Notes under the pieces: generated by a model
Seen by the model: only the letters and a program-made list of their open reading frames with translations
Databases searched by the model: none
What the model was told of the DNA's origin: nothing
Shown: in pieces, positions 1 to 64,000 of the stretch
How the letters are laid out: every line of letters begins with the position of its first letter
Position numbering within the stretch: position 1 is the stretch's first letter
Source: Escherichia phage nieznany
Sequence record: NC_052659.1
Direction: 5' to 3' (one strand)
Length of the DNA stretch: 64,000 bases
Translations under genes and position numbers: made by a program

Positions 1-28
1 ATTTGAATTTCATCGTGTACAATTTTCA

Positions 29-313
29 TCATGCCTTCTCCCGATCTGCATCCAATTTCAACAAGAAGGTTGCATACTCTTCTGAGCCTTGATGCAAGAA
101 CATACGATAAGAACTTACCAGTTTCTTCGTTGTCGTATAACGTTCCATTTCCCCAACAACACCTCCACCTAGTGTGTAGAGCACAATACCTTCAACTCCA
201 ACATGGGTTACTACTTCAACCAAATCTCTGTTATCCCAATAGTAGTTAGGTGACACAATAAGATCTCCCACTGCCAGTTTAATGTTTGCTACTTCGTCTT
301 GTGAATAGTACAT
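29..313 (-). CDS. hypothetical protein (94 aa)
   Basis: Complete minus-strand ORF; GAGGAG-type SD just upstream of the ATG; no recognisable motif. Confidence 0.5.
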   Translation of the reverse strand: MYYSQDEVANIKLAVGDLIVSPNYYWDNRDLVEVVTHVGVEGIVLYTLGGGVVGEMERYTTTKKLVSSYRMFLHQGSEEYATFLLKLDADREKA

Positions 314-325
314 TTTGTTCTCCTC

Positions 326-619
326 TCACATTAAGACACGTTTTGTATCGATAGGTGCATTATCAAACATGTTAAGAACATTGTCAAGCAGTTTTACTAA
401 TTCATTTGTAATTTGTTCTTTTGAACGGGAGGAAGTGAGCACTTTGCTTTCACCAACGATATGCATAACTTTTATAGGGGCATCTAAAATAATGTTGTGT
501 TGACGATCCTCTTCAAAAGAAGCCAACCATTTCTCATTGTTACCGTGCAAGGCTACAATCACACCAAAACCGTTAATTGTTTCAGAAATATTCTTAGTTG
601 CTAAAGTAATGTTCATCAT
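326..619 (-). CDS. hypothetical protein (97 aa)
   Basis: Complete minus-strand ORF coupled to 29-313; diverges from the rightward block at the 620-733 intergenic region. Confidence 0.5.
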   Translation of the reverse strand: MMNITLATKNISETINGFGVIVALHGNNEKWLASFEEDRQHNIILDAPIKVMHIVGESKVLTSSRSKEQITNELVKLLDNVLNMFDNAPIDTKRVLM

Positions 620-675
620 CTACCTCTCTTGTTAATGTTCATACATGATACCTGAAAATAATTTCAGATCAAGTA

Positions 676-703
676 TTGACATACTTTTTAATCTTGTTAA
701 GAT
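676..703 (+). promoter_or_regulatory. sigma70-like promoter (TTGACA-16-TAAGAT)
   Basis: -35 TTGACA 676-681 and -10 TAAGAT 698-703, about 30 nt upstream of ATG 734. Confidence 0.5.
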
Positions 704-733
704 CAACTCCTACCAAACAAAAGGAGAAAACAA

Positions 734-1177
734 ATGCAAAACATCCAAAACATCAAACTGACTTGGCCCGAAGCTAAAGAAGCAATGAAGGAAGGTAGAC
801 GTGTTGAGCACCGCCATTTTTGTGGTGGCGAATGGTTTGAGATGCGAGATGGTGTTATTCTCGACGAACAAGGTTATAACATGGAAACTTGGTTCAGAGG
901 GGAAGCTTGGCAGGAAGAGGGTTGGTCTGTAATTGAAAAAGAAGACAGTAAGGAAGAAGGCGTGTTGTCTAATGTAGAACGCGAGATGAGGGAAACAAAG
1001 ATACCTGCTTTGGATTTTGTATACCTGGAAGAACTTGTGGCAGCATCTTTTGTAGCAGGAAACCTTTGGAATACACCTGTTAGCCGACTGGAGAACCAAA
1101 ATAACCCGTCTACTCGTAATCACAAGCTTTATAAGGGTAAAGGCCACAACAAATTAAAGAAAGGAAAGAAGAAATGA
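734..1177 (+). CDS. DUF2829-like protein (Tad2-like candidate sponge), Lys-rich C-terminus
   Basis: N-terminal LTWPEAKEAMKEGRRVEHRHF resembles the hallmark F/W-x-EALEALKxGKKVxRxxW opening of DUF2829 proteins; AGGAG SD upstream. Confidence 0.4.
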   Translation: MQNIQNIKLTWPEAKEAMKEGRRVEHRHFCGGEWFEMRDGVILDEQGYNMETWFRGEAWQEEGWSVIEKEDSKEEGVLSNVEREMRETKIPALDFVYLEELVAASFVAGNLWNTPVSRLENQNNPSTRNHKLYKGKGHNKLKKGKKK

Positions 1178-1320
1178 TCTACAAAAACAAGTTCACTGGT
1201 TGTCTTCGTAAATTTATCGATAAGAAAGGGTATGTTTCTCTTGACAACGGGGCTACATGGATAGAGAATGGCGCTTCAGAACAATTGATTAAAGCTTTGC
1301 CTTACTACGAGGAGGTTTAA
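1174..1320 (+). CDS. small hypothetical protein (48 aa)
   Basis: ATG overlaps the upstream stop (ATGA) and its stop TAA abuts the next ATG at 1321; below the ORF-track size cut-off. Confidence 0.35.
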   Translation: MIYKNKFTGCLRKFIDKKGYVSLDNGATWIENGASEQLIKALPYYEEV

Positions 1321-1644
1321 ATGTCAAACAGTCTGTTTAGCGTGTCAATTGCACCACGTGTCAATATCCGTTGTCAGTTTGTTACTTTACCTGGTGTAAC
1401 GCATATCACATTAGAATACGATCCTCGCTCACGAGACAACCCAATCACAGGGAAAATTGATTGTGCTTATGGAGACTTTGTTATGGATCACCAAACCCTC
1501 TTATGCTGTGTGCAACGCTTACAGGCAGGATCTTTATACATCTTTAAGAAAACAGTGTTCCAAGAGATTGCTCAAGCAGTTGAAAGCGGTATGGAGACTC
1601 TTAACGTTATGATTGAAGCAGCCAACCAGAAGGAGGTTTTATGA
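1321..1644 (+). CDS. hypothetical protein (107 aa)
   Basis: ORF preceded by GAGGAGG SD; same-strand packing. Confidence 0.5.
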   Translation: MSNSLFSVSIAPRVNIRCQFVTLPGVTHITLEYDPRSRDNPITGKIDCAYGDFVMDHQTLLCCVQRLQAGSLYIFKKTVFQEIAQAVESGMETLNVMIEAANQKEVL

Positions 1645-1898
1645 CACTTTATCACGTAACCACTGAAGGCGATACCGAAGGTCGTACTACGAAAGATTTA
1701 GGGTATGTTGAAGCAGATTCCCCTGAACACGCAATTAATTATTTGCATTCCATCGGTAAATATGCGACTTATGAATATACTATCTACAAGGTTGAAGTTA
1801 GCCCTATACAAGTGGCAACTCCTATGGTAGAGTTGAAACATCTTAAGGCAAAAGTAAGACCTGGTATAGTGTCCGATTACAAAGGGGAAGTAAAGTGA
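1641..1898 (+). CDS. hypothetical protein (85 aa)
   Basis: AAGGAGG SD 7 nt upstream; start overlaps previous stop. Confidence 0.5.
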   Translation: MTLYHVTTEGDTEGRTTKDLGYVEADSPEHAINYLHSIGKYATYEYTIYKVEVSPIQVATPMVELKHLKAKVRPGIVSDYKGEVK

Positions 1899-2107
1899 GT
1901 GGATGGATTAAAGTATCTGGTACCGAGGATGTTCCTATCGGAGAGTGGCTTGTAATCATGGCAAACGGCAAGAAGGGATTCTGTGAAGTTAACAAAACAC
2001 GCAATGGCACGATAGCTGTTATCAATGGTCATTTTTATTTTGACTTGGCACCTGTGATCGCATACCATGCACTACCAACATATAAAGAGGAGATTAACAA
2101 TGGCTAA
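1895..2107 (+). CDS. hypothetical protein (70 aa)
   Basis: GTG start overlapping the upstream stop; operon context. Confidence 0.4.
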   Translation: MSGWIKVSGTEDVPIGEWLVIMANGKKGFCEVNKTRNGTIAVINGHFYFDLAPVIAYHALPTYKEEINNG

Positions 2108-2423
2108 CAAAGAACCACATGTATACACTGCACTGGTAAAGCACTTGAACAAAGAACGTAACAAGATCATTGCAGATTATCGTAAATTTAAACGTAGTAG
2201 TCTAAATCGTAAATACATGCCACATGCAGCTTTTGACGCTACACGTGCAGTATTTCGTGCAAAGATTGCGGAAATGGATAATCTGCTTAAGCTTGCACGA
2301 TTATCTATTCAGGCATCCAAAGTAACAGGGGTCACTCACTTCTTTGACTTCGATACTAAAGCACTATATGCACCAGAAGCAGGTGAACAATTGATTTCTC
2401 TACTTACCAAAAATAAGTGTTGA
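2100..2423 (+). CDS. hypothetical protein (107 aa)
   Basis: Start moved to the in-frame ATG at 2100, which has an AAGAGGAG SD 7 nt upstream (track ORF begins at 2067). Confidence 0.45.
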   Translation: MANKEPHVYTALVKHLNKERNKIIADYRKFKRSSLNRKYMPHAAFDATRAVFRAKIAEMDNLLKLARLSIQASKVTGVTHFFDFDTKALYAPEAGEQLISLLTKNKC

Positions 2424-2448
2424 CTTTTTTCAAAAAATATGCTACCCT
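2420..2448 (+). promoter_or_regulatory. possible sigma70-like promoter (TTGACT-17-TACCCT)
   Basis: Good -35, weak -10; precedes a 140-nt leader containing direct repeats and a hairpin. Confidence 0.3.
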
Positions 2449-2592
2449 AACCCCGAAGGGTCGAGCGATAGCGAGTATAGATTATGTAATAGATTAATCT
2501 CTATCGTTAGATGTTCGAAGAACAGAGATTTAAGTACTTGTTCTTATCGGTAGATGATCGTAAGATCAAGAACAATAATAGGAGAGTGTGTT

Positions 2593-2790
2593 ATGTTAGT
2601 CAGTGAAATACTACCTGACTCTAATGGTAATCAGATCACTGTTGATTGGTTTCCTGGTACTGGTACACTAGATCTAACTGCTGAATGGTCTGGTGATATT
2701 TATGGAGAAGGTGTATTATCATTATCTACAGAACAAATGATCATCCTTCGTGACTTCTTAATTAGTTTAGATCTAGGAGAAAACAAATGA
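2593..2790 (+). CDS. hypothetical protein (65 aa)
   Basis: Start taken at the internal ATG 2593 preceded by AGGAGAG SD (track ORF begins at 2554). Confidence 0.4.
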   Translation: MLVSEILPDSNGNQITVDWFPGTGTLDLTAEWSGDIYGEGVLSLSTEQMIILRDFLISLDLGENK

Positions 2791-3056
2791 GTAAGACTTC
2801 TATCGAGTTTATCGAGAAATCCCCTGTTCCAAAATTATATCGTTTAGATGAAATTGAACCTATGTCTGTTTTCTACTACTACGATTCAGAAGTAAGTGAA
2901 CAAGAACGGGACTACTACTTAGCTACAGATACAGGTGCAGTGTGCTTAACAGGTTCTCGTGCAGGAGAATACATTGTGACTAGTCGTTTTAATGAAGCAG
3001 ACTACTGTTGGGCTAAGGTTGAAACTAAGATTGTCATCAACATCACTAATCATTAA
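2787..3056 (+). CDS. hypothetical protein (89 aa)
   Basis: Start overlaps previous stop; SD present. Confidence 0.5.
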   Translation: MSKTSIEFIEKSPVPKLYRLDEIEPMSVFYYYDSEVSEQERDYYLATDTGAVCLTGSRAGEYIVTSRFNEADYCWAKVETKIVINITNH

Positions 3057-3078
3057 GACTAATCTGACAAAGAGTTAC

Positions 3079-3108
3079 TTGACATGTGCAAAGCTCTTTG
3101 TGTAGAAT
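3079..3108 (+). promoter_or_regulatory. sigma70-like promoter (TTGACA-18-TAGAAT)
   Basis: -35 TTGACA 3079-3084, -10 TAGAAT 3103-3108; upstream of ATG 3139. Confidence 0.5.
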
Positions 3109-3138
3109 AAAGATTCACTTACTAAGGAGATTTTATAA

Positions 3139-3336
3139 ATGGCTACAAAGAAACAGAAAATGAAATGTCTTACTCTCACTGAACTGGGTCAAGCTTCCAA
3201 CTGCGTTACTGTTGGTAAGATTTATTCTACAGTTCTTGATAAAGACAACAACAGTTTTACTTTCAAAGATGATAACGGAAACCCTCAAGTTGGAATCTAC
3301 CCTTCCTGTGCTTTTGGTACTTGGGAAAAAGTGTAA
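3139..3336 (+). CDS. hypothetical protein (65 aa)
   Basis: TAAGGAG SD upstream. Confidence 0.5.
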   Translation: MATKKQKMKCLTLTELGQASNCVTVGKIYSTVLDKDNNSFTFKDDNGNPQVGIYPSCAFGTWEKV

Positions 3337-3379
3337 CTAATTAGAGGGTATACTTGTAAACAAGATTAAGGAGGCATTT

Positions 3380-3553
3380 ATGGGAGATAAACAAAGTAAC
3401 ATCCGTTACGCGCTTTATGGAAGAATGGGTGCAGATTGTGAATGGATGCTTCTGTCGCAACGTATACCCTCTTACAAAGAGGCTCTTGAAAAAAGAGACT
3501 ACTACAAACAAACATGGCGTTTTGTCATTTGTAAACACTATTTGGAGGCGTGA
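3380..3553 (+). CDS. small hypothetical protein (57 aa)
   Basis: ATG at 3380 follows a strong TAAGGAGG SD; stop 3551-3553 couples to the next start; preferred over the overlapping track ORF 3417-3641. Confidence 0.4.
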   Translation: MGDKQSNIRYALYGRMGADCEWMLLSQRIPSYKEALEKRDYYKQTWRFVICKHYLEA

Positions 3554-3861
3554 TGAGTACATTATCATTAGCAGTTACGGTGCACCAGTATTACGAAGAA
3601 GCTGTAAAAGATTCAGAAAATCCATCTACATTAGTATTTGAAGATCGGACTGGTCTTAAATGGGTAGAATCTTGTGGTGAACTTTACTTTTGGTATCCAC
3701 AAGGTTGCACAAGTAATTCTAATTTGTATAGTTATGAACTGGAGTATCGTGCGCCTGTAGACGAAGATGATAATTACATCATGTATTATGTTAATAATGG
3801 TTGCGGTGAAATGTTTAATGTAGTATTCTCTAAAGCCTTGAAGTCCGACGAGGAGATGTGA
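3553..3861 (+). CDS. hypothetical protein (about 102 aa)
   Basis: GGAGG SD; start ATG 3553 (or GTG 3550). Confidence 0.45.
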   Translation: MSTLSLAVTVHQYYEEAVKDSENPSTLVFEDRTGLKWVESCGELYFWYPQGCTSNSNLYSYELEYRAPVDEDDNYIMYYVNNGCGEMFNVVFSKALKSDEEM

Positions 3862-4220
3862 TGAGAAAAGTGCTGTTTGCCTTGCTGTTATTAGCCTCTG
3901 CTGGTGTTTTTGCTCGTGACGGCTTTAAGGTTGGGGCAGATCGCACTAAATTCTTCACATGGTTCGGAGGTGAAGCACTTTACCAAGACGGTAAAGATAA
4001 AATAAAATGTAAGTATGTAGAAACATTAAAAGGTGTGGATGATTGGGGTGATGCTTATCAAGCAACAGGCTTCTCTTGTAAGAAACACCTTTACATTGTA
4101 GTAAAAGAGTTTCAAGATATAAATAAACAACTTTTTATTTTAGTAGATCCTAGCAAATTTGATGAACGGACAGCTTATGAAGTTGACATGTTCTTAGAAT
4201 ACAAGAAGGAGGAAAAATGA
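3858..4220 (+). CDS. secreted/periplasmic hypothetical protein with signal peptide
   Basis: N-terminus MMRKVLFALLLLASAGVFA is a classic signal peptide; GAGGAG SD. Confidence 0.5.
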   Translation: MMRKVLFALLLLASAGVFARDGFKVGADRTKFFTWFGGEALYQDGKDKIKCKYVETLKGVDDWGDAYQATGFSCKKHLYIVVKEFQDINKQLFILVDPSKFDERTAYEVDMFLEYKKEEK

Positions 4221-4579
4221 GAGAAATGATTGTAGATGTTGTTATTAATGGTCAACGTTATGTGCCTGTTGTAGAGAAAGCTGAACCAGATGCTTTAGAT
4301 GTTGTTTTTGAAGACGATGATCTTGGAACTGTTACTGTGCGTGAATATTTCAGACGACTGCTCTCTACACTTTGGGAAGAAGAAGACAGTTTCAGTGGAA
4401 AACGCCCTTTCGGTAACTCTTGCTGGCAGTTCGATTTGATTATTGGTTTGATCGATGCTGGCTACCTGGAAGGTAAAGTTTATCGTGATGAAGATGGTGG
4501 TATAGAAGATACCGACTATGATCGTGAAGAAGCAGATAAACTCATCCAGGGTCTGATCGCACGTATGTGTTTAGGTTAA
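4217..4579 (+). CDS. hypothetical acidic protein (120 aa)
   Basis: AAGGAGG SD; start overlaps previous stop. Confidence 0.5.
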   Translation: MREMIVDVVINGQRYVPVVEKAEPDALDVVFEDDDLGTVTVREYFRRLLSTLWEEEDSFSGKRPFGNSCWQFDLIIGLIDAGYLEGKVYRDEDGGIEDTDYDREEADKLIQGLIARMCLG

Positions 4580-4580
4580 T

Positions 4581-4949
4581 ATGAAGGTATTAAACTTTTA
4601 CCATTTAGGCAAAACAATCCCAGATGGTGCTGTTTATATTGGTAGAGCAATGCCACATATGGGACTAAAAGCCTCTAAGTTTGCAAACCCTTTTAAGTTA
4701 AAAGATGATGAACCACGAGGATCAACTATACAAAGGTATAAAGAGTGGTTGTGGGAGCAAATTCGTTGTGGTAAGATCACTCTTGAAGATTTATTAGAGT
4801 TAGAAGGGAAAGATTTAGTTTGCTTCTGCTCCCCTCAACCTTGTCATGGAGATGTATTGATAGCAGCCGTGGCCTGGGCTAGAAAAGAGTGGGACAAAAG
4901 GCATCCTACTTATGTAGACAATTATTGGATTTGGGAGGAGAATTTTTGA
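4581..4949 (+). CDS. DUF4326-like protein
   Basis: Motif LVCFCSPQPCHGDVL matches the conserved Cys/HGD signature I associate with DUF4326; N-terminal YIGRAMP. Confidence 0.4.
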   Translation: MKVLNFYHLGKTIPDGAVYIGRAMPHMGLKASKFANPFKLKDDEPRGSTIQRYKEWLWEQIRCGKITLEDLLELEGKDLVCFCSPQPCHGDVLIAAVAWARKEWDKRHPTYVDNYWIWEENF

Positions 4950-5299
4950 AAAATATTATTGATGTAGATGTGTTTGGTATCACAACACTACAAGACAAAC
5001 AAGCAACATTGTATTACCATAAAAAAGAGGACCAAGCTTACATCTACATCGGGGCAGAAAAGTTTGGTGTCGGAGATATGGTTTTAAATGTTGAAGGAGA
5101 TCTCCCTTTAGAACAAAAGTTGAAAGTTTTTCGTTTCACAGGAGATGTTAAACTAGACGGCGTTATCGCAATCCTACAAGAAGACCATTATTATATGGTA
5201 ACTTTCGTTACTCCTGCTTTCTCTGGTCTTAATGGAGAAGAAGCTCTTAATGATGTTATTATCTTAAAGATTGGTAATGCTCTAAACGATGTAAACTAA
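4946..5299 (+). CDS. hypothetical protein (117 aa)
   Basis: TTG start at 4946 preceded by GGGAGGAG SD and overlapping the upstream stop (track ORF begins at 4889). Confidence 0.4.
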   Translation: MKNIIDVDVFGITTLQDKQATLYYHKKEDQAYIYIGAEKFGVGDMVLNVEGDLPLEQKLKVFRFTGDVKLDGVIAILQEDHYYMVTFVTPAFSGLNGEEALNDVIILKIGNALNDVN

Positions 5300-5306
5300 A
5301 GGGGGA

Positions 5307-5822
5307 GTGAGTATGTTCTTTGATGCAAATTCTCTTTTTGTATCTACAGCAGGGCAGTCTGCTGTTAATGCAGAATTTGAGGAAAGAGAAGAATGGATTG
5401 ATAATCACAACTACGATCCAAGTAATTTAAACTGGTGCAGTTTGGATGTTGGTAATCTTAGTAGAGATAATGCACTTAGAGCATACTACTCTGTATATAC
5501 TGTTGACAATCTTTATCAATACTACGTGTTTCGTAGTCTTATTGTTAATCTTAATTTAGCTGGACGTTTAAAGAACAATAAGGCATTCACATTGGGACAT
5601 TATATTCCCTTCCGTAAAGGTGGTGTGCATTTTCCATGTAATTGGATTATTCAAACACGAAAAGAAAACAGTTTAGCAGGAGACACCATGCCAAGATTTA
5701 AAGATAAGTGGACATGGGAAAAACAAATGGGATACATTAATGCACATTTGCCACCTAATCTAAAAGAACCTTACGCCAGCAGAGCTAAGGAAATGATGAG
5801 GATTGTCAAGAGTTTTTATTAA
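5307..5822 (+). CDS. hypothetical protein, possible degenerate HNH-like nuclease
   Basis: GHYIPFRKGGVHFPCNW partly matches the HNH pattern H-x-IP-xxx-GG-xxxx-N but lacks the second Cys/His pair. Confidence 0.3.
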   Translation: MSMFFDANSLFVSTAGQSAVNAEFEEREEWIDNHNYDPSNLNWCSLDVGNLSRDNALRAYYSVYTVDNLYQYYVFRSLIVNLNLAGRLKNNKAFTLGHYIPFRKGGVHFPCNWIIQTRKENSLAGDTMPRFKDKWTWEKQMGYINAHLPPNLKEPYASRAKEMMRIVKSFY

Positions 5823-5836
5823 GAGAGGAGAAATAC

Positions 5837-7429
5837 GTGTCTACACAATTGAGTTTTACACCTACCGACGAACAATACGCTATTGAAAGTGGGTATCAAG
5901 AAAATCGTTTCGTTACAATTCAAGCTAAATCTGGATCAGGTAAAACGTCAACACTGTATATGTTGGCTAATGGCACAAATGATAGTATTCTATACTTGGC
6001 ATTTAACAAAAGTATGGCAGAGGAAGCTCGACGTAAAATGCCACCTAATGTTATGTGCCGAACGCTACATTCTATCTGTTATCAGCGTCTTCCACAAAAC
6101 CTTCGACACAAATTATCTCGTCCAGAAGGTCAATATGTTAACGTAGCTGGAACTGGTAGTGAGATTGCCAAAAAATTCAAGATTCAGAACTTGATTGATA
6201 AGAATGGTAAAGTGCTACTGACTCGTGCAATGATTGGGTTAATGGTAAAACAAACTTTAGCTAAATATGAGTTTTCTGACGATGAACATATTGGACATAA
6301 ACATTTTCCTAAAGTGCATATGTCAGATCTTAAACGTAAAAACATCAACGAACAAAAACTTATTAACGAAGTTGTTAAATATGCGAAGCAACTTTGGCGT
6401 GAGCGTATTGATCCTAAATCAGAAACCATTATGACTCATGACACCTATGTGAAACTCTTTGAATTGAGTAAAGAAGATTTAGGATACGATATTATTTTTG
6501 GAGATGAATTCCAGGATGTTAACCCTGCATTCCTGTCTATCCTTCGCAATGCTAAATCGGCTAAACGTATTGTTGTTGTGGGTGATGAATTTCAGAGTAT
6601 TTATCAGTTCCGTGGAAGCCAGAACATGATGAAGCAAACAGCTACATATGGGGTTGAGTTGCCTCTGACAGCTTGTTTTCGCTTTGGTCCTAAAGTTGCG
6701 GACATTGCTAATGCGATCCTTTCTGATCGCTCACCTCTGAAGCATCCGCTGGTAGGAAAAGGTTATGATACTGTCACTGGAAGTTTTCATTCTGATGTGG
6801 TAGATTATAGTAAACCTTACACCATTATTTTCCGTAAAAATTTGACTCTGTTGCTCGAAGCTATGGACCGAATTGCTAACGGAGAAGAAATTATTATTAA
6901 CGTAGATACCAAAGACTTCATTTCTATGGTTGATAGTGTTAATGCTTTACGTAGAGGTGATTTGGACAAAGTTAAGCATGAGACAGTTCTACCTTACACT
7001 TCTTGGGAAGAATTTGTAGAGTGTGCAGAATCAGATCCTGATGCAAAACGACTTTTAAACATTGTTGTTTCTGGTAAAGCTAATAATATTGCATACACTC
7101 TACGTATGCACCGTAACTCTCCAACGGCTAAAGTTACTTTAACTACAGCCCATAAATCAAAAGGTTTGGAGTGGGATCAGGTTATTGTTGCAAATGACTT
7201 CCCTTCCAATTATGATAAGAAGGGTGAGTGGGTAGGTCTTGAAGAATCAGAACGAAATCTTCTGTATGTTGCACATACACGTTGTATTAAATGTCTGCAA
7301 TGGAACCGGACTGTTCAAGAGATTTTAGACATGCATCGTTTAGGTAAGAGCACGGCTCCTGTATCCGAAGAAGATAAGCTCATAGCTGCCCTTGCTCGTA
7401 AGATTAATCAAATCAGAGAGGATCGTTAA
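5837..7429 (+). CDS. UvrD/Rep/PcrA-like superfamily 1 DNA helicase
   Basis: Walker A AKSGSGKTST, motif II GDEFQD, motif III VVVGDEFQSIYQFRG; GTG start with GAGGAG SD. Confidence 0.8.
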   Translation: MSTQLSFTPTDEQYAIESGYQENRFVTIQAKSGSGKTSTLYMLANGTNDSILYLAFNKSMAEEARRKMPPNVMCRTLHSICYQRLPQNLRHKLSRPEGQYVNVAGTGSEIAKKFKIQNLIDKNGKVLLTRAMIGLMVKQTLAKYEFSDDEHIGHKHFPKVHMSDLKRKNINEQKLINEVVKYAKQLWRERIDPKSETIMTHDTYVKLFELSKEDLGYDIIFGDEFQDVNPAFLSILRNAKSAKRIVVVGDEFQSIYQFRGSQNMMKQTATYGVELPLTACFRFGPKVADIANAILSDRSPLKHPLVGKGYDTVTGSFHSDVVDYSKPYTIIFRKNLTLLLEAMDRIANGEEIIINVDTKDFISMVDSVNALRRGDLDKVKHETVLPYTSWEEFVECAESDPDAKRLLNIVVSGKANNIAYTLRMHRNSPTAKVTLTTAHKSKGLEWDQVIVANDFPSNYDKKGEWVGLEESERNLLYVAHTRCIKCLQWNRTVQEILDMHRLGKSTAPVSEEDKLIAALARKINQIREDR

Positions 7430-7681
7430 ATGGCAGGGTATCACATAACAAATATTAAGAAGCAACCTTATGGCAGTATAGAAAAGATTAAAGAGGAAGT
7501 AGAAGAACTTTTTGATGCTGTTGAACAGGATTGCAAAATAATGCAACTTGTTGAATTGTCAGATATTATAGGTGCTGTCGAGGGAGTTTTAGAACAACAG
7601 TTCCCAGGTACGACTTTACAAGATTTGATCATTATGTCAAACATTACTAAACGTGCGTTTCGCACAGGAGGAAGGTCATGA
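7430..7681 (+). CDS. MazG-like nucleotide pyrophosphohydrolase domain protein
   Basis: EEVEELFDAVEQ followed by ELSDIIGAVEG fits the two acidic helices of the MazG fold; 83 aa. Confidence 0.4.
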   Translation: MAGYHITNIKKQPYGSIEKIKEEVEELFDAVEQDCKIMQLVELSDIIGAVEGVLEQQFPGTTLQDLIIMSNITKRAFRTGGRS

Positions 7682-8235
7682 ACACAGGTGTGATTGCCGA
7701 AGCCATCCAGAGTTATGGACGCTTTGCTGAAATGTTAGATGTTCCTTATTTAGTGGATGCAGATATTTTGGCATTCACACTGCCACCTGGCAAAGAAGAT
7801 GCTCCTTTGGGGCATCCTAATGGGAAGTTTTATGTTGCCAGTGCCGAGCAATCATTCTTGCAAATGGAAAAGGATGGCTACGAGTTTATCGCTGGTCATC
7901 CCTACATGGCCCTGACACCATGTTACCGCACAGAGGAAGTGTTGGATGATTCTCACTTCAACATCTTCTTGAAGCTGGAGTTGATTGAGTTCTATCCCAG
8001 CTTTGGTGAAGTGAAAGAGTATGCCGAAGAAATGCGATACTTCTTCTGGACCTACTACAAAGTCCAAACAAGAATTGTAGAAACAGAAATAGGGCTTGAC
8101 GTGGAAGACATGAATGGTTTAGAATTAGGGTCATTCGGAACAAGATTGTCCCCACAAGGTCATCCATATATTTATGCAACAGCCATAGCCGAACCTCGTG
8201 CATCTATGGCAATTAACAGGAGGAATCATGATTAA
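7678..8235 (+). CDS. hypothetical protein (185 aa)
   Basis: Coupled ORF; no recognisable motif. Confidence 0.5.
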   Translation: MNTGVIAEAIQSYGRFAEMLDVPYLVDADILAFTLPPGKEDAPLGHPNGKFYVASAEQSFLQMEKDGYEFIAGHPYMALTPCYRTEEVLDDSHFNIFLKLELIEFYPSFGEVKEYAEEMRYFFWTYYKVQTRIVETEIGLDVEDMNGLELGSFGTRLSPQGHPYIYATAIAEPRASMAINRRNHD

Positions 8236-9613
8236 TAAATTTGCCCGTAAACAGGAAGTTGCTGAAGCAGCACGTCGCGCTGGTGTGTATGACAAATTGT
8301 GTGAAGGTATTGTGAAGGTGTATGGCTGGGAGGGAGAAGATGATCCAACCTGTTCAGGTGATTTTGCAATGAACGATATGACCTTCCCATATATTTCCTA
8401 CAATGCCTCCACTGGTGAAATAAACGGTGTAACCAGCACCAGTGTTGATCGTTATCCAGATGCAGAACAAACCACAGGAGGTTACATGTTAGATCTGATT
8501 CTTAAGAAATCAGGGTTATTGGGAATCGAAGACGTTTTCGTAGATGCAGATAGTTTATCATTAGGAGATGTTGTTAAACTACTGGTAGACTTTAGATTTG
8601 CAACAGGTAAAAGCTTCTGGAAGCCAGAAGATGCTGAACGTTTGAAGACAATCGATCCAAGTATGTATGAACTGCCACAATATAAAGATAAACAATTCCG
8701 CAAGGTTATCTTCTTTGATCGTCAAGCAGGCTTAGATGCAATGCATATTGAAGTTGGGGATTTACCACGCCCACACTCTGCTGCTACTGGTGATCGCGGC
8801 CTTGTAGAAGTCACGGCTCAAGAATTTAAAAATATGTTTGCTGCGAAATACGATGAAGCTGCGCCTGTGCCAAGTATTGAGGAGCAAGAGGAAGAACAGT
8901 TTGTAGCGGAAGATACTGCATTTGAATATCTGCCGAACACAGGTGTTATGCCTTCAGAAGATTTCGTGCAGGTTCGCTTCAACAATGGTCAAACAGATGT
9001 TGCTAAGGGAACAGTATTCACTTGGAATATCGACAATCTGGAAGAGTGGGCGATTAAAGAATACTTCATTCTCCCGCGCACGGCAAAATACAACTATAAT
9101 AATGGTGGACACCGCCCTTGTGGTGGTCACGTAGAAGTTCTCTTTCGTGACGGAACTACGGATAGTGGATCGGCTACGCATTTCACTTGGGGTCATGTTG
9201 GATATGATCGGGATATTGTTGGTTGGCTTCCAACTAACAACCCTAAACCACGTTACCGTAAGCCTCGTAAGAAGCCTCCGGTAGGTAAGAAGAGTGTCGT
9301 TCGTGTCCTCTACACTACGCAACAGACCTACACATTTAAAAATGTGGTAGACGTGCAAGTAACCGAGGAGCGAGTTTATATCCAATATGATCGTGAAGTT
9401 ACAGAGGGTATCAAAGAATCGGTTACTACCGAAATTGAAAATAAGCTTGTTATGGCAATCATTGTGGAAGAAAGTAAAGTAGAGAACGGTAAAGCCTATA
9501 CTGTTCGTGATAGCTTCTTGCGTAATATCGATGGAACCTGGGATTACAATGGACACGATGGGACCGCTGTGAAGAACGGTAAGATCATGGGAAGACAATT
9601 CCTCTCCAAATGA
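8228..9613 (+). CDS. hypothetical protein (461 aa)
   Basis: Start moved to ATG 8228 (AGGAGG SD, ATGATTAA overlap with upstream stop); no recognisable motif. Confidence 0.5.
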   Translation: MINKFARKQEVAEAARRAGVYDKLCEGIVKVYGWEGEDDPTCSGDFAMNDMTFPYISYNASTGEINGVTSTSVDRYPDAEQTTGGYMLDLILKKSGLLGIEDVFVDADSLSLGDVVKLLVDFRFATGKSFWKPEDAERLKTIDPSMYELPQYKDKQFRKVIFFDRQAGLDAMHIEVGDLPRPHSAATGDRGLVEVTAQEFKNMFAAKYDEAAPVPSIEEQEEEQFVAEDTAFEYLPNTGVMPSEDFVQVRFNNGQTDVAKGTVFTWNIDNLEEWAIKEYFILPRTAKYNYNNGGHRPCGGHVEVLFRDGTTDSGSATHFTWGHVGYDRDIVGWLPTNNPKPRYRKPRKKPPVGKKSVVRVLYTTQQTYTFKNVVDVQVTEERVYIQYDREVTEGIKESVTTEIENKLVMAIIVEESKVENGKAYTVRDSFLRNIDGTWDYNGHDGTAVKNGKIMGRQFLSK

Positions 9614-9623
9614 TAAAACTTAA

Positions 9624-9646
9624 AGGCGCACTTTGCGCCTTTTTTG
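9624..9646 (+). terminator. rho-independent terminator
   Basis: 7-bp stem AGGCGCA/TGCGCCT with 3-nt loop followed by TTTTTT. Confidence 0.6.
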
Positions 9647-9716
9647 ATTTCCCTCAAAGCTTTTTTCGGTTGGAAGAGGTAGAATAATAGTTCTACTCAC
9701 AAAATAAGGATTAATA

Positions 9717-10589
9717 ATGAAAGATTTGTACCAAGATGTTTTTTCTTTTTTAGATCGCACTTCAGAAACATACACTAGAGAGAATGCAAACAAACCTTCC
9801 CACCTCGTTAACACGCATAGGGATCTCTTGGCGGGGATTTTAAGCAAACATATGGCAATGACACAGATACTGCCAAAAAACTTGTCAGAATGGCATACAG
9901 AAGGTTTTGGACATATTCACGACTTGGATTATCTGCTCTCTCCTCTTACAAACTGTTGTCTTGTTAATTATCAAGATATGTTAGAGAATGGTTTTAAGAT
10001 CGGTGCTGCACAGATAGAAAAACCAAAATCTATTGGAGTAGCTACTACCGTGCTAACTCAAATCATCCAAGCTGTTGCCTCCAGTCAGTATGGAGGTCAG
10101 ACGTGTGCGCACATTGATAAAGGTCTTAGTCCTTATGTTGAAGCTAGTTTCCTTAAAAACATGGAGATAACCAAACGTCGCTACGGTTGTTATGCAAGGA
10201 AAGAAGCCCTAGAAATGACCGAACAAGATGTATATGACGCTATGCAAACTCTTTTGTATCAGGTTAACACTTTAATGAGTGTTAATGGACAATCTCCTTT
10301 TATTACAATCAGTATGGGTCTGGATACCTCTGTTTTTGGCAGAATGATCACAGCTAACTATCTTAAAGTGCATAGTAACGGTCTAGGTAAAGATCATGTA
10401 ACGCCTGTATTCCCTAAAGTTATTTTCTTTTTACAAGAAGGTGTTAACATGAAACCTAGTGATCCTAACTACGACCTTAAGCAACAAGCTTTGGCATGTT
10501 GTGCTGATCGTATTTATCCAGATTTTATTTCTGTTCCTTTGAACAAAGAAGTTACGGGGTCAGCAGATGGCACTGTTACGAGTATGGGT
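9717..10589 (+). CDS. nrdD: anaerobic ribonucleoside-triphosphate reductase NrdD, exon 1
   Basis: GFGHIHDLDY and downstream class III RNR-like sequence; reading frame runs into the intron and stops at 10598; exon ends on a U (..ATGGGT). Confidence 0.7.
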
Positions 10590-11360
10590 AAACTATAACT
10601 GCTCATGTAAAATCTGCCTAAACGGGGGAACTCTCAACAGAGACAATCCCGTGCTAAACGTAACAGAACTCCCAACACAGAAGAAGGGGGGTACTGATAT
10701 GAGAAAACAAATTCGTGATTTTGAAGGGTATGAAATTGACGAGCTTGGAAATGTTTATTGTACCAGGTATAAGGATGAAAGAATCCTTCGCTCGTGGGAA
10801 GAAATAAACACAGGATACCAACTTGTCAGAATACGTAAAAACAAGAAAACTGTTTGCTTTCGGGTGCACAGACTTGTAGCTGAAGCGTTTTTACCCAATC
10901 CAGACAATTTACCTTATGTGAAGCATAAAGGTGACAATAGGAAAGACAACAGTGTATACAATCTTGAGTGGGGATCTTGTCCAGACAACACGCAAGAGGG
11001 TTACGATAATAACTGTTATGCTTTCTACACAAGGTGTCACAGTGTAAAAGCTACTCATAAGGCTACTGGTGAAGTTTTTTACTTTAAAAGTCTGAGATGT
11101 TGTGCTGACGCTTTAGGGTTGGACAGAAAAAGAATATCTGCAATCTTAAAGCAAGGAGCACCAAATAATTATGATTATGAGTTCTGTTACGAAATGCCTA
11201 ACGACTAGCTGTGATGAATGTAGCAGCGTAGGGTGTAAGCCTATGACACCCCAAATGGTAGACATGCTTTAAGCATGAAGATATAGTCTGATCTGCATGG
11301 TGACATGCAGCAGCACGTAATGGTGCGGGAGTGGCCTTGCGAGCCACTTTGAACATAATG
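10590..11360 (+). mobile_element. group I self-splicing intron in nrdD with internal HNH endonuclease ORF
   Basis: Conserved core AAATCTGCCTAAACGGGGGAACTCTC...AGACAATCCCGTGCTAAA (10609-10657) closely resembles the T4 td/nrdD intron core; candidate IGS GCCTA pairs with exon end UGGGU; intron ends on G 11360; splicing restores ..TSMG|CRSFLSYY.. Confidence 0.7.
10699..11208 (+). CDS. HNH homing endonuclease (NUMOD4 plus HNH_3 type), intron-encoded
   Basis: FEGYEIDELGNVY (NUMOD4-like), VHRLVAEAFLPNP and KHKGDNRKDNSVYNLEWGS (HNH); ATG 10699 with AAGGGGG SD; lies wholly inside the intron. Confidence 0.8.
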   Translation: MRKQIRDFEGYEIDELGNVYCTRYKDERILRSWEEINTGYQLVRIRKNKKTVCFRVHRLVAEAFLPNPDNLPYVKHKGDNRKDNSVYNLEWGSCPDNTQEGYDNNCYAFYTRCHSVKATHKATGEVFYFKSLRCCADALGLDRKRISAILKQGAPNNYDYEFCYEMPND

Positions 11361-12302
11361 TGTAGAAGTTTCTTGTCATACTATGCAACAGAGCAAGGAG
11401 AAAAATATGATGGACGATTCAACCTTGGAGTAGTTTCTATCAACTTGCCTCTGATTGCTGCGGAAGCGAGAAGTAAAGGAGAATCTTTCACCGATCTTCT
11501 TAATAAACATATGGAGATAGCCTACGATGCTCACATGCTACGTGTAAACCGTATCAGACATACCAAAGCATCTGAAAACCCTATTCTTTTCATGGAAGGG
11601 GCTTTAGCGCGTTTAAATGCCAACGATGAAATTGGTGCTTTGTTTGAAGGTGGTTATGCTTCTATTAGTATTGGTTATGTAGGTCTTGCCGAAGCTTTGG
11701 AAATCCTTTATCCAGAGGAAAAAGATAAAAAGGAACTAGGTAAAAACATTCTGCAACATATGAAAGATGTGTGTGCTGTGTTTAAAGAACGATCTAAGTT
11801 GGCATTTAGTCTTTATGGAACTCCAGCAGAATCCTTGTGCTATAAATTTGCAACAGCTTTAAATGAAAAATATCCAGGTCTGGTAGAAAGAGACTATCTT
11901 ACTAATTCTTTTCATCAACCTGTATGGTTGGTAACAAATCCTTTTGAAAAATGGGATTATGAAGCAGGTTTTGCACAGATTAGCAATGGTGGTAACATAA
12001 GTTATGTCGAAACACCAAACTTAAAGAATAACTTAGAAGCTTTGGAGACTTTAGTAGACTACGCTTATGAACATATTCACTATTTTGGTATTAATCAGCC
12101 CGTGGATCAATGCTTTAAGTGTGGTTTTCATGGAGAATTTAAGGCAACGGCTAAAGGGTTTGAGTGTCCTAATTGTGGCAACCATGAAGAAGAAACTATT
12201 TCTGTAGTTAGACGTGTATCAGGGTATCTTTCTGCCCCTAATTCACGGCCTTATAACAAAGGTAAAATGCAGGAAGTTTTGCAAAGGGAGAAACATCTTT
12301 GA
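11361..12302 (+). CDS. nrdD: anaerobic ribonucleoside-triphosphate reductase NrdD, exon 2
   Basis: C-terminal zinc ribbon CFKCG..CPNCG and glycyl-radical motif RRVSGYL. Confidence 0.8.
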   Translation, partial: CRSFLSYYATEQGEKYDGRFNLGVVSINLPLIAAEARSKGESFTDLLNKHMEIAYDAHMLRVNRIRHTKASENPILFMEGALARLNANDEIGALFEGGYASISIGYVGLAEALEILYPEEKDKKELGKNILQHMKDVCAVFKERSKLAFSLYGTPAESLCYKFATALNEKYPGLVERDYLTNSFHQPVWLVTNPFEKWDYEAGFAQISNGGNISYVETPNLKNNLEALETLVDYAYEHIHYFGINQPVDQCFKCGFHGEFKATAKGFECPNCGNHEEETISVVRRVSGYLSAPNSRPYNKGKMQEVLQREKHL

Positions 12303-12769
12303 ATTTTGCAGGATATGAACCTGTAGATCTTATTAATGGTGAGGGAGTTAGGTGCTCCCTCTGGGTTAGTGGTTGTAGCCACGGTTGTCGTGGCTGTTTT
12401 AACCAAAAAGCCTGGTCTTATTCTTATGGGAAACCGTTTACTGACGAAAATGTAGAGCAAGTTTTAAAAGATTTGTCAAGACCATTTGTAAAAGGTTTAA
12501 CAATTTTAGGAGGAGAACCATTAGATCCGCAGAATATTCACAATGTTAAAAGCCTTATAGAAAAGGTTAGAGACGTTTATGGGTCAAGCAAAGATATAAT
12601 GGTGTATACAGGATATACTTTTGAGGAAGTGCCTTTGTATATTAAAAATCTTGTTGACATTATTGTAGACGGAAAGTACGAAATAAACAATCCAACTACA
12701 AAACCTTTCAGAGGGTCAGATAATCAAAGATTATGGACCAAAACGGCAAGTGGTTGGCAATCAGATTAA
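12299..12769 (+). CDS. nrdG: anaerobic RNR activating protein NrdG (radical SAM)
   Basis: CSHGCRGCFN radical-SAM cysteine motif; directly downstream of nrdD; TTG start. Confidence 0.8.
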   Translation: MNFAGYEPVDLINGEGVRCSLWVSGCSHGCRGCFNQKAWSYSYGKPFTDENVEQVLKDLSRPFVKGLTILGGEPLDPQNIHNVKSLIEKVRDVYGSSKDIMVYTGYTFEEVPLYIKNLVDIIVDGKYEINNPTTKPFRGSDNQRLWTKTASGWQSD

Positions 12770-12782
12770 CTTAGGAGGTTTC

Positions 12783-12974
12783 ATGGTTACATATTTTGCT
12801 GTAGGGGATAGAGTAGGGACGGCAGGAGAACTTTTGAAGAACAGTGATCGGGACGTTAAGGACATTCTTGCAACCCTTGTGGATATTTTACAAAGAAAAG
12901 AGTTGCTTTCTGATCGAGATGTTGCTAAATTACTTGATATCGGAGGAGATGAACTTCAAAGACTTCCATTTTAA
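12783..12974 (+). CDS. hypothetical protein (63 aa)
   Basis: ATG 12783 with TTAGGAGG SD (track ORF begins at 12750). Confidence 0.4.
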   Translation: MVTYFAVGDRVGTAGELLKNSDRDVKDILATLVDILQRKELLSDRDVAKLLDIGGDELQRLPF

Positions 12975-12989
12975 GTGAGGAGATAAGTA

Positions 12990-13595
12990 ATGCAACATAG
13001 TGTAGTAGTCAACATGCCGAATAGTGGGGATAAATCTTTTGGTGTTCCTGCTAAAAAAGTATGGAAAGCCCATTTTCATCTTACTTTATCTAACGTTAGT
13101 TCTGAAGAGTTGATGAAAGCAGCTAAGATTATTGGTGCCAAATGCACAACAATTGATTTACATCGGGATACAAAGTCTCAACGTGATCGTATGTTAACAA
13201 AGTATCAAAGCGATCTCGACACTACTTTAATGTTGCAGTGTGTAGAAAAACTTGAGAATGCAGGTTTCAATGTTGTTCGTTACAAACTGGAACGAATGTT
13301 TAAACATGTTGCCTGTGTTCTTTTCATGGATCTAAGTAAAGAAAATTATGGAGAAGTTCACATTAAGACTTCAGCAAGTGATCCCGAAGTAGAAACAAAC
13401 TTCTTCCGTATTTCTTCTAATGCTGAAGAAATTGATTACCGATTTTATAATGCTCGCTTATATTCCGCAGAAGATAAGTTGCGTTTCAATGAAGCGTATG
13501 ATATGCTCTTGAACAGTGGGATACAGATAAAAGGCTACCACATAGAACAAGTTGTGGTAGATAGTAACTTAAATCTTGATGCGTGGTGGGCCTAG
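12990..13595 (+). CDS. hypothetical protein (201 aa)
   Basis: GAGGAG SD; single HLTL motif only. Confidence 0.5.
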   Translation: MQHSVVVNMPNSGDKSFGVPAKKVWKAHFHLTLSNVSSEELMKAAKIIGAKCTTIDLHRDTKSQRDRMLTKYQSDLDTTLMLQCVEKLENAGFNVVRYKLERMFKHVACVLFMDLSKENYGEVHIKTSASDPEVETNFFRISSNAEEIDYRFYNARLYSAEDKLRFNEAYDMLLNSGIQIKGYHIEQVVVDSNLNLDAWWA

Positions 13596-13596
13596 T

Positions 13597-14253
13597 ATGA
13601 CAATAAAACATATCTCTTTTGATGTATGGAATACTCTTATTTCTGCCAATCAAAACTATGCAGATGCACGTACGCACACTATTGCTACATATGGTAGAAT
13701 GTCTGAACGTGCGGCAAAAGAAGCGTATAAAGATGCCAAAGAAATTATGGATAATGCTGCACTAAATGGGTGTGCAGAAGGTGTAGCATATGCATGGAAT
13801 ATGTTGGGAAGAAAGATAGGTTTAACCCCTGTAGAATCTGCACAAATGCGTTTTGAATGTGAGCAATGGTTTCTTAAATTTCCTCCACATATCGCTTTAG
13901 ATTTGCCAGTTTGTTTGCTATACTTGTCTGGTAAATATGATCTTAGTATTAAAAGCAATACTAATTTTATATCTGGGGATATTTTGCGTCGTGCTTGTAT
14001 GTTCGACAGTTGGAATTGTTTTGAATTTATGCATTTTTCAGACGAACATCTGTTATGTAAACCAGATCCTAGATTCTTTGTTAGGACCGCCACATATTCA
14101 AGCATTCCTTTGAAGGCTGAAGAGATTTTACATGTTGGGGACAGCGAAGAATTTGATGGTAAATGTGTTGACATAGGGATTAACTTCTGTCATATTAAGA
14201 ACCCTAACGACTTACTAGAGAAACTTAAAAGAGGAGAAATTGTAAATGCGTAA
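13597..14253 (+). CDS. HAD-superfamily hydrolase-like protein
   Basis: Motif I ISFDVWNTLIS and motif IV ILHVGDSEEFDGKCVDIG in the expected order; start at ATG 13597. Confidence 0.55.
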   Translation: MTIKHISFDVWNTLISANQNYADARTHTIATYGRMSERAAKEAYKDAKEIMDNAALNGCAEGVAYAWNMLGRKIGLTPVESAQMRFECEQWFLKFPPHIALDLPVCLLYLSGKYDLSIKSNTNFISGDILRRACMFDSWNCFEFMHFSDEHLLCKPDPRFFVRTATYSSIPLKAEEILHVGDSEEFDGKCVDIGINFCHIKNPNDLLEKLKRGEIVNA

Positions 14254-15073
14254 TCAAACTCAAATTTTTGCAAATAAATTTGATGACCTGGAAACTGCTA
14301 CTTTTGATATCAAAGATTATTCAAAATTGAAATTTGGTAGTAACCAAGCTGCGCGTCGTATGGGTAAAGAATTGGCACTTCAGTTTTTTGCTCAAGTGGC
14401 AATGAAACATATTGGGGAACAATTTGTTATCATTCCTTCTCCTTATAACCATGTGCATAATGCTGCAACAATGATGACAGATCATTTTATTAATTACTTT
14501 AATATGTTGCAAGCACAATATGATCAAGGTTGTTCAGCAGAACTGGATATTATTCATCGTAAAGTTAGCTATATCAACGATTATGGTTTCTTGGATAAAG
14601 CTAGTCGTAAGAAACTTATTGATGGGGATACATTCTACTGCAACAAAGAATTCTGGGGTGATAAGAAGCTTGTGTTCATTGATGATGTAAATATCACTGG
14701 AACTCATGAAGACAAACTGATTGAGATTCTTGATGAAAATCAAGTTAAAAATGATGTTTACTTCTTGTATTTTGCAAAATATGAAGGTAATCAAGCAGAT
14801 ACTGAAGCTAAACTGAATTTTAACTACATCAATACACCAGAAGCGTTTGTTAAAATGATTAATGAAGAACGTGATGCACAGTGTCTTGTTCGTCCTATTA
14901 AGTATCTTATGGGCCAAAATCACGAAGACTTCAAAATCATTCTTAGCCAATTGCCACACTACTATGTAGAGCAACTTTTCTTCGGATGTTTGGGAGAAGG
15001 TTACAACCGAATTTCAAAGTATGCTGAAAACTTTGAATTCTTGGATCGTTACACAAAACAACACATTCTGTAA
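14246..15073 (+). CDS. type I phosphoribosyltransferase (PRTase) domain protein
   Basis: PRPP-binding signature KKLVFIDDVNITGTH; AAGAGGAG SD. Confidence 0.6.
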   Translation: MRNQTQIFANKFDDLETATFDIKDYSKLKFGSNQAARRMGKELALQFFAQVAMKHIGEQFVIIPSPYNHVHNAATMMTDHFINYFNMLQAQYDQGCSAELDIIHRKVSYINDYGFLDKASRKKLIDGDTFYCNKEFWGDKKLVFIDDVNITGTHEDKLIEILDENQVKNDVYFLYFAKYEGNQADTEAKLNFNYINTPEAFVKMINEERDAQCLVRPIKYLMGQNHEDFKIILSQLPHYYVEQLFFGCLGEGYNRISKYAENFEFLDRYTKQHIL

Positions 15074-15086
15074 TAAGGAGCTAAAA

Positions 15087-15560
15087 ATGCTTAAAATGAA
15101 AACAGGTAATCTTATTGATGCCGCTAAAGCAGGTGAAGTAACTGTTATTGCTCATTGTTGCAATTGTATGTGTAATATGGGGGCAGGAATTGCTCCGCAA
15201 ATTAAACGAGCATTCCCTTATGCATATGCGGCAGATTTAGACACAACGGCTGGTGATCAAAGTAAGTTAGGTTCTTTTAGTTTAGGGGTGCCAGACGAAC
15301 AATCAGACCCTTTGGTATATAATCTATACGGGCAATACCGTTACGGATACAATGCTAAAGGTCGTCAGTTGGACTATGATGCACTTTACGATGCACTAAT
15401 AGCTATGGCTAATGATTTGCTTCTCCGTGACCAAAAATGTAAGATCGGCTTACCTATGATTGGCGCTGGATATGCTGGAGGTAATTGGGCTATCATCCAA
15501 GTGATGATTGAAGAAACTTTAGTAAAAACAGGTCACGATGTGACTATTTATAAACTTTAA
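15087..15560 (+). CDS. macro domain protein (ADP-ribose-binding/processing)
   Basis: VTVIAHCCNCMCNMGAGIAPQIKRAFP and later IGLPMIGAGYAGGNW match the macro-domain Gly-rich loops; ATG 15087 with TAAGGAG SD. Confidence 0.65.
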   Translation: MLKMKTGNLIDAAKAGEVTVIAHCCNCMCNMGAGIAPQIKRAFPYAYAADLDTTAGDQSKLGSFSLGVPDEQSDPLVYNLYGQYRYGYNAKGRQLDYDALYDALIAMANDLLLRDQKCKIGLPMIGAGYAGGNWAIIQVMIEETLVKTGHDVTIYKL

Positions 15561-15572
15561 GAGGAGATTAGT

Positions 15573-15794
15573 ATGGGTGTTTTTGCAGGTATTGTTGCAG
15601 TGGTAAGCTTTTTTGTTATTGCTTTTATGCTTAGTTTGATTCCAGCTTGGTTACTGTTGCTGGCTTACAACTATGTTGCTGAAGTTATGGGTCATGCAGA
15701 TATCACTGTCCCAGTAACCTTCTGGACCGTGGTTTGTGTTTCGTTTATTCTGGCAGTATTACGAGGAATCTTTTCCTCTCATTCAACAAAATAA
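15573..15794 (+). CDS. small membrane protein (73 aa, two predicted TM helices)
   Basis: Hydrophobic composition; AAGAGGAG SD. Confidence 0.5.
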   Translation: MGVFAGIVAVVSFFVIAFMLSLIPAWLLLLAYNYVAEVMGHADITVPVTFWTVVCVSFILAVLRGIFSSHSTK

Positions 15795-15797
15795 GTG

Positions 15798-15825
15798 TTG
15801 ACATAGTTCTTAAAAAGAGTAAGAT
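15798..15825 (+). promoter_or_regulatory. sigma70-like promoter (TTGACA-16-TAAGAT)
   Basis: -35 15798-15803, -10 15820-15825; followed by a GC hairpin in the leader and the terC-like gene. Confidence 0.55.
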
Positions 15826-15873
15826 ATATCACATGAAGCGGGGAATAGTTCCCCGCAAAGAGAGGAGAAAAGA

Positions 15874-16848
15874 ATGCAACTCGGTTTCCCAGTTATTGAT
15901 GTAGTTGTTTTAGTTGGTATTTTGGCATTGTCTATTGGTATCGATTTCTTTGGTCATAAAGAGAATAAAGAAATTGGAATTAAATCTGCTTTGCTTTGGT
16001 CTGTTTTTTGGATTGCTTTAGCTTTAGGATATTACGCATTCATTTGGGTAGAACATGGTAAAGAGTTTGCCGCGCTTTTCCTAAGTGGCTATGTGTTGGA
16101 AAAGAGTCTTTCTGTAGATAACCTGATGGTGTTCATGGCAATTTTTGCAAGCTTTGGAATTAAGAGCACACATCTCCAACATAAGATTTTACTTTGGGGG
16201 ATTGCAGGAGCCATTGTCTTCCGAGGTATTTTTGTTGCAGCAGGGACCGCTTTGTTTAACCTTCATTGGTCGGTCCAAGTGTTGTTCGGTTTGATTGTAG
16301 CTTGGTCTGCCGTGGCTATCATCAAAGGTGGTGACGAAGAAGAGGATATTGATTACTCTAAGCATTGGGCTGTTCGTTTAGTAGGTAAAGTTCTGCCTGT
16401 GCACAATGCACTAGATGGTGAAAAGTTCATTACCATTAAGAATGGTATTAAATATGCAACTCCTGCTCTTCTTTGTGTGTTTGTTATTGAGCTTACAGAT
16501 ATTGTCTTCTCTTTTGATTCAGTTCCGGCTGTGATCGGTGTGACACAAGAACCTCTGCTAGTTTATTCTGCAATGCTGATGGCTGTTCTTGGTTTACGTG
16601 CACTTTTCTTTGTGTTAAGTGTAGCTGTGAAATATCTGGTTCACTTAGAGAAAGCTGTTGCTGTGGTTCTGGTGTTTGTTGGTGCTAAACTTATGTATCA
16701 CCCGTTCGGTGAAACACTTCATGCCAAGTGGTCATTCCTCCCGCATGATATTTCCCCTAACGTAAGTCTGATGATTGTTCTAGGCACATTATCTCTTGGT
16801 GTTATTGCAAGCTTTATCTTCCCTGAAAAAGAAGAAGCTACTGTTTAA
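15874..16848 (+). CDS. terC: TerC-family integral membrane protein
   Basis: Multi-pass membrane protein with TerC signatures EKSLSVDNLMVF and DIVFSFDSVPAVIGVT. Confidence 0.8.
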   Translation: MQLGFPVIDVVVLVGILALSIGIDFFGHKENKEIGIKSALLWSVFWIALALGYYAFIWVEHGKEFAALFLSGYVLEKSLSVDNLMVFMAIFASFGIKSTHLQHKILLWGIAGAIVFRGIFVAAGTALFNLHWSVQVLFGLIVAWSAVAIIKGGDEEEDIDYSKHWAVRLVGKVLPVHNALDGEKFITIKNGIKYATPALLCVFVIELTDIVFSFDSVPAVIGVTQEPLLVYSAMLMAVLGLRALFFVLSVAVKYLVHLEKAVAVVLVFVGAKLMYHPFGETLHAKWSFLPHDISPNVSLMIVLGTLSLGVIASFIFPEKEEATV

Positions 16849-16854
16849 TAAATG

Positions 16855-16879
16855 AGCCTCCTTCGGGAGGCTATTTTAT
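16855..16879 (+). terminator. rho-independent terminator
   Basis: AGCCTCC-TTCG-GGAGGCT stem-loop followed by ATTTTAT. Confidence 0.5.
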
Positions 16880-16890
16880 AGGAGAGACTT

Positions 16891-17241
16891 ATGAGTAATT
16901 TTGATGAAATTCAAGAACTTGTTTGGGATTTATCTGGTGATGTGGATTACGTTTTAGATTATCTTTCAAAAGTTTACCCTGGGGTAAGCGTTATGATCGT
17001 GACCAAAGATCCAATTAATTTGCCTCCTAATGTGGTAGCTTGTTGTGGGAGTGGTTCAGGGGAAGTGGAGCCTGTATCCCGTTGGGAATTAACTAAAGCT
17101 GTTTCAAAACGAAACGGTGAAGTTTTGAATATTGATATCGAGCAAATATGGACTTCTCCAGCAGCTAAATGGAATGATCCGAATGGTTGGGACTTGTTCT
17201 TCTGGGATAATGAAACTGATGATGAGGTATTTTTAAAATGA
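16891..17241 (+). CDS. hypothetical protein (116 aa)
   Basis: ORF with AGGAGAG SD. Confidence 0.5.
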   Translation: MSNFDEIQELVWDLSGDVDYVLDYLSKVYPGVSVMIVTKDPINLPPNVVACCGSGSGEVEPVSRWELTKAVSKRNGEVLNIDIEQIWTSPAAKWNDPNGWDLFFWDNETDDEVFLK

Positions 17242-17483
17242 AATACTTGTTGGTTGTGTTTGAAAATATTTGTTTTGCAATAGGGTTGTTTGTTGTAATT
17301 TTTGTATTGACAAGCGTAATCAACGGCAGTAAAGTGAGTTTATACCGAGATGGAGAGCAACTTTATTGCTTCTCTGGAGATTTCAAACACAGATGTATTA
17401 ATAGCCAAAACGAGGAAAGCAAATATGAAAAAACTAGCCCTGATTTTAATTGGTTGTATCTTTTTAACAGCTTGCGAGGATGA
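17238..17483 (+). CDS. possible small membrane protein (81 aa)
   Basis: Hydrophobic N-terminus; weak SD; overlaps the lipoprotein gene in another frame, so uncertain. Confidence 0.25.
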   Translation: MKYLLVVFENICFAIGLFVVIFVLTSVINGSKVSLYRDGEQLYCFSGDFKHRCINSQNEESKYEKTSPDFNWLYLFNSLRG

Positions 17484-17862
17484 GACAAATCCTGCACAAT
17501 ACCAACAACCTCCTCAACAATACGCTCAACAAGGATCTGACGGAGATACAACTATTATCAACAATGGTGGCGGTTCTAGTAGTAGCGGTGTTGGTGAGTT
17601 TGCTACAGGTATGTTGTTAGGGCATATGATGAGTGGCGGTAGTAATCGTAGCAGTGGGGATTATAACGATAACAGAACGATTATTAATAAGCATTATAAT
17701 ACACCTAAACCGAAAACTAATTTTTATGGTAAGCCTAAACAAGAGATAAAAACTTATGAAAAGCCGAGACAAACTTTTAAAACAAATAGTAGCTATACAA
17801 CTCGTAAATCTTACAATAGCCCTTTAAGTAAAAAGAGTTCATCTCGTAGCAAGCGACGTTAA
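17425..17862 (+). CDS. lipoprotein (signal peptide with lipobox LTAC), G/S/N-rich, basic C-terminus
   Basis: MKKLALILIGCIFLTAC at the in-frame ATG 17425; track ORF begins upstream at 17350. Confidence 0.55.
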   Translation: MKKLALILIGCIFLTACEDETNPAQYQQPPQQYAQQGSDGDTTIINNGGGSSSSGVGEFATGMLLGHMMSGGSNRSSGDYNDNRTIINKHYNTPKPKTNFYGKPKQEIKTYEKPRQTFKTNSSYTTRKSYNSPLSKKSSSRSKRR

Positions 17863-17876
17863 TAAGGAGAAAAACA

Positions 17877-18470
17877 ATGACAATTTCTATTCGTACTTCC
17901 ATTACAGGTGTTAAAAGTTTGCCTAATGCTTTGCAAATCACACGTGCTTTGAGGGATACGTTCTCTGCTGTGGATGAGCATAAGATGCTCGATAATCTCT
18001 CAAATTGGCCCTATTTTCATTATTTTAAAAATGAAGACGACGAGTTTATAGACGCTGTTTCTTACGGTTATGATTTCGGTAAGGAGGTTTCTCCTGAAGA
18101 ATTTGTAGTTATGGTGTTCCCAAACGGTTTGCCTACTCGCAGTAAACGTAAAAAAGGACCAAAAAACAAGAAACGTGCTACTAATAAAGCTACCATTTTC
18201 TTTACTGATGGCACACAATATACGATTAAAGATTTTGAAGAGGTATCTTATACAGCAGGTGGGAATCTTTCTTTCTACACCATCAAAAAACAAAACTCTA
18301 CGTTCAGCCATGTTTCTAACATGATTGAAATGTTAGTAGAAGATATTGAAAGCGTAGCTGTGTTAGGTATGCATAAAAGCTTTTTAATTACAAATATTTC
18401 AGATTTCAGTGCACGTTTATCTGGTCCTGATTTTGAAACCACGACCACGCATTTCACTTTTAAGGTGTAA
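17877..18470 (+). CDS. hypothetical protein (197 aa)
   Basis: TAAGGAG SD; no recognisable motif. Confidence 0.5.
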   Translation: MTISIRTSITGVKSLPNALQITRALRDTFSAVDEHKMLDNLSNWPYFHYFKNEDDEFIDAVSYGYDFGKEVSPEEFVVMVFPNGLPTRSKRKKGPKNKKRATNKATIFFTDGTQYTIKDFEEVSYTAGGNLSFYTIKKQNSTFSHVSNMIEMLVEDIESVAVLGMHKSFLITNISDFSARLSGPDFETTTTHFTFKV

Positions 18471-18473
18471 GTT

Positions 18474-19064
18474 ATGTATACCGAGAGAGACTTGCAACTC
18501 TTGTGGTGGGAAGTGATGCAGGAAATAAAAGAAGATTTTCCTGTTTACTACAACATGTTACGTGAAGCAGGATATAAAGCTTGTGTTAGAAACAAAGTGA
18601 ATAACTCTTTCGGTTGGTGCAACTACCGAGATAAAATTGTTGTTGTAAATTGGCACTTGCATAAGAACTCTACAAGAGATATGATCGTGGATACAATGAA
18701 GCACGAAATTGCTCATGCTATTGATGGTTGTATGGGTAAGTTTAGTAGACACGGTGCTCATTGGCAAAAACTGGCAGCAGAGTTAGGGGCTAATCCTAAA
18801 GCCACTTCCAAAGAGCCGTTGAACCACGAATATAAATATGTTCTTGTTCTGGTAGATAGGTTTGCGACAAGATGTGTTAGAGGTTATAATCGTAAACCTA
18901 ATCGCATGTACCCAGGTAAGCAACCTAATATGTGGTTGAAATCAGATAAAGAAGGGACCGAAGGAAAATTATGGTTGTATAAATGGGACGATTGGGTTAA
19001 AGTAGCTAAAGAGTACGGTGTTTCACCATATATAAGAGATGCAGAAGAGGAGAATGAAGAATGA
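18474..19064 (+). CDS. SprT-like zinc metalloprotease domain protein
   Basis: HExxH motif in MKHEIAHAIDG with downstream HGAHWQKLAAELGA, typical of SprT-like domains. Confidence 0.65.
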   Translation: MYTERDLQLLWWEVMQEIKEDFPVYYNMLREAGYKACVRNKVNNSFGWCNYRDKIVVVNWHLHKNSTRDMIVDTMKHEIAHAIDGCMGKFSRHGAHWQKLAAELGANPKATSKEPLNHEYKYVLVLVDRFATRCVRGYNRKPNRMYPGKQPNMWLKSDKEGTEGKLWLYKWDDWVKVAKEYGVSPYIRDAEEENEE

Positions 19065-20173
19065 CAAGTCCATTTTTAAAAGCAGCTACTGGCGGTCAGA
19101 AGAAGCCTGAAATGAGCGTATTTGCTGCAACAACAGATGCAAGTAAATCTGTATTCGCTCCAAGCGTGTTAGATGCCAGTCCTGTTTATGCACCAGCGGC
19201 ACCGCAAGAAGTTCCAGTTTTGCCTTCTATGACCCGACAAGAGATCGAAGAGATTGGGGCAGAGGCAGGAACAACCTTGCGTTCCTTGAATGCCGAGGTA
19301 TTAAAACATCAACGTAGTAATCAAGGCGATCAGATGAGTGAACGACTCACAGCTTTGATTAAACAGGCAAAACAACTTGATCCAAACTCTATTAAACAAA
19401 GCAAGGGTATTACTAAACTCATTAAAAAAGTTATGGGTATGAAAGAAGATCTGTTTGGGGAGTTTGATAATGTTAATAACCGTATTGAAGAGTTGGTAAA
19501 AAACCTTCAAATGGATATTCGCAAAGAAGAAGATTCCTTGGTATATCTTGAAAAGCTACATCAAGCTATTGGACAATATGCTGCAAGTTTGAACCGAGAT
19601 ATGCAGCTTCTAACAGCAACCTATGAAAAAGAAGAACAAGCTTTGGCTGCTCTTCCAGAAGATGCAGTAGAACAGCGACAAGTGATCCGAGATACTTTGG
19701 ATCTTCTGGAGATTCGTATTGCAGATTTAAAAGCATTGCGCCTACTGTGTGTCCAAATGGGACCGCGTGTACAAGGTATGCAAAAAGTTTCTGCAAGCTT
19801 AATGCGATCTGCGCGTAACATAGTAAATAATGTTATTCCTGCTTACTCTGCTAACTTCTCAATGTATATCGAGAGCTTACGTCAAATGAAAGCAGCAGAG
19901 ACGCAGAATAACGTTCTTGATGAATTTAACCTGGCAATTAAACTGGGTAGCGATCTTGCCACACAGAATCAGATCGAAGCAGCAGCACTGGCTAACCGTC
20001 AAGTGTTGGATATTGAAACTCTGCGTCACGATCAGGAAAACTTGGTTAAGATGTTGGAAGAAACTAACCGCATCAATACGGAAGCCCGTGCTGCTCGTGT
20101 TGATTATATTAATGAAGTTCAATCTTTGGAAGACGGGATGGTAGCTGCTGTGAAACGAGGGCTTGGTAAATGA
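19061..20173 (+). CDS. all-helical coiled-coil protein, possible TelA-like
   Basis: 370 aa of heptad-rich helices; size and position between terC-like and terD-like genes fit TelA, but no diagnostic motif could be confirmed by eye. Confidence 0.35.
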   Translation: MTSPFLKAATGGQKKPEMSVFAATTDASKSVFAPSVLDASPVYAPAAPQEVPVLPSMTRQEIEEIGAEAGTTLRSLNAEVLKHQRSNQGDQMSERLTALIKQAKQLDPNSIKQSKGITKLIKKVMGMKEDLFGEFDNVNNRIEELVKNLQMDIRKEEDSLVYLEKLHQAIGQYAASLNRDMQLLTATYEKEEQALAALPEDAVEQRQVIRDTLDLLEIRIADLKALRLLCVQMGPRVQGMQKVSASLMRSARNIVNNVIPAYSANFSMYIESLRQMKAAETQNNVLDEFNLAIKLGSDLATQNQIEAAALANRQVLDIETLRHDQENLVKMLEETNRINTEARAARVDYINEVQSLEDGMVAAVKRGLGK

Positions 20174-20370
20174 GAATCCGTATCTATATAATTGATGAGG
20201 ACATTGGTGTCCGTTATGATGACGAAAAACGATTCGCGCCGATGGGAGGCATATATCCCCCAAGTGTTCTAGCAGTTTGTCGTGATTGTTATATTTATGA
20301 AGGTTGTCGTAACTTCCGTAAATTCGAACTCCTTGCAGATATTGACTTCAATGAGGAGGAGGAGGAGTAA
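20170..20370 (+). CDS. hypothetical protein (66 aa, acidic C-terminus)
   Basis: Coupled ORF. Confidence 0.4.
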   Translation: MRIRIYIIDEDIGVRYDDEKRFAPMGGIYPPSVLAVCRDCYIYEGCRNFRKFELLADIDFNEEEEE

Positions 20371-20543
20371 TGAAAATATTACGAGTGAATATTGAAACTG
20401 CTTGGTGTGGATGCAATGAGGTTGTGGATATCGAAATTGAAGATGATATGTCTCAAGAGGATATAGAAGATCTTGCACACGAAACCTTTCAGGACTATTG
20501 TAATTACGGGTTCCATATTTTAGAGGAGGAAGAGGATGTTTAA
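20370..20543 (+). CDS. small acidic hypothetical protein (57 aa)
   Basis: ATG overlaps upstream stop (TAATG) after GGAGGAGGAGG; below ORF-track cut-off. Confidence 0.35.
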   Translation: MKILRVNIETAWCGCNEVVDIEIEDDMSQEDIEDLAHETFQDYCNYGFHILEEEEDV

Positions 20544-20739
20544 CTACGATAACGACCCTAATATTATCCAGTTAACCCGACAAGAACTGATCACAATCAT
20601 TGAAGATGCTTTTATTGATGGCTGGAATACACAAGACAATGATTGGGGTGGACCCGAAGCTTTTCTGGAACATCATAAAGCTTATGGAGAATTTTGTGAA
20701 ACCACTGTAGCTCTTGATAATCTGAAGGAGGGTTTGTAA
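20536..20739 (+). CDS. hypothetical protein (67 aa)
   Basis: GAGGAGG SD. Confidence 0.4.
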   Translation: MFNYDNDPNIIQLTRQELITIIEDAFIDGWNTQDNDWGGPEAFLEHHKAYGEFCETTVALDNLKEGL

Positions 20740-21302
20740 TGGGTTGTTTTAGCTTTTTGTGCAAAGAATCGGGCAAAGCTGCCCTTTCTACTTCTTTCGA
20801 CGGATCACCTTGTTATCTCTTTCTTTTGAAGGACGGTGTTGTTATTGAAGAGATGTATGGCAACTATGATAGTTATGGTTGTGTTTTCTCTGGAAAGGAG
20901 GATGAAAATGGCGTTCGTGAACGGTTCGAATGGGCTATGGATTGGGGTAAGGTTTGTGATTTAATGCATTCCTCGAATCCAAGGGATGGTATCGCTATGG
21001 TGCTGGAAGAGTATTTTACAGGTGAAATCCCTACAGAACAATCTGACGGAGATCCTAACCAAGGTTGGGGTGATGGCGAAGAAGATCCAGATTGTTTTTT
21101 CAGCACAGAAAAGAATAAGTTTAAACGTGTTGACAACCCTTATCACAAAGTGCATAATACTCTCATTGAAACAGAAGATGACAAGATGGAAATTGAAGAA
21201 GATGATCCTCTTGTAACACTTCCTATAAGTGAGTTACAAAAGATCACTAAGGAAGCTTACGATTTGGGCTTCAAAATTGGTAGAGGAGGTATGCGTGTTT
21301 AG
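20739..21302 (+). CDS. hypothetical acidic protein (187 aa)
   Basis: Coupled ORF; no recognisable motif. Confidence 0.5.
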   Translation: MGCFSFLCKESGKAALSTSFDGSPCYLFLLKDGVVIEEMYGNYDSYGCVFSGKEDENGVRERFEWAMDWGKVCDLMHSSNPRDGIAMVLEEYFTGEIPTEQSDGDPNQGWGDGEEDPDCFFSTEKNKFKRVDNPYHKVHNTLIETEDDKMEIEEDDPLVTLPISELQKITKEAYDLGFKIGRGGMRV

Positions 21303-21573
21303 ATTCAATATTCAAGAAGAAAAAAGTCAGGATTTACCTATTGCTTTCGAAGATCTTGACGTAGGGGCCACATTCATGTATTATGATGCCTATGAAGACG
21401 CAGGGTTGGATACCTACCGTAACTTGGTGTTCATTAAAAATTCCACAAACAGTGCGATTTGTATTAATGGATCACTAGCACAACGAGGCTATACTCATTG
21501 CATCCCACCAGATACAAATATGGTGGAAGTAGATTTAGAAGTTACCAATATTACACTTAAGAAGGAGAAATAA
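21295..21573 (+). CDS. small protein, paralog A of a duplicated pair (precedes the vWA gene)
   Basis: GTG start after GAGGAGG, parallel to the GTG start of paralog B; shares FxFxIxEEK..DLDVGxTF.Y..A.DE.GLD and C-terminal ..ITLK with 22595-22864. Confidence 0.45.
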   Translation: MFRFNIQEEKSQDLPIAFEDLDVGATFMYYDAYEDAGLDTYRNLVFIKNSTNSAICINGSLAQRGYTHCIPPDTNMVEVDLEVTNITLKKEK

Positions 21574-21574
21574 T

Positions 21575-22369
21575 ATGTCCGAGAAAATCAGCCTGAAAAA
21601 ACGTCAAGAAAACCTTGCTTTCTCTCTGAAAAAGAATAAGAACCTGAATGAAGGTAAGATTGTTCTTCGTGTAGCATGTGCTCTAGATATTTCTGGTAGT
21701 ATGCATGGTCTATATTCTAGTGGGGTAGTGAGTGATTTTGTAGGTAAACTGCTTCCTTTTGGTATGCTGTTCGACGATAATCAACAAATTGATATGTGGG
21801 CCTTCAATACGAGTTCCCAAGAGCTTACTCCAGCAACAGCAGACGTTTACGATGACTATGTTGGTAAATGTATGCGTAATGTTCGTATCGGAGGTGGAAC
21901 AAATTACGCCCCTGTAATGGCAGATATCTACGATGAGTATTTTGGCACTGTTACCAAATATATTACCACTAAACAAGTGGTACAAGAGGAGGCTCCAAAG
22001 AAAGGCTTCTTTAATCGTCTGCTTGGTAAAACTGAAACAGTGTCTGTAGAGCGTGAAAAAGTTGTAGCTGTATCTGAACCAGGTGCTGACGTTACCCCTG
22101 GTGTTGTATTCTTCCAGACGGATGGTGAGAATGGTGATCCTAGTGCTGTTCGTCGTCTTATTGAAGAGAATAAGAATAAACCTATTTATTGGTTCATGGT
22201 TGGCGTTGGTAATGAGAAGTTTGGCTTCCTGAAAGAACTGGCAAATGCTTATGATAATGTTGGTTTTATTGGCATTAAAGATTTAGACTTGACAGATTCA
22301 GAGCTTTATGACAAACTCTTATCTGAAGAGTTCGGAGAGTGGGTTGTTAAAGTAGGTGCTAAAAAATGA
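21575..22369 (+). CDS. von Willebrand factor A (vWA) domain protein, TerY-like
   Basis: MIDAS motif DISGS (DxSxS) near the N-terminus; N-terminal MSEKISLKK echoes the TerD N-terminus. Confidence 0.7.
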   Translation: MSEKISLKKRQENLAFSLKKNKNLNEGKIVLRVACALDISGSMHGLYSSGVVSDFVGKLLPFGMLFDDNQQIDMWAFNTSSQELTPATADVYDDYVGKCMRNVRIGGGTNYAPVMADIYDEYFGTVTKYITTKQVVQEEAPKKGFFNRLLGKTETVSVEREKVVAVSEPGADVTPGVVFFQTDGENGDPSAVRRLIEENKNKPIYWFMVGVGNEKFGFLKELANAYDNVGFIGIKDLDLTDSELYDKLLSEEFGEWVVKVGAKK

Positions 22370-22614
22370 TCGACGAGCTTGCCTCTCAAGTCGTAGAAAA
22401 TTATTGGCGCGAGAGAGAAGCTTTCATTATGCGCAGTCTCAAAGAGTATTTCATTGGGACTGTGCGAATGGAAGATATTGTAAGTAGAGTAGAGATTCAT
22501 GTATGGCCCGATTATGAAGAATGGGTTGACAAAGAAAATGAAAATGCTATAATTCTTCGTATATACAAACCGGAGATAACATTAGGAGGAAGAAGTGTTA
22601 AACTTCGAAATTGA
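22366..22614 (+). CDS. hypothetical protein (82 aa)
   Basis: Coupled ORF. Confidence 0.45.
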   Translation: MIDELASQVVENYWREREAFIMRSLKEYFIGTVRMEDIVSRVEIHVWPDYEEWVDKENENAIILRIYKPEITLGGRSVKLRN

Positions 22615-22864
22615 TGAGCAAAAAGTAAATAAACGATGCCTTACCATTAAAGATTTGGATGTAGGAGATACTTTCGTCTATGAAAATGCATTTGACGAAA
22701 ATGGTTTAGACCTTAGTGAAATCATTGTTTATTTAAAAGTAGATGATGGGGAAAATGATTATTCTGCTGTAGAACTAAACCATCATGCACAATTAGTATC
22801 AATCCAAAACACATCTAAGCTTTTGGAAGTAGAATTGACTGTAACTGGTATTACACTTAAATAA
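22595..22864 (+). CDS. small protein, paralog B of a duplicated pair (precedes terD)
   Basis: GTG start after AGGAGGA; sequence parallels 21295-21573. Confidence 0.45.
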   Translation: MLNFEIDEQKVNKRCLTIKDLDVGDTFVYENAFDENGLDLSEIIVYLKVDDGENDYSAVELNHHAQLVSIQNTSKLLEVELTVTGITLK

Positions 22865-22879
22865 TAGAGGAGACAAAAG

Positions 22880-23482
22880 ATGACTGATAAAATTTCCCTG
22901 AAAAAAGGCTCTAGCGAAAAAATTTCCCTGAAGAAAGTTGCTCCGGCTCTGAAAGAACTGCGCCTGGAATTCTCTTGGAAATCTGATTCTAAACTGGATC
23001 TGGATGTAAGTGCACTGGTTTGTCGTCACAATGCCGCTGGCAATCCTGAAATGCTGTCTGCACGTCATCTGGTTTGCTATGCTAACAAGTTTGATCCTGA
23101 ACGTTCTACCTTCGCTGGTGACGATGTTCGTGATGGGACTGGCAGCATGGAGCAGATTGATATTACTCTGGCTAAAATCTCTCCTGATGCACAAGAGATT
23201 GCCTTTGTTCTGACCATTGATGATGATACAGGTCTGAAACGTTTTGGTCATGCTTCTGAAGGTATGCTTAAAATCTTCGACTCCGAGCGTAATGTGGAAA
23301 TTCTGGATTTTGACTTCCTGGCTCCTGAAGTAGCTGGCAACACAATCTGCCACGTGGCTTCCCTGGTTCGTGAAGATGGAGAATGGAAGCTGAAAGCATA
23401 TGGTGTAGGTAAAGCTGGTCTGGATATTTGCGATGTGGTGATGGCCTTCGGTGGTAAAAAAGAATGGTATGAATGTCCATAA
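22880..23482 (+). CDS. terD: TerD-family protein
   Basis: N-terminal KISLKKGSSEKISLKK..LDLDVSALV and C-terminal GEWKLKAYGVGKAG match the TerD domain along its length; about 200 aa as in bacterial TerD. Confidence 0.85.
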   Translation: MTDKISLKKGSSEKISLKKVAPALKELRLEFSWKSDSKLDLDVSALVCRHNAAGNPEMLSARHLVCYANKFDPERSTFAGDDVRDGTGSMEQIDITLAKISPDAQEIAFVLTIDDDTGLKRFGHASEGMLKIFDSERNVEILDFDFLAPEVAGNTICHVASLVREDGEWKLKAYGVGKAGLDICDVVMAFGGKKEWYECP

Positions 23483-23500
23483 TAATTAACAAATGATTTT

Positions 23501-23521
23501 GAGGGGGAGAAGTCCCCCCTC
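23501..23521 (+). terminator. GC-rich hairpin, possible terminator
   Basis: GAGGGGGA-GAAG-TCCCCCCTC immediately after terD; weak T-tract. Confidence 0.35.
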
Positions 23522-23550
23522 TTGCAATAAAGCCTCTATCGTGTTATACT
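23522..23550 (+). promoter_or_regulatory. sigma70-like promoter with extended -10 (TTGCAA-17-TGTTATACT)
   Basis: -35 23522-23527, TGn plus -10 TATACT 23545-23550; upstream of TTG start 23583. Confidence 0.5.
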
Positions 23551-23582
23551 AGAAGTTCGTTAACTTAAAAAGGAGGCAAAAT

Positions 23583-24104
23583 TTGCTGATAAAAAACTTT
23601 GTAACAGTTGCGTTACTATCCTTAACTGCTTTTACATTTACACCTGTTGTGGCGAAAGCCGAAGCTGCAAACGTAAAAACCGCTAAAGTAGTTCACAAAT
23701 GTACAAAGCAATATAATGATAAAATTCTATTAGCTTGTGCAATTTACGCAGAAGGTCGCGGTCTGGGTAAAAAAGGAATGAATGCCGTTGGGAATGTGGT
23801 AATCAACAGAAGAAATGATGCCTACTTCCCTAACACAGTCAAGGGAGTCTTGTTCCAGAAAGGGCAATTCTCATATGCGAAAACTTTTAACGTGACAGAG
23901 AAAGATAAGTGGCAGGAAGCAAAAGCAATAGCGGAGCGTTTACTTTATTTAGAGAAACATTTTCCTGAATTGCGGTCTGTTTTAGATGTTACTAAAGGTG
24001 CTCTATACTTCAAGAAACGGAATATAAGGACACACTGGGAGCGTGATATGCGTCTTGTTTATCGAGATAAAGTGCATGGTTTCTATCTACCAAAGGGGAG
24101 TTAA
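23583..24104 (+). CDS. secreted SleB-like cell wall hydrolase
   Basis: Signal peptide MLIKNFVTVALLSLTAFTFTPVVAKA; AIYAEGRG, GNVVINRR and QFSY motifs typical of the SleB/Hydrolase_2 family; TTG start after AAGGAGG. Confidence 0.6.
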   Translation: MLIKNFVTVALLSLTAFTFTPVVAKAEAANVKTAKVVHKCTKQYNDKILLACAIYAEGRGLGKKGMNAVGNVVINRRNDAYFPNTVKGVLFQKGQFSYAKTFNVTEKDKWQEAKAIAERLLYLEKHFPELRSVLDVTKGALYFKKRNIRTHWERDMRLVYRDKVHGFYLPKGS

Positions 24105-24105
24105 A

Positions 24106-24390
24106 ATGCAAGAAGATAATACTGTTGTTGTAGCAAGTTACCTGGTTGTCGGTCTTACCGAAGAGGACGTATACTACACCCGTAAACATTTGGAAGCATA
24201 CGCTACTTTGTTTATGGAAGATGAAAAGGATGTAGATAAATATAGCATTGATATGATCAACGACAGTATTTATCCTTGTATGGTTCTTAAAGTAGATGCT
24301 GTGCTGTGGGAGCGTTTTGCAAGGACTCATGATGCTGTAGAATGCTCCGCAGTAATGTCTCAAAACAACATTTTAGGGGAGATTCACTGA
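24106..24390 (+). CDS. hypothetical protein (94 aa)
   Basis: ATG 24106 with AGGGGAG SD (track ORF begins at 24043). Confidence 0.45.
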   Translation: MQEDNTVVVASYLVVGLTEEDVYYTRKHLEAYATLFMEDEKDVDKYSIDMINDSIYPCMVLKVDAVLWERFARTHDAVECSAVMSQNNILGEIH

Positions 24391-24620
24391 TGGGAGAAGT
24401 CATTGAAGTAAATTTTCGCACTAAACAAAAAGTGCAAAAATATGTTGTTATTAAAAACATTTGCGTTGTCTGCTTCAATACTGTAATATACGATTCACGA
24501 CGCGGAGAAAACGAAAATGAACCTTACATTGAAATTTCTAAGAACAAAGGTCAATGTATTTGTAAGAACTGTGCAGTAGCTATTAAGGAGGTTGTAAATG
24601 AAAACGCTTGGGACCAATGA
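24390..24620 (+). CDS. small zinc-ribbon protein (76 aa)
   Basis: CVVCFN..CICKNC two CxxC pairs; TGATG start-stop overlap. Confidence 0.4.
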   Translation: MGEVIEVNFRTKQKVQKYVVIKNICVVCFNTVIYDSRRGENENEPYIEISKNKGQCICKNCAVAIKEVVNENAWDQ

Positions 24621-24789
24621 AACTGGCGAGATCTCTCTTCAAGAAGTGACAAACGACAAGCTGATTAAACTACGGGATGTAGCTCGTGACCATCTCCAAG
24701 AATCTTTTAAAGAATATATGGAAGCACGAGATCGTGTCATCCAAATCCAACAAGAAATGATTAAACGTGGGATTGTAGCTGACAGTTAA
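24598..24789 (+). CDS. hypothetical protein (63 aa)
   Basis: AAGGAGG SD. Confidence 0.35.
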   Translation: MKTLGTNETGEISLQEVTNDKLIKLRDVARDHLQESFKEYMEARDRVIQIQQEMIKRGIVADS

Positions 24790-24805
24790 TATAACGGAGG
24801 GGAGA

Positions 24806-25369
24806 ATGATTTATTATATTACTCCCTATCTGACAGGAAATATCGGCAAGGCTATCAATGAAGCTATTGCCGTTCTTCCAGATGATAGTTGGGTGTGCTT
24901 AAGAGATACCGATACAATGTTCCTCCTGCCTGATCAACCATCTATGCTTGAAGAGCTTATTATGTCAAACCCGCCTTTTGATGTAATAGGTGCAACTTGT
25001 AACAGGTTAGGTAGTGGTTATCAGCTTTTCTCTAACCAAATTAACGATGATCCAAATATTCTAAACCATATAGAATATGCTAAGATTGCAAGAGAATATC
25101 ATAAAGTGAGTGTTGAAGAAGTTCCTTTCGGAACACCTCTGGCAGGTTTCTTTTTGCTTTTTAGAAAATCATTGTGGAATGAAATTCCTTTCGAAGAAAA
25201 ATCTATCCAATTCGACCTAATTTTCTCTCGCACTTTACATGAAAAAGGAAAAAGGTTAGGATTGATGCGGGGAATGTATCTGTTTCACATTTACAGATTA
25301 GGTCAAACAAATCCTCAACGGTCTATACATCATTTATTACACTGTCACGATCACAGTAAAACTATCTAG
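24806..25369 (+). CDS. possible GT-A fold glycosyltransferase
   Basis: WVCLRDTDTMFL candidate DxD motif; weak assignment. Confidence 0.3.
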   Translation: MIYYITPYLTGNIGKAINEAIAVLPDDSWVCLRDTDTMFLLPDQPSMLEELIMSNPPFDVIGATCNRLGSGYQLFSNQINDDPNILNHIEYAKIAREYHKVSVEEVPFGTPLAGFFLLFRKSLWNEIPFEEKSIQFDLIFSRTLHEKGKRLGLMRGMYLFHIYRLGQTNPQRSIHHLLHCHDHSKTI

Positions 25370-25377
25370 GAGAGAAA

Positions 25378-26061
25378 ATGGAAAATATTAAAATCGGAGT
25401 GGGTGTTATCACTGTAGGTGTCCGTCCACTTAAAGACTATCTTGTAACAGATCCACATGCAGATTTTCGAGTATTCAACGATCCAGATCGTAAAGGTGTA
25501 GCTTACGCCAGGAATGAACTTATGCACCAGTTTTATGAAGAAGGTTATGATTATTGGTTTATTTTTGACGACGATTGCTACCCAATCATGGAGGGATGGG
25601 AAACATATTTTGTAGATCAAGCTGTCTCTGGAGGATGGGATTTCTTTGGTATGCCGGAGTATTTCAAAGATAAAGTTGTTGGGAGTAAAGGAGAAGTTAT
25701 TCTCTGGGAACTTGCAATGTGTCAATTTGCAATGTATTCTCGTGCCGTTGTTGAGAAGATGGGTTATTTCCGCCCTTACACTCACGGCTATGGTTTTGAA
25801 GATGCTGAATGGGTACACCGTTTGAAAGCTGCTGGTTTGAATCAGGGCATTCAGGCAATACCTTGTCCACTTCATATCATGGCTTATATCCACCCAGACG
25901 ATGTTTTTGGAAACAATCCTATGCCTTTTGCTAATCTGACAAAAGAAGAGAAAGAAGCTGCTATTGGCATTAACTGGGAAGAATATAAAGCGTCTTTAGA
26001 AGATATTAAAAATGGGAAAATCCGAATTTCTTATGAGGAGGCACTGGCACATGTCAAATAA
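25378..26061 (+). CDS. glycosyltransferase family 2-like protein
   Basis: GVAYARNELM and YWFIFDDDCYP (DxD) in the arrangement of GT2 enzymes. Confidence 0.45.
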   Translation: MENIKIGVGVITVGVRPLKDYLVTDPHADFRVFNDPDRKGVAYARNELMHQFYEEGYDYWFIFDDDCYPIMEGWETYFVDQAVSGGWDFFGMPEYFKDKVVGSKGEVILWELAMCQFAMYSRAVVEKMGYFRPYTHGYGFEDAEWVHRLKAAGLNQGIQAIPCPLHIMAYIHPDDVFGNNPMPFANLTKEEKEAAIGINWEEYKASLEDIKNGKIRISYEEALAHVK

Positions 26062-26998
26062 AAAATGGACTAAACTGAAAATTGATGCAAAACCTCACAG
26101 TGGTTGTGATTATCATCGTATTGTTATACCATTTAACAACAATAATCTTCAACCTAAGAAAGATGTTGTTGTGTTTAACCGTATTCACTCTAAAGGTGCA
26201 GAATATGTTTTGTCCCTGAAACGTCAAGGTGTTAAGATTGTTGTAGATTTAGATGATTTCTACCAACTTAATCCAGAACATTATTTAGCAAGTCTATACG
26301 AGTCAAACACCCATTCTATTGTAGCTATGGTTAAGCTTGCTGATGTGGTCATTGTGACTACGGAATACTTGGCATATAAGATCCGTCACTTAAATAGGAA
26401 TGTTGTTGTGATCCGAAATGCACTTCCTTTTGATAGCGGACAATTCACTTTGTCAAATGATCGTTCATCCGGTACCCCTGTCGTATGGGCTGGCGGTGCT
26501 AGTCACGAACCCGACTTACGACTAGTCTCTAATACTTTCGACGATGACCTTCTTACTATTGCGGGATATGAGGCATCACAGAGCATCACGGGACAAGAGT
26601 GGATTAAGATTCGCAGAAATTTACCAAATGCCAAATATAAAGCCGCTGTAAAAGATTTAGATAATTACATGAGTGTTTACGAGGGTCATGCTATTGCTAT
26701 AGCTCCTCTGGTAGATAACGATTTTAATAATTGTAAAAGTAATCTCAAAATCTTGGAAGCTGGGGCAAAAGGTATTCCAATTGTTTGTTCTAAGGTATTA
26801 CCTTATTTTAACCCTGTAGATGCTCGCGCTGTTGCTTACGCAGAGAATAAAGCAGAATGGCATTACGAAATTGTTAAGCTTCTTCGCAATCCGAACTATC
26901 GGGAAGATCGTGGCTTGTTCTTAGCGGAACATGTTCGAACACATTATAATCTGGCAGATGCAAACGAATTGCGACGCCAGGTTATTGAAAGTTTGTAG
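26051..26998 (+). CDS. glycosyltransferase-like protein, paralog 1
   Basis: Shares about 35-40% identity by eye with 27006-27950 (HRIVIPF/HRVVLPY, TPVVWAGG/TPLVWAGS, SNLKILEAGAKGIPIVCS/SNLKILEAGAKGLPLICS); C-terminal motif resembles the GT-B E..G.P motif; ATG 26051 with GAGGAGG SD. Confidence 0.4.
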   Translation: MSNKKWTKLKIDAKPHSGCDYHRIVIPFNNNNLQPKKDVVVFNRIHSKGAEYVLSLKRQGVKIVVDLDDFYQLNPEHYLASLYESNTHSIVAMVKLADVVIVTTEYLAYKIRHLNRNVVVIRNALPFDSGQFTLSNDRSSGTPVVWAGGASHEPDLRLVSNTFDDDLLTIAGYEASQSITGQEWIKIRRNLPNAKYKAAVKDLDNYMSVYEGHAIAIAPLVDNDFNNCKSNLKILEAGAKGIPIVCSKVLPYFNPVDARAVAYAENKAEWHYEIVKLLRNPNYREDRGLFLAEHVRTHYNLADANELRRQVIESL

Positions 26999-27005
26999 GT
27001 GAAGT

Positions 27006-27950
27006 ATGGGACAAATAATTCTTGACAATCGTAACGGAATCAATTATAGTGTCTGCGATTTCCATAGGGTAGTGCTGCCTTACTCAAGGCAGTTCTCTTC
27101 ACAACCTAAATACAACGTTTTCGTTTTTAACGGAGTGCCAACAAAAGGTAAAGAGGGCTTTTTAGCCCTTAAAAACCTGGGCTTTAAAATGGTTATGGAT
27201 TTGGATGACTCTTTAGTTATTCCAAAAGGACACATGTTAGAAGGTATTTTTGAATCAGGTATTCGTGAACATTTAAAATGGTTTTTAGAGCACAGTGATC
27301 TTGTTACAACTACGACACCTGCCTTGCAAGTTGAACTTTCACAATACAATGATAATGTGCACATAATCCCTAATGGACTTCCTTACGATGAAGGTCAATT
27401 TGTGTTGACCCGTGATCGCTACTCCAAAACTCCATTAGTCTGGGCTGGAAGTGAAACACATAAACAAGATTTGGCTATCTTGCCCGATTTTGGTAAAGAT
27501 CTTACAATATGTGGTTTTCGTAGGGATTCTGAAGTTTTAAGTAGTCGTGAATGGTCTTTAATCAGGGAAAATGTAGCACCAACTTGTGTTTATGAAGGTG
27601 TAAGACCATATGCCAACTACATGGAATCTTACGATGGTCATCAAATCAGTCTTGCACCATTGATCGATAACGTGTTTAATAATGCAAAAAGCAATCTTAA
27701 AATTCTTGAGGCAGGTGCTAAGGGTTTACCTTTAATCTGCTCTCCTCGTGAGAATTATCATACACAAGAGTTTAAAGATTTGTTATTCTTTGCTGAAACA
27801 CCTTCCGAGTGGAAAGATATTACGGAATACTTATTAAGTGCTCCCGATGTTTGCATGGAGAAAGGATTAGCATTAGCTAAGTATGTCAGGACTCATTATC
27901 ACATTGATGTGTTGAATGAGCGTCGTAGACTTTTATTTGAGGAGCTATAA
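27006..27950 (+). CDS. glycosyltransferase-like protein, paralog 2
   Basis: Tandem paralog of 26051-26998. Confidence 0.4.
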   Translation: MGQIILDNRNGINYSVCDFHRVVLPYSRQFSSQPKYNVFVFNGVPTKGKEGFLALKNLGFKMVMDLDDSLVIPKGHMLEGIFESGIREHLKWFLEHSDLVTTTTPALQVELSQYNDNVHIIPNGLPYDEGQFVLTRDRYSKTPLVWAGSETHKQDLAILPDFGKDLTICGFRRDSEVLSSREWSLIRENVAPTCVYEGVRPYANYMESYDGHQISLAPLIDNVFNNAKSNLKILEAGAKGLPLICSPRENYHTQEFKDLLFFAETPSEWKDITEYLLSAPDVCMEKGLALAKYVRTHYHIDVLNERRRLLFEEL

Positions 27951-28228
27951 TGATTAACACTTTTGATTTTGAATACACCACTCGTAACGGGAAAGCCTTG
28001 GTTGTGGAGGTGGATTACTATTATGAAGAACCTAATCCACTTTCTCGTGAAAGCGATTGGGATTACCACGGAGGGCTTTTAATTGACGGTATTCGTTTTT
28101 ATGAAGGATCTACAGAAGTTTTTGAAAAAGATTTAAATGTAACTGTAGCAGAAATTGCTTTCCAATTTAGAAAGCACATGGAAGAACTAGAAGCAGAATA
28201 TATGATGGAGACTAACGAACCATTTTAA
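27950..28228 (+). CDS. hypothetical acidic protein (92 aa)
   Basis: Coupled ORF. Confidence 0.45.
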   Translation: MINTFDFEYTTRNGKALVVEVDYYYEEPNPLSRESDWDYHGGLLIDGIRFYEGSTEVFEKDLNVTVAEIAFQFRKHMEELEAEYMMETNEPF

Positions 28229-28240
28229 CAGGAGAACAAA

Positions 28241-30019
28241 GTGTCGCACATTATAACTAAATATGGATTTGATGTTGATCTTAGCAAGGAAGGGCATACA
28301 GGTTGTCCGCGCTGCATGAAAAATGGCAAGGATCGCTCTCGTAATAACCTGATGGTTTATGGATTAGATTCTAATGGAGAGCATAAAGGTGCTAAGTGCT
28401 TTGCGTGTGAATACACTATTCCTAGCGTAGAATGGTTACGAGAAAATGGTGAAGTTTTAGAAGAAGAGGAGGAGATTGTGGGTTCGGAATTTAATAAACA
28501 GATTCATCGTAAAATTGTTCAAGAAACATCAACCAACCCACGTGGTTATCGAGGCATTAAAGAAAAAGTTTCATCTTTCTATGGTGTTCGTTATGAATAC
28601 CGTCAGGAAGGGGATCAGATGGTAGTAGAAAGTTGTTTATATCCAACTACTATCGGTAAAGAATTGGTTGGTTTTAAGCGTCGTATTCATCCTAAAGATT
28701 TCAGTAAACCTATTGGTCAAGTAGGTAAAGATGTAGATCTTTTTGGACAAATTCGTTTTGCAGACCGTTCTCATACTGTGGTAATTACAGGTGGTGAACA
28801 CGATGCTCTGGCAGCTTATCAAATGCTGTCTGAAAACTTGGACAACAAATATGAACTTCCAGCAGTAGTTAGTGGCACAACTGGTGAAACCAGTATGTAT
28901 AAACAAGTTCAGGCACAATACCCTTTCTTTGAAAAATTTAAGAAGATTATTGTTTGCATGGATAATGACAAAGCAGGTAATGAGGCATTTGAAAATATTG
29001 TTAAGGTGCTGCCTCGTAACAAAGTCTACCGTATGCAGATGGATCTTAAGGATGCCAATCAGTATCTGGAAGAAGGTCGTGCAAAAGATTTCGTAAAAGC
29101 TTTTTGGAGTGCTCGTCTATACACCCCAGCAGGTGTTTATGCTTCTAATGTCTTGTATGAAGCTGCATTAGAATGCTTGGAATCCAAGATGATTACCTTG
29201 CCTCCTTTTATGCGTGTTGCTGCAAATATGCTGGGTGGTGGTTTAGTAGAGGAAGAGATTACAGTCATCCTGGCAAAGACCAGTATCGGTAAAACTTTGA
29301 TGGTGAACGAGATCACCAAACATATTATTGTTGCGCACCCAGAACATACCCTAGGTATTCTGTCCTTGGAAGCAACTTATAAGAAATATTCTCGTAACCT
29401 GTTGTCCTCGTTCCTGCATATTCCTCTACACAGGAAAACACCGGAAGAGAAATTTCAAATCTTGGAAGAGAATAAAGAAAAAATCCTAGATTTTTACGAA
29501 AGAGAAGATGGATCACCACGTTTTTATGTGTGTGATGATCGTGGAGCAGATGTGGAGTCTATCAAAGAAAAAGTTTTGGAGATGATCATCTATTTTGGAG
29601 TAACAATTCTTGTTATCGACCCTTATTCTGATTTGCTTTCTGGTATGGATGTTCAAGCCCAGGAAGAGTTAGCAACATGGTTGAAGCGCATCATGAAAGA
29701 GTATGCTATAACTATTATCGTCATCTCACACGTTAAGAAATCGGCTAATGGTGGCAATGAACACTTAACAGAGGACGATGCAATGGGTAGTAGTTTCTTG
29801 GCTAAAGGTGCTGGTATTACCTTGGCTTTGGAACGAGATAAAGCCGCTGAAGACCCTGTAGAACGCAATACGACTCATTGCTTTATCCTAAAAAACCGTG
29901 AGTTCTCGGAAACTGGTCCGGCAGGGCAGTTTTACTATGACATTAGAACTGCAACTCTGCATGACAAAGAGCAGTATTTCAACAATCCTGCTAATTTGCC
30001 TACGGATAGCAACTACTAA
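28241..30019 (+). CDS. T7 gp4-like bifunctional DNA primase-helicase
   Basis: N-terminal Cys4 zinc ribbon (CPRC..CFAC), TOPRIM acidic motifs (VITGGEHD, CMDNDKAG), DnaB-like Walker A AKTSIGKT and Walker B LVIDPYSD; GTG start. Confidence 0.85.
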   Translation: MSHIITKYGFDVDLSKEGHTGCPRCMKNGKDRSRNNLMVYGLDSNGEHKGAKCFACEYTIPSVEWLRENGEVLEEEEEIVGSEFNKQIHRKIVQETSTNPRGYRGIKEKVSSFYGVRYEYRQEGDQMVVESCLYPTTIGKELVGFKRRIHPKDFSKPIGQVGKDVDLFGQIRFADRSHTVVITGGEHDALAAYQMLSENLDNKYELPAVVSGTTGETSMYKQVQAQYPFFEKFKKIIVCMDNDKAGNEAFENIVKVLPRNKVYRMQMDLKDANQYLEEGRAKDFVKAFWSARLYTPAGVYASNVLYEAALECLESKMITLPPFMRVAANMLGGGLVEEEITVILAKTSIGKTLMVNEITKHIIVAHPEHTLGILSLEATYKKYSRNLLSSFLHIPLHRKTPEEKFQILEENKEKILDFYEREDGSPRFYVCDDRGADVESIKEKVLEMIIYFGVTILVIDPYSDLLSGMDVQAQEELATWLKRIMKEYAITIIVISHVKKSANGGNEHLTEDDAMGSSFLAKGAGITLALERDKAAEDPVERNTTHCFILKNREFSETGPAGQFYYDIRTATLHDKEQYFNNPANLPTDSNY

Positions 30020-30038
30020 GGGCTTCGGCCCTTTTATT
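30018..30038 (+). terminator. rho-independent terminator
   Basis: AAGGGC-TTCG-GCCCTT stem-loop followed by TTTATT. Confidence 0.6.
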
Positions 30039-30049
30039 AAAAATACCTG

Positions 30050-30078
30050 TTGACAACTTTGCGGAAGGGACTTATACT
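30050..30078 (+). promoter_or_regulatory. sigma70-like promoter (TTGACA-17-TATACT)
   Basis: -35 30050-30055, -10 30073-30078; upstream of ATG 30112. Confidence 0.55.
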
Positions 30079-30111
30079 TGTCTCATCAACCAAACAAGAG
30101 GAGAAGTAAAA

Positions 30112-30543
30112 ATGCGTATGACAATCGATCTGAATGCAAAAGTTAAAGCTGCTGGTGCTCTGGGTGCTGGTGTTATTAAACACAAACAAGCGTTGGCATT
30201 TGCCATCCCACATATGATTGTTGAGGATCATCCTGAAGAGTTTGCTGTAAAAGTTGTTGAGAACAATGTCTCTGTTATTGAACATCTTCCAACTGGACGT
30301 TCTTACCGTGTTGTTTCTTCTAAAGGTTTCCGTTTCGATGTAAGCCCTTCTTTCACAAAAGGTGCTGGTCGTAGTAAAGTGGGTATTCTTTCTTACAAAT
30401 ATTATATCGATAAAGTTGCAGATGGTGTTGCATTCTGTCGTGTAAGTGAAGGTAAAGTAGATATCATCTTTAAAAATACCAAAAACATGGTTATTTCTGA
30501 CGATGGTAAAGTTGACCTCACTATTGAGTTCGCTAACAACTAA
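30112..30543 (+). CDS. hypothetical protein (143 aa), first gene of the polymerase operon
   Basis: Good SD; bracketed by terminator and strong promoter upstream. Confidence 0.5.
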   Translation: MRMTIDLNAKVKAAGALGAGVIKHKQALAFAIPHMIVEDHPEEFAVKVVENNVSVIEHLPTGRSYRVVSSKGFRFDVSPSFTKGAGRSKVGILSYKYYIDKVADGVAFCRVSEGKVDIIFKNTKNMVISDDGKVDLTIEFANN

Positions 30544-30552
30544 GGAGGACTA

Positions 30553-31347
30553 TTGAGCAAGTTGAACACACTTGATCAATATTACACTAACCCCGCTTAT
30601 GCGGGGTTCTTATGTGATAAGATCAAAGAAATTTTTGGAGAGGAAGCTAACTACGTAGAACCATCTGCGGGAGAAGGAGCTTTCTCTTCTTGTTTTAAAA
30701 ACATAACTTCTTTTGATATTGATCCTAAGTTTGAAGATTGTATTGAGGCAGATTTTTTAGCTCAATCTGTAGAGTCTGTTGGTAGTGTAACTGCTTTTGT
30801 CGGTAATCCTCCGTTTGGAAAAAATGCTAGTCTTGCCATTAAGTTCTTTAACCATTGTGCTGAAATGTTGGATAACGAAGGTGGTATTTGTTTTATCTTG
30901 CCTCGCACATTTCAAAAAATCTTTTTTGCACACAAACTAAATCCCCACATGCATCTTCTTTACGAAGAAGAATGTCCAAAAGGATCTTTTATTCTTCATG
31001 GAGAACCTTGGGATGTTCCTTGTGTATTCCAGATATGGACTAAACGCAACGAGAAGCGTTCTCCCGTTGTTTTAGGAGAAAATCGACTATTCGTATTAGG
31101 CAACAGTAAAGACTACGACATAGCCGTTAGGAGAGCGGGAGCAAGTGCAGGTAAAGTGTTATCAGAAGAAGATTCTTTATCTGAAGCATCTACCTATTTT
31201 TTAAAAGCCTTGACTTCTGATCTTAAAACGCGTATCATTGAGGCTTACCCGTTACTTAAAGCTGAAGCTAGTAAAACTGCGGGAGTAAGAAGTTTAAGTT
31301 TAAAAGAACTTCAGTGGGTTCTGGAGAACATTAGAAAGGAGGAATAG
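30553..31347 (+). CDS. DNA methyltransferase (amino-MTase, probably N6-adenine)
   Basis: DQYYTNPAYA (motif X-like), EPSAGEGAF (AdoMet motif I) and GNPPFG (catalytic motif IV); TTG start after AAGGAGGA. Confidence 0.65.
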   Translation: MSKLNTLDQYYTNPAYAGFLCDKIKEIFGEEANYVEPSAGEGAFSSCFKNITSFDIDPKFEDCIEADFLAQSVESVGSVTAFVGNPPFGKNASLAIKFFNHCAEMLDNEGGICFILPRTFQKIFFAHKLNPHMHLLYEEECPKGSFILHGEPWDVPCVFQIWTKRNEKRSPVVLGENRLFVLGNSKDYDIAVRRAGASAGKVLSEEDSLSEASTYFLKALTSDLKTRIIEAYPLLKAEASKTAGVRSLSLKELQWVLENIRKEE

Positions 31348-34300
31348 TGAGTAAGTTTACATGGGATATTGAAGCAAACGGATTGTTGAATAATGACACT
31401 ATTGATTATTTAGCTAGTCCTTATCGTCTCAAAGACACATTTCAAATGCACTGTATTGTCTTAGAGAACCATGAAACAGGAGAAATAGTAGCTTTCCACG
31501 ATGGCCCTAAATACATTTTTGATGGTCGTCCTTATGAAGAGTCAGATGATAAATATACATATGTTCTTAAAGAATATGTGGCGCAAGATTACACACATTT
31601 TCAACTAAAAGATTTCCCAGATTTTATTAATCATGAAGGTTATTTTAAAGACAAGCCTGAATATTTGGTTGAAATGGCTGTGGCACACAACGGTATCAAC
31701 TATGACTGGTTGGCTACAAAACTGTTTTATGGATTAGATTACAGTGTTAAATATAACACGTGGGGTAAAAGCAAGGTAAAACTTATTGACTCCTTAATTT
31801 TGAGTAAAGTGTTAAACCCAGATCGAAAGATTGAGGGCAAATCAGGACATAGTTTGGCAGCACTTTCTCGAAAGGCAGGTGGGGATGTAAAAATAGATTT
31901 CCGTAAAGAGATTCCAGAAGAAGATCGATTTAAGACTTTTGCTGCGGATATGCTTTATTACTGTATCTATGACAACAAAGCCAATACGAGCGTATATAAT
32001 TACCTTATGGAAGAGTGGGGTGATTATGATAAATGGGAAGGTCCATTTGAACTTGAACAACGTGTAGCAGACATTATTACACGCCAGGAACACCGTGGGT
32101 TTGCTTTTAACATGAAGCAAGCAGAAGAGAACCTTGCTTTTTTAGATGCAGAAATGGAGCGTCTTCGTTTACTCGTTGAGCCTATTTTGCCACCTAAACC
32201 AGCAACAAAAGGTTATCTTAAGGCTTTTATTCCACCTAAGTTGCAAATTAAAAAGAACTTAGAGCCAACTAACCATATGATCAATTTTGCTAAGAAACAT
32301 GATGGTCATTTGGAAGAGAGGGATGGAGATTGGTGGTTAGTGATGTTGGGGAAAGAGTGGAAACTGCCAGTTGCAGCAGATGAGCCTTTGTGTGATCCTA
32401 ATATCCCTGCAACATTGAACGATACAACCCATATTAAAAACTGGCTTGTAGGATTAGGTTGGGTACCATCGGAATATAAAGATAAAGATTTGACTCTTAA
32501 ATCTGGCACCAAGATTAAAAAGAGTGAGGAAGAACTTCAGAAAGGTATTCGAGCTTACGTTGAGCAAACTCTATCTTCTAATTTTTGTCAAGACCGTTGT
32601 GATCATCTGGAGTGCACACCGGAAACCTTGGAAAGGAAGATTCAAGAGCGTATAGCAAAAGGTAAAGGTCGAGGTCTTAAAGTATTGACTAACCCATGTT
32701 TTACCAAAGGTCAGGAAAAAGAAATCTGTCCTAACCTGCAAGCTTTGGGTGAGAAATTTCCTTATGCTACACAGATTGTAGAATACTTAACGTATAAACA
32801 CCGTAGGAACTCTATTTTAGGTGGTGGTGCCGATTGGGAAGAAGACGAAGAAGATCAAGAATACAACAAAGGTTTCTTGGCAGCAGTTCGTGCAGATGGA
32901 CGTATACCTACGCCAGCGGCTACATGCGATGCAGCAACCTCTCGTATGAAGCATAGGTCTGTAGCCAATATTCCTCGTGTTACCTCTTTGTTTGGATGGC
33001 AGATGCGTAACCTGTTTGGTGTAGAGGTTCCTAAATACTTCCAGATTGGTTATGACTTTGATTCATTAGAGGCGAAGATTGAGTCGCATTATACGTGGAG
33101 ATATGATAATCCTGATCATGCTTACTGTAATGCACTTCTGTTAGAAAAACCAAACGATGTGCATACTATGATGGCAAAACATATTACTGATATTATTGGA
33201 CGTAAGTTTGAACGTGGTCCTGCTAAGAGCGTTAAATACGGTTGTGTACCTGTAGATAATACGGAAGTGTTAACAAGAACGGGTTGGAAGAAACGTAAAG
33301 ATCTTTTTGTAGGGGATGAAGTTTTATCTTATAATACTCACACCGCTCTTTACGAATATACCCCTATTCTTAAGCTGTGGGACTATAACGATGCAGAAGT
33401 TGTCTCTCTCGGTAACAAGTGGTTCAAAGTAGAAGTTACTAACGATCATATGTGGATTAACGCACAGAGAAAAACTATGCGATCAGATGGTAACAATGTT
33501 AAGTATATGCAAGTGGAGCGTAGATCTACAGAGGATTTAAACTCGGAGTCAAACATAATTGCAGCAGGGCGATCTGGTGTGGTGTCTACTCTAACAGTGG
33601 AAGAAGGTCGTTTCTTAGGCTGGCTTCTTTCGGATGGCTACTATAAGTGGTCTGGCAAAGCCAGAAATAAAGTAATGGGTATTACAGTCACGGTAGATCA
33701 AGATGAGAAAAAATTCTTAGAAGAAGCACGTGAGGCTGTGGGAGATATCTTCACATTTGACGAGTATGTATCTGGAACGATGCATTCATTACGTCCTAAT
33801 AAGAGTCAGTTTAGGGAATTTTTGACTAAATGTGGCGTTGAAGTGGGTCAAAATAAGCACGAAGTGGACTGGTCTACATTAATTGCTAATCAAGGTCAAG
33901 CTGTGTTGGAAGCATTCTTAGAGGCATTCTGGATGGCAGATGGTCATAAGCGTCCAAACGGCAGTCTTGTTATCCGTCAAAAGAAAGGTAAGATTAGCGA
34001 CGCTGTTTCTTTGGCTATCAATATGACAGGTAATATTGCGTATGGTTCTGTTCAAAAAGATGGCATGTTAACGTTGGCAATCAATAACGGACAAACTATT
34101 TCAGGACAGAGGTTGACAAAAGCTTTTTCACGAGTAACAGATGTATTCTGTATCTCAACCAAGAATGAATCTTTTGTTATGCGTCAGAATGGTTTTATCA
34201 CGTTGACAGGTAACTGCACGTACGGCGCTCAAGCAGACAAGGTTGCTAAAACAATTGGTAGCGATAAATACACAGGGCAACTGGTGTTCGATGCTTTCTG

Positions 34301-34916
34301 GGAAGCTGCATTCCCACTGGCGCGTCTTAAAGAACGTTTAAACGATTTCTGGGTTAAGACTGGTAAACAGTATGTTTTGGGTATTGACGGTCGTAAGGTT
34401 CCTACTCGTTCTGCTCACGCGATTCTTAACTCTCTGTTCCAAAGTGGTGGGGTTATCTGTGCTAAACGTGCAATGGTTATTTATGACGACATGATCGAAG
34501 AAGAAGGGCTAAGTGTTGACTTCTTTAAAGATGACTGGAAGAATAAAGACTTCGTGCAACAAATGATTGCATATCACGATGAAGCCCAGCTTGAAGTTTC
34601 TCGTAACCTTGTAGAATTTAAATGGTTTTCACCTGAATCATTAGGTTGGAAGAAAGTAGACGATCCTGAAGAACAAAAGAAAATTGATAAAGAATGCCTT
34701 GCTAAAGTTGAAGAATGGAAGCATAATAAGGAAAAAGAGACAGGGCAAATTTGGGCTAACATTCATGAATCTCCCAAAGGTGGATGGTTTACAGCCTATA
34801 GTCGGGCAGGTGAACTTGCTGCTTTAGCTGTTACTAAGGCTGGAGAATTTTACAATCTTAATGTTCAGCTTACTGCCGGATATGATGTGGGTAACTCCTG
34901 GGCGAGCTGCCATTAG
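31347..34916 (+). CDS. family A DNA polymerase, T7 gp5-like, containing an intein
   Basis: N-terminal exo motif WDIEANGLL (T7 gp5: SDIEANALL), C-terminal ..GNSWASCH (T7: GPNWAICH), polymerase motifs throughout; 1189 aa because of a 324-aa insertion; GTG start. Confidence 0.9.
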   Translation: MSKFTWDIEANGLLNNDTIDYLASPYRLKDTFQMHCIVLENHETGEIVAFHDGPKYIFDGRPYEESDDKYTYVLKEYVAQDYTHFQLKDFPDFINHEGYFKDKPEYLVEMAVAHNGINYDWLATKLFYGLDYSVKYNTWGKSKVKLIDSLILSKVLNPDRKIEGKSGHSLAALSRKAGGDVKIDFRKEIPEEDRFKTFAADMLYYCIYDNKANTSVYNYLMEEWGDYDKWEGPFELEQRVADIITRQEHRGFAFNMKQAEENLAFLDAEMERLRLLVEPILPPKPATKGYLKAFIPPKLQIKKNLEPTNHMINFAKKHDGHLEERDGDWWLVMLGKEWKLPVAADEPLCDPNIPATLNDTTHIKNWLVGLGWVPSEYKDKDLTLKSGTKIKKSEEELQKGIRAYVEQTLSSNFCQDRCDHLECTPETLERKIQERIAKGKGRGLKVLTNPCFTKGQEKEICPNLQALGEKFPYATQIVEYLTYKHRRNSILGGGADWEEDEEDQEYNKGFLAAVRADGRIPTPAATCDAATSRMKHRSVANIPRVTSLFGWQMRNLFGVEVPKYFQIGYDFDSLEAKIESHYTWRYDNPDHAYCNALLLEKPNDVHTMMAKHITDIIGRKFERGPAKSVKYGCVPVDNTEVLTRTGWKKRKDLFVGDEVLSYNTHTALYEYTPILKLWDYNDAEVVSLGNKWFKVEVTNDHMWINAQRKTMRSDGNNVKYMQVERRSTEDLNSESNIIAAGRSGVVSTLTVEEGRFLGWLLSDGYYKWSGKARNKVMGITVTVDQDEKKFLEEAREAVGDIFTFDEYVSGTMHSLRPNKSQFREFLTKCGVEVGQNKHEVDWSTLIANQGQAVLEAFLEAFWMADGHKRPNGSLVIRQKKGKISDAVSLAINMTGNIAYGSVQKDGMLTLAINNGQTISGQRLTKAFSRVTDVFCISTKNESFVMRQNGFITLTGNCTYGAQADKVAKTIGSDKYTGQLVFDAFWEAAFPLARLKERLNDFWVKTGKQYVLGIDGRKVPTRSAHAILNSLFQSGGVICAKRAMVIYDDMIEEEGLSVDFFKDDWKNKDFVQQMIAYHDEAQLEVSRNLVEFKWFSPESLGWKKVDDPEEQKKIDKECLAKVEEWKHNKEKETGQIWANIHESPKGGWFTAYSRAGELAALAVTKAGEFYNLNVQLTAGYDVGNSWASCH
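33243..34214 (+). mobile_element. intein with LAGLIDADG homing endonuclease domain inside the DNA polymerase
   Basis: Insertion begins with Cys after ..KSVKYG, has block B TNDH, two LAGLIDADG-like motifs (FLGWLLSDGY, FLEAFWMADGHK), ends ..ITLTGN followed by Cys; removal restores a T7-like ..KYG|CTYGAQADK.. Confidence 0.75.
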
Positions 34917-34945
34917 TCTAACATGTTGTTTATTAAGGAGGTTTT

Positions 34946-35524
34946 ATGGTTTATGATCATGGTGTTTTTGATGGAGATATTACCGTAAGATCTCCTGAAG
35001 GAGTTATGCATCCTGCTTATATGAAATGGATGGCTATGTTGGGGAGGTGTTACTCCCCTTGCCAGCAGGTAAGAGATGTTGCCTACCACGGTGTTACGGT
35101 TTGTGATGATTGGAAGTTATTCTCTAACTTCTATTCTTGGTTACAAACTTGGGACAACTGGGAAAAATTAGAACTTGACAAGGATCTTATAGGAGGGGGC
35201 GTTTACTCCCCTGCTTCTTGCTTGATGATTTCTGGAAACCTTAATAAGTTCTTAGCTTATAGGAAGAAGACGGGGCAAATGGTAGGTTGTAATTACGAAA
35301 AGGATCGCAAGAAATATAAGGCCCATATAAAAGTAGACGGTCGTATTATAACACTCGGACGTTTTGATACTGAACTTGAGGCACATCTTTGTTGGTTGAA
35401 AGCTAAAGCAGAACAACTCACAAAGTTTTTTGAAATAGAAGACAAGAGAGTTGTTCCTTATCTTAAAGCATTGTATAATGAAATGCTTGAGCACGTAGAA
35501 CAACACAAAGAGTGGACACGATAG
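34946..35524 (+). CDS. free-standing homing endonuclease-like protein with AP2-type DNA-binding domain
   Basis: C-terminal YKAHIKVDGRIITLGRFDTELEAHLCW resembles AP2 domains; N-terminal W..M..RC..Y.GVTVC..W pattern recurs in phage homing endonuclease families. Confidence 0.4.
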   Translation: MVYDHGVFDGDITVRSPEGVMHPAYMKWMAMLGRCYSPCQQVRDVAYHGVTVCDDWKLFSNFYSWLQTWDNWEKLELDKDLIGGGVYSPASCLMISGNLNKFLAYRKKTGQMVGCNYEKDRKKYKAHIKVDGRIITLGRFDTELEAHLCWLKAKAEQLTKFFEIEDKRVVPYLKALYNEMLEHVEQHKEWTR

Positions 35525-35727
35525 GAGGAGATATGAGTTACGATTTAGATTACTTTGGACAGCCTTACCTGCCAGACGAATTCGCAGATGAGGCGGAGGG
35601 TCGTGAATGGGATGATGGGGATATCCGTTGTTGGTCTTGTGGTAAAGATATGTCCTATGAACAACATATGCACAATGATGGTTTCTGCATACATTGTTAT
35701 AATGAAATTGATCTGGAGGAAGATTAA
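35512..35727 (+). CDS. small zinc-ribbon protein (71 aa)
   Basis: CWSCG..CIHCY; AGGAGGAG SD. Confidence 0.4.
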   Translation: MDTIGGDMSYDLDYFGQPYLPDEFADEAEGREWDDGDIRCWSCGKDMSYEQHMHNDGFCIHCYNEIDLEED

Positions 35728-35894
35728 TGGGAAATGGTATCATGATTTGCTATAAAATTGTGCGTATTGTCGGAGACGAAGTTACCACTCGGTATTTTAT
35801 GATAGAGTCTCAAGCCGATGAGGTTTACAATGACTGGCTTGAAAAAGGTGGATACGATTTTGTATCTAAAGAAACTTTCCGTTTAGAAGTATAA
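35727..35894 (+). CDS. small hypothetical protein (55 aa)
   Basis: ATG overlaps upstream stop (TAATG); stop precedes the SD of the next gene; below ORF-track cut-off. Confidence 0.35.
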   Translation: MGNGIMICYKIVRIVGDEVTTRYFMIESQADEVYNDWLEKGGYDFVSKETFRLEV

Positions 35895-35904
35895 GGAGAA
35901 AACA

Positions 35905-36123
35905 ATGCGTAAATTAGTGAGCTTTAATGTTTCAATTCTTGTTGATGAACAAAATGAAGATGTTATTAAAGGTCTTGCAAATAAGATTGCAGGTGGAATG
36001 ACGGAAGCTGAAGTGTGGGAAGAATGTGCTCGACTTTATGAGGAAGGTGTTATTGAGGTCTTGGGGGATGAGATTAATATGGACGATGTTGTAAAAGTAA
36101 CTGTGGAGCGTATCAATGACTAA
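35905..36123 (+). CDS. hypothetical acidic protein (72 aa)
   Basis: TAAGGAG SD. Confidence 0.45.
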   Translation: MRKLVSFNVSILVDEQNEDVIKGLANKIAGGMTEAEVWEECARLYEEGVIEVLGDEINMDDVVKVTVERIND

Positions 36124-36709
36124 ATCAAAACAAATCAATATTGCCAAAGAAATTCTTACCGTATTAAAGATCGCTGATCCTAATTCTGTCTTGGCTGGCG
36201 GTGCTGTTCGTGATTGGCGTATTCTTGATATTGCTGGACGTGATCTGGATTTCTATACATCCCTTCCTGCACATCGGACTGAAGAACAAATACAAGGATT
36301 AATTGCATCTGCTTTAATGGGAACCAATATTCGTAAACTAGGAAACAAAGAGGCTTCTGACAATTATGAAGGTGTTACTGGTCTTAAACACGTTTTTGAG
36401 TTTGAACGTGATGGTCAGCTTTGCAACCTTATGATTATGGAACCAAGCGTAATGACAACCTTTCTAAATGAGTTCGATCTGTCCATCTGCCAGGCTGCAT
36501 TTGATGGGAAGGACTGTTATTATTCTAAAGATTTTGAAACAACCTTGGAAACAGGGATCTGCTTCTTGCACAAAGATGTTAGAGAAGATGCCAAACATGT
36601 TATTAAAATTGCTACACGTTTCCCATATCTTCGTTTTGTGAAAGAGGTTAAGGTTCCACGTCCACCTCAAGTAGATACCAGATTGGAAGAAGATGATATT
36701 CCTTGGTAA
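36116..36709 (+). CDS. minimal Pol-beta-superfamily nucleotidyltransferase (CCA-adding-enzyme-like head domain)
   Basis: LAGGAVRDWRILDIAGRDLDFY carries the GGxVRD...DxD signature of class II tRNA nucleotidyltransferase/poly(A) polymerase heads; C-terminus EEDDIPW. Confidence 0.55.
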   Translation: MTKSKQINIAKEILTVLKIADPNSVLAGGAVRDWRILDIAGRDLDFYTSLPAHRTEEQIQGLIASALMGTNIRKLGNKEASDNYEGVTGLKHVFEFERDGQLCNLMIMEPSVMTTFLNEFDLSICQAAFDGKDCYYSKDFETTLETGICFLHKDVREDAKHVIKIATRFPYLRFVKEVKVPRPPQVDTRLEEDDIPW

Positions 36710-36716
36710 TTAAAGC

Positions 36717-36746
36717 TTGACAATATTAAACATTTTATGATAGGAT
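36717..36746 (+). promoter_or_regulatory. possible sigma70-like promoter (TTGACA-18-TAGGAT)
   Basis: -35 36717-36722, -10 36741-36746; the -10 lies only 8 nt before ATG 36755, implying a leaderless transcript if correct. Confidence 0.3.
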
Positions 36747-36754
36747 AGCATTCA

Positions 36755-37147
36755 ATGACTGAACGTTCTAAGATAGCTGTTGAAACTGTTTATGGAAACT
36801 ATACCAGTTTGACACTAGTTGAGAAAAATGTTGTAGGTCTTGACAACTCTTTTTATTTTCAAATTTTGGTTATTCAAGGTGGAAACAAGAAGCTAACTGC
36901 TCGTGTCGAAACATCTGAAATAATTGAAACCACTGTTACAAACAAAGAATTCATTTCACTGCAAGATACAATCCGAAACGTTATAGACGAAGAAGGCAAA
37001 GCTGCCACAATTAAACTCGGAGGTTTCCCAGTGCAAATAGTTCATTTTCCTAATGGTGAAATTGGAGTTGGAATAGGTAAAGGTAAATACCTGTTAGAGC
37101 AAGATGATATGGAAAGACTCCGCTCTTTCTGTGCAAAATTAATGTAA
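36755..37147 (+). CDS. hypothetical protein (130 aa)
   Basis: ORF without an obvious SD, possibly leaderless. Confidence 0.4.
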   Translation: MTERSKIAVETVYGNYTSLTLVEKNVVGLDNSFYFQILVIQGGNKKLTARVETSEIIETTVTNKEFISLQDTIRNVIDEEGKAATIKLGGFPVQIVHFPNGEIGVGIGKGKYLLEQDDMERLRSFCAKLM

Positions 37148-37163
37148 TGTAGAGGAGATAATA

Positions 37164-38096
37164 ATGTCCGTAATTAATACTGAAACTGATCGTAAAGGCA
37201 AAACCGTAACTTATGCAACTGGTATCGTAGACTACGTCAAACTGGATAAATTCGCTGAACCTAAAACTTTTCATTGGGAAGGAAAAACGATTGTTTCAAC
37301 TCACCGAGCCTCTCTTGTTCTGAAAGAGAAAGGTGCTAAACCAGATGAGAAAGGTGTTTGGATTTCTCTTGGTGACATTGAACTGAAAGAAGGTTATGAA
37401 AACCTGCAAGTCAAAGAAGGTGATAATTGGATCACTATTGAAAAAGGTGTAGAAGTAAGTATTGATATTGATCGCGTTGATAATAAAGGCGGTAAAACTT
37501 ACTACAATACTAAAAAATCTCGTATTACAGTATTGTCTACCGATGGTGTTCAGAAGTCTAACAAATCTTCTGGCAATAAAGGTTCCAACGATGCTGCTCC
37601 TAAGCAGTCCTATAAAAAACGTGATACTGTAGGTCTGGAAACTGGTCACGCAGTAAATGGTGCACTGGAACTGATTCGTAATGGTGTTAAAGGCGATGCT
37701 TTCGATATCGCTGGGGTTGTTCAATCTGCAACTGTCACGCTGAAATCTGAAATTGCTGAATCTCGTGGCGTTGATATTAATGATTATGATCTTGGGGCAT
37801 CTGTTGGTCACGCTATTCTCAATGCTTGTAAAGACCATACCATTAAGACTGTCTCTGTAGAAGATCTGATTGATTCTGCTCGTAAAGTTCTGGCTCTGTC
37901 TGATAAAGTTGCTGCTGCCATTCGTGGTTCCGCAGAACAGCCTAAGAAAGAAGAGAAGAAAGAAGTTAAGAAACCTGAACCACAACCAGAACCAACTCCA
38001 AGTAATCAAGAAGAACCTCCAATGGACTTCGACGATGATATTCCATTTGCCCCTATTGGACTGCAATATGGTCGAAACTTCCTGCATTGCTTCTAA
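37164..38096 (+). CDS. single-stranded DNA-binding protein (T7 gp2.5-like) with SSB-type acidic tail
   Basis: gp2.5-like N-terminus, Gly/Lys-rich linker, acidic tail ..EEPPMDFDDDIPF identical in style to the bacterial SSB C-terminus, followed by a 15-aa extension; GAGGAG SD. Confidence 0.6.
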   Translation: MSVINTETDRKGKTVTYATGIVDYVKLDKFAEPKTFHWEGKTIVSTHRASLVLKEKGAKPDEKGVWISLGDIELKEGYENLQVKEGDNWITIEKGVEVSIDIDRVDNKGGKTYYNTKKSRITVLSTDGVQKSNKSSGNKGSNDAAPKQSYKKRDTVGLETGHAVNGALELIRNGVKGDAFDIAGVVQSATVTLKSEIAESRGVDINDYDLGASVGHAILNACKDHTIKTVSVEDLIDSARKVLALSDKVAAAIRGSAEQPKKEEKKEVKKPEPQPEPTPSNQEEPPMDFDDDIPFAPIGLQYGRNFLHCF

Positions 38097-38562
38097 GGTT
38101 TGTTTCAAGTGTGGGGTGTTAAAGCCCCTCACTGAATTTTACAAACATAAAGCTATGGCTGACGGTCACGTCAATAAATGCAAGGAATGTAATAAGAAAG
38201 ATGTTAAACAGAATCGTAAAGATAAATCTGAATATTACAAAGAGTATGATAAAAACAGAGATCAGACCCCAGAGCGCAAAGCTTTGAAAGAGGCTTACGC
38301 AAAAGGGAAAGGTAAAAATAAGGCCAATGAAGCTAAGAAACGTTACATCGAAAAGAATCCGAAAAAACGTTCTGCTCATATAGCTGTAGGTAACGCACTC
38401 CGAGATGGAAAGTTAGTAAAACAACCTTGCCAAGTGTGTGGGTCTGTTGATGTTCATGCTCATCATTGTGATTATGATAAACCGTTAGATGTTCTATGGC
38501 TGTGTCCTCTACACCATGAGGCTTGGCATCAAGAACATGGTGAAGGATTGAACGCTGAATAA
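38068..38562 (+). CDS. HNH endonuclease (free-standing homing-endonuclease type)
   Basis: CQVCGSVDVHAHHCDYDKPLDVLWLCPLHHEAWH is a canonical HNH/zinc-finger core; likely start ATG 38068 overlapping the 3' end of the SSB ORF. Confidence 0.7.
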   Translation: MVETSCIASKVCFKCGVLKPLTEFYKHKAMADGHVNKCKECNKKDVKQNRKDKSEYYKEYDKNRDQTPERKALKEAYAKGKGKNKANEAKKRYIEKNPKKRSAHIAVGNALRDGKLVKQPCQVCGSVDVHAHHCDYDKPLDVLWLCPLHHEAWHQEHGEGLNAE

Positions 38563-38569
38563 AAGAAAA

Positions 38570-38595
38570 GGGAACCTTTACGGGTTCCCTTTTTT
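38570..38595. terminator. bidirectional rho-independent terminator at the convergence point
   Basis: GGGAACC-TTTACG-GGTTCCC hairpin flanked by an A-tract upstream and TTTTTT downstream; sits between the last rightward gene and the last leftward gene. Confidence 0.65.
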
Positions 38596-38596
38596 A

Positions 38597-41272
38597 TTAG
38601 TCGTAATATTTCAAACCTGTAATGAACTTCGATCCCCAATCCGCACTTGCGGCGGTGAACGTCAACATCCAAGTTGTAGCTGTACCAGTGAAGACCTCTC
38701 GTTGCACAGTACCATCAGTGTGGTAAATGTCCACGCCAGTATGTCCATTCTTAGGAATAGTGAAGGTAACAGCACTGGTAGTGTCTCGTGCATAAGAACA
38801 AACAAATGGTGTCCCCGCCCAAACTGGATTTGTCATATCACCCATCTCAAGCTGTGGAACCCAAGCAATAAGACCTGCCGTACCATCTCCTGCGAAAGTG
38901 TCTGATCCACTTGCATTCAAAGCTATAATCTCATAGGTTATAGATGCTTGTTTGGCAACTGTCACTTTGTGTAGAATTACACGATACCAACCATTCCCCA
39001 TATCGATTATGTTTGCATCTGCACCTGTAAATGTTCCAGCTACAAGATCATAAGTCCCTTCGTTAATCTCATCTCCTGAAGTCAATTTGAGTTTCACTTT
39101 AGTGATCCCGTCTGGCTTCAAGAATACGGATGCCGCCCAGTGCTTACCTGCTGTAATATCAGAAGCTGTATTCACTGCTGATAAAATATGTTGTCCTGAA
39201 GTTGTAGAAGGTGTTAACTTGTAAGTGTTAGCCGTAGTTCCAACCGGAGAGTTGATTGTTGATGCTGTGACTGTCAAGTTCGTCTTCAACCACGGGGAAG
39301 CTGTTGTCAAGTTATTGTTGATAAAGATATGTGTACGGTTGGCTGCTACAACACGTCTACCTTGTGGAGTTGTACCAACATATTCTAAAGGTGCTACGGG
39401 AGCAGAACTCTCTGTAGGTACAAGGATATCTCCAGAAGCCCTGGCATAACGGTTACTCCTGTTGACCTTTACATCCGTTGGAATAGTTTCTTGCGTCAAA
39501 TCATAGTCCATCACAATCACCACAGCATTCACTGCGAGATAAGAACTATCTTCGGCAGTTACCACACCTTGATAAGTTGCTCTACAACCGATACGACAAT
39601 CCCCATCAGCAACCGCTGTAATAACGCCTGTAACGGGGTCAACTGTTGCTACCGTAGGGTCATTAGAGAAATACTCAACAACCATACCAGGTAAGCTTGC
39701 TGCTCCTGTTGGCGTTATTTCTGCTACCATTGTTTGTGTTGTTCCTACATCCATCGCAGATAAGCTAGGGGTGTAAACGCTCAATGTTGAAGCATATCCT
39801 CCAGAGGTATCTGATAAAGTTGTTCCTTCAGCGTTTAAGGCTGTCATACCTGCATCAAAACCACCTTCTGCATGGAAAGTCATTAAACCAGTAGATGATA
39901 TTGTCATGTTTGCAGGGGCAGAAGAAGTGTATTTAATATTGAAAAGTTTACCTCCTTCTGGGCTAACAGAATGTGTCAACTGTTTAGTTCCACCTACAAT
40001 ACAAATTCCTAAAGAATCTGTAGTTAAGTCAGTTGCCAGAATATCACCCGTAATCACGGAGCTTGCTATTGGTGTGAATTTATTATAGTTTAGACCGCTA
40101 TTGAACAGATACGAGGCTTTCCCATCTTTCCAAATACCGGAATAATACATATCTCCATTATAAACGAAAAAGGTTCCTTGATAACCTAATTGGTTAGTAA
40201 CATCCATATTCAGCGTATGAACGCTTGTGAGCTTGTTTATATCCCAGGAACCCACTCCTTCAGGTTTAACTGGTTTTCCCACTTGAAGTGGATCTCCGCT
40301 CGCAGAATCATACCCCAAACCTAAGTTTGCAGTGTAGTTCTTACCAATAGCCCACAAGGAATTATTGATCCCAACGAAAAAAGAGTGGCGGCTTGGTGGA
40401 AATTTCCATGTTGAGAAACCTGCTGCAAAGGTATTCAGTTTAGTATAGGTTGTTTCTGTATTAGATCTAACATATAAGTAGTTTACTGCACCCGTGCCAC
40501 CGGAGGTATCTCCTACAACTATTGTCTGGGAAACTGTATTGATGTAATCTTTGACATACACTGTTTCAGTAGCGGATATCTTGGCATTGACAAAAGCTGT
40601 TGTTGTGTTATTATTACCTGCTAAACCTTTACTAGCTCCACAAACACGCAAGGTTCCCACATTGTTGACATAAGAGCATTGGTTGTAACCTGCATCAAAA
40701 GCAACTGCTGCACTTGTTATCTGACGAGGAGTAGAAACTTCGTTAGTAGTACTTGCACCTAAACTGCCTACTGTGTTTTGACCAGATCCGTAAAGAACAC
40801 CACTATTCATTAACCAGAGAGTGTTGTTATATCCTCCCTTAACCTCTTTAAGATTGGCTAAAGAGATAGTCCCTGTTATTACAGATGGAAAGCTGGTCCA
40901 AGTAGTTACACATGCGTCCGTACCACCTGCTGCTATAGATCCTACCAATCCTGCTGTCAATCCTGAATATTGCCATCCCCCACTGTTAGTTTTAATAACA
41001 AAACAACGATCTGCGGTAAACACATCCGCTACTACAGTAGAAGCTAAGTGGAAATTATTGAATCGTGCACTACGAGTTCCATCTGCAATCTCACCAAAAA
41101 GGTTTGCGCCTTGAGTAAACAATCTACCATCATTAAGCAAAATTGCTAAACTGCTGTTAGAATTACCAGCATTATCTGGGTAATCTAAAGTGATTACTTT
41201 TTTAACAATACCTGCTGGCAGAGGAACGACACCAGTGCTGGTCATAATAGTAAATATTGGAATTGGAAACAT
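38597..41272 (-). CDS. tail fibre protein (891 aa) with Ig-like segment
   Basis: G/T/S/N-rich beta composition, internal BIG2-like stretch (VATVDPVTGVITAVADGDCRI), last gene of the structural operon. Confidence 0.5.
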   Translation of the reverse strand: MFPIPIFTIMTSTGVVPLPAGIVKKVITLDYPDNAGNSNSSLAILLNDGRLFTQGANLFGEIADGTRSARFNNFHLASTVVADVFTADRCFVIKTNSGGWQYSGLTAGLVGSIAAGGTDACVTTWTSFPSVITGTISLANLKEVKGGYNNTLWLMNSGVLYGSGQNTVGSLGASTTNEVSTPRQITSAAVAFDAGYNQCSYVNNVGTLRVCGASKGLAGNNNTTTAFVNAKISATETVYVKDYINTVSQTIVVGDTSGGTGAVNYLYVRSNTETTYTKLNTFAAGFSTWKFPPSRHSFFVGINNSLWAIGKNYTANLGLGYDSASGDPLQVGKPVKPEGVGSWDINKLTSVHTLNMDVTNQLGYQGTFFVYNGDMYYSGIWKDGKASYLFNSGLNYNKFTPIASSVITGDILATDLTTDSLGICIVGGTKQLTHSVSPEGGKLFNIKYTSSAPANMTISSTGLMTFHAEGGFDAGMTALNAEGTTLSDTSGGYASTLSVYTPSLSAMDVGTTQTMVAEITPTGAASLPGMVVEYFSNDPTVATVDPVTGVITAVADGDCRIGCRATYQGVVTAEDSSYLAVNAVVIVMDYDLTQETIPTDVKVNRSNRYARASGDILVPTESSAPVAPLEYVGTTPQGRRVVAANRTHIFINNNLTTASPWLKTNLTVTASTINSPVGTTANTYKLTPSTTSGQHILSAVNTASDITAGKHWAASVFLKPDGITKVKLKLTSGDEINEGTYDLVAGTFTGADANIIDMGNGWYRVILHKVTVAKQASITYEIIALNASGSDTFAGDGTAGLIAWVPQLEMGDMTNPVWAGTPFVCSYARDTTSAVTFTIPKNGHTGVDIYHTDGTVQREVFTGTATTWMLTFTAASADWGSKFITGLKYYD

Positions 41273-41283
41273 TTAAACCCTCC

Positions 41284-41310
41284 ATAAAAAGAAAGCCCCT
41301 TTCGGGGCTT
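41284..41310 (-). terminator. rho-independent terminator (minus strand)
   Basis: GAAGCCCC-GAAA-GGGGCTTTC hairpin then CUUUUUAU on the minus-strand transcript. Confidence 0.5.
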
Positions 41311-41313
41311 CTG

Positions 41314-43338
41314 TTATCGTGTTACAACAACCATGTCCACGATATCACCCACACCAGGATACGTTAATTGCAAAATTGTTACTGCGTTAGCAGTAGTTGC
41401 TATTTCTGTATCATTTAGTGCTCCATAAGACGCATCTAGTGTAACCGTGTGTCCCGTTGTATCTTGAATCAAATAAATCATTGCTGAAAACGCTTTAGGT
41501 TTTGTAGAGCCAGTGACACCAGGCCATGCTCCAACTGTCAGAGCGTCAGTTACTGTAACAACATACATATTGGAAGTTCCAGAAGGAGTCCAAGATGCTC
41601 CAGAGTTGGCAGTAGTTGTTTCAAGTTCCATGAAACCTGCTGTAACTTTAGTTGGTGTTATAGCTTCCGTAGGATCTGATCCTGATATTTCGATCCAGTT
41701 TCCATCAGAACGACCATACGTCAAGCCGTCTTGAGGGGCTTCTGGTATACTAGGAAGAGTTCCTATAAGTGTCCACGTAGAAGAATCTGTTTTCTTAAAC
41801 ACTGCTCCAGTGGTAGTATTGAAGGCGTAATCATTGATAACACCGTCTCCTGCGACTGGATTAGTTGTTGCTACAAACCATTGTGCGCCGTCCTTACCGT
41901 TGGTCCCATTAGTACCATTGGTTCCGTTTGCTCCTGGATCACCTTTCTCACCTTTATCTCCCTTCTCGCCTTTGTCACCTTTAATACTCCCCATGTCAAC
42001 AAAAGATGCGGAATTGGTGTCTTGATCATAAGTATAGATGTAAAGATTACTGGTGTCTTCAGTTAAATAAGCATCGCCATAGTTATTATAAACGGGGAGA
42101 GCTTCTCCATTTGCAACATGACCTTTAGCTGTAATAGATCTACCACCCAAACTACCCACATTGAGCCACGTTTGATTGTCGTCGATCCACACGTAAAGGT
42201 CATTTTTTACAATGTAGGCATCACCAACCTCCGCTACAGACGGTAGTTCTGAAACATCTGACAATTCGCCATTTACAGAAAGACCTGCACCAACCGGACC
42301 TTGGATACCTTGAACACCCTGTTCACCTTGTGGACCAGGATCTCCCTTATCTCCTTTGTCCCCCTTCTCTCCTTTTAAGGAAGCAACAAAATCTACTTCT
42401 GTCCCTTCATTACCAGCATCCAGCCAACTTTGATATGCAGATTTCCCTTCGTCTCCATCTGTTCCATCTAGACCGTCTTTACCTGCCTCACCTTGTGGAC
42501 CTTGAGGACCAACAATATTACCCATGTTGACCCAAGCTGTCCCATTAGAGACATAAAGATTGCCATTGATAGAATAAGCTTGGCTTACGTTTTCAGAGTT
42601 AGGTTGTGGTAAGTTACTTGTAGAAGGCAAATCCCCACGATAATCAAAACCGTTGGCGTTAACACCAGGTGCTCCCTGTGGCCCTGTAGGACCAACATCG
42701 CCTTTATCGCCTTTTATAGAGGTAAGAAAATCATAAACAGACCCTGTATTACCATCTGCCAACCATACCTCGTAAGCTGATTTACCTTCTGGCCCAAGAG
42801 AAGAAATAAGTTTCCAAACAGAACCATCCCAAGCGTAAATCACATCACCTACAATATAACCATCCCCTGCAACGTTACCTGTAGATGGTAGTTCACTAGT
42901 GCTTGCTAATGATCCTTTAATATTAAGTTGAGCACCAGTATCCCCTTTCAAAGAGGCAAGCCATTGTGCTTCTGTTCCAACAAAACCATTATCAAGTGCG
43001 ATCTGATAAGCCGATTTACCAGCTTCAGGTATTGTTTCCGACAGATCATCAATCTGTTGCTGCACTGCCGTAAACTTGGCATTGATAATTGCTATATCAT
43101 CAGCGGTCCCAACACTTTGCCATGCAAGGGAAGAAATACCACCTGTGGTGGCTGGCGTAGAGTTTGCTGGAACTACTTTAGGAAAAGTTCCTTTCCATTG
43201 GTAATAATTCCCTTCTGCTGCTAACAGCAAAACTTCACGGGAATTACGTAATGTAAAACCTGCCTCAAAGCTGCGACGTTTTCGATAAGTAGCTTCTACC
43301 AGATCGGCTATCGCACTATTAGGTCTTGTTAAATTCAT
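41314..43338 (-). CDS. tail fibre protein with collagen-like Gly-X-Y tracts and triplicated fibre repeats
   Basis: Four Gly-X-Y tracts (e.g. GDKGEKGDKGEKGDPGANGTNGTNGTNGKDG) and three copies of GKSAY..WL..G..G.E..F..SLKG, the lambda-Stf-type phage tail fibre repeat. Confidence 0.65.
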   Translation of the reverse strand: MNLTRPNSAIADLVEATYRKRRSFEAGFTLRNSREVLLLAAEGNYYQWKGTFPKVVPANSTPATTGGISSLAWQSVGTADDIAIINAKFTAVQQQIDDLSETIPEAGKSAYQIALDNGFVGTEAQWLASLKGDTGAQLNIKGSLASTSELPSTGNVAGDGYIVGDVIYAWDGSVWKLISSLGPEGKSAYEVWLADGNTGSVYDFLTSIKGDKGDVGPTGPQGAPGVNANGFDYRGDLPSTSNLPQPNSENVSQAYSINGNLYVSNGTAWVNMGNIVGPQGPQGEAGKDGLDGTDGDEGKSAYQSWLDAGNEGTEVDFVASLKGEKGDKGDKGDPGPQGEQGVQGIQGPVGAGLSVNGELSDVSELPSVAEVGDAYIVKNDLYVWIDDNQTWLNVGSLGGRSITAKGHVANGEALPVYNNYGDAYLTEDTSNLYIYTYDQDTNSASFVDMGSIKGDKGEKGDKGEKGDPGANGTNGTNGTNGKDGAQWFVATTNPVAGDGVINDYAFNTTTGAVFKKTDSSTWTLIGTLPSIPEAPQDGLTYGRSDGNWIEISGSDPTEAITPTKVTAGFMELETTTANSGASWTPSGTSNMYVVTVTDALTVGAWPGVTGSTKPKAFSAMIYLIQDTTGHTVTLDASYGALNDTEIATTANAVTILQLTYPGVGDIVDMVVVTR
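41891..41979 (-). repeat. triplet-periodic (GGN-NNN-NNN) collagen-like coding repeat
   Basis: Visible on the plus strand as CACCTTTCTCACCTTTATCTCCCTTCTCGCCTTTGTCACC; similar tracts near 42297-42372, 42455-42510 and 42670-42725. Confidence 0.6.
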
Positions 43339-43400
43339 TTATCTCTCCTATCATTAGACCATTCTATTGGAAGAAGAGGGGGGAATCCCCCTCTATTCCA

Positions 43401-46400
43401 TTAGGTTGTTGGCACATCTACTACTGGCGTTGGGCGAATAACCGCAGTATTACCTACAGAAACATTACTGGAATCATTAGGTATGGTTTTAATTCTAACT
43501 CCAGCACTTGTAGGCGTTACAATTGGATCTGCAATGTCTATTTTAACTGGGTTAGTCCACGTATCATTATCTTGATAAGGTGCACGAGTAATAACTGTGT
43601 CCAAATCTGCTCCACCTACGCCAGCACCAGGAATACGGATACGTGTCCCTGCTGATAGAGGGTAATGATACAACCAAGAAGCATTTGTTGCTGTCCCGTT
43701 AGGAGTCAAGTTCTGTGTCAGGAAGGTATCTCCTGCCTGTGTAGCTCGAATACCGAAAGCTGGGATATCTGGAATATATGCCCCACTTGTTGTTACAAGG
43801 AAGAACGTATTATCCGCCTTGACTATCATATCACCTTTGTCAAACTCTTTCCCTGTTGGGAAATGCATTCCATCAATGTTTCGACTAGGATTAGGCTCTA
43901 AGTAATAAACTTTGCCCGTTGTCCCTACAATAGCTCCAATACCACCTGCGATATTGGTATACATATTAGCTTCAACATTACAGTTGACACGATGAATATC
44001 CGAGTAACGGCAACGGCTCCACTGTGGACGACCAGTAACCATCGTCTTGCCATCTGGGTAACAGTTTACGTTAACCATTTCAAGAACAGATTTTTCTCTA
44101 CGGAAGAATCCATCATAAAATGTCCCTGGACCAGATTCAGGTTGACCAACACAATCGAAGATATTACAGGTGATGTTAGACATTGAAAGCCAAGAAGCTA
44201 TACCGAACAACTGCAATGCAGCGCAACGAATATTTTCAAAGCTAACTCTGTTTTCATAACCTGGCCCAGCGGAAACTCCTGCAAAAACACGCCCAGTTTT
44301 GGTGTGAATGTTACGAACAGAATAGTTAAAGCATGGGTTTGAAGGTCTACCCTGTGCCGGAACTACCGGATTACCCTCTTCGTCCAGAACTGCGTTAGTT
44401 CCCCACTCCAAATAAATCATACGGATATTACTTGCAAGTGTGCTACCGTCTGTTTTAGGTTCTCCATAAACACCGTCAATCGTAAAATCTTTACTTCCAT
44501 ACATTACAACTGCGCCAGTTGCCAAACCTGTTCCAACAGATACGGTTTGATCTGGATCGCCATGAATGTTTTCGATAGAAATATTACGACCAACTTCTAC
44601 GTGGACAATCTGACGGCAACGTTTTGCAAAAACGTTACGAATTGTAATATTCTTGCAATATTGATCATCAGAGATTCCGTAACCATATGGTCCTTTACCA
44701 GCTACACCGATACCGATACCCCAGTTGGACAGAGGAATAGGAGCGTTAGTCCCATCGATATTAGACAGGTAAATATTCTCAATCACACAACCATCGTCAT
44801 AATGTTTATTGATGACGTTCAGTTCTATTGCATCACCTTGCATGTCCATGAAGGTAAGGTTACGGAAGACACCGCGTGTTACTGGCTCCCCTGTCCCTTG
44901 TTGAAGGATGCCATATAACCCGTTTTTAAAAGTACAATTATCAATTTCAAAAGTACCTGATATTGGGTTGCCTTGGAATACCAAGCTACCAACTTGACCT
45001 GCGCGAGGAGCACCGTCCCACAAACAATCGAACATGCGCACAGCACCACCCCAATACATAACACGAGAGTTACGGAAAGTTGTGCCTTCTACTGTAGCAT
45101 TCTGCACACGATAGTCGCGTTGACCACGGAACACACCCCCACGCAAAGTGATACCTTGAATATCAAAAGAGCTTGTCGTGAAAGTCATATCGCAACCGTA
45201 AGCATCGAGAATCTTACTTTTCGAAGCTTTTGCTGCTAACAGTGCCGCCTGGAAAGCTGCTTCTGGTGTGGTATAGGTGGTTGTATTGTTAGCAAATTCT
45301 GACAAGTAGACAACATCGAATAAATCATTGTATGTTCCACCGCGAGGGGTTAACAGTCCTTCTGTATTAGTTAGAACCCATGCGTTTGGACCTAATCCAC
45401 CGCTTGTCTCCAATGTGTCAGAGGCCAAAATACTTTTTGGTAAACTCCCCGCCCAACGATAACGACCAGCACCACGTCCAATCGTCTGATTTTTAGCTGT
45501 CAGAGTTACATTATTACCAAAGCTTGTAGGCAAATGAACAAACTGTCCACGTTCAACAGCCAGTGCAGAAAGATCTACAGATCCCCCAGAGTAAGTCATT
45601 ACTCCAGAAACAGACAGGGATGTTAAAGTTCCTGTAATGTTAGGAGGTAGTGTGTAGGAAGACTGTGCTACCGGATCATATAGGGCTTTAATACCTGTTA
45701 AAGACTGTCCTGCTGTAGCATAAGCTACCTCATCATCTAACAAACCATACTTACGAGCAATGGTTTGCAGCGGAACTTTATCCATGCTTTCTGTCAGTTC
45801 TTCAGTTTTTGTTTCTAAACTGACAAGACGGTTCTCTAAGTTAGGATCTGTATCTGCGGAAGCTACAATTTTACCAATGTAAGCAAAAAGCTTGTTTGGT
45901 AATCCTGTTGCAGGATCATGCCCCAAAGGTTCAGATAAAATGATTTTACTATCTTCTATGCGGAAAGCTTCTCCCAAAACCTGAATAACACCATTGATCG
46001 TAACAATAGCACTATCAAAGATGTAGGGTGGACTGATTACTGTTTCATAACCAGTTGCACCAGAATATACCCAAGGGGTGACTTCTGTTGCCAATTGTTC
46101 TGTCTTCAGTCCCCACAATACCCAGTTGTTATCTCCTACTGGAGTCCCTTGCATAGGGATTGGGTTAACCAATGTAGCGTTAGGAGCATAGTAATAACCG
46201 CTCAATACCCCATTCTGGAAATAACGAAGTTGGTTAAAAACTGTTTCGTTTGTGCCTTGCGCCCAATCTAATGGGCTTTTAAAGAAAAAGTTGTCAACAA
46301 GGGCTTTTCTCAGGGTTGGTATCAACCCTGATTCTGTTTCAATACTCTCTGTAGCACTTCCATTAATAACATCATGGAGTTGGTTAGATGAGAAAATAAC

Positions 46401-46454
46401 CAGGTCTACGCCCTGTTCGAGAGACGTTGCTGGATATGTTGGGAATGTTGCCAT
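43401..46454 (-). CDS. tailspike protein with right-handed beta-helix (pectate-lyase-like), putative polysaccharide depolymerase
   Basis: 1017 aa; central region with repeated N.T..N / I.N beta-helix rungs (NCTFKNGLYGILQQG, NITIRNVFAKRC, NISIENIHGD); distinct N-terminal anchoring domain. Confidence 0.5.
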   Translation of the reverse strand: MATFPTYPATSLEQGVDLVIFSSNQLHDVINGSATESIETESGLIPTLRKALVDNFFFKSPLDWAQGTNETVFNQLRYFQNGVLSGYYYAPNATLVNPIPMQGTPVGDNNWVLWGLKTEQLATEVTPWVYSGATGYETVISPPYIFDSAIVTINGVIQVLGEAFRIEDSKIILSEPLGHDPATGLPNKLFAYIGKIVASADTDPNLENRLVSLETKTEELTESMDKVPLQTIARKYGLLDDEVAYATAGQSLTGIKALYDPVAQSSYTLPPNITGTLTSLSVSGVMTYSGGSVDLSALAVERGQFVHLPTSFGNNVTLTAKNQTIGRGAGRYRWAGSLPKSILASDTLETSGGLGPNAWVLTNTEGLLTPRGGTYNDLFDVVYLSEFANNTTTYTTPEAAFQAALLAAKASKSKILDAYGCDMTFTTSSFDIQGITLRGGVFRGQRDYRVQNATVEGTTFRNSRVMYWGGAVRMFDCLWDGAPRAGQVGSLVFQGNPISGTFEIDNCTFKNGLYGILQQGTGEPVTRGVFRNLTFMDMQGDAIELNVINKHYDDGCVIENIYLSNIDGTNAPIPLSNWGIGIGVAGKGPYGYGISDDQYCKNITIRNVFAKRCRQIVHVEVGRNISIENIHGDPDQTVSVGTGLATGAVVMYGSKDFTIDGVYGEPKTDGSTLASNIRMIYLEWGTNAVLDEEGNPVVPAQGRPSNPCFNYSVRNIHTKTGRVFAGVSAGPGYENRVSFENIRCAALQLFGIASWLSMSNITCNIFDCVGQPESGPGTFYDGFFRREKSVLEMVNVNCYPDGKTMVTGRPQWSRCRYSDIHRVNCNVEANMYTNIAGGIGAIVGTTGKVYYLEPNPSRNIDGMHFPTGKEFDKGDMIVKADNTFFLVTTSGAYIPDIPAFGIRATQAGDTFLTQNLTPNGTATNASWLYHYPLSAGTRIRIPGAGVGGADLDTVITRAPYQDNDTWTNPVKIDIADPIVTPTSAGVRIKTIPNDSSNVSVGNTAVIRPTPVVDVPTT

Positions 46455-46457
46455 TAA

Positions 46458-46793
46458 TTACCCCTTATTCTGTGTACGTTTAACTATGTCATCTAGCATC
46501 ATTTGGATAGTCGCATTCTTGAGATCCATAATCTTTTCAATTTTTTGCTCAAGGGTGTTGTTATTTGCCATTAATGTAGAGTTAATTTGATTTAGCATCT
46601 GGGTAAGTTCGGCTTTAGTTGCGTAAGTTGATTCAACAAAGACCAACTTCTTCTCTAGCTCTCGACTTTTCTCCTCCATTTCCTCAAGATCAGAGCCGAA
46701 TTTATCCATTTTTTGTTTGAAAAAGAACCAGATGACTCCGATTAAAGGGATAATTGCATCCTTGGCAAGTCCCCATGCTTCTTGAAATTCCAT
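46458..46793 (-). CDS. hypothetical protein with N-terminal TM helix and coiled coil (111 aa)
   Basis: Hydrophobic IIPLIGVIWFFF then E/K-rich heptads. Confidence 0.4.
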   Translation of the reverse strand: MEFQEAWGLAKDAIIPLIGVIWFFFKQKMDKFGSDLEEMEEKSRELEKKLVFVESTYATKAELTQMLNQINSTLMANNNTLEQKIEKIMDLKNATIQMMLDDIVKRTQNKG

Positions 46794-46803
46794 ACTGTAT
46801 CCC

Positions 46804-47343
46804 TTACTGAGTAGGTCTATCAGGCCACTGAATGTTGTTCAAGTCTTTCAGATCTAATAGAACTAAAGATGCTCGGTATAACTTAACAGCTTTTAACCAT
46901 TTTTCTTGTTCCTCTGACAAACCTTGCAACTCCTGCAAATCTGTCAAAGCACCTATTTGGTTTCCAGCCCACGTCAATTCTGTCTCTAGTGTAGTATCCA
47001 CGTCTTCTTGTGTCCAAGTATTGTGTTTTTCAAAAGTTGTTCCGTTATATCTCCATTGTCTTGGATATTCGGTCATACCTTTTGGAACACTATCTGTAAC
47101 AACAACACGCATATTGTGGGGGAATAATCCTACCGCATCTTCCCCTACACCTAAAACTAAATTATCAGTATTCAAACTAACAAAATATGCATCAGGATAC
47201 TTAGCATCCAACTCTTTCGACAAATCGTACCAATCCCTGCCAGACGAATCTCTTAAAAATCCTACCCCTAAACCAATTAAAAAGAGCGTATCTTCATTAG
47301 GTTCTGGAGTATATAGTTCAAAACCATCGTAAACAATGTTCAT
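46804..47343 (-). CDS. possible tail fibre assembly chaperone
   Basis: 179 aa immediately downstream of a fibre gene, as for Tfa/gpG-type chaperones; context only. Confidence 0.3.
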   Translation of the reverse strand: MNIVYDGFELYTPEPNEDTLFLIGLGVGFLRDSSGRDWYDLSKELDAKYPDAYFVSLNTDNLVLGVGEDAVGLFPHNMRVVVTDSVPKGMTEYPRQWRYNGTTFEKHNTWTQEDVDTTLETELTWAGNQIGALTDLQELQGLSEEQEKWLKAVKLYRASLVLLDLKDLNNIQWPDRPTQ

Positions 47344-47358
47344 TATTTATTCTCCTAC

Positions 47359-48390
47359 TTAGTAGCTTACTGTTACCCATCCACCATTTACATAGTACTG
47401 CAATGGCCCAGACCAATAAGAAGCACCACGAAGTTCTTTCTTATTACCGAAAGCCCAACCAGTCATAACGTGACCAGCATAGTAAGGGGATTCTGATACA
47501 CCTAACTGAATACGTCCATTAATACGAACTGCCGTTACACGTGCATTCACTTGACTTTGAAGGGAGTTTATTTGATTTTGTAAGCTGTTTTGCAAATTAT
47601 CAATACGAGAATTTAAATTGCTATTAACATTATTCAAATTGTTTTGAACACTGTTAATGTTTGTTTGTAATGTATTTTGAAGAGAGCTTAAACGAGAGTT
47701 CAAATAATCTAAGCGGACCAAAGCATTTCCATTTGAAGTGTCTTGTCCATTGTTTGATCTTGGATTATCGATTAGAACATAACCCGCATCATATAAACGA
47801 ACGCCAGCAGCTACACTACCTGTGCTAGGATTTCTACGATAAATGTAAAGCTGACCACCGCTTTGATACTCAGCAGAAATCTCACCATTTGTTTGTCCTG
47901 CAAAGTTTTTGAAGAATAGAGTTGCAGGATCTGTTGTGGAAGTGCCATTAACATAGATATCTCCGCCGTAAATAGCACCACCTGCGTCACGTTTTACCAA
48001 TACATTTGGTGTTACTATGGAACTAGTAGCATCTGTAATATTTGCCGACAAGTGATTATGACTGTTATCTAGAACTTGAATAGATAAAGTAACTTCTTTA
48101 TCACCATTCCAAGTAGCCTCACCAGTAGCATCACCTGCCATTGTAATCTTAGTTCCAACTAAAGGTAAGTAAGTATTAGGTAAAGTTGGAAGAAAGTCAT
48201 CTACCAAATAGCGAATCCATAAACCGATATTATTAAGAATCCAGTTCATTTCTTCGCAAGTCATGATTTGACCATAATCCATACCAACTGTGCGGATGGT
48301 TTCTTTAGGTCTAATTTTGTTTGTGTTTAAAGTTCCTGGGAGCGTTACAGTTTGTGTAGCCCAGTCAGGATAATATATTGGCTTCGCCAT
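47359..48390 (-). CDS. tail fibre protein (343 aa)
   Basis: N/Q/S/L-rich coiled coil (NNLNNVNSNLNSRIDNLQNSLQNQINSLQSQVN) with a Gly/Tyr-rich C-terminal knob; follows J/I-like baseplate genes. Confidence 0.5.
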   Translation of the reverse strand: MAKPIYYPDWATQTVTLPGTLNTNKIRPKETIRTVGMDYGQIMTCEEMNWILNNIGLWIRYLVDDFLPTLPNTYLPLVGTKITMAGDATGEATWNGDKEVTLSIQVLDNSHNHLSANITDATSSIVTPNVLVKRDAGGAIYGGDIYVNGTSTTDPATLFFKNFAGQTNGEISAEYQSGGQLYIYRRNPSTGSVAAGVRLYDAGYVLIDNPRSNNGQDTSNGNALVRLDYLNSRLSSLQNTLQTNINSVQNNLNNVNSNLNSRIDNLQNSLQNQINSLQSQVNARVTAVRINGRIQLGVSESPYYAGHVMTGWAFGNKKELRGASYWSGPLQYYVNGGWVTVSY

Positions 48391-48399
48391 TTAAACTCC

Positions 48400-49029
48400 T
48401 TAATCTATTTGCTTGAGAAGCGTACACATGCGTCCTGTTTCATCCCCAGTAGATTCCATATACAGGGAACCTAAACCACCAATACCATGAGGCGGTTTGG
48501 TAGCATAATAAGAACTAAAACCAAAAGCTGATCCTGCTTTTGCTCCAAGACGGTAGCTACTAATGATAGGGAAAACACTTAGCAACTGTTCTAAAGCTTG
48601 ATCAGATTGAAGACACAGGTTGTAGAAAAACACATCAAAGGTTTTATTCAAACCTACGTAAGTATTAAGCGTTTCACGCTCTGTTCCTGTGAAACGGGCG
48701 AAGATATCAATTATGTCACCACGAGTCCCCGATGAGGCTACGCGGTAAGCCCTGATTTTTAATATTGTTCTATACTCTTCATCATCAGAGCCATTACGTT
48801 CGATCCCCATTTCTTCTCCTAAGATATCTAGGTATTTGCCTGTGGCTGTGGAGATCAAGCGGTGTTTAGCAAGATAGATCATTGCCTGATCTATCTTTTG
48901 CTTTTCACTGGATACGATGTAGAGGAGCTTGACAATGTTAGGAGAAGATTTAAAATCTTCAATCAGAAGGTTTTTAACGTCTTCATTGATACTGGCCCAA
49001 GTTGTTACATGGTCAACACTCACTGCCAT
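48400..49029 (-). CDS. baseplate protein (gpI-like by position)
   Basis: 209 aa directly downstream of the J-like gene; context only. Confidence 0.35.
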   Translation of the reverse strand: MAVSVDHVTTWASINEDVKNLLIEDFKSSPNIVKLLYIVSSEKQKIDQAMIYLAKHRLISTATGKYLDILGEEMGIERNGSDDEEYRTILKIRAYRVASSGTRGDIIDIFARFTGTERETLNTYVGLNKTFDVFFYNLCLQSDQALEQLLSVFPIISSYRLGAKAGSAFGFSSYYATKPPHGIGGLGSLYMESTGDETGRMCTLLKQID

Positions 49030-49031
49030 TT

Positions 49032-50519
49032 TTACACTCCATACTCGTAAGAAATGTTATCAAGGTCAAAAGAAGGGACAACATTATAAGCAGGAACTAT
49101 ATTATTCTCTGTATATTTACTGTCATCCTCAGTATTAAGTTTAACATAAACACGAAGAGAAGTCAAGCGTCCAAAAGCAAGTGCTGCATAAATAACACCT
49201 TTGATTTGATCGTTCGTTACTGAAGAACCTAATTCAAAGTAAGCTTGCAGGTTTTGTAAAGCTTCTACGATGTTTTGTTTTTCTGTTCCACTTAAAGTTG
49301 TTCCGTTGACAGTTTGATAAACAAGTTTTACAGAATACATAGCAGAAGCACCAGGGGAGAAGCGAATAATTTCTTGTCCTCCATCTTCTGTTGTAACTGT
49401 TATGTTAGTTGTTCCGTGTGTCAAAGTGTTGATTGGTTTGGTTTTATAGATAACATTTGCAATTTCTTCAGCACTCCCTCCATAAACTATAGTCTGGAAA
49501 GTCATAGCTGGAGCATGTTCTTGATCATGTAACGTAGGGTTATCATAAATCTTCACCTTAGTAACACCATCTGTAAGTAACAGAGCTTTCACAATAGCTG
49601 CTCGTGTCCCTGCGTTAGCTTCGTCAACGTTGTCATTGAAACGAGAGCGGAATTCTGCGTCTGTCTCAACATCTCGACCAGGGGAAAATGAATAGAAGTT
49701 ACCACTATCAAGATAACCTGTAAAGGTAGAAGATATCCCTGTAATAGACTCCACACCAACAGGATTGTATCCTTTCTCTGCTGCAACTACCGGAATCTCA
49801 CTCCACTTGGTTCCAACCGGAACACTAGCATAAAATTTAATAGGAGTTACCAGCCCCACTGGAGTATCACTGGTTAAAGAAGTAAAACCAATTGATAAGT
49901 TACCTGAATCAGAAAATACAAGACTACGATCAGCTTCTGTTAAATTCGCCTTGATAAAAGTTTCAAGATCGGTTATAAATGTAGAAGAACCAGGTGCAAG
50001 TGTTTTACTGTTTAGTCCTCCATCCACCGCACTTTGTGCATAAAAAGTAATATTTGGAACACCTGTAGCAGTTGCATTAGCACGAGAGATTTGATAAGCT
50101 GCAATCTTAGCATTCAACATAGTTGGTGTGCTAACATAGTAGTTCATATCACTATCAGAGTTGAAGTAAATATCCGTGCCTAACTCATAAGTCCAAGCTG
50201 CTTTGTTATTACTCTTAACATAGGCATAACCTGTACTTGCTGCTGCCCCTGCTCGATAGAAACCGCGTTTAGAAAAGATTTCGTCAAGATAAATACCTTC
50301 TGCACCATCCAGTGTTTGAGTATTATAAACACCTTGCATACCTTCCCACAATGTGTAATCTGTGTACGCAATTATTCTAAACAGTTGTCCGATCACAGTA
50401 TCTTCCGAAGTGGCTGCATCTGCACCAAATGTGTTTTTTACTGCTGTCATATAATTGTTTAGAACATCGTCAAAAGTCGGGATTACAAATCCCGCATCTG
50501 TCAAACCATATTCGTCCAT
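49032..50519 (-). CDS. baseplate J-like protein
   Basis: N-terminal region (..TVIGQLFRIIAYTDYTLWEGMQ..DGAEGIYLDEIFSKRGFYRAGAAASTGYAYV) fits the baseplate J family pattern; 495 aa. Confidence 0.5.
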   Translation of the reverse strand: MDEYGLTDAGFVIPTFDDVLNNYMTAVKNTFGADAATSEDTVIGQLFRIIAYTDYTLWEGMQGVYNTQTLDGAEGIYLDEIFSKRGFYRAGAAASTGYAYVKSNNKAAWTYELGTDIYFNSDSDMNYYVSTPTMLNAKIAAYQISRANATATGVPNITFYAQSAVDGGLNSKTLAPGSSTFITDLETFIKANLTEADRSLVFSDSGNLSIGFTSLTSDTPVGLVTPIKFYASVPVGTKWSEIPVVAAEKGYNPVGVESITGISSTFTGYLDSGNFYSFSPGRDVETDAEFRSRFNDNVDEANAGTRAAIVKALLLTDGVTKVKIYDNPTLHDQEHAPAMTFQTIVYGGSAEEIANVIYKTKPINTLTHGTTNITVTTEDGGQEIIRFSPGASAMYSVKLVYQTVNGTTLSGTEKQNIVEALQNLQAYFELGSSVTNDQIKGVIYAALAFGRLTSLRVYVKLNTEDDSKYTENNIVPAYNVVPSFDLDNISYEYGV

Positions 50520-50761
50520 TAGTCATCCTCTTTGGTAGATTGTGATCTGCCCCAACGTAAATCAATAAGATTTTTCATGAGGCGAGAAGGGGTTATCATG
50601 AAAACAAAAGCCCAACCCATCCATTCAGGAATTTCTTTTTCTATTCCTAAAAAGATAAACATGCCTGTCATAACCGACATGCCTACAGCGTTCCAGACTT
50701 TAGTAGAACTGACTTTATTATCAGGATATGTACAGAACATACCTATTAAAAATTTTCTCAT
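50519..50761 (-). CDS. small membrane protein (80 aa, two TM helices, charged C-terminus)
   Basis: Hydrophobicity pattern; coupled ORF. Confidence 0.4.
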   Translation of the reverse strand: MRKFLIGMFCTYPDNKVSSTKVWNAVGMSVMTGMFIFLGIEKEIPEWMGWAFVFMITPSRLMKNLIDLRWGRSQSTKEDD

Positions 50762-51066
50762 AGTGCGTTCTCATTACTTTTTAAATCACGAGATACAACT
50801 AATTCCCCAAGGTCTACAGAACCCGCTGAATGCACAAATACAGCAGCACTAAGACTAATGGCAGTAGTACCTGGGGCAATATCAGCAGGTAGGGAATACG
50901 CCCTTTGCGTCTCCTTATCATAGATAACCTTATACCCACCCAAATCCACACCAACTGAGAAGTAAACAACCTCAGATTGTTTAACTCCAAAGTGACGGGC
51001 TACTGCTTGTTTATTGGTTAAGATTCCGGTTGAACCTTTACCACCTTGTGAGAACATTTCGTTCAT
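50758..51066 (-). CDS. hypothetical protein (102 aa)
   Basis: Coupled ORF. Confidence 0.45.
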   Translation of the reverse strand: MNEMFSQGGKGSTGILTNKQAVARHFGVKQSEVVYFSVGVDLGGYKVIYDKETQRAYSLPADIAPGTTAISLSAAVFVHSAGSVDLGELVVSRDLKSNENAL

Positions 51067-51084
51067 AACGACCTCTTTGTTTTT

Positions 51085-51110
51085 CTAAAAAACCCCTCCG
51101 AAGAGGGGTG
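51085..51110 (-). terminator. rho-independent terminator (minus strand)
   Basis: ACCCCTC-TTCG-GAGGGGT hairpin followed by UUUUUUAG on the minus-strand transcript. Confidence 0.55.
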
Positions 51111-51139
51111 CTTATTAATACTAACAATAGTCGATGTTT

Positions 51140-51421
51140 TCAACAGTCAATACTAGTTGCTGCGTAAGGAGGCGCTAATTTTGTGGGAACGTGACGCTGT
51201 TCGAAAGCAACGCACGCAGCGGCATACAGTGCATCTATTGCAGGCAACGGAAACATCGACAGTGCACAGGCGTCACGAAACTCGTTCAGATCAGGCTTAT
51301 TCCCATAGACTTTAACGGCAATATTTGGTTTAAGGTAAAAACCAGCACTCCACCCATCACCCCGTACTTCAAGAATGGCAACGCCAACCGCTGTAAATTT
51401 TTCAAATTTCATCTTAAACAT
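51140..51421 (-). CDS. hypothetical protein (93 aa)
   Basis: ORF upstream of the internal terminator. Confidence 0.45.
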   Translation of the reverse strand: MFKMKFEKFTAVGVAILEVRGDGWSAGFYLKPNIAVKVYGNKPDLNEFRDACALSMFPLPAIDALYAAACVAFEQRHVPTKLAPPYAATSIDC

Positions 51422-51572
51422 TCTCCATAGATTCGTTGTTATGAGCAGAATTTTCTCGGTCTAACTCTGCCTGTAATGCATTCATCGCTACAGTAAAGGC
51501 AGGAACTTCCTGCCCAGTTAAATTAACTCTCAGCATAAACTGCATGATATTTTGAATAGTTTGCTTATCCAT
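51414..51572 (-). CDS. small hypothetical protein (52 aa)
   Basis: Minus-strand ATG with AGGA SD; stop overlaps the next start (ATGTTTAA); below ORF-track cut-off. Confidence 0.3.
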   Translation of the reverse strand: MDKQTIQNIMQFMLRVNLTGQEVPAFTVAMNALQAELDRENSAHNNESMENV

Positions 51573-51612
51573 GATTATTCCTATTAAGTTGGGCCAATAA
51601 GACCGTGTGTGA

Positions 51613-52971
51613 TTAGAGCATCAGATAATTTTTTACATATCTGGCCAATTCTACCAGCGTCATTGTTTCGGTATTTTTGACCGTGCCATCCGCTGTTCCA
51701 CCTAGCTGGAAAATTCCAGTTTGTCTGACTGAAAGAACTTTAGTGCTGTTTATAGATATGTTCATATTTCTGAAGTTAAATGCACCTGTCGCATCTTCGT
51801 AACCAATCCACTTCGTTACTCCGGCGACCGGACCCCAGTAAATCCTATGGTCTATATCTAAGTTTATTGCATTACTTTCTTGAAATCTCGCACCAAGAGT
51901 GTTCAGACCATATGTGAAGTTGATTCCAGTTCCGTCAGCCCGTGGACCAAGTTTTATTCCTCCATAACGATGAAGGTTAGACACTGACCCTTCGATTTTC
52001 AGCTGTTGAGTATCTTCCAAATAAGCATTTTTCCAATCTCCGGAAGGGAGCACACCACCCCTTCTAAGCCTCATGCCTATCCACCAGCCAGACTCTCCTA
52101 CTGGACGGTTTGAGCCATCTCCAACGTCAATTCCAATACCACAAGCTGAACCACCGTCCGCAGTAGTAACGATAAGACCTCGATAAGGCCCCTCCCCTGT
52201 GGGAAGGTTTTCCGGATGAGGCTGAGATGAGAATGAATTCACCAGATTTAATTCACATCCGACTAACTGAGAAGAGCGCACTCCAGAGCCATCATTACCA
52301 TTCCCTGCCTGACCCCAAAGACCCCAAACCCTCCCGTTTCGTCCTATAGCTTTACCAGAACCATGTACGCCTATAGCGTCAACTGATTTTCCAGAGGTTA
52401 ATACATCACCAGCCGAAGATCTTACATAGCCCGAGACACCAATCCCAAAGGCTGACGCCTCCGGTTCAAGGGTTATCGTTCCCTGCATAGCAACATCAAA
52501 CCATTTTGTGCCCCCCTCTTCCCTTTTCATCTTGGAGGTTTTTTCTGCCCAGATTAATGGGTAAGGGTTTTCGGCTCCGGCTCCGGGTAAACCGCGCTTT
52601 AATTTGAACCCACCAGAATAGTTCCTAAACGAAGGATATATATTAAACGTTGCATCAACAGTATTGGGCCAATACCCTTCTGGGACAAGGTAGGTAAGGC
52701 CCGTGTTGTTCGCGGCAGTAATAGCTACCGTATTGGATTCGGAATCCCCTTTGGCTCCGCCAGCGAACCCACCCCACGTAATTGGTTTTGGAATATCACC
52801 AATAAGACCAGCCCCACCTGAATCTTTCAACTGGGTGGCTAAAACCACCCCAGTGTCAGTAAGAAAGTTGGAAACTGTGCTTTTAACAGTCTTATCAGGT
52901 TGATCTAAAACCAGGTAATCTGAACCATTAACTTTTGATGTTTCGGGTAAATTAGTAATTGTAGTTGACAT
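51613..52971 (-). CDS. tail/baseplate structural protein (452 aa)
   Basis: G/S/T-rich beta composition; within structural operon. Confidence 0.4.
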   Translation of the reverse strand: MSTTITNLPETSKVNGSDYLVLDQPDKTVKSTVSNFLTDTGVVLATQLKDSGGAGLIGDIPKPITWGGFAGGAKGDSESNTVAITAANNTGLTYLVPEGYWPNTVDATFNIYPSFRNYSGGFKLKRGLPGAGAENPYPLIWAEKTSKMKREEGGTKWFDVAMQGTITLEPEASAFGIGVSGYVRSSAGDVLTSGKSVDAIGVHGSGKAIGRNGRVWGLWGQAGNGNDGSGVRSSQLVGCELNLVNSFSSQPHPENLPTGEGPYRGLIVTTADGGSACGIGIDVGDGSNRPVGESGWWIGMRLRRGGVLPSGDWKNAYLEDTQQLKIEGSVSNLHRYGGIKLGPRADGTGINFTYGLNTLGARFQESNAINLDIDHRIYWGPVAGVTKWIGYEDATGAFNFRNMNISINSTKVLSVRQTGIFQLGGTADGTVKNTETMTLVELARYVKNYLML

Positions 52972-52979
52972 TTTTACTC

Positions 52980-55133
52980 CTATATATAAAATTTTTGTGT
53001 TGTTACTAAATCTTCTCCAGATTTAGTGGCTAATGTAATTCCACTTATGGTGGCAATCTCAACATTTACCTGTTTAAGAGTGATATCCTGTAAATAAACG
53101 TTCAAAGGCACGTTACCCATATAGAAAACTTGGGATTGAGAATTAACTACTGTGATAGAATCATGCATTATTTGAGGATAGGCCCATATATATTGTGTAA
53201 GTCCGTCAAACTTATTGGCGTTCAACACTATGTTACCTATAATCATCTTCCAAAGATATGTGCGGTAGTTTGATTTAGGATCAAAGCCATACAAAGGTGC
53301 AAGAGTAGCATCTGGAACAAAACCTGAAAGGTAGTGAATATCAGAATATTCAAAACCTAATTTTTCATGTGGTATAGTAATTGCATCAAATGCTTTCATC
53401 ATCTTACCTTCCAGAAGCCAGTCATAACACTCTGAACAGTAAAAATCAAAAGCTTCAGGAATGTAGTAATCAGACGGGAAGTTAACTTTCTCCATCAAAC
53501 CGTTGCCGATAATTGATGGCAAGAACGGAAGCAATGTTACCTTGGCTCCTGGGTAAGTTGCTCTAGTATCTGTTGCAAACTTTGTAACTCTTAATCCTAG
53601 TTTACGAGACAAAAATGCATAGTATTCGTCAAACGGCGTTCCTGTTTTATAATTATCTATTGTTCCTGCATCTTGTGCAAATAAACCTGTTTCTGTGTTG
53701 AATGCCAGTTTGGTAGTGTAATCATATATGCAAGGCATTTTACTTGCTGTATTATACCACCACCAAGGCTCACCAATTTGAATGACAACTGGAATATTAT
53801 TAGCTTGCGAAATAGATGCTATTTTATTAATAACATTTTGCAAATATTCCATACCTTCGTCAATAGTTGGAGACAACACATAACTAGGAGGTTTATACCC
53901 TGTTGCTGCAAGAGCATCGTTCCAATCATGCTGAACCCATTCTACAGGACAAACTGTGCTCATCAATTCAAAACTTAAAGAGTTCATTATTGTGTAGCCC
54001 TTCTCGTTTGCTATAGAATGGAAGCTGTTAAGCCAAGCTTCTGTAGCCGGATTCAGGAAAACAGATTTATTTAAAGCCCAAGATGTTCCATTCCATGAGA
54101 ACTCATAATAGTGAGACATTCCGTTATAATGGTTAATCATCCCACGATAACCTAGTGCATATGTATTATAAATAACTCTCTCTGGAGTCAGGTTATACAT
54201 ATCATCATAAGATGTGCACATGCGAATATCATGTTCAGGCTGGACAAGGTTGCTGACTTTCATCATACTGTAACCAGAGGTAGGTTCAAGAAGAGTGAAA
54301 GTAAACCAAGCCTCTTGACTGTCAATAGGTACAACCTCTTCTATTTCTTCGTACCTTGCTGTAATCAAAGAGAAGAAAATATTATCTACAGCACTCATAT
54401 CCAAAGGAATATCATTATTAGGGCCAGAAAAGATATTACCAAAATCTAACTTGATTGTAGCTGTTTTACCATCTTCTGAAATATCTAAAGCGTAGAATCC
54501 TAAACTGACATAATGAACACTTTTATCCAGGAGAGTTACAGTCAAAGTCGGCACCAAAGGTTCTTCTTTAAAACCTGGCATGTTTTGACTAATTTCCATT
54601 TTAAACCAAAGTTTCTCTGAACTTAAATCTGTGTGGGGTAAATACCCAACACCTTTATGGTCATATTTGTCAACTGTGCTCCAGATAACCCCTGCCAAAC
54701 CTGCTGTTGTTCTGTTTACAAATCTTGCAGTAAAAGAGTCTCCATGAGATACAATAGAACAACTTTCCGTTGCTTGAGAATCTATTGTCCAATACATAGG
54801 AGAGAACATTTTAACGTCTTTTGTAGTCCAAGTTATTGGAGTAGTATTTTCTTGGATAGTAGTTATAATACAATTGATGGTTGTTTCAACCATCATATTA
54901 TTTTGACTAATCCCTGAAACTTGGAGGGAGAAGTTAAGATCTATTGAGTTCTTTGGTCGTTCAAATACTTCAACCACAATAGTAGCAGAATCAGCATCAT
55001 CAGGGAACACAAGTGTTCCCGATTTTGCAATATAATCTCTACCAGCGACTGCTGTTCCGTCAACAGTCGTGTAGTTAAATGAACTCGCATTTACTCTCTT
55101 GTCTCGCGTGACAGTAAATATAGCTTGTTTCAT
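52980..55133 (-). CDS. large tail-associated protein (717 aa), possible enzymatic domain
   Basis: Aromatic-rich globular C-terminal half (IGEPWWWYNT); no motif assignable by eye. Confidence 0.4.
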   Translation of the reverse strand: MKQAIFTVTRDKRVNASSFNYTTVDGTAVAGRDYIAKSGTLVFPDDADSATIVVEVFERPKNSIDLNFSLQVSGISQNNMMVETTINCIITTIQENTTPITWTTKDVKMFSPMYWTIDSQATESCSIVSHGDSFTARFVNRTTAGLAGVIWSTVDKYDHKGVGYLPHTDLSSEKLWFKMEISQNMPGFKEEPLVPTLTVTLLDKSVHYVSLGFYALDISEDGKTATIKLDFGNIFSGPNNDIPLDMSAVDNIFFSLITARYEEIEEVVPIDSQEAWFTFTLLEPTSGYSMMKVSNLVQPEHDIRMCTSYDDMYNLTPERVIYNTYALGYRGMINHYNGMSHYYEFSWNGTSWALNKSVFLNPATEAWLNSFHSIANEKGYTIMNSLSFELMSTVCPVEWVQHDWNDALAATGYKPPSYVLSPTIDEGMEYLQNVINKIASISQANNIPVVIQIGEPWWWYNTASKMPCIYDYTTKLAFNTETGLFAQDAGTIDNYKTGTPFDEYYAFLSRKLGLRVTKFATDTRATYPGAKVTLLPFLPSIIGNGLMEKVNFPSDYYIPEAFDFYCSECYDWLLEGKMMKAFDAITIPHEKLGFEYSDIHYLSGFVPDATLAPLYGFDPKSNYRTYLWKMIIGNIVLNANKFDGLTQYIWAYPQIMHDSITVVNSQSQVFYMGNVPLNVYLQDITLKQVNVEIATISGITLATKSGEDLVTTQKFYI

Positions 55134-55141
55134 TTTACCCC

Positions 55142-58018
55142 TTACTCGGTAACGTCCACACTAATGTTTGCCATTGTCAAAACAGTAAGTGCAGGAATAT
55201 TGCTCGAATCCAAAACAGGTAATGCATTTTGGGGATTAAGTTTTTTGTATAAAGCATACAACCCAAAACCACGTAACAACTCTCCAGCGTGGAAGCCAAA
55301 GAAGACTCCGTTATCACTGTCTGGTCTAGGAGCAGCACTCCAACAACCATTCATAACGTGATTAGGACCAAGAACAATATAGTTTTCCTGAATAAGTTCA
55401 AAACAGCGGTCTGCTACTATTTTAATGTTAGGAATTTCTGAATCATATCCAGCCATCCCCATTATAGCACATCCCGCCATAAAGAGCGCAGACATGTGAC
55501 TTGTAAAGTCATCTACAGGCGCAGCCACTTCTCCGTTGGGATAAAATATTGTTGGTGTTCTTCCTTCGTTGTTATCTTGGAACCACTTCAGGTAGTTGAT
55601 CCAGTTTTTACAAACTGTTAAAAGTTTTTCAGGAACTTCGGCTCCTCGTCGCTTTAGTTCGTATACCGTATGACACGCACAGAAGAATGCTCGTGCTTCA
55701 TAACCATCCCAAGCTTTATCGTTCCAATGATACATTGTGAACTCATTTTTGTTTCCATATTTATGAGCATCCCAACGATCCCAAACATAAGCTTGTGCCA
55801 TTGGCCCAGGCATTACAGGGGCAAACTTATTATAAAACCACATTTGTGAATCATATAAAAAGTCTATACTGTTGTTCATACGAACCCAGTCAATATCTCT
55901 CCCTTTAAAACAATATAAGGATGGGTATTGATAACCTGGGTAAGGAATACCACGCCAACCGTCATATAATGCTGTGTTAGGATCACTAATATTGGAAAAT
56001 GGAATGATTCCTGGAGTATAATTCAAACTGTCAAGTTTGTAGTCCAGTATTGTACAATCTCCAAGTTTTGCTGTATAAGGATTTTCAGATGAAACTGTAA
56101 CCCTGAAATACATTGTGTAATCATCGCCAGCGGCTGAAGAATACAAAGATGGGATATCGTTAACGCAATAAAAGTCGATTGCCCCTGTCAAGCCATTTGC
56201 AGGTTCAGAATCCAATGCAATATTGATCTGATCAACAGCAGTCAGGTTTATTGACGAAGGTTTTGCCTCTGTGTCTTCGTGATTAGGTTGCCAAGTACTT
56301 AATTTGAAATCGGCAGGACTTAAAGCTTTAGTAACCCATGCAGAATTTGTTTTTTCTAACATGGCCCACCATCTCCAACCTGCGGAATCCGTAATAGTGA
56401 TGTTAAAATCATCTGCGTATGAACGATACGTAATAGATTTTAAATTGGCTGTTTTAGTTGGTGTTAACCAAAACCCAACAGTAAAACCACCATCTGAATC
56501 CATATTAGCAGAAACTATCTGATCACTATTTGTCCCAGCAATACCAGTTGCATATTTATATTGTATCACAGTATTGCTTCCCCAGTCAACAATAATTCTG
56601 GGTTCAGCAATAATATATACACCACCTCCAGGAGGTTCGGTGCGCATAAAACTAGATAAAGGTATATCCATCTTAGTCATATTAGCTGCACCAAGAGGTA
56701 AGCCACAACGATATGTCACTGTGTCTGTTTCACTCTTAGTCTTGCTTAATTCTAACTCTGGACGGAAAAGAACACCTTCCCCTGCATCATCTACACCTTG
56801 AAACTCAATACGCAGTTTTGAATTCTGATCCACTCTGAACCAAACTGCCTGTTGTTCTAGAGTTGTTTGTGCTGAAACATCTTGGCGAATTACTGTGTAT
56901 CCTAATTCGTCACGAGAATATTTAGGTATTGCTGTAGATGGGTATGAGTAATCATACGAGATACCATCTGTAAAAGGAATTATTGCTGTCGTAGATCTAC
57001 GGAAGAATTTATCAAACATATCGATGTTTGAGTAGTCTTGACACAACAATAAAGAAGATTGCCAGCAAAGCCAGTATTTTCTCTCTCCTGTGATCTGATA
57101 CATCAAGTAGTTTGCATCACACCACCACGTTTCAGCATCGGAAGCATTATCTTGATAGCCTAACTCTACCGGAACGTTCACAGGACGGTTATGCCACATC
57201 TCATTACGCTTAAGCAGATATCCACCGTGTTCTACAGGATTGCATGTAGCGTAGTTGAATTTATAGTCCCCGTTCACAGAAGCATTTTTAAGTTGCACTG
57301 TTCCATATTCTGCGAAGCTGTGACCTGTAGATAAAATGTTACCATCCCAATCAACTTTACGTCCTAGACGATCTATAATCCATTCAACGTCCCACTGATC
57401 TCCATATTCTTTCCAGTTGGTTGAACCATCTGGGTTAGTTGCATACACTGTTGCGTTAACAGAGTTCCAACCAAGATTACCATTGAAAGCAAACCAAGCT
57501 TTATCTAAGTATTCTCCCCAGTGTGGCGCACCTTTAGGAATAATAGTCCTTCCGTTAATCCAAGTCATCATGCTACCTTTGAACCCACCGTGCGTAGGAT
57601 ACCCATCATCTGTGAGAGGGTAATGTGCTAAACGTGGTTCTTTACCATTGATGATCCAGTTGGGACGATATTTAGCCGGAGGATCAGGAATAGGTTGGCC
57701 CCCGAAGAAGTGATCTATATAGGCTTGCCAATACTTCTCGGCAGATTCAAGATATTTTTTATCCCCTGTAGCCAAATATGCATAAGCAAAACCAGTGATA
57801 AGCACAGATTGACCTTCGGTAGTAGCGTCACCGTTTGGTTGCCCTTCCTGCGCTGTCCAGTTAATAAAGTGTCTGTTGTTCGCCAATACGTTTTGTGGGT
57901 TGATAATGTAATGCTGAACCGTAGGATCTATGGTAAGCCCAGTATTTCTTTCCAAAAACTGAACCAACCCTTCAATCAACTGAAACGTGTTGTCAATATT
58001 GTGCTTAACTCTTGACAT
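55142..58018 (-). CDS. large Trp-rich tail-associated protein (958 aa), possible carbohydrate-active domain
   Basis: High Trp/Tyr content typical of glycan-binding or glycan-degrading folds; context in the tail module. Confidence 0.35.
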   Translation of the reverse strand: MSRVKHNIDNTFQLIEGLVQFLERNTGLTIDPTVQHYIINPQNVLANNRHFINWTAQEGQPNGDATTEGQSVLITGFAYAYLATGDKKYLESAEKYWQAYIDHFFGGQPIPDPPAKYRPNWIINGKEPRLAHYPLTDDGYPTHGGFKGSMMTWINGRTIIPKGAPHWGEYLDKAWFAFNGNLGWNSVNATVYATNPDGSTNWKEYGDQWDVEWIIDRLGRKVDWDGNILSTGHSFAEYGTVQLKNASVNGDYKFNYATCNPVEHGGYLLKRNEMWHNRPVNVPVELGYQDNASDAETWWCDANYLMYQITGERKYWLCWQSSLLLCQDYSNIDMFDKFFRRSTTAIIPFTDGISYDYSYPSTAIPKYSRDELGYTVIRQDVSAQTTLEQQAVWFRVDQNSKLRIEFQGVDDAGEGVLFRPELELSKTKSETDTVTYRCGLPLGAANMTKMDIPLSSFMRTEPPGGGVYIIAEPRIIVDWGSNTVIQYKYATGIAGTNSDQIVSANMDSDGGFTVGFWLTPTKTANLKSITYRSYADDFNITITDSAGWRWWAMLEKTNSAWVTKALSPADFKLSTWQPNHEDTEAKPSSINLTAVDQINIALDSEPANGLTGAIDFYCVNDIPSLYSSAAGDDYTMYFRVTVSSENPYTAKLGDCTILDYKLDSLNYTPGIIPFSNISDPNTALYDGWRGIPYPGYQYPSLYCFKGRDIDWVRMNNSIDFLYDSQMWFYNKFAPVMPGPMAQAYVWDRWDAHKYGNKNEFTMYHWNDKAWDGYEARAFFCACHTVYELKRRGAEVPEKLLTVCKNWINYLKWFQDNNEGRTPTIFYPNGEVAAPVDDFTSHMSALFMAGCAIMGMAGYDSEIPNIKIVADRCFELIQENYIVLGPNHVMNGCWSAAPRPDSDNGVFFGFHAGELLRGFGLYALYKKLNPQNALPVLDSSNIPALTVLTMANISVDVTE

Positions 58019-58491
58019 TAAATAACTCCTGCTAAAACTAAGCTACCTGTCCAAGTTGCACCATTATCATAACTGATAAACTCAAAAGTGTCTGTTGCAC
58101 CTTGACGATAACTCAAAACTGGGGGACGACCAAAACTCCATTTTACAGAAGAAGGCCATACGACTTTATTTGCACCACTTCCTTGACGCAAAGCTAAAGT
58201 AAAGTTTAAAACTGCATTTGTTGCTACTGGAATATTAGTAAAACTAATTGTGCACGTTGCAGAAGATAAAGTTGCAGAAAAATATTCTGCTGAACTAATA
58301 TCTAATGCCAAGGTGCTGGTTACTGTTCCCCGTGCATTCAGACGGTTTCTAGTTACCCCTGCACCACTCAACAGCACTTTCAAAGAAGTTTTCTTTGTTA
58401 TTCCAGCCTGATCTGTTACAAAGAAATCTGTATCAGACACAGAGGTTGTTTGTGTAAGATCAGAAATTTTGATCGTAGTTAAATCTGCCAT
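58018..58491 (-). CDS. hypothetical structural protein (157 aa)
   Basis: Coupled ORF in the baseplate region. Confidence 0.45.
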   Translation of the reverse strand: MADLTTIKISDLTQTTSVSDTDFFVTDQAGITKKTSLKVLLSGAGVTRNRLNARGTVTSTLALDISSAEYFSATLSSATCTISFTNIPVATNAVLNFTLALRQGSGANKVVWPSSVKWSFGRPPVLSYRQGATDTFEFISYDNGATWTGSLVLAGVI

Positions 58492-59117
58492 TACTCTTCT
58501 ACTCCTGTCATAGCTGTTATACCGAAATTATTGTTTGTAGTTAATGCATCACCTTTTTCGTTAACCATGATTCTTTCCACTGCTGACTCTGTAGACCATT
58601 CATTCCACCAAGTAGAGTAGGTATCACGTGGCAAACCAACAAAGTTGATAAAGCGATAAAGTCTATTCGAATTCTCAACAATACTGTAAGCTTCACAAAT
58701 GATCGCTGCATTGTCTTCACCAGCTTCAGGGTAAATAAACTCTTCAGAAGGTTGAGTATTGAATATAGATGTTACTGTATCTGCTCCTACTGTGACCATA
58801 ACTGTCATTGAGTAATAACGTTGATCCATGTCATAAGCAGATTTATAACTGTTTATTGTATCTATGTAAACGTTTTTGGCAATCTCTGCTAAAAATATTC
58901 TGTCTACAATATCTTTCTTTCTAGCAACACCAATAATCTCTTGTAAGTAAGGAACACCGAAGTTAGTATTTAAAAACCACTCCCCACGATACGTGTTCAG
59001 AGTTATCCCAAGAGTTTGTGCTGCAATTTCTGTTCTGGTTGTAGTGAGGACCAAATCCCCATCATCCATGATGAGGTCGTTGTTTGGTCCAAGTTTTAAG
59101 TCAAAAGGGATTCCCAT
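58491..59117 (-). CDS. baseplate wedge protein, gp25/GpW-like
   Basis: TRTEIAAQTLGITLNTYRGEWFLNTNFGVPY fits the GPW/gp25 family pattern; follows the spike-like gene. Confidence 0.45.
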   Translation of the reverse strand: MGIPFDLKLGPNNDLIMDDGDLVLTTTRTEIAAQTLGITLNTYRGEWFLNTNFGVPYLQEIIGVARKKDIVDRIFLAEIAKNVYIDTINSYKSAYDMDQRYYSMTVMVTVGADTVTSIFNTQPSEEFIYPEAGEDNAAIICEAYSIVENSNRLYRFINFVGLPRDTYSTWWNEWSTESAVERIMVNEKGDALTTNNNFGITAMTGVEE

Positions 59118-59118
59118 G

Positions 59119-59853
59119 TTAGGCTCCTGTTGGTTTTAAGGACTCGGCACTTGAGCTACCGCTCTGAATGTTACGAACCGTGTGCGTGTGAGTATGGAAT
59201 CCGATGCCATTACCATCTGTCATCAAACCGTTCTGATCTATTTTAAGACCATTGATATCTGCCACGCCGCCTTTGAAAGTTAAATTACCACCTTTTAGAT
59301 CCAAAGTCCCTGTGCCATCTGTAATAGTAATACCGGAGGTAGTAATATCTATTTTCATCCCTTGACTATTCCATATTGAAATATTACCTGTAGGGTCGAA
59401 AGAAGCGTACGTGTTTTTGTTATTAGAAATAACTACCTTTTCAGAATCTACAGCTTCTGTTGAATCTGTTCCTGTAGCTATTTTGGGAATAAAACAAATA
59501 GGGTATAATCCACAAGGCTGCATAAAAGTGGATGATGAAGAGGTTTCTCCACTAGTTTGCAGTGCATTAGAAGGATCTCTTTCAGAAAATATAACAGTTC
59601 CTAAATCGCCAGCTTTAATAGGGAATGAGATTCTTCCTGTCCCACCCCCATTAACCATAAAAGGAACATCTTCAAAAGTAGGGTAATCTATTTCATCTTC
59701 ACTAGATCGTGTGTTTTTAACAATAGATTCTAAAGTGACAGTTTTAGCACCATAATTAACGCCAGTCACACGGACTGGCAGGGCTGTATGGACTTCTGCT
59801 AATTGTTCTGTCATTAAGCCACGCATTGCTGTGACAAAATTTAATGCATCCAT
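59119..59853 (-). CDS. baseplate central spike-like protein with His-rich apex motif
   Basis: N-terminal OB-like region, Gly/Thr-rich beta-helix-like middle, then GFHTHTHTV near the C-terminus. Confidence 0.4.
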   Translation of the reverse strand: MDALNFVTAMRGLMTEQLAEVHTALPVRVTGVNYGAKTVTLESIVKNTRSSEDEIDYPTFEDVPFMVNGGGTGRISFPIKAGDLGTVIFSERDPSNALQTSGETSSSSTFMQPCGLYPICFIPKIATGTDSTEAVDSEKVVISNNKNTYASFDPTGNISIWNSQGMKIDITTSGITITDGTGTLDLKGGNLTFKGGVADINGLKIDQNGLMTDGNGIGFHTHTHTVRNIQSGSSSAESLKPTGA

Positions 59854-60863
59854 TATTTCTCCTTAGTCATTATTTCAGACACGGATACACACTCCACTTC
59901 AGTAACCCACTCTTTACCCTCTTTATCACCATTGTGAGAAACAGAAACAACTTTAAATGGACCATCATAATCTCGGCTTTTTAACCAGATTGTTTTTTCT
60001 GGTAATATTGCACCATTCATTTGGCATTTGAATTTAACACCATCTGTAGGTTTCTTTGCCTTCTTAGATGACTTGGTAACTTTTTTAGTAGGTTTTATAT
60101 CGTTGTGGAATGGTTCTGGACTTCCTATCAGACCAGTTTCAGGGCTAATGTAGGCGCTACGTGCACTAGACATTTGTGAACGAGGAGTGACATAAACAGA
60201 TCCATCTTGTATTGACACATTGTGATCAATACTTTTACAAATATGTTCTAGGTAATGTGAAGTGTTTCCACACATAGCTGTTGCTGAGGATAAGGTTTGA
60301 TCATTATCTACGTGTATATTACCTTCTGTAGTTCCTAAATCCTTTACCAAATCTGTCACAACACGTTTGATTTTAGTTCCTTTTGGATAACTGCGGCTTG
60401 TTCTTGCTTCTGCAATGTTAATACCGCCATCCAAACAGTGTAAAGTGGTTTTCCTGTCTACCGAGTCAAAAGTATCACTAACCCACTGGATAGTTCCTTT
60501 GAAGACCATAACCAACTCTTCACCTTCGTATCCTACCGCTAAAGCAACAGCCAAGTTATTTCGGATACCACGGTTTATATAGTTAACAGTATCATCCGAA
60601 AGGTTATAAACTACAATCTCTGCTTGGTTAGGATCTTTGTTATTATCTTTCTTAATACTGAAGGTTATTTGATGGTCTTGCAACAAATACAAATTAGAAG
60701 AGGATTTTTCTGTTGTTCCTAACTTGGTATCCAAATCTACTGTAGATTTAAATGCCGAGTTCTTAGTTCTCTTCTGTATTGTGTTTGTGGCAGAACCAAT
60801 TAATAGTTTGTATGCCCTGTTTAAATTAGGGGCAGGAGCTTTTGTATACTCTCTTTCTGCCAT
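59853..60863 (-). CDS. baseplate hub-like protein
   Basis: 336 aa immediately upstream of the spike gene (gpD/gp44 position); context only. Confidence 0.3.
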   Translation of the reverse strand: MAEREYTKAPAPNLNRAYKLLIGSATNTIQKRTKNSAFKSTVDLDTKLGTTEKSSSNLYLLQDHQITFSIKKDNNKDPNQAEIVVYNLSDDTVNYINRGIRNNLAVALAVGYEGEELVMVFKGTIQWVSDTFDSVDRKTTLHCLDGGINIAEARTSRSYPKGTKIKRVVTDLVKDLGTTEGNIHVDNDQTLSSATAMCGNTSHYLEHICKSIDHNVSIQDGSVYVTPRSQMSSARSAYISPETGLIGSPEPFHNDIKPTKKVTKSSKKAKKPTDGVKFKCQMNGAILPEKTIWLKSRDYDGPFKVVSVSHNGDKEGKEWVTEVECVSVSEIMTKEK

Positions 60864-60872
60864 ATTATCTCC

Positions 60873-61286
60873 TTACGCCTGATTAGGTTTGTTATCAATA
60901 TAAACCAATACAAAACGTTTATCTCGACCTGTAGTTGTATACCCAGGACGACCATTAATCTTAACTGTATCTACTATATACAATTGACCATCTGGCACAC
61001 TTTCAAGATATTTATAAGGTTTAAGAAGATCTAAACCATTTGTAACTTTGAAACTTATACTTGGATCATCTCCAGATAATCCAATCTGACATTGCCAAGA
61101 CTCGTCCCTAGTGTTCCACCTTAAACGAATGTCATAATCAACCCCATCCAATGTAACTGTATATGTTTGATCAGGATACTCTTCAGTTTTCAGATACCAT
61201 GCAAAATAAGTAGAATGGTCCTCTAGATAAACTGCACTGTAGCCTGTATTACTTGTAGACCTTGTTGTTTTAGAATAAGTTGTCAC
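60873..61286 (-). CDS. hypothetical structural protein (137 aa)
   Basis: Coupled ORF. Confidence 0.45.
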   Translation of the reverse strand: MTTYSKTTRSTSNTGYSAVYLEDHSTYFAWYLKTEEYPDQTYTVTLDGVDYDIRLRWNTRDESWQCQIGLSGDDPSISFKVTNGLDLLKPYKYLESVPDGQLYIVDTVKINGRPGYTTTGRDKRFVLVYIDNKPNQA

Positions 61287-61288
61287 TA

Positions 61289-61990
61289 TTAACCTCCGTT
61301 GTTTGTTGGGGTATTAGTAGCTTCAGCAGTTCTTACTGTAATATCTGACTTAGGACCATTCGAAGCAACTTGACCTTTCACATCACCACCAGTCGATTTA
61401 TTTGGTGCTGTTTTTACAGCAATAGCATTAGTAGTGGCCTTAGAAACGAGACGGATTTGTTCAAACTCTAAATCAAATTGCATAGCAAATTCAGATTTAT
61501 AATCATAAGAGTAGCCTTTGAGAATAACATTTTCAAAAGTCCTATGTTCTGTCAAAAGAACTATTGGTTGTCTTGACTCAAATATTTGATCTAAATATTC
61601 TATTGCTTGAGAAATCCTTGCCCCATTTACACCTGCACTGTATAATTGATCTCGCATAAGCCGAATTGGTGTTTCGGTAATTATACCTGAAAGTTTAAAT
61701 CTGTTGTTTTTTATTTGAACGTGGTCACTTACATCCGATCCTGATTCTACTGGAAAACTTGTAACATCTGCCTCACGAGTTACACCTACTTCAGGGACCG
61801 AATCGAAAGTAATTGCTTTAAAGTTTTGAATGTATTGATCACTTGAACTATTATAAACACTTGCTAAAATGCAGAAACCATTATCACCCTTTACAGTAGA
61901 TGCCGAGGTATTTTTATTCTCGGTAGAGTTGATTTCCTGTTCTGCCTTATAGACGGCTCTCACCGACTGTTGTGGAGTCATTGCTGCCAT
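61289..61990 (-). CDS. hypothetical structural protein (233 aa)
   Basis: First gene after the internal promoter at 62050-62079. Confidence 0.45.
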   Translation of the reverse strand: MAAMTPQQSVRAVYKAEQEINSTENKNTSASTVKGDNGFCILASVYNSSSDQYIQNFKAITFDSVPEVGVTREADVTSFPVESGSDVSDHVQIKNNRFKLSGIITETPIRLMRDQLYSAGVNGARISQAIEYLDQIFESRQPIVLLTEHRTFENVILKGYSYDYKSEFAMQFDLEFEQIRLVSKATTNAIAVKTAPNKSTGGDVKGQVASNGPKSDITVRTAEATNTPTNNGG

Positions 61991-62049
61991 GATAACCTCG
62001 TAGTAATGATAATGCCAAAAGGAAGATGCAAGATCTTCCCATATTGATT

Positions 62050-62079
62050 ATTGTAACACATATAGAAACTTCGTGTCAA
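62050..62079 (-). promoter_or_regulatory. sigma70-like promoter with extended -10 (minus strand: TTGACA-18-TGTTACAAT)
   Basis: Reverse complement of 62050-62079; lies between the tape-measure-like gene and the baseplate genes. Confidence 0.45.
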
Positions 62080-62086
62080 GGGAAAC

Positions 62087-62110
62087 GAAAAAACCCCGCC
62101 GAAGCGAGGT
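62087..62110 (-). terminator. rho-independent terminator with UUCG tetraloop (minus strand)
   Basis: Minus-strand RNA CCUCGC-UUCG-GCGGGG followed by UUUUUU, just after the stop of the 624-aa gene. Confidence 0.55.
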
Positions 62111-62116
62111 ATTTTA

Positions 62117-63991
62117 TTAACCACCAGTGTTAGATTGTCCACTTAGAGTTGAAAGAGACAAACGTTGGAAAATGCTATTTCCGCTATTTTGAATTCTTGC
62201 ATCAAGAATATTTCCAAACTCTGAAGAAGGGCTGATCGTAACTTTGATAAGATCACTTGGTATTGCTACCGTATTCTCAACAACAGGTTGATTACGAGCC
62301 AAACTTACGTTAGGTGTATAAGCTGATTCACGTAAATCTTCAAGAGGATTACCAAATCCAAAAGCACGTGTCCTTGTTTGTTCTCCTCTCCACATACGAC
62401 CAATATCTTGTGTATCAATACCTGTTAAATTGTACAACCAATCTGCTACAGGATTGCTGTCTCCACTTTGCGTTGCCTCGTATGCTTTTTGTGCTATAGG
62501 TTTATTAGGATCTGTGTTGTCTCCGAATGTATCTGGGAATGTTTCTTTAAGCCAATTGGTAAAAGATCCGAAACCATCTCCCAATTCTTTAGCAAAACCT
62601 CCTAATTGAACTGTTGTCTTACCGAGTTCTTCACCTAAATCTTTGGCAAACTGGTCTAGCACTTTAACGTTATCCAACCAAGAATCATCTTTAGGTAAGG
62701 CTTTCACAAAACCCTCTAAGAAGTGGTTCTGCATACCTTGACCTACAAGCTGAACTGTTGCAGCAAAACGAGTAAACTCTTTAGAAGCATCTATTTGTTC
62801 TTGAGTTAATGTTGCACCTGTTCTTTGAAGCATTTTCAATACTTCATTATACCCTTCGCCGTTTTTACTAAACATACGTTGGTAGTGCATAAGGTCATCA
62901 CCAAGGTTTTCAAGAAGTCGCCCGATTTGAGCAGAGTTCATACCTCGACGCTCACCTTCATTAACAGTAGCCTGAATAAAAGCTAAAGGATCGTTCTGTA
63001 AAGGTTTAAGCTGTTCTGGATTCCATCCAAACAAGTTCATAATGTCATTTATGCCATTATCACCGCCTTTCCACTTCCCTTCTTTCTCATTCCATTTTGA
63101 GGCTAAAACTGTATTACCAAGACGTTCACGAACGTCTTTAATATTATCTATTGACTTAATAATATTTGCAGAGTCTACACCGTTCTGTTCACCCCAAGCT
63201 GTCATTGCCAAAATAGCGTTGGCGTTTGTCTGAACGTTTTCAGCACCACGACTTACAAGTTTAATTCTTTCGTTAGTATTCATCAACGTGTTACCAACTA
63301 CAGAACCACCTGCAAACAGCCCAGCACCTATTAAAGAGGATGCAATCATGCGTGGATTAAGACCTGCTGCACCTTCTTTTAATTGTCCATATCGACGATC
63401 ACGATCACGTTTTTGTTGAGCTAATTCACGCTTACGGTTGCGTTCTATATCTCTAAGTTCACGATTTCGCATACGTATACGCATTTTAGCTTCTGCTTCT
63501 AGCTCTCTACGAATACGGCGACGACCGCGAACCTCGTCTTCTATTTCGGCATTCTTTTCACGATGAGATCTGCGTAAGGCATCTAACTGGTGAGCAAGAG
63601 CTTGGTTCATACGTTGAAGAGTTATTTCACCCTTTTTGTATTGCTCTACAGCTTTACCCATAACGTCCCTAGCTTCTTGCATAGCACCAGGACTGGCTTT
63701 ACTAAATGCTCTTGCTCTGTAGTTAAAGTTCTGCAAACGAAGATTACCTAAATCTTCCCTACGTGCTGCTGCTTTAGCTTCGCGTTCAGCAGCTTTACGA
63801 GCTTTTTCTTCTTCTCTTCCTTGCGGGGTTTTAGGAGTTCTAGGTCTACCAGATCCTCCTACAGGAGCACCCGCTCCAGCGTGAGTAGGTGCTCGCATAG
63901 GTTTTTGACTTTGAGTTTGAGCTTTCTTAAGTTCACGCTCAATCTCTTTCATTTGTTGTCTAAACTTGGTCATGTTCATAGTGGGTTGCAT
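62117..63991 (-). CDS. tape-measure-like protein (624 aa)
   Basis: Arg/Glu/Lys-rich coiled-coil N-terminal third, Gly-rich hydrophobic segment LIGAGLFAGGSVVG, long helical remainder; sits directly upstream of hub/spike/wedge genes. Confidence 0.45.
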   Translation of the reverse strand: MQPTMNMTKFRQQMKEIERELKKAQTQSQKPMRAPTHAGAGAPVGGSGRPRTPKTPQGREEEKARKAAEREAKAAARREDLGNLRLQNFNYRARAFSKASPGAMQEARDVMGKAVEQYKKGEITLQRMNQALAHQLDALRRSHREKNAEIEDEVRGRRRIRRELEAEAKMRIRMRNRELRDIERNRKRELAQQKRDRDRRYGQLKEGAAGLNPRMIASSLIGAGLFAGGSVVGNTLMNTNERIKLVSRGAENVQTNANAILAMTAWGEQNGVDSANIIKSIDNIKDVRERLGNTVLASKWNEKEGKWKGGDNGINDIMNLFGWNPEQLKPLQNDPLAFIQATVNEGERRGMNSAQIGRLLENLGDDLMHYQRMFSKNGEGYNEVLKMLQRTGATLTQEQIDASKEFTRFAATVQLVGQGMQNHFLEGFVKALPKDDSWLDNVKVLDQFAKDLGEELGKTTVQLGGFAKELGDGFGSFTNWLKETFPDTFGDNTDPNKPIAQKAYEATQSGDSNPVADWLYNLTGIDTQDIGRMWRGEQTRTRAFGFGNPLEDLRESAYTPNVSLARNQPVVENTVAIPSDLIKVTISPSSEFGNILDARIQNSGNSIFQRLSLSTLSGQSNTGG

Positions 63992-64000
63992 TTTATTTGC

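Follow-up and report, generated by a model that had tools for sequence, protein, structure and literature searches.

Does the first gene of the rightward early block of Escherichia phage nieznany encode a sponge that protects the phage from Thoeris? An earlier note on the 64,000-nucleotide stretch of this genome analyzed here (NC_052659.1; hereafter the window) had proposed that its 147-residue product is a DUF2829/Tad2-like anti-Thoeris protein. Tad2 proteins soak up 3′cADPR, His-ADPR, N7-cADPR, cyclic dinucleotides, and cCMP/cUMP; specifically, ModTad2 (9EIB) binds His-ADPR and also cCMP/cUMP (10.1101/2025.08.24.671296).

The gene and its genomic setting

The open reading frame at this locus is a real gene (Table 1). 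Its coding status is backed by 21 close homologues, which show 51–97% identity over the aligned parts and in which insertions and deletions keep the frame, and the phAPEC8 protein is 100% identical over residues 1–128. The first 3 kb of the window is 97–99% identical to Phapecoctavirus (Stephanstirmvirinae) genomes, e.g., ESCO13, ukendt, and vB_EcoM_01. Single records labeled as Acinetobacter and Pseudomonas phage also match this 3-kb region, and GenBank MG065650.1 (150.7 kb), a record titled Campylobacter phage B15, has a copy of the coliphage gene at 99% identity; the host labels of all these records look doubtful. Read from the sequence, residues 9–29 of the protein are LTWPEAKEAMKEGRRVEHRHF and its C-terminal end is ...NHKLYKGKGHNKLKKGKKK. 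Compared with ESCO13 and most homologues, the 9-bp duplication at the start of the gene adds QNI after Met-Gln-Asn-Ile.

The gene is the first rightward one at a divergent junction, the leftward genes ending at 619. The promoter-like site preceding it matches 10 of 12 consensus positions, a consensus match only, and both hexamers are identical in ESCO13 in the DNA alignment. In Klebsiella phage 05F01, a ~40% identical homologue (gene_71) is preceded by the same TTGACA...TGTTAAGAT arrangement and likewise opens the rightward side of a divergent junction, such that synteny is kept. The placement described in the earlier note, first after an early promoter, is thus borne out by a conserved, putative σ70-type site that is alike in ESCO13 and 05F01. 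That note had thus described the sequence accurately, and its reading of the ORF, the N terminus, and the Lys-rich C terminus agrees with the ORF list and the letters themselves.

Table 1. Features of the locus and of the neighboring genes, with positions in the window
Feature	Position	Strand	Basis
Phage_tudor protein (PF24144, E 5.3e-25) and DUF7325 protein (E 5.2e-24), first two leftward genes	29–313 and 326–619	−	
Putative σ70-like promoter: TTGACA, 16-nt spacer with upstream (extended) TG, TAAGAT	676–703	+	Consensus scan
Shine–Dalgarno AAGGAG, 7 nt 5′ of ATG	721–726	+	Direct reading; ribosome-binding site annotated at the same place in ESCO13
Coding sequence, 147 aa (stop codon included)	734–1177	+	ORF list, ATG start
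9-bp tandem duplication CAAAACATC ×2, giving MQNIQNIK instead of MQNIK	737–754	+	DNA alignment with ESCO13, protein alignment A1
N-terminal domain, residues 7–68: predicted minimal Tad2-fold domain, phrog_3474-like family	752–937	+	
Acidic indel-rich linker, residues 69–92	938–1009	+	Mean pairwise identity 0.64, 41% gaps (A1); pLDDT <50 over most
Conserved helix region, residues 93–111 (LDF..LEELVAASF)	1010–1066	+	Helix 95–109 predicted at low confidence
Basic C-terminal tail, residues 112–147, ending KGKGHNKLKKGKKK	1067–1174	+	Net charge +10; predicted disordered
Downstream 48-aa ORF; its ATG overlaps the stop codon of the 147-aa gene (ATGA, 1174–1177)	1174–1320	+	ORF list, sequence; annotated in ESCO13
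107-aa protein, DUF7247 end to end, E 1.4e-46	1321–1644	+	
DUF4326 protein, 122 aa, E 9.4e-22, same rightward early block	4581–4949	+	
Helicase, 530 aa, at the end of the block of small genes; its ESCO13 annotation is DNA helicase	5837–7429	+	

The 48-residue ORF immediately downstream had no Pfam match. Farther along the block, DUF4326 belongs to the rhodanese-phosphatase superfamily and is predicted to process phosphates on ADP-ribose derivatives in virus–host conflicts (Iyer et al., PMC9503650); this neighbor lends weak contextual support to an ADPr-signal theme. On the strength of that superfamily placement, a reading of DUF4326 as a NADAR domain was rejected. Downstream of the ESCO13 helicase lie two further small genes, followed by a class III ribonucleotide reductase.

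The gene has a wide distribution. By tblastn the 147-residue protein was matched in 468 phage records, 390 of them at <60% identity, and among the matches listed the latter mostly cover the N-terminal domain only. Most of the records belong to phages of Klebsiella, Escherichia, and Salmonella, and all annotated matches among those listed are called hypothetical proteins. In the T5-like Salmonella phage Seafire, a stand-alone homologue is located at 4001–4198, within the predicted terminal repeat; the terminal repeat of T5-like phages is the first-step-transfer, pre-early region. The Seafire homologue is the last gene of its operon, with an annotated terminator behind it. The T4-like phage Mineola has its homologue within the nrdH–gp55 cluster of small genes.

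Relation of the N-terminal domain to DUF2829 and Tad2

A Pfam scan of the 147-residue protein gave no family at E ≤ 10, PF11195 included, and NCBIfam and PADLOC scans found nothing. A DUF2829 HMM, which we built from 111 proteins all carrying PF11195, scored the protein at 5.7 bits (E about 1). The search against the DUF2829 profile for which the earlier note had called therefore failed. In PHROGs, the protein corresponds to phrog_22208 over its full length (E 2.7e-102), and residues 1–68 match phrog_3474, a 64-residue family (E 5.1e-30). The true Tad2 proteins ModTad2 and HgmTad2 match phrog_1048/872/30130; the window protein and its relatives match phrog_22208/3474/6670, all unannotated phage families, with no overlap between the two sets. 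By sequence-profile criteria, the 147-residue protein is not a member of PF11195. The DUF2829 HMM search found no canonical DUF2829 gene elsewhere in the 64-kb window, in which the predicted Tad2-fold domain is present as a single copy.

More distant relatives were recovered with a profile made from 22 close homologues, which was searched against 1.84 billion representatives at a threshold of E ≤ 1e-3. This yielded 189 proteins, nearly all matching profile positions ~5–65 only and most of them stand-alone proteins of 60–70 residues. Among the 146 relatives scanned, PF11195 and SEC-C (4 members) were the only recurring Pfam families, the PF11195 matches being weak and limited to 21 proteins (best E 2.9e-4). 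The family consensus reads MT..EA..AM..G.KV.H.YF...E...M..G.I.DE.GY....FW..R.....GWSI. Seven positions are at least 90% conserved, and the window protein has all eight of the best-conserved residues, A14, G21, H26, F29, E33, E45, G47, and W64. Across the family the domain is acidic (mean net charge −4.3). One relative, P0043, is a natural 175-residue protein with two tandem copies of the domain, an arrangement compatible with a dimer or higher oligomer. Another candidate, P0051 (2489 residues; 15–17 apparent domain copies), was rejected as a Tudor/Agenet repeat protein with cumulative weak similarity: its match (E 3.3e-8 over 15 stretches) reflects a short Tudor-like similarity of the G.KV..H.F..E segment and not membership.

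For the comparison with structures we used a 94-sequence alignment of the domain (A3), which served for a search of PDB sequences, for hhalign, and for a domain-only model. Three of the seven matches of the A3 profile to PDB sequences are Tad2 proteins, with SptTad2 the best (E 0.1) and 8v3e and ModTad2 both at E 1.1, and in these the alignment takes in the N-terminal helix as well as the terminal DW.IVE strand. The same profile weakly matched PhiKZ087 (PDB 9xqs_A residues 660–693, E 0.2), aligning HryFtsdEylem..G..dEdGynm with RHLLPSEFMVIN..TTLGYDM, probably by chance. The full-length profile search and the single-sequence search of PDB sequences gave nothing beyond CutA at E about 0.3, which we rejected as chance. 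When A3 was compared with the 111-sequence DUF2829 alignment, hhalign returned a probability of 93.4% (E 2.4e-7) over 36 columns, which cover the helix, β1, and β2. In global mode the probability was 85% over 69 columns, and the greedy/global alignment spans the whole domain, which compared with DUF2829 lacks about 11 residues at one point and about 15 at another. This profile–profile match is evidence, at the superfamily level only, that points to common ancestry with DUF2829/Tad2. The likeness of the N terminus to the DUF2829 opening, noted earlier, thus holds as a remote one (93% over that stretch by hhalign), but it leaves no trace in the Pfam model at E ≤ 10.

Only residues ~7–68 are modeled with confidence in the full-length AF2 prediction (pLDDT 77–88), the remainder being below 55, and the domain-only model from A3 has a mean pLDDT of 91.3 and a pTM of 0.78. 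In the model, an N-terminal helix is predicted to pack on a small antiparallel sheet. Tad2 chains fill 12 of the 14 top places in Foldseek, with query-normalised TM-scores of 0.52–0.69, although the corresponding E-values of 0.5–2.5 are not significant for a domain so small. Similar to the predicted domain, Tad2 (SPO1 gp34.65; PDB 8SME/8SMF/8SMG, 8WJE; PF11195) has an N-terminal helix followed by an antiparallel sheet, and the two share the EA..A.K.GKKV opening, the terminal (D/G)W.I strand, and aromatic residues at both ligand-stacking Trp positions (query-normalised TM-score 0.62–0.69). Both are also small early phage proteins. Thus, at the level of the fold, hhalign, Foldseek, and the AF2 domain model bear out the Tad2-like idea of the earlier note: residues 7–68 are predicted to share the Tad2 core fold and to be a distant relative of DUF2829/Tad2.

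The ligand site tells the two apart. SPO1 Tad2 holds gcADPR by W25, N26, W73, and D79, with T78, S76, D67, and H71 also contributing, and the gcADPR site of HgmTad2 comprises W21, N22, G23, W87, S90, T92, and D93. In our DUF2829 alignment, R21, W24, N25, G26, W72, S75, D78, D83, and W84 are invariant or nearly so. Residue equivalences, which we took from the hhalign profile alignment and not from coordinate superposition, place H26 of the window protein at R21, H28/F29 at W24, F or C at N25, F54 at W72, A58 at D78, and G63–W64 at D83–W84, with no equivalent of S75. Accordingly, HRHFCGG stands where Tad2 has GWNG, and WFRGEAW, in which the profile alignment shows no S/T/D equivalents, stands where Tad2 has the W..S.TD segment. 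In SPO1 numbering, counterparts are lacking for N26, S76, T78, and D79, and R21 and D83 are replaced by H and G, respectively. The conserved positions that coincide with Tad2 are A14, G21, H26, H28/F29 (at the ligand-stacking W), F54 (at the second ligand W), and W64. By the hhalign equivalences, then, the gcADPR-binding signature (W-N-G in the β1–β2 loop; W..S.(T)D before the last strand) is absent from the window protein.

The two proteins also differ in the β2–β3 insertion, which in Tad2 contains helix α2 of the dimer interface. Both hhalign and the AF2 model indicate that this insertion is absent from the window protein, and the model has a tight β-hairpin in its place. In long forms of Tad2 this insertion also provides the site for cyclic dinucleotides: HgmTad2/AcrIIA7 (8KBI), which co-purifies with c-di-GMP, binds them in an insertion of 41 residues (β2–β5) that has no counterpart in the window protein. 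Taken together, the residue equivalences suggest that two aromatic platforms are kept and that the polar contacts to the ligand, the helix used in dimerisation, and the site for cyclic dinucleotides are lost. Because the gcADPR site is conserved in about 99% of Tad2 proteins (Li et al.), its absence here represents a real departure. With the known ligand-binding residues of Tad2 missing, the protein is a candidate only and not a recognisable anti-Thoeris sponge, and the anti-Thoeris role proposed in the earlier note is unsupported. On these sequence comparisons, it is not a canonical anti-Thoeris Tad2.

A conserved basic tail

The earlier note had called the protein longer than typical Tad2. 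The Tad2-like part is in fact shorter, about 62 residues versus 85–104 (89 for SPO1 Tad2), and the rest consists of a linker, a helix, and a basic tail, none of them part of Tad2. The protein therefore exceeds Tad2 in length because of an unrelated C-terminal extension, not because of a larger Tad2 domain, and it falls below every sequence-profile threshold for that family. Most phrog_3474-type members stand alone at 60–70 residues, whereas the linker and KGKGHNKL tail are found only in Stephanstirmvirinae-type members.

Residues 71–110 carry a net charge of −5. Within the helix region, L98, E99, L101, A103, A104, and S105 are invariant in A1, and the motif D(F/Y)..LE is found again in distant two-module relatives. 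Among close homologues, conservation is highest in the tail, with a mean pairwise identity of 0.90 versus 0.78 for the domain. Moreover, it is kept as KGKGHNKLQKRKKK in relatives in which the domain is only ~40% identical (P0022, P0023, P0029, P0038, and 05F01 gene_71). With the C-terminal 60 residues as the query, we recovered fragments of the same gene only and no other protein family with this tail, and no other ORF in the window carries such a basic tail. A weak PHROG match covers the last 19 residues (phrog_27594, E 0.012).

At the same C-terminal position, four relatives (P0099, P0110, P0113, and P0118) have a genuine SEC-C zinc motif (PF02810), known from the C termini of SecA, YchJ, and YecA, and other family members (P0048, P0060, P0089, and P0109) have unrelated basic tails. 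Like SEC-C, the window tail is short, glycine-/lysine-rich, and terminal, with a similar QNN(E)P lead-in. Unlike SEC-C, it has no Cys in residues 112–147, lacks the zinc ligands of the pattern C.C...(C/H)(C/H), and gave no Pfam match. Since the tail is cysteine-free and unmatched by SEC-C, and the similarity is too short to test, the likeness to SEC-C is a positional analogy only.

Possible functions and their implications

We tentatively favor, at somewhat less than even confidence, an oligomeric Tad2-like binder of a small, probably nucleotide-derived ligand, with altered specificity. The protein, probably expressed early, is built of two modules, the predicted Tad2-fold domain (residues 7–68) and then the linker, helix, and polybasic tail. 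The domain would be a binding module acting against host defense or in host take-over; it would most likely form oligomers, as Tad2 does, and may capture its ligand at a protomer interface lined by the conserved aromatics, with a site chemistry that differs from the Tad2 gcADPR site. The tail could add affinity for a polyanionic host structure, be it RNA or the ribosome, DNA, or a membrane, or could alternatively play the role that the SEC-C zinc motif has in some relatives. Several observations are consistent with such a binder. Ligand sponges are the only proteins whose structural similarity to the domain rises above noise, aromatic residues are retained at both ligand-stacking positions, and most relatives are stand-alone proteins in the size class of known sponges. 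Early or pre-early placement is suggested by the σ70-type promoter, the synteny in 05F01, and the terminal repeat of Seafire, the tandem duplication in P0043 is compatible with oligomeric function, and a DUF4326 protein is encoded in the same block. Against it stand the lack of a PF11195 match, the difference in PHROG families from true Tad2, the loss of the polar residues that contact gcADPR (the Asn of GWNG and the Ser, Thr, and Asp of W..S.TD), and the deletion of the β2–β3 insertion with the α2 interface and the cyclic-dinucleotide site. Traits listed for known sponges, moreover, include fusion to other sponge domains and a positively charged oligomeric pocket (10.1101/2025.07.12.664507). 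The domain here is acidic overall, with conserved E33 and E45, and the scan of 146 members showed no fusion to any other known sponge domain (PF13876, PF21825, or a second PF11195); nor are basic or SEC-C tails a feature of known sponges.

These same losses weigh far more heavily on the proposal that the protein is a Tad2 in the strict sense, that is, a DUF2829 member whose tetramer sequesters Thoeris gcADPR (3′cADPR or 2′cADPR) in the conserved pocket. The shared core fold and remote homology, the aromatics at the positions of both stacking tryptophans, and the early placement would all suit it; the failed PF11195 profile, the replacement of GWNG and W..S.TD, the missing insertion used for dimerisation, the absence of a site found in nearly all Tad2 proteins (about 99%; Li et al.), and the separate PHROG families make it highly improbable. 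Other sponges, namely Tad1, Acb2, Acb4, Sequestin (PF21825), Lockin, and TadIV-1, resemble the window protein in being small, early, phage-encoded, and often stand-alone, but published descriptions set their folds apart as unrelated to the window domain. Sequestin is α-helical, Lockin is a β-rich hexamer absent from sequenced isolate phages, and TadIV-1 is said to differ in structure from every known sponge; on these descriptions, Sequestin and Lockin were rejected as identities. The loss of the Tad2 ligand signature and insertion could also be read as decay, leaving a Tad2-derived remnant or neutral ORF that has no current function. We consider this scarcely credible given conservation across a family of 189 representatives, in which seven positions reach at least 90%, the retained promoter, ribosome-binding site, and synteny, the invariant tail, and the confident AF2 model of the domain.

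A more serious competitor, though we regard it as rather unlikely, is an early protein that binds a macromolecule and is not a sponge at all. The domain would then bind a host protein or nucleic acid, leading to host take-over or to direct inhibition of a defense protein, and the polybasic tail (SEC-C in relatives) would target the ribosome, SecB, RNA, DNA, or an anionic membrane. The loss of the gcADPR signature and the acidic domain with its conserved glutamates would fit, as would the weak cumulative similarity of the family profile to Tudor repeats, which are peptide-binding barrels. The tail itself speaks for this reading, being the most conserved segment (0.90 vs. 0.78) and invariant across about 40% divergence, with true SEC-C at its position in four relatives and other basic tails elsewhere. 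However, most family members are tail-less, and the domain must therefore function alone; structural similarity above noise is seen with ligand sponges only, no partner is identifiable, and Pfam does not detect SEC-C in the tail of the window protein.

A bolder reading, which we think unlikely, would make the ~62-residue domain an unrecognised minimal branch of the Tad2 fold that captures a signal or target no known Tad2 binds, with the tail tethering it to the ribosome, SecB, or nucleic acid. If true, the protein would be a tethered sponge or an early effector directed at the translation apparatus, an architecture undescribed for any anti-defense protein.

In the literature on DUF2829 and Tad2-like proteins, no title or abstract, the parts covered, points to the ~62-residue family. 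Searches for Tad2 rely on PF11195 or on HHpred matches to PF11195, and this family falls just outside them; it is common in therapeutic-type phages of E. coli, Klebsiella, and Salmonella, and its members are invariably annotated as hypothetical. If the family binds a signal, the Tad2 fold would extend to a minimal scaffold of 62 residues, and many model coliphages would be credited with further counter-defense genes. If it binds none, the Tad2 fold would have been put to a different use, which would warn against calling proteins sponges on the strength of their fold.

Follow-up and report, generated by a model that had tools for sequence, protein, structure and literature searches.

What does the 122-residue protein encoded at positions 4581 to 4949 of the window (the whole 64,000-nucleotide stretch of Escherichia phage nieznany DNA analysed here) do for its phage? 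Databases already contain an identical protein, YP_009986280.1 from Escherichia phage nieznany, under two different names, 'DUF4326 domain-containing protein' in UniRef and 'ribonucleotide reductase NrdA-like' in RefSeq. Protein, family and functional prediction were all known beforehand. What is new here is the recognition of T4 NrdA.1 as a DUF4326 protein, which most simply explains a propagating misannotation, together with quantified residue conservation, negative profile tests against NADAR and RapZ-C, a bridge to DUF488, and the lack of support for a Tad2-like call made on a neighbouring gene.

Identity of the gene and its two names

The reading frame and product size given in an earlier note on this DNA were borne out by the ORF list and the sequence (Table 1). 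The gene starts with ATG and stops with TGA at 4947-4949, and the AGG triplet found upstream may act as its ribosome-binding signal. The preceding ORF (4217-4579) ends with TAA at 4577-4579, which leaves a spacer of 1 nt before the ATG. In the annotation of phage phAPEC8, where the orthologue is gp037, the next gene overlaps the DUF4326 gene by 4 nt at the stop codon. We conclude from this spacer and this overlap that the gene belongs to a run of closely packed genes with one orientation. Many Phapecoctavirus genomes carry the locus with 98-99% DNA identity; they belong to E. coli myoviruses of the phAPEC8 type, with about 150 kb of DNA, in the subfamily Stephanstirmvirinae. Rfam and tRNA scans of positions 1-13000 of the window gave no match, so that no structured RNA overlaps the gene.

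Table 1. Coordinates of the gene, of its main features and of the T4 homologue (window positions unless an accession is given)
Feature	Position	Strand	Basis or remark
Candidate sigma70-type promoter, TTGACA-18-TAGAAT	3079..3108	+	11/12 consensus matches; best plus-strand site in 1-8000
AGG, Shine-Dalgarno-like triplet	4573-4575	+	read from sequence; 5 nt before ATG
DUF4326 protein CDS, 122 aa	4581..4949	+	stop codon included; ORF list and sequence
N-terminal conserved block Y19-I-G21-R22 ... S32-x-F34-x-N36-P37-F38, residues 19-38	4635..4694	+	conservation and AF2 model
R46 codon, arginine starting helix 1	4716..4718	+	invariant in 49 sequences, 93% in 157 domains
Signature motif L79-V-C81-F-C83-S-P85-Q-P-C88-H89-G90-D91-V-L93, LVCFCSPQPCHGDVL	4815..4859	+	presumed active or metal site
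C-terminal tail, residues ~101-122, ending Y-W-I-W-E-E-N-F	4881..4946	+	clade-specific, low model confidence
T4 nrdA.1, annotated hypothetical protein	NC_000866.4 5672-5998	-	PF14216 match

Assignment to DUF4326, which the earlier note had made and for which it had proposed a profile search, is secure. That search gave a strong match to Pfam PF14216 (E 9.4e-22, 77.9 bits, gathering score 25), running nearly end to end over profile positions 5-81 of 82. The conserved motif on which the note had relied, LVCFCSPQPCHGDVL, is present at residues 79-93, far above chance, and its Cys/His residues are near-invariant in homologues. Matches were also obtained to PHROG 464, of unknown function (E 9.5e-43), and to PHROG 24867, called 'NrdA-like' (E 1.9e-28), and none to NCBIfam models or to the PADLOC models of defence systems. 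A word-indexed search returned 153 homologues at E<=1e-3, of which at least 120, all of those among the matches listed, had been annotated as PF14216 before.

The family was said to be widespread in phages, and it is: tblastn matches were found in at least 1,820 of 50,697 phage records, a minimum of 3.6%, as well as in 31 of 72,556 plasmids. An exhaustive profile search collected 23,967 clusters at 50% identity with E<=1e-3, and 9,470 with E<=1e-10. DUF4326 proteins in BFVD come from tailed phages, haloarchaeal viruses, pithoviruses, marseilleviruses and pandoraviruses, and the domain also occurs in bacterial chromosomes. We found no solved structure and no published biochemistry for DUF4326, and no functional study of PF14216 or nrdA.1 in the literature.

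We then turn to the second name. Weak matches in T-even phages led, in T2, to a 108-aa ORF lying between td and a 2,265-bp gene in the position of nrdA. Gene nrdA.1 of T4 has the same position and size, and its product (NP_049846.1) is a clear DUF4326 member, with 78.7 bits against PF14216 and 39% identity to the nieznany protein over the motif half (E 1e-12). In both phages the homologue sits immediately upstream of nrdA. The nieznany protein itself was rejected as a large subunit of ribonucleotide reductase (RNR; NrdA), as it has no RNR domain and DUF4326 is its sole Pfam match. Since nrdA.1 is a name given by position, its product is a DUF4326 protein and the nieznany protein is devoid of an RNR domain, the 'NrdA-like' label is most simply explained as a carry-over of the T4 gene name. 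The label 'ribonucleotide reductase NrdA-like' of RefSeq and PHROG needs correcting, because it spreads through phage annotations. With T4 NrdA.1 as a member, the function of the family can also be tested directly in the phage that has the best-developed genetics. As a separate observation, the 2,265-bp gene at the nrdA position is mislabelled in the T2 record.

Should the label nevertheless be taken at its word, the protein would be related or accessory to RNR. Such a role could draw on the name itself, on the place of the homologue in T4 and T2, on nrdD, which lies 4.8 kb downstream of the DUF4326 gene in the window, and on a Gly_radical gene adjacent to DUF4326 in one metagenomic phage contig. 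We find it hardly credible, given the missing Pfam RNR domain and the probable origin of the name, and because no RNR gene was found near DUF4326 in Kuttervirus, Pakpunavirus, N4-like phages or plasmids.

Some genes further downstream deserve a remark of their own. Gene nrdD (9717-12302, plus strand), for the anaerobic ribonucleotide reductase, is interrupted, compared to the contiguous 1,815-bp gene of phAPEC8: its flanks are 98.4% (9717-10589) and 97.5% (11369-12302) identical to that gene, and about 779 bp are inserted between them, from about 10590 to 11368. The inserted DNA carries a 213-aa ORF (10567-11208) whose product resembles, by eye, an HNH-type homing endonuclease, and no group I intron was detected at the insert at the Rfam gathering threshold; a mobile intron and the insertion of a free-standing endonuclease are both conceivable. 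Two plus-strand genes, 7678-8235 and 8198-9613, are publicly labelled 'histidyl tRNA synthetase' (PHROG 4806) and 'ribonucleotide reductase' (PHROG 15930), and neither has a Pfam match at E<=0.01. These labels may be unreliable, like 'NrdA-like'.

Conserved residues and predicted fold

Conservation was measured on 157 DUF4326 domains taken from representatives of 50%-identity clusters, and on a second alignment of 49 sequences. In the signature motif, the conserved positions of the larger sample are C81 (98%), C83 (98%), P85 (94%), C88 (99%), H89 (97%), G90 (86%) and D91 (76%). The N-terminal block is conserved to a similar extent, with Y19 at 94%, G21 at 97%, R22 at 96%, S32 at 83%, N36 at 96%, P37 at 94% and F38 at 87%. 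Position 34 is a tryptophan in 69% of the domains and a phenylalanine in 20%, the latter being the residue of the nieznany protein. Overall, the positions of this block and of helix 1, R46 and Y53 included and position 34 excepted, are 83-97% conserved, and all the residues concerned (Y19, G21, R22, S32, F34, N36, P37, F38, R46 and Y53) are present in the nieznany protein. In the 49-sequence alignment, N5, G21, N36, R46, L74, C81, C83, C88 and H89 are invariant. One departure was noted in passing: the first DUF4326 copy of the relative P0147 has lost the histidine (CWCPPDQPCS) and kept all three cysteines.

The four near-invariant residues C81, C83, C88 and H89 are all of a type that binds metal, and could form a zinc site, structural or catalytic. 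The length of the loop between C83 and C88 points in the same direction. The spacing C-x-C-x4-C-H is found in 146 of the 157 domains and an x5 spacing in 6, and close relatives such as P0009 have, in the 49-sequence alignment, an x8 variant (KQPNKEVA); such a variation in length (4, 5 or 8) would be tolerable in a metal-binding loop. The adjacent C88 and H89 would, however, be an unusual pair of ligands for a single metal ion.

We also considered that the protein may not be an enzyme at all, and that it would be a small early protein which binds and blocks, stoichiometrically, a host protein of defence or metabolism. Its size of 122 aa and its position within a block of small uncharacterised ORFs of early type would suit such a role. 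So would its tail, whose motif [YH]-W-x-W-E-[ED] is common to the closest relatives and absent from most of the DUF4326 family, and whose end, YWIWEENF, may be a docking motif. A protein that inhibits one host target would normally have a narrow distribution and evolve fast. Here, the same polar residues are kept in tailed phages, giant viruses, archaeal viruses and bacteria, and the domain occurs in tandem repeats and in fusions with enzymes, which makes a stoichiometric inhibitor improbable. Because near-invariant polar residues of catalytic type are shared across phages, giant and archaeal viruses, plasmids and bacteria, an enzyme fits better than a lineage-specific inhibitor.

A model of the protein was built with AF2 from the 49-sequence alignment (mean pLDDT 92.3, pTM 0.82). 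It contains a strand at 3-5, a short strand at about 18-19, helices at 46-62 and 68-72, a strand at 79-81 and a helix at 89-107; pLDDT drops to 65 and 45 in the final two blocks of 10 residues. The N-terminal conserved block corresponds to predicted strand 2 and the loop that follows it, and the signature motif runs from the end of strand 3 through the Cys-rich loop into the first turn of helix 3. In this model the Cys loop, residues 82-88, is placed between strand 79-81 and the N-terminus of helix 89-107. The predicted order of strand, Cys loop and helix is one expected of the rhodanese-phosphatase superfamily, to which DUF4326 may belong, and Cys-phosphatases and rhodaneses use this strand-loop-helix geometry. 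The fixed-length loop canonical in the superfamily, C-x5-R (or C-x4/5-[RT]), is absent: the DUF4326 loop reads C-x-C-x4-C-H-G and has no arginine.

Searches for relatives of known structure were less productive. The structure prediction advised in the earlier note did give a confident model, and the structural neighbours sought with it did not appear, as Foldseek found no match with E<1 in the PDB. Sequence searches of the PDB, with the single protein or with a profile, returned only chance matches (a GST at E 0.055, Der p 1 at E 1.2). A search of viral structures in BFVD returned only other DUF4326 proteins, so that it gave no functional lead.

Some sequence support was obtained for a link between DUF4326 and DUF488. 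The Pfam models DUF488-N3a (E 2.6e-06) and DUF488 (E 8.5e-05) match the DUF4326 protein P0178, searched alone, at its residues 172-206, PDLLKEIPKLRGCTLVCFCQTNQECHRRIIIKIYK, which make up the strand, Cys loop and helix of the first DUF4326 domain of that protein. No DUF488 match was found in the Pfam scan of the nieznany protein itself. For RapZ-C, an alignment of 107 C-terminal-domain sequences was built from E. coli RapZ; its comparison with DUF4326 in hhalign gave a probability of 0.17%; with alignments as shallow as these (Neff 3.7-4.3), this does not disprove homology. By eye, the order of the motifs is colinear with the DVRFLPNPH ... GCTGGKHRS of RapZ-C. Burroughs and Aravind (2023) reportedly grouped DUF4326 with RapZ-C and DUF488 as one clade.

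Homology to NADAR was tried with an alignment of E. coli YbiA, 13 homologues and the NADAR domains of the fusion proteins described below. Compared by hhalign to two DUF4326 alignments, it gave probabilities of 0.04% and 0.18%, which leaves homology to NADAR without support from sequence. We consider it very improbable that the protein is a minimal, divergent NADAR-like N-glycosidase removing ADP-ribose from bases.

Fusion partners and genomic surroundings

Domain partners were surveyed in 35 long relatives. NADAR was found in 6 of them (P0125, P0136, P0138, P0140, P0143 and P0145), always N-terminal to DUF4326; P0136 has the architecture Macro-NADAR-DUF4326, and P0140 has two NADAR domains. 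The DUF4326 domains of P0136, P0138 and P0140 are 52-58% identical to that of P0125. SLOG domains came next, of the YAcAr type in 4 of the 35 proteins and DprA-like in another count of 4 of 35; P0122 and P0152 are DUF4326-SLOG fusions, and P0153 combines SLOG with two DUF4326 domains. Single fusions were found to ASCH (P0204) and to a DnaA C-terminal HTH (P0261), and a ParB-like segment was recognised by eye in P0232. Two or three DUF4326 domains occur in tandem in P0121, P0124, P0127, P0133, P0141, P0147 and P0178. Lysine-rich, low-complexity linkers give some of these tandem proteins a eukaryotic look.

The fusion partners are united by the release or the binding of ADP-ribose or phosphoribose, and it is on this ground that DUF4326 was predicted to process terminal phosphates on the ribose of ADP-ribose or of its breakdown products (PMC9503650). 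Other published predictions point the same way, and note in addition fusions to components of replication and of restriction-modification (R-M) (PMC7824862). Finally, ORF83, an anti-Avs protein of the SLOG/LOG-like type predicted to be a LOG-like AMP phosphoribohydrolase, has amoeba-virus homologues with a C-terminal DUF4326 (bioRxiv 10.1101/2025.06.06.658234). These fusions are the sole link, an indirect one, of our protein to validated anti-defence or defence families, to which no match was found with PADLOC or NCBIfam. The possibility raised by the earlier note, a counter-defence or nucleotide-processing factor, agrees with the fusions and with the published predictions.

These observations lead to our preferred reading, to which we give a probability of roughly 0.45: DUF4326 would be a Cys/His enzyme that hydrolyses or transfers a phosphate or phosphoribosyl group of a substrate derived from ADP-ribose, made early in infection and serving in NAD+/ADP-ribose conflict. 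The main rival takes the Cys3-His set as the zinc site evoked above, and has the domain act on nucleic acids or their ends, at the interface of replication and R-M, and not on free ADP-ribose metabolites. The fusions to DNA-related modules (the DnaA HTH, ASCH and ParB-like partners), together with the published replication and R-M fusions, speak for this second possibility, as do the helicases of SNF2 or UvrD type, primases and SbcCD-like nucleases that are often neighbours of DUF4326 in phages. It is also favoured by the locus of P0125. This protein of 514 aa, made of an unassigned N-terminal domain, NADAR and DUF4326, is encoded, within the locus 5715-14450 of contig L002, just ahead of a type I R-M operon hsdM-hsdS-hsdR (N6_Mtase, Methylase_S, HSDR_N/ResIII), which suggests that DUF4326 also works in cellular islands of defence or conflict. 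Against it, the commonest identifiable partners among the 35 long relatives are the NADAR and SLOG domains, which process ADP-ribose or nucleotides, and on balance we regard action on nucleic acids through a zinc site as unlikely, while ranking it above the inhibitor, NADAR-like and RNR readings, which are weaker.

Early expression is plausible for the nieznany gene. A candidate promoter (Table 1) sits in the gap upstream of a same-strand run that extends from 3139 to beyond 9613 and includes the DUF4326 gene. The packed run behind this sigma70-like site, and the occurrence of homologues in the pre-replicative part of the genome in T4, N4-like and other phages, are the grounds on which an early block can be proposed. 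The gene is surrounded by small uncharacterised ORFs, and it does lie upstream of a helicase, as the earlier note had it: a UvrD-type helicase gene is found at 5837-7429, 0.9 kb downstream. For the neighbour that the same note had called Tad2-like, found at 734-1177, the assignment to Tad2/DUF2829 has no support in these searches, with no Pfam match at E<=10 and no sequence match to a solved structure (best hit CutA, E 0.27); the sole matches of this plus-strand ORF are PHROGs 22208 and 3474, neither of known function. Among 20 neighbouring ORFs scanned with Pfam, only DUF7247, Phage_tudor and DUF7325 were found, besides matches below threshold. One of the latter concerns the 83-aa product of 7430-7681 (plus strand), just downstream of the helicase, which matches PRA-PH, a MazG-like family of nucleotide pyrophosphohydrolases, at E 0.0074 and 17.1 bits for a cutoff of 21.3; a small NTP pyrophosphatase of the all-alpha type is a possible identity for it.

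Separate genes for the fusion partners were sought in the window. A six-frame search with an HMM of the six fused NADAR domains found no NADAR, no Macro or SLOG gene was detectable in the 64 kb, and DUF4326 itself is present in a single copy. Likewise, phmmer searches of the six-frame translation of the window with the NadR, PnuC, NMNAT, NAPRTase and PncA proteins encoded at the loci of relatives returned nothing.

Ten phage, plasmid or chromosomal contexts of DUF4326 were sampled, and no fixed neighbour was found across them. The neighbours are td and nrdA in T4 and T2, and SbcCD-like nuclease genes in Kuttervirus. In Pakpunavirus the gene belongs to a block of small ORFs upstream of a primase/helicase gene; T4-like contigs have dCMP deaminase and other nucleotide-metabolism genes nearby, and metagenomic phage contigs have primase and SNF2 or UvrD helicase genes. 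On a conjugative plasmid, DUF4326 is found among cargo genes. In the N4-like phage PBM-2, a SLOG/YAcAr gene (40.4 bits) is found four genes upstream of DUF4326, a fusion partner thus recurring as a neighbour, and the two belong to the early block, ahead of the RNA polymerase genes of the phage. What these contexts share is a pre-replicative position, in the company of genes for replication and nucleotide metabolism, without a fixed partner.

NAD salvage genes were found near DUF4326 at two loci, and remain anecdotal. On the metagenomic phage contig encoding P0039 (L021 5106-9251), a NadR-type gene and a PnuC transporter gene flank the DUF4326 gene within about 2 kb; the NadR-type product matches AAA_28 and has, by eye, an N-terminal nucleotidyltransferase motif of the GHxxxI type. 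On the bacterial chromosome encoding P0080 (L011 11449-15673), genes for CTP_transf_like (NMNAT), NAPRTase and isochorismatase (nicotinamidase) proteins are 3-7 kb away, past a TnpB insertion. NadR-like genes are present in 720 phage records.

Proposed activity and relation to known systems

If DUF4326 is the Cys/His enzyme that we favour, its compact alpha/beta domain would hold a site built from two blocks of sequence. The first would be the C81-x-C83-x-P85-x-x-C88-H89-G-D loop, lying between a beta-strand and the N-terminus of the long helix; the second would comprise R22, S32, N36-P-F38, R46 and Y53, of which R22, R46, N36 and Y53 may complete the pocket. The Cys/His cluster would serve to hydrolyse, or to transfer, a phosphate or phosphoribosyl group carried by molecules derived from ADP-ribose, possibly those that NADAR, Macro and SLOG/LOG enzymes release. 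Candidate substrates are ADP-ribose, its 1''- or 2'-phosphates, ribose-5-phosphate, or groups of this kind on the ends of nucleic acids. Made before replication, the protein could then neutralise or recycle the products of a host immunity based on NAD+ or ADP-ribose. We infer each of these elements (catalysis, chemistry, substrate, timing and counter-defence role) from the conserved residues, the fusions and the gene settings described above.

A bolder version, which we hold to be doubtful, is that DUF4326 represents a new class of Cys/His enzyme, possibly assisted by zinc, that destroys or recycles an ADP-ribose-derived immune product. Such a product might be a signal of the TIR/Thoeris type, a phosphorylated ADP-ribose, or the residue left on a nucleic acid after the action of NADAR or Macro. 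If true, this would mean a widespread and unrecognised counter-defence activity, carried by 3.6% or more of the sequenced phages, with T4 among them through its NrdA.1, and by giant viruses. In any case, a huge family that is repeatedly fused to ADP-ribose-processing enzymes is a good target in the search for a new activity, and for NAD+/ADP-ribose conflict between viruses and hosts.

How does the nieznany protein compare with known systems? Within the Pfam DUF4326 family, it has the same C-x-C-x4-C-H-G-D and Y-I-G-R / S-x-[WF]-x-N-P-F motifs and belongs to the same size class of stand-alone phage proteins; it differs from most members by its additional, clade-specific tail of about 20 residues, aromatic and acidic. 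In T4 NrdA.1, the N-terminal block has diverged, with NIHRG/GNYV in place of YIGR/NPF, as seen in the T2 orthologue. The DUF4326 modules of the NADAR fusions closely resemble the nieznany protein, with all conserved residues kept, whereas the latter is a single domain, unlike the NADAR, Macro and SLOG fusions as a whole, which are known from phages, giant viruses and bacteria (Iyer, Burroughs and Aravind 2021 and 2022; for the ORF83 homologues, the EVADES preprint). Compared to NADAR proteins such as YbiA (PF08719, ADP-ribose N-glycosidases), it has neither the NADAR invariant residues nor a match to the profile, and is about 60 residues shorter. With DUF488 and RapZ-C, finally, DUF4326 shares a like arrangement of strand, Cys loop and helix, with a later histidine.

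Follow-up and report, generated by a model that had tools for sequence, protein, structure and literature searches.

The window analysed here, a 64,000-nucleotide (64-kb) stretch of the genome of Escherichia phage nieznany (NC_052659.1), contains an nrdD gene in two pieces, and all features described below lie on its + strand. Exon 1 (9717–10589) comprises 291 codons, ends in …ACG AGU AUG GGU and is a 100% match to exon 1 of nepoznato. As expected from the original prediction of a split NrdD frame, the frame from 9717 meets a stop two codons beyond 10589 (…ATG GGT / AAA CTA TAA) and picks up again at 11361 with TGT AGA AGT TTC TTG (CRSFL), the beginning of exon 2 (11361–12302; 313 codons plus stop). 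The Pfam NRDD profile was continuous over the junction, with positions 1–263 in exon 1 and 264–562, together with Gly_radical, in exon 2. When joined, the exons encoded a 604-aa NrdD that aligned in a single stretch (7–603) to T4 NrdD (PDB 1H78, E = 7e-168) and was colinear with both T4 NrdD and the NRDD profile, with zero residues lost or gained. A continuous product after excision had been predicted, and this held; its predicted length of about 605 aa did not. Mapping of residues to T4 placed the first residue of exon 2, Cys292, on T4 Cys290, and Gly579, also in exon 2, on T4 Gly580. Downstream, the gene for the activating enzyme, nrdG (12299–12769; Pfam Fer4_12 / Radical_SAM), overlaps the nrdD stop.

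The intervening DNA was delimited by comparison with the uninterrupted nrdD of ESCO13, which reads …ACGAGTATGGGT/TGT… over the junction and has an exon identity of 98.7%; intron-less nrdD DNA of the ESCO13 type reads …ATGGGTTGTCGTTCC…. The inserted block had no alternative placement, not even by one base. It runs from 10590 to 11360 (771 nt), lies in phase 0 between Gly291 and Cys292, is preceded by U10589 and ends in G11360, so that the exact junction with the intron-less allele bore out both the extent of the predicted insert and its terminal G. We also found nrdD uninterrupted in ASO2A, AV125, dw-ec and BI-EHEC (exon identity 96–98.7%, ESCO13 included), as well as in Paula, a relative of phi92, and naswa, a relative of rV5. 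The results revealed a discrete insertion in nrdD, directly before the codon for the catalytic cysteine. An intein was ruled out because the insert ends the frame with a stop at its third codon.

Covariation strongly supports a group IA2 ribozyme fold

When a hand-drawn IA2 fold was evaluated across 14 homologues, 97.4% of the cells were paired in 52 pairs from 10 helices, and compensatory changes on both sides were found in 25 of the 52. None of 500 shuffled controls equalled the observed pairing, and slid controls were paired at 32–44%. The pair count excluded P6a, P8 and P9.1 because MAFFT misaligned these variable helices, and P6a was assessed by eye only (CGUAAC/GUUACG, GAUGUA/UACAUC, CAGC/GCUG, CGG/CCG and CAAAGUAUU/GAAUACUUUG). 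All core helices were paired in the nieznany sequence itself, and the minimum-energy fold of its phi92 twin recovered all non-pseudoknot helices (z = −4.9). These data strongly support a full group IA2 fold made up of P1, P3–P9.2, the P3/P7 pseudoknot and P7.1/P7.2.

P1 (10584–10606) pairs the exon end AUGGGU (10584–10589) with the internal guide GCUCAU (10601–10606), the pairing that had been anticipated, and U10589·G10601 forms the splice-site wobble. P1 was paired in 14/14 homologues, all of which also had the 5′ splice-site U·G and the terminal G. Covariation in P1 was almost nil, five of its six pairs being invariant, so its support is that of conservation. A possible P10 would join intron CUAUA (10593–10597) to exon 2 UGUAG (11361–11365), and covaries as read from the sequences of F99 (UUGGCA/UGCCGA) and D1-2 (CUCUAUA/UGUAGAG).

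The 5′ core (10613–10654), which includes the group IA core sequence quoted in the original prediction (found at 10610–10659), holds the 5′ strand of P3 (UCUGCC, 10613–10618), P4 (ACGGG, 10622–10626 / CCCGU, 10648–10652), P5 (UCUC, 10632–10635 / GAGA, 10640–10643) and the 5′ strand of P6 (GC, 10653–10654). All four showed covariation, and P4, P5 and P6 were also present in the phi92 twin fold. The 5′ strand of P6a, CGUAACAGAAC (10659–10669), lies in a segment with a local hairpin (10659–10701) and has an 11-bp complementarity, read from sequence, to the 3′ strand GUUCUGUUACG (11181–11191). Then come the 3′ strand of P6 (GC, 11196–11197) and J6/7, the 5′ strand of P7 (GACUA, 11203–11207), P7.1 (11208–11212 / 11223–11227, with double changes in 4/5 pairs), P7.2 (11231–11236 / 11246–11251) and the 3′ strand of P3 (GGUAGA, 11257–11262), all covarying, followed by P8 (11263–11267 / 11273–11277), J8/7 and the covarying 3′ strand of P7 (UAGUC, 11284–11288); J8/7–P7, GAAGAUAUAGUC, was aligned by RF00028. 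The presence of P7.1 and P7.2 between P7 and P3′ is a hallmark of subgroup IA. The last segment (11293–11360) contains P9 (11293–11299 / 11304–11310) with a GUGA tetraloop, supported by covariation and by the phi92 twin fold, P9.1 (11313–11316 / 11323–11326), seen in the twin fold, P9.2 (11330–11335 / 11343–11348), which has the support of both covariation and the twin fold, and the 3′ tail …GAACAUAAUG with its terminal G.

A covariance-model scan, one of the checks named with the original prediction, detected a group I intron (RF00028, E = 2e-8) at 39.7 bits, under the curated Rfam gathering threshold of 50 bits. The shortfall arises because a 510-nt ORF occupies the P6 loop. The ORF-less phi92 copy, with near-identical ribozyme parts, scored 70.6 bits, five more ORF-less homologues scored 55.7–79.8 bits, and 105 bits were reached by the intron of T4 nrdD, in which the ORF is downstream of the core; the ORF-bearing copies of HMD-6, VEcB, F99 and L048 all fell below the gathering score. 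At the gathering threshold the whole 64-kb window gave zero matches, and in the E-value scan the intron was its sole Rfam match (E = 1.2e-6), with no second intron. Neither a tRNA nor an HNH paralogue was found in the window.

The P6 loop holds an I-HmuI-type HNH gene

The ORF (10699–11208) encodes a 169-aa protein that matched I-HmuI (PDB 1U3E, E = 8.7e-9) from residues 3–166 of 169 to residues 4–172 of 174, and the HNH families PHROG 59/959 (E = 4e-34). These matches confirmed the predicted HNH endonuclease and assigned it to the I-HmuI type. Pfam HNH_3 (22.0 bits, cut-off 24.8) and I-HmuI_NUMOD-like (25.4 bits, cut-off 27) came slightly below their cut-offs. The HNH motif, His76…Asn88 (KHKGDNRKDNSVYNLEW), has the catalytic His and Asn, with KH76KGDNRKDNSVYN88LEW aligned to the I-HmuI motif DHKDGNKDNNLSTNLRW, and the C-terminus is a NUMOD-like DNA-binding module. 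Relative to the HMD-6 copy, the ORF had 58 synonymous and 20 non-synonymous differences, and the dN/dS of 0.044 indicated that it is under purifying selection. The C-terminal …EMPND and stop were conserved among the HMD-6 and F99 ORFs.

The ORF had been described as peripheral. It does lie within the intron, but it is not merely peripheral, as its last eight codons and the stop, UAG at 11206–11208, supply the 3′ sides of P6a and P6 together with J6/7 and the 5′ side of P7 (11181–11207). Because these codons double as ribozyme strands, translation and ribozyme folding should exclude each other. At the other end of the ORF, ACUCCC (10668–10673) pairs with a Shine–Dalgarno-like G-run and U (10687–10692), and CGUA (10659–10662) with UAUG (10698–10701), which includes the start codon; the segment 10652–10712 folds at −14 kcal/mol (z = −4.07), and phi92 has these helices as P6a/P6b. 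An RBS-sequestering hairpin has been described for all three T4 intron ORFs, and the RBSs of the td and nrdB intron ORFs are sequestered in this way (PMC2988022). Promoter-like sites for the endonuclease ORF were at chance level (8 found versus 9.3 expected).

Comparison with known introns and endonucleases

The T4 nrdD (sunY) intron with I-TevII interrupts the same host gene and belongs to the same IA2 subgroup (P7.1/P7.2). Its core was 70.5% identical to the nieznany intron over 78% of its length, every compared helix was colinear, the guide GCUCAU and the P9 GUGA hairpin were the same, and the 3′ tail was similar (UGAACAYAWUG). Judged by these likenesses, the nieznany and T4 nrdD ribozymes are homologous, and the earlier label of T4-type was apt. 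The insertion sites differ, that of T4 lying inside codon 180 (phase 1) and that of nieznany between codons 291 and 292 (phase 0), which rules out a shared site. The ORFs differ as well: T4 has a GIY-YIG gene downstream of P9, whereas nieznany has an HNH gene in the P6 loop.

Like the nieznany intron, the T4 td and nrdB introns (I-TevI; I-TevIII in RB3) are IA2 introns in nucleotide-metabolism genes, and their ORFs are located in the P6 loop; their genes and endonucleases differ from those of nieznany. The td-intron regions of T4-like phages were 81–86% identical to the nieznany 3′ core over ~60 nt. I-TevIII, an HNH enzyme whose dimer makes a double-strand break (PMC1865063), was absent among the matches listed for the nieznany ORF. 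I-HmuI, from the DNA polymerase intron of Bacillus phage SPO1, is likewise intron-encoded and ~170 aa long, is colinear with the nieznany ORF over the full length, and resembles it in having an HNH motif and, at the C-terminus, a helix-turn-helix-like module; the sequence similarity is low (the E = 8.7e-9 given above), and host gene and target are others. I-HmuII, I-BasI and I-TwoI are relatives of I-HmuI, and tblastn with the ORF also matched I-BasI and, in Twort, the HNH ORF under the ribonucleotide reductase gene nrdE.

In phi92 (NC_023693) an intron occupies the same nrdD site, and exon 2 begins with the same bases. The two ribozymes differ only by one added A in the nieznany P5 loop and at the ORF insertion point in P6b. 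The phi92 intron is 279 nt long, its endonuclease gene missing through a deletion between two CUG triplets, and the exons are only ~76% identical to those of nieznany.

Evidence for transfer between phage genera

The nieznany intron was identical at 768 of 771 positions (99.6%) to that of VEcB, of the genus Justusliebigvirus, and the exons were ~76% identical. When compared with ESCO13, VEcB and Paula, bases +1 to +33 of exon 2 (11361–11393) were of the Justusliebigvirus type, unlike intron-less Phapecoctavirus, this stretch being a tract of phi92-genus sequence co-converted with the intron. Co-conversion in exon 1 was not found, the end of exon 1 in nieznany being that typical of Phapecoctavirus; it has three synonymous changes of its own (10560–10575), which matched neither ESCO13 nor the phi92 group. 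A 99.6% identical intron in ~76% identical exons, with 33 nt of exon 2 co-imported, points to recent homing, and these alignments demonstrate both the horizontal transfer of the intron and its co-conversion tract. That this tract is one-sided, in exon 2, is compatible with putative single-strand nicking.

The HNH ORF was found at ≥95% identity (at least 95%) in about nine records. By our reading, four of these are Phapecoctavirus, among ~60 Phapecoctavirus records. Two independent ORF deletions were seen in phi92 and pEC-M2929, the D1-2 intron holds an ORF remnant, and D1-2 and L012, both Felix-like phages, have an nrdD intron of the nieznany kind. Intron-less, ORF-less and ORF-bearing alleles all occur among culturable coliphages.

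Discussion

We put at roughly 0.92 the probability of 10590–11360 being a group IA2 intron that is mobile and self-splices, with an I-HmuI-type HNH gene in its P6a/P6b loop. We infer that the intron splices, that the endonuclease is active on a target in nrdD and that its translation is controlled, and by analogy with known introns the following course may be proposed. The folding pre-mRNA would pair the exon end with the guide as P1, an external guanosine held in P7 would attack after U10589, and the freed exon 1 would attack after G11360, assisted by the P10 pairing CUAUA/UGUAG. The ligated nrdD mRNA would yield the 604-aa enzyme, with Gly291 joined to the cysteine equivalent to T4 NrdD Cys290. 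The ORF would be translated off unspliced or excised RNA, with its RBS and AUG within a stable hairpin. In a mixed infection the enzyme, like I-HmuI, probably nicks or cuts intron-less nrdD near the Gly-Cys codons, and repair would then copy the intron and a short stretch of exon 2.

The intron might instead be decayed, with the ribozyme or the endonuclease inactive and nrdD a pseudogene tolerated as the aerobic reductase suffices. In T4, nrdD is non-essential during aerobic growth, and a copy unable to splice could therefore survive for some time; ORF decay is common within this intron family, and the G-run of nieznany (10686–10691) is one G longer than in nepoznato, besides the extra A in the P5 loop, seen also against VEcB. 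Both differences, however, lie in loops or in the RBS stem, outside the core helices, each of which pairs. The ORF is intact and its protein identical to that of nepoznato. Neither exon is disrupted, and the two share 98.7% identity with an intron-less allele that looks functional; we hold decay to be highly improbable.

We also regard as very unlikely a split gene without splicing, in which two NrdD polypeptides (residues 1–293 and a C-terminal piece starting inside the 3′ end of the intron) would assemble and the HNH gene would be free-standing. Such a case is known in Aeh1, whose NrdA is split by mobE and assembles without splicing (PMC2988022, PMC3653736), and it would suit both the GTG-started ORF (11331–12302) that spans exon 2 and the listing of two nrdD CDSs plus a hypothetical protein in GenBank/RefSeq for nepoznato and most relatives. 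A complete ribozyme core maintained by compensatory changes would, however, be pointless if never spliced, and the active-site loop would be broken at its tip, just before the catalytic cysteine. The ORF-less versions retain the ribozyme and lose the ORF, the opposite of what a split gene predicts, and the GenBank record of phi92 annotates the spliced product as a joined CDS (gp192A ‘spliced variant’).

Within the reading of a mobile intron, the Cys292-site and T4 nrdD introns could be one lineage that moved between sites with its guide unchanged and independently captured two unrelated endonucleases, which we hold to be possible rather than probable. GCUCAU targets UAUGGGU in nieznany and UAUGAGU in T4, and reverse splicing into a site of similar sequence would be expected to leave just such a pattern, a guide kept while the site changed; HNH may then have colonised P6, and GIY-YIG the region downstream of P9 in T4.

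No paper describing an nrdD intron of the nieznany type was found in the literature searched, to which the phi92 genome paper did not belong; the rV5 paper mentions terminase introns alone, and the Felix O1 paper reports zero introns, though the Felix-like D1-2 and L012 carry one in nrdD. As relatives are already annotated with the intron, the find is correct but unsurprising, and it leaves current understanding unchanged. Its chief value is for annotation: nepoznato, the closest RefSeq genome, and most relatives show two nrdD genes and a ‘hypothetical protein’, where the correct description is a single spliced nrdD and a homing endonuclease gene. Rfam scans at the gathering threshold systematically overlook phage group I introns with an ORF in a core loop. 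It is well known that mobile introns sit at those codons of ribonucleotide reductase genes that are best conserved and essential for catalysis, and the nieznany intron is a further example. With its 33-nt co-conversion tract, it also documents cleanly how an intron has recently passed from one phage genus to another in nature. If the two nrdD introns are indeed one lineage, they would provide a tractable natural system for intron site-hopping and for the assembly of endonuclease partnerships (‘collaborative homing’).

An intron interrupts nrdD at exact limits

The window phage belongs to the genus Phapecoctavirus and is a coliphage of phi92/rV5-like type. Over bases 10400-11500 it shared 99.7% identity with Phapecoctavirus 536P1 and 99.5% with Escherichia phage nepoznato, in which this region is annotated as two nrdD coding sequences with a 'hypothetical protein' between them, followed by nrdG. 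The reading frame of nrdD was split as originally predicted: it opens at 9717 (+ strand), meets a stop two codons past 10589 (…ACG AGT ATG GGT / AAA CTA TAA) and reopens at 11361-12302 (+), starting with TGT AGA AGT TTC TTG. Precise excision of the 771 nt between gave a continuous NrdD, of 604 aa and not the expected length of about 605, which aligned in a single stretch (7-603) with crystallised T4 NrdD (1H78, E = 7e-168); the Pfam NRDD profile ran over 1-263 on the first piece and 264-562 on the second, with zero positions lost or doubled. We located the quoted core sequence at 10610-10659, and the last base of the insert, 11360, was the expected terminal G.

We queried the phage collection with 590 nt from each exon, joined, which gave independent proof of the boundaries. 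The 1180 nt were contiguous in many Phapecoctavirus genomes (ESCO13, ASO2A, AV125, dw-ec and BI-EHEC; 96-98.7% identity), and nrdD was also uninterrupted in the phi92 genus (Paula) and in rV5-like phages (naswa). ESCO13 reads …ACGAGTATGGGT/TGTCGT… across the insertion point. Since the base preceding the insert is T and the insert's final base G, while the base following is T and its first base A, the block cannot be slid.

The RefSeq records of nepoznato and phi92 give the name 'ribonucleotide reductase' to the 461-aa ORF immediately upstream of nrdD (8228-9610, +); this ORF had no Pfam match at E <= 0.01, and the label looks unsupported. Between this ORF and nrdD we found a strong bidirectional terminator-like hairpin at 9622-9642 (AAAGGCGCACTTTGCGCCTTT, then a T-run), so that nrdD-nrdG may be a separate transcription unit.

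Covariation in the ribozyme fold

The fold was drawn by hand on the T4-type IA2 pattern and then tested, with the insert in L6 (the loop of P6) removed, on an alignment of 14 homologues: the window, phi92, rV5-like HMD-6 and 24-2-1, Felix-O1-like D1-2, Vibrio phage F99, seven IMG/VR contigs from a motif scan, and the T4 nrdD intron. Across the helices scored (P1, P3, P4, P5, P6, the pseudoknot P7, P7.1, P7.2, P9 and P9.2), 97.4% of 718 cells held standard pairs and 25 of 52 pairs changed on both sides. None of 500 shuffles reached any of the four measures, and pairing was only 32-44% when the 3' partners were slid by 1-3 columns. Independently, energy minimisation on the phi92 intron recovered all non-pseudoknot helices, including P6a, P6b, P8 and P9.1 (z = -4.9). 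P1, paired in all 14 sequences, hardly varies and therefore rests on conservation. P10 joins intron CUAUA with exon 2 UGUAG, and by eye it covaries, to UUGGCA/UGCCGA in F99 and CUCUAUA/UGUAGAG in D1-2.

An HNH endonuclease gene embedded in the core

The insert contains an ORF of 169 codons (10699-11208, +), and its assignment as an HNH endonuclease was borne out: it matched PHROG HNH families (E = 4e-34), aligned full-length (residues 3-166/169) to I-HmuI, the HNH enzyme encoded in an intron of Bacillus phage SPO1 (1U3E, E = 8.7e-9), and had the motif His and Asn in place (H76 and N88). Pfam HNH_3 and I-HmuI_NUMOD-like both fell slightly under their cut-offs. I-HmuI and I-HmuII nick a single strand (PMC2988022). 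By tblastn, relatives turned up in the introns of other phages, among them I-BasI and also the HNH ORF lying under the nrdE (ribonucleotide reductase) gene of Twort. The 58 synonymous and 20 non-synonymous differences from the rV5-like HMD-6 copy (dN/dS 0.044) show that selection maintains the gene.

P6a closes the loop that holds the ORF; in the window copy this helix is an 11-bp long-range pairing of 10659-10669 with 11181-11191. The final eight codons of the ORF (…E F C Y E M P N D stop) supply the 3' strand of P6a and that of P6, J6/7 and the 5' strand of P7, which the UAG stop overlaps. The HMD-6 and F99 ORFs retain the peptide end …EMPND, presumably held constant by the RNA core. Upstream, a Shine-Dalgarno-like G-run and the AUG are predicted to pair locally, in a hairpin of -14 kcal/mol (z = -4.1) that shares its 5' strand with P6a/P6b; the endonuclease genes of the three T4 introns all have their ribosome-binding sites sequestered in a similar way (PMC2988022). 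We infer that translating ribosomes and the folded ribozyme would exclude each other on the intron RNA, holding endonuclease synthesis low. A promoter search for the ORF gave no signal above chance.

The insertion site and the T4 nrdD intron

Placed on T4 NrdD by alignment, the junction lies between residues 289 and 290. Window Cys292, Gly579 and Cys80 correspond to T4 Cys290, Gly580 and Cys79, and all four cysteines of the zinc site are retained. In the T4 NrdD structure, Cys290 is the active-site thiyl cysteine at the finger-loop tip. Gly580 is the radical residue of the class III enzyme (PMC2795772), and phage introns and homing endonucleases habitually insert at catalytic-residue codons (PMC2988022).

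The ribozyme core was 70.5% identical to that of the T4 nrdD intron over 78% of its length, with every compared helix colinear. The T4 intron sits at codon 180 (phase 1, 538 nt into the gene), whereas the window intron lies between codons 291 and 292; the T4 ORF, I-TevII, is a GIY-YIG enzyme encoded downstream of P9, in contrast to the HNH ORF in P6. The window intron is thus a homologue of the T4 ribozyme that occupies a new site and houses an unrelated endonuclease in a different loop. For phage introns, modular histories of this sort are well documented. The two introns share the guide GCUCAU, with target UAUGAGU in T4 and UAUGGGU in the window. With three AUGRGU hexamers in window nrdD, compatible sites are not rare, and the guide held in common suggests site-hopping without proving it. 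One ribozyme lineage may have hopped sites within nrdD, with two endonucleases captured independently.

Further interruptions were seen in other genomes. The nrdD of F99 is interrupted twice (327-1485 and 1993-2745): one interruption, at the equivalent of window residue 126/127, contains a 310-aa HNH ORF, and the other, at the Cys site, contains a homologue of the window intron and of its HNH ORF. Escherichia phage 24-2-1 has, besides an ORF-less Cys-site intron, a second interruption of ~260 nt (2733-2995) near residue 452, which did not reach the gathering score of the Rfam group I family, RF00028. In an IMG/VR contig (3300018411_000044, about 3500-4900), a single gene region holds two IA2-type introns separated by about 1.1 kb, whose P7.1 loops differ slightly (GAUGAGUGUA vs GAUGAAUGUA).

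Transfer and decay

The window intron was identical at 768/771 positions to that of VEcB, a Justusliebigvirus, with nrdD exons only ~76% identical. The first 33 nt of exon 2 (TGTAGAAGTTTCTTGTCATACTATGCAACAGAG) were identical to Justusliebigvirus sequence and carried nine synonymous differences from intron-less ESCO13; from +39 on, exon 2 was ESCO13-like again. Positions +1 to +33 are a co-conversion tract, which marks the donor as phi92-like. No such tract was found in exon 1 of the window. Three synonymous differences in its last 31 nt (G10560, C10572 and T10575), relative to both intron-less ESCO13 and intron-bearing nepoznato, were matched by none among the aligned genomes. Exon 2 begins UGUAGA in every Cys-site intron allele except F99 (UGCCGA), and UGUCGU, UGCCGU or UGCAGG in intron-less alleles; exon sequence able to form P10 is therefore carried along with the intron.

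At >= 95% identity, the HNH ORF was present in about nine records, four of them Phapecoctavirus by our reading, among roughly 60 records of that genus, which fits an intron that arrived recently. Within the phi92 group at least two losses of the endonuclease gene have occurred, by a deletion between two CTG triplets in phi92 and by a different deletion in pEC-M2929 (…YDYEFCYEMPND retained), and the gene persists only as a remnant in Felix-like D1-2. These losses and the remnant represent the invasion-decay cycle usual for homing elements (PMC1654191). Many of the records MG065639-MG065690 ('Campylobacter phage A1xx/Cx'), labelled Campylobacter jejuni phages, were 80-90% identical to E. coli rV5-like/phi92-like phages across nrdD and the intron, and the host label is probably wrong.

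A group I intron below the Rfam threshold

Intron-less alleles, covariation and the I-HmuI alignment support the prediction of a group I intron with an HNH endonuclease in nrdD. We consider it very probable (roughly nine in ten) that 10590-11360 is a mobile group IA2 intron able to splice and that its I-HmuI-type endonuclease is active; the small residual doubt falls to an nrdD split gene without splicing and to a recently inactivated intron copy. The phi92 record (2012) annotates the joined nrdD as a 'spliced variant', and several rV5-like records label a homing endonuclease ORF between two nrdD pieces. A literature search, with the phi92 genome paper outside its reach, found no paper describing the intron, its splicing or its endonuclease. 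The intron adds a new and uncharacterised example to a kind that is thoroughly known; in one relative it is in effect annotated already.

The default Rfam scan of the window reported nothing. With an E-value threshold, the proposed covariance-model scan did return RF00028 on 11071-11310 (39.7 bits, E = 2e-8), under the 50-bit gathering score and with the model's 5' half forced onto ORF sequence; this was the sole Rfam hit in the whole window (E = 1.2e-6). The same intron in phi92, 279 nt without the ORF and almost identical in its ribozyme parts, scored 70.6 bits with a sensible alignment, which attributes the window's low score to the ORF in L6. When RF00028 was scanned in batch, the T4 nrdD intron reached 105 bits and ORF-less Cys-site copies 55.7-79.8 bits; none of the copies carrying an ORF in L6 (HMD-6, VEcB, F99 and comparison locus L048, like the window copy at 10590-11360) attained the gathering score. 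Default Rfam annotation will therefore miss endonuclease-bearing phage introns as a class.

Follow-up and report, generated by a model that had tools for sequence, protein, structure and literature searches.

A HAD hydrolase–PRTase_3 gene pair and a separate macrodomain gene near the Ter-type genes of an Escherichia phage

Do three consecutive phage genes that encode a HAD hydrolase, a phosphoribosyltransferase (PRTase) and a macrodomain protein, and that lie close to Ter-type genes, form a single functional module? The question is raised by a 64,000-nt stretch of DNA from Escherichia phage nieznany (sequence record NC_052659.1), here termed the window. The phage is a Phapecoctavirus, an E. 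coli myovirus of the phAPEC8/ESCO13 type. In 2012 Anantharaman, Iyer and Aravind are said to have linked ter genes to PRTase and HAD enzymes and to have predicted a nucleoside-like metabolite as the product; Pfam family PF15610 was defined for this association. To our knowledge, what Ter systems do biochemically has not been established, and the predicted metabolite has not been identified. A preliminary description of the window treated the three genes as one coherent module. The analysis presented here indicates that the trio consists of two separate units, a HAD-PRTase_3 pair and an unrelated, very common phage macrodomain.

All three genes are open reading frames on the + strand at the positions first described, and their folds are those first proposed. 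The HAD gene (13597–14253) and the PRTase gene (14246–15073) overlap by 8 nt, ATGCGTAA. The PRTase gene is separated by a 13-nt spacer with a Shine-Dalgarno sequence from the macrodomain gene (15087–15560). The macrodomain open reading frame spans positions 15021–15560, but the annotated start in relatives corresponds to 15087, with TAAGGAG just before it. Sixty-three phage genomes carry the 4-kb region with an identity of 90% or more, thus the three genes are real and are not chance open reading frames. The nucleotide metabolism genes nrdD/nrdG adjoin the HAD-PRTase_3 pair in the window.

Four Ter-type genes, all with profile matches above cutoffs and all on the + strand, are found within 8 kb. 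These encode a TerC/Alx-family membrane protein (15874–16848; PF03741, E-value = 3e-40; TIGR03718, 318.6 bits with a cutoff of 246.4), a TelA-family protein (19061–20173; PF05816, E-value = 3.2e-33), a vWA-TerF-like protein (21575–22369; PF10138, E-value = 1.6e-37) and a TerD-domain protein (22880–23482; PF02342, E-value = 3.2e-28). The trio had been placed directly upstream of the Ter-like genes. This is nearly so, but a 73-aa hydrophobic membrane protein (15573–15794, + strand), conserved in phage phi92, separates the macrodomain from TerC. A terminator-like GC hairpin 3′ of TerC (16855–16872, + strand) is probably the end of a transcription unit that would start after another hairpin at 9622–9642. 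The 116-aa protein encoded beyond it (16891–17241, + strand) also follows TerC in two further phage loci, L037 and L039. An Rfam scan of positions 12900–17300 gave no match upstream of TerC, whether to the Mn riboswitch or to another RNA, and PADLOC gave no defence-system match for the HAD, PRTase, TerC, TelA or vWA proteins.

The first gene had been described as encoding a HAD-like phosphatase. Its similarity to Pfam PF00702 is under the gathering cutoff (E-value = 1.2e-3), and NCBIfam HAD-IA subfamilies match with E-values down to 1.3e-8. The AlphaFold model (pLDDT 96.6) displays a Rossmannoid HAD fold with a C1 cap, and a Foldseek comparison with known structures assigns it to HAD-IA with a probability of 1.0 to 2om6, NANP and YfnB. 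HAD motifs I (with the nucleophile Asp), II, III and IV are kept, i.e. none of D9, S120, K155, D182 and D187 varies among 43 sequences. In HAD phosphatases the D+2 position is occupied by the general-acid Asp. Motif I of the phage protein is SFDVWNTL: it departs from the DxD motif, with its general acid/base Asp, in having a Trp at D+2 (FDVWNTL), and this Trp is invariant family-wide, fused proteins included. Dehalogenases and further HAD enzymes that are not phosphatases are among the Foldseek neighbours. Because of the Trp at D+2 and these structural neighbours, the phosphatase chemistry of the HAD protein is uncertain.

The second gene product, described earlier as a type I PRTase, matches Pfam PF15610 (PRTase_3) with 145.3 bits (cutoff 28.7; E-value = 2.9e-42) over profile positions 9–264 of 264. 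The PRPP loop, FIDDVNITGTHE, is intact. DD..TGTHE is invariant among 59 sequences that are 45%–79% identical, as are 40 other residues. By sequence, no match was obtained in the PDB and only the fold search was informative; it shows the type I PRTase fold, as had been claimed, with ComF as the best structural match. ComF is a protein of DNA uptake, with no clearly defined enzymatic role. The phage protein has in addition a C-terminal helical domain at approximately residues 186–275. From the conserved residues it is plausible that PRTase_3 and the HAD protein are catalytically competent. We know of no substrate or product for any PRTase_3 or partner HAD, and a literature search found no functional work on PF15610/PRTase_3 or on a Stephanstirmvirinae phosphoribosyltransferase.

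HAD and PRTase_3 are an obligate pair. By tblastn, the HAD protein and PRTase_3 each match 155 phage records, and the two sets break down identically by organism. HAD is immediately 5′ of PRTase_3 in 23 of 24 loci from the genome collection, and it is likewise upstream in every cultured and metagenomic phage locus examined, with a gap of about 1 kb in L037. Among the top 150 family representatives, 12 are single polypeptides in which the two are fused in the same order.

The pair is associated with Ter genes in bacteria and in at least four phage lineages. In Bacteroidota the operon order is TerD-TerD-HAD-PRT-TerD-(vWA x3, PP2C, kinase)-TelA-TerC. One fused HAD::PRT gene is the last gene in a TerD/vWA/TerY/PP2C/kinase operon, and a second one is situated between TerD and vWA-TerF on a phage-like contig. 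Of six contigs from uncultured large phages, four have TelA, vWA-TerF, TerC and TerD no more than 10 kb from the pair, and a vWA-TerF-like protein occurs together with the pair in eight phage loci. TerD is present in 147 phage records, approximately the same set as the pair, including Caulobacter and Brevundimonas jumbo phages. It was not detected in rhizobial genomes and Rhizobium phages, which do carry the pair, and the rhizobial copies in the genome collection have no Ter genes nearby. Frameshifts interrupt several of these rhizobial copies, suggestive of phage-derived DNA in decay. The PP2C and kinase domains were seen only in bacterial relatives of the module: no PP2C or kinase Pfam match was obtained among the proteins scanned at positions 12299–24104, a set that leaves out several small open reading frames, and no PADLOC match to the TerY-P triad (vWA, PP2C and Ser/Thr kinase) was obtained among the seven module proteins scanned, vWA included. 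The proposed Ter link of the PRTase and HAD enzymes is thus upheld by PF15610 membership, by the Bacteroidota operons and by the presence of the pair beside Ter genes in several unrelated phages.

The third gene encodes a stand-alone, ALC1-like macrodomain of the SCO6735/BT1257 type. Its match to Pfam Macro (21.8 bits) is just short of the cutoff of 22, but the macrodomain fold that had been proposed is evident from PDB matches to 5e3b (E-value = 6e-13), BT1257 (E-value = 1e-8) and TARG1 (E-value = 2e-6). DarG profile models also match (E-value = 1.6e-8 and 1.6e-10). Residues that are kept include Asn26, the Gln at the catalytic position (NLYGQY, aligned to NMIGQH) and the diphosphate loop GAGYAGG. 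The protein is most plausibly an ADP-ribosyl hydrolase that counters a DarT-like defence. No functional work on the Phapecoctavirus macrodomain was found in the literature. Macrodomains have been reported in about 41% of myoviruses (PMC9503650). The upstream 201-aa gene was considered as a 2H phosphoesterase partner of the macrodomain and was rejected; it is without Pfam, NCBIfam or PDB support and is absent from phi92.

The preliminary description offered, as an alternative to a Ter-type metabolite, a single pathway in which all three genes make or destroy an ADP-ribose or NAD-derived molecule and so act against NAD-depleting or ADP-ribosylating defences. The HAD-PRT-macro order is indeed conserved in two genera, Phapecoctavirus and Justusliebigvirus, whose PRTases are only 65% identical, and in phi92 the macrodomain open reading frame overlaps the PRTase gene. 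Macrodomain homologues are also located 6–8 kb from the pair in the metagenomic phages L031 and L033, and two lineages of Rhizobium phages have genes for NAD salvage (NMNAT/Nudix, NadR and PnuC) at distances of 0.2–5 kb from it. However, these two genera are sister genera, and they are the only ones where the macrodomain adjoins the pair. The macrodomain is absent from all 24 genome-collection loci of the pair. None was found in the 7–10 kb around the pair in Caulobacter, Brevundimonas and Rhizobium phages and in four of six metagenomic phages (in the phages of these three hosts the search covered 6–10 kb on each side), nor in the 10 kb around the pair in Klebsiella phage KP13-16, a member of the window phage's own subfamily. 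While 12 of the top 150 PRTase_3 representatives are HAD fusions, phmmer detected no macrodomain in any of the 150, fused ones included. The macrodomain family is also about 20 times more widespread than the pair (2981 versus 155 phage records).

The Vequintavirinae provide a further comparison. Cronobacter phage PBES02 displays the same macro/cell-wall-hydrolase/primase synteny as the window, and neither the pair nor Ter genes were detected in its 14.5-kb locus. As the synteny is the same where the pair is lacking, the macrodomain appears to be part of the ancestral backbone. Finally, the locus is without an adenylyltransferase that could turn a ribose-5-phosphate adduct into an ADP-ribose derivative. 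A single pathway is therefore quite improbable, and the coherent trio is not sustained. The suggestion of ADP-ribose or NAD processing against defences fits the macrodomain, but not the HAD-PRTase_3 pair.

The explanation that is probably correct, and which is held here with reasonable confidence, is that the pair is the enzymatic arm of a phage Ter module and the macrodomain is a separate ADP-ribosyl hydrolase. The folds, motifs, coupling, co-occurrence and fusions are shown by the results above; for the substrates, product and biological role we infer the following. HAD and PRTase_3 constitute a translationally coupled two-enzyme cassette, which would work with TerD, vWA-TerF-like, TelA and TerC proteins in a phage-borne Ter module. 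PRTase_3 is predicted to use PRPP as the donor of 5-phosphoribose to an acceptor, and so to form a ribonucleotide-like adduct. The HAD protein would then hydrolyse this adduct, most simply by removal of the 5′-phosphate, to yield a nucleoside-like small molecule which would work alongside the Ter proteins in the infected cell. When 20 loci were clustered all against all, no further conserved enzyme was found beside the pair, so two steps alone would lead to the product. The macrodomain would most likely strip ADP-ribose from phage DNA or some other substrate of host ADP-ribosyltransferases (e.g. DarT2), in a role analogous to that of chimallivirus AdfM.

A bolder form of this explanation can be considered, with some doubt. 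Large lytic phages of several unrelated lineages may carry a minimal and self-contained Ter module (TerD, vWA-TerF, TelA and TerC with HAD-PRTase_3), whose two-enzyme branch makes a PRPP-derived nucleoside-like effector or signal during infection, and the Phapecoctavirus macrodomain might in addition process a ribosyl adduct of the pathway. In this extended form the proposal is unlikely.

PRTase_3 could also be a regulator that binds PRPP, a nucleotide or nucleic acid, in the manner of ComF, PyrR or PurR, with the HAD protein as an accessory hydrolase. The extra C-terminal helical domain would be in keeping with such a function. On the other hand, the 59 sequences, for all their divergence, show no variation in the PRPP loop or in many putative active-site residues, and to be obligately paired with a hydrolase, or fused to it, is typical for enzymes of successive metabolic steps. 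A purely regulatory role is given a low probability. Least probable of all is a Ter-independent, non-canonical salvage of NAD or nucleotides (e.g. by a nicotinamide, nicotinate or other base PRTase) in support of phage replication: the NAD-salvage genes close to the pair in Rhizobium phages, the adjoining nrdD/nrdG genes and the Ter-less rhizobial copies could be cited for it, but a phosphatase step following the PRTase would undo salvage, the dominant and repeated association of the pair is with TerD, vWA, TelA and TerC in bacteria and at least four phage lineages, and several of the rhizobial copies are the frameshift-split ones that suggest decay.

The analysis shows that HAD-PRTase_3 is an obligate, sometimes fused unit that recurs with TerD, vWA, TelA and TerC in many large phages. 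The carriers of the module include tractable E. coli phages (phi92, phAPEC8 and BASEL members), and E. coli K-12 is, as far as we know, without a ter operon. With two enzymes only and a K-12 host, the phage module is an uncluttered setting in which to identify the product and to learn what the Ter proteins do. If the bolder form of the explanation is true, the two-enzyme phage version would be the simplest system for identifying the long-postulated Ter metabolite. Separation of the macrodomain from the pair avoids a misleading trio model, and draws attention to an orphan macrodomain of the Gln type, carried by thousands of phages, that is a candidate for counter-defence.

The best solved relatives of the window macrodomain are SCO6735 of Streptomyces coelicolor and BT1257, at the E-values given above for 5e3b and BT1257. 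All three have the conserved Asn, the catalytic-position Gln and the Gly-rich diphosphate loop, and all are stand-alone proteins of about 150 aa. SCO6735 removes the thymidine ADP-ribose made by DarT, and its Gln85 is essential (PMC9411070). The DNA-positioning residues K34 and K89 of SCO6735 are however Ala and Gly at the aligned columns of the phage macrodomain, and the equivalent of Val25 is Cys. AdfM, the anti-DarT2 macrodomain of chimalliviruses, is a phage precedent (PMC13309987). Like the window protein, AdfM is a phage-encoded orphan macrodomain of the ALC1-like class, and DarG profiles detect the window protein. In contrast, the catalytic Lys (K80 in DarG, K78 in AdfM) is Gln in the phage macrodomain, and BLASTP against PhiKZ gp104 (AdfM) gives an E-value of 0.012 over 22 residues. 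The window macrodomain also differs from DarG2 in being without the DarT-binding domain. Its NCBIfam DarG score is 34.2 bits versus a cutoff of 250.

PRTase_3 is only 9% identical to the competence protein ComFC, which also has the type I PRTase fold, in an alignment of about 146 of 275 residues; it differs from ComFC in its distinct C-terminal helical domain and in its genomic context. In the synthesis of alpha-ribazole by CobT and CobC, phosphoribosyl is transferred to a base and dephosphorylation then yields the riboside. The same two-step logic is proposed for the pair, as an analogy only, since the enzyme families are unrelated. A further comparison is with the Ter-associated PRTase/HAD genes of 2012 (PF15610). 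The PRTase is far above the family threshold, the HAD partner and the TerC, TelA, vWA-TerF and TerD neighbours are present, and the bacterial relatives are inside TerD/TerY/PP2C/kinase operons. The window pair differs in that it is phage-encoded and consists of two enzymes only, no ATP-grasp or other biosynthetic partner having been detected, and in that the Ter genes of the window are scattered over 8 kb among uncharacterised phage genes. The pair, with its Ter genes, is an uncharacterised phage representative of the already known Ter-linked PRTase/HAD type.

The 4-kb region around the three genes shares 99% identity with genomes of Phapecoctavirus (ESCO13, phAPEC8 relatives), a genus of E. 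coli myoviruses in the Stephanstirmvirinae with genomes of ~150 kb; records of these phages label the genes 'hydrolase', 'hypothetical protein / putative orotate phosphoribosyltransferase' and 'phosphatase'. The HAD gene (13597–14253, +) and the PRTase gene (14246–15073, +) overlap by 8 nt (ATGCGTAA), and a 13-nt spacer separates the latter from the macrodomain gene (15087–15560, +). The start at 15087 is that annotated in relatives and is preceded by TAAGGAG; the open reading frame reaches back to 15021. Terminator-like hairpins at positions 9622–9642 and 16855–16872 bracket what is probably one transcription unit, extending from nrdD to TerC.

The nrdD gene of the window (anaerobic ribonucleotide reductase; 9717–12302, +) is split into segments 9717–10598 and 11331–12302, and an open reading frame inserted in it (10567–11208) resembles an HNH-type homing endonuclease. 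nrdD is uninterrupted in ESCO13 (1815 nt) and is annotated as spliced in phi92; the insertion is probably a mobile intron. Just 5′ of HAD is a 201-aa gene (12990–13595, +) whose stop codon precedes the HAD start by 1 nt. Two PADLOC 'AbiEi' antitoxin models hit it over nearly the whole model length (E = 4.7e-13 and 4.4e-12). Pfam, NCBIfam and PDB sequences give no match, and phi92 lacks the gene. A role in counter-defence as an orphan antitoxin-like gene is possible.

The preliminary description assigned the three products to the HAD, type I phosphoribosyltransferase and macro domain folds, and each assignment is upheld. The HAD sequence matches NCBIfam HAD-IA subfamilies (E = 1.3e-8), with Pfam PF00702 giving only an under-threshold E-value of 1.2e-3; its AlphaFold2 model (pLDDT 96.6) has a Foldseek probability of 1.0 to PH0253, NANP/HDHD4, YfnB and haloacid dehalogenases. 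The PRTase is a member of Pfam PF15610, PRTase_3 (E = 2.9e-42), with a type I PRTase core of ~146 residues and an extra helical domain at residues 186–275. The macrodomain matches the solved structures of SCO6735 (5e3b, E = 6e-13), BT1257, TARG1 and Thermus DarG, as well as DarG profile models.

In the HAD family the nucleophile Asp, motif I (SFDxWxTL) and motifs II–IV are invariant. HAD phosphatases have a general-acid Asp at D+2, whereas this position is always Trp here, fused copies included. Thus the label 'phosphatase' carries a caveat, and HAD may catalyse something other than ordinary phosphomonoester hydrolysis. The HAD gene also has two alleles within Phapecoctavirus (~100% and ~77% aa identity), while the adjoining PRTase stays 98–99% identical, which indicates local recombination or mosaicism at the HAD gene.

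HAD and PRTase_3 form an obligate, translationally coupled and sometimes fused pair. A tblastn search of 50,697 phage records finds each in exactly 155, with the same organism breakdown. The two are adjacent, HAD first, in four divergent groups of cultured phages: Stephanstirmvirinae, Kleczkowskaviridae together with another Rhizobium phage, and the Caulobacter and the Brevundimonas jumbo phages (both Dolichocephalovirinae). In a genome collection with a single genome for each prokaryotic species, 24 loci were found, 23 of which have a HAD homologue immediately 5′ of the PRTase. A PRTase_3 profile search over 1.84 billion representatives gave 854 relatives, and 12 of the best 150 are single HAD-then-PRTase_3 polypeptides. 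Other representatives (P0230, P0248, P0251, P0273, P0313, P0336; 540–1150 aa) carry two or three tandem PRTase_3 domains, and P0217 has the order PRTase_3-HAD-PRTase_3.

The pair is recurrently linked to the Ter core. Ter-like genes had been placed directly downstream of the trio; TerC/Alx (TIGR03718, 318 bits), TelA, vWA-TerF-like and TerD do follow within 8 kb, but a gene for a 73-aa membrane protein intervenes before TerC. The proposed connection of PRTase and HAD enzymes with ter genes is borne out elsewhere. Bacteroidota loci (Mucilaginibacter, Chitinophagales, others) have the order TerD-TerD-HAD-PRT-TerD, then TerD or three vWA genes, PP2C and a kinase, and then TelA and TerC. One fused HAD::PRT gene ends a TerD/vWA/LemA/TerD/TerD/vWA/Band_7/TerY/PP2C/kinase operon, and another, on a phage-like contig, is flanked by TerD and vWA-TerF. 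Of six contigs from uncultured large phages (143–350 kb), four have TelA, vWA-TerF-like, TerC and TerD no more than 10 kb from the pair; in the remaining two, a DUF2828/DUF7788 protein adjoins it. Klebsiella phage KP13-16 (Stephanstirmvirinae) shows TerC ... vWA-TerD-TerD ... TelA ... HAD-PRT. TerD is found in 147 phage records that almost coincide with those of the pair; it lies ~30 kb from the pair in Caulobacter and Brevundimonas phages and was not found in Rhizobium phages among the records searched. Clustering of 20 loci gave HAD/PRT, TerD, vWA-TerF, TerC and TelA as the only widely shared families, with no further enzyme, e.g. ATP-grasp, accompanying the pair in phages. This linkage matches the association of Ter genes with PRTase and HAD on which PF15610 was presumably defined.

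Several other neighbours were seen. A 116-aa protein (16891–17241, +) directly 3′ of TerC, found likewise in KP13-16 (locus L039, 363–728) and a metagenomic phage (L037, 793–1179), may be an unrecognised TerC partner. Downstream of TerD (23583–27950, +) are a cell-wall hydrolase of SleB type (PF07486), which has a hydrophobic segment in its N-terminal part and is annotated as endolysin in relatives, and then four glycosyltransferase-like genes. In two T4-like metagenomic phages (L031, 10967–12562; L034, 7152–8555) the pair adjoins a DUF2828/DUF7788 protein, with RNA ligase genes nearby; Ter genes were not found near it. In Rhizobium phage RHph_I1_18 a TerC-family (YjbE) gene is annotated ~5–6 kb upstream. 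In rhizobia the pair occurs alone, at differing sites on chromosomes and plasmids, and several copies are frameshifted; this DNA looks phage-derived.

In the proposed pathway, PRTase_3 would condense PRPP with some acceptor, HAD would then hydrolyse what is formed, in the simplest case releasing the 5′-phosphate, and the resulting nucleoside-like molecule would serve the TerD/vWA/TelA/TerC apparatus during infection. Later papers credit the prediction of a 'nucleoside-like metabolite' to the original Ter PRTase/HAD paper. A salvage function of the pair is less likely, though hinted at by NAD-salvage genes 0.2–5 kb from it in two Rhizobium phage lineages (NMNAT/Nudix; NadR-like NMNAT and PnuC; L002, 6283–6855; L038, 11135–12762). 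A non-catalytic, ComF-like role of PRTase_3 is also less likely; its PRPP loop is intact.

The trio does not hold together as one module, and a single ADP-ribose pathway that includes the macrodomain is less likely than the Ter-linked pathway. The macrodomain has homologues in 2981 phage records (from T-even-like, rV5-like and FelixO1-like phages and many more), and a published survey reports macrodomains in 41% of myoviruses (PMC9503650). None is present in the 24 genome-collection loci, within 6–10 kb of the pair in Rhizobium, Caulobacter and Brevundimonas phages and KP13-16, or in the long PRTase_3 representatives (best 150 of 854); in two metagenomic phages one is 6–8 kb from the pair with many genes between. 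Outside the Stephanstirmvirinae, Cronobacter phage PBES02 (Vequintavirinae) encodes the closest homologue (52% identity); the 14.5-kb locus analysed from this phage lacks the pair and Ter genes. There the macrodomain gene is followed by one small open reading frame, a SleB-like cell-wall hydrolase and, further downstream, a primase-helicase. The window keeps this order, but with 8 kb of Ter-block genes between macrodomain and hydrolase. Thus the macrodomain, which is separate from the pair, looks like a backbone gene around which Ter-related genes were placed. A different macro-plus-PRPP-enzyme neighbourhood is seen in Vibrio phages Dax and Thalassa (matches H93, H95), where a homologue (~40% identity) adjoins an annotated ribose-phosphate pyrophosphokinase gene.

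PRTase_3 is a catalogued family whose association with Ter and HAD genes is likewise on record, and the Ter genes of phi92-like phages were noticed earlier; literature searches turned up no functional study of the pair in phages. Added here are the separation of the trio, co-occurrence and fusion evidence in numbers, and a minimal Ter module with two enzymes, recognised across unrelated large phages that include tractable E. coli phages. The phage pair makes the Ter metabolite question accessible to experiment.

In alignment with SCO6735 and BT1257, the macrodomain keeps the Asn of AHxCN, the Gln of N-x-x-G-Q and the Gly-rich diphosphate loop, and is best described as a putative Gln-type, ALC1-like ADP-ribosyl hydrolase. 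SCO6735 strips DarT-made ADP-ribose from DNA thymidine and rescues cells from DarT, and its Gln85 is essential (PMC9411070). ADP-ribosylated DNA is the leading candidate substrate. T4 without both known anti-DarT factors is still DarTG2-resistant (PMC11825919), and T-even phages carry homologues of the window macrodomain; this is suggestive only. The two DNA-positioning lysines of SCO6735, however, are missing from the aligned columns of the window macrodomain. A 2026 study showed that AdfM, a phage-encoded DarG2-like macrodomain, protects chimalliviruses from DarTG2 (PMC13309987); the direct similarity of AdfM to the window protein is negligible, and AdfM of PhiKZ has Lys at the column where the window macrodomain has Gln.
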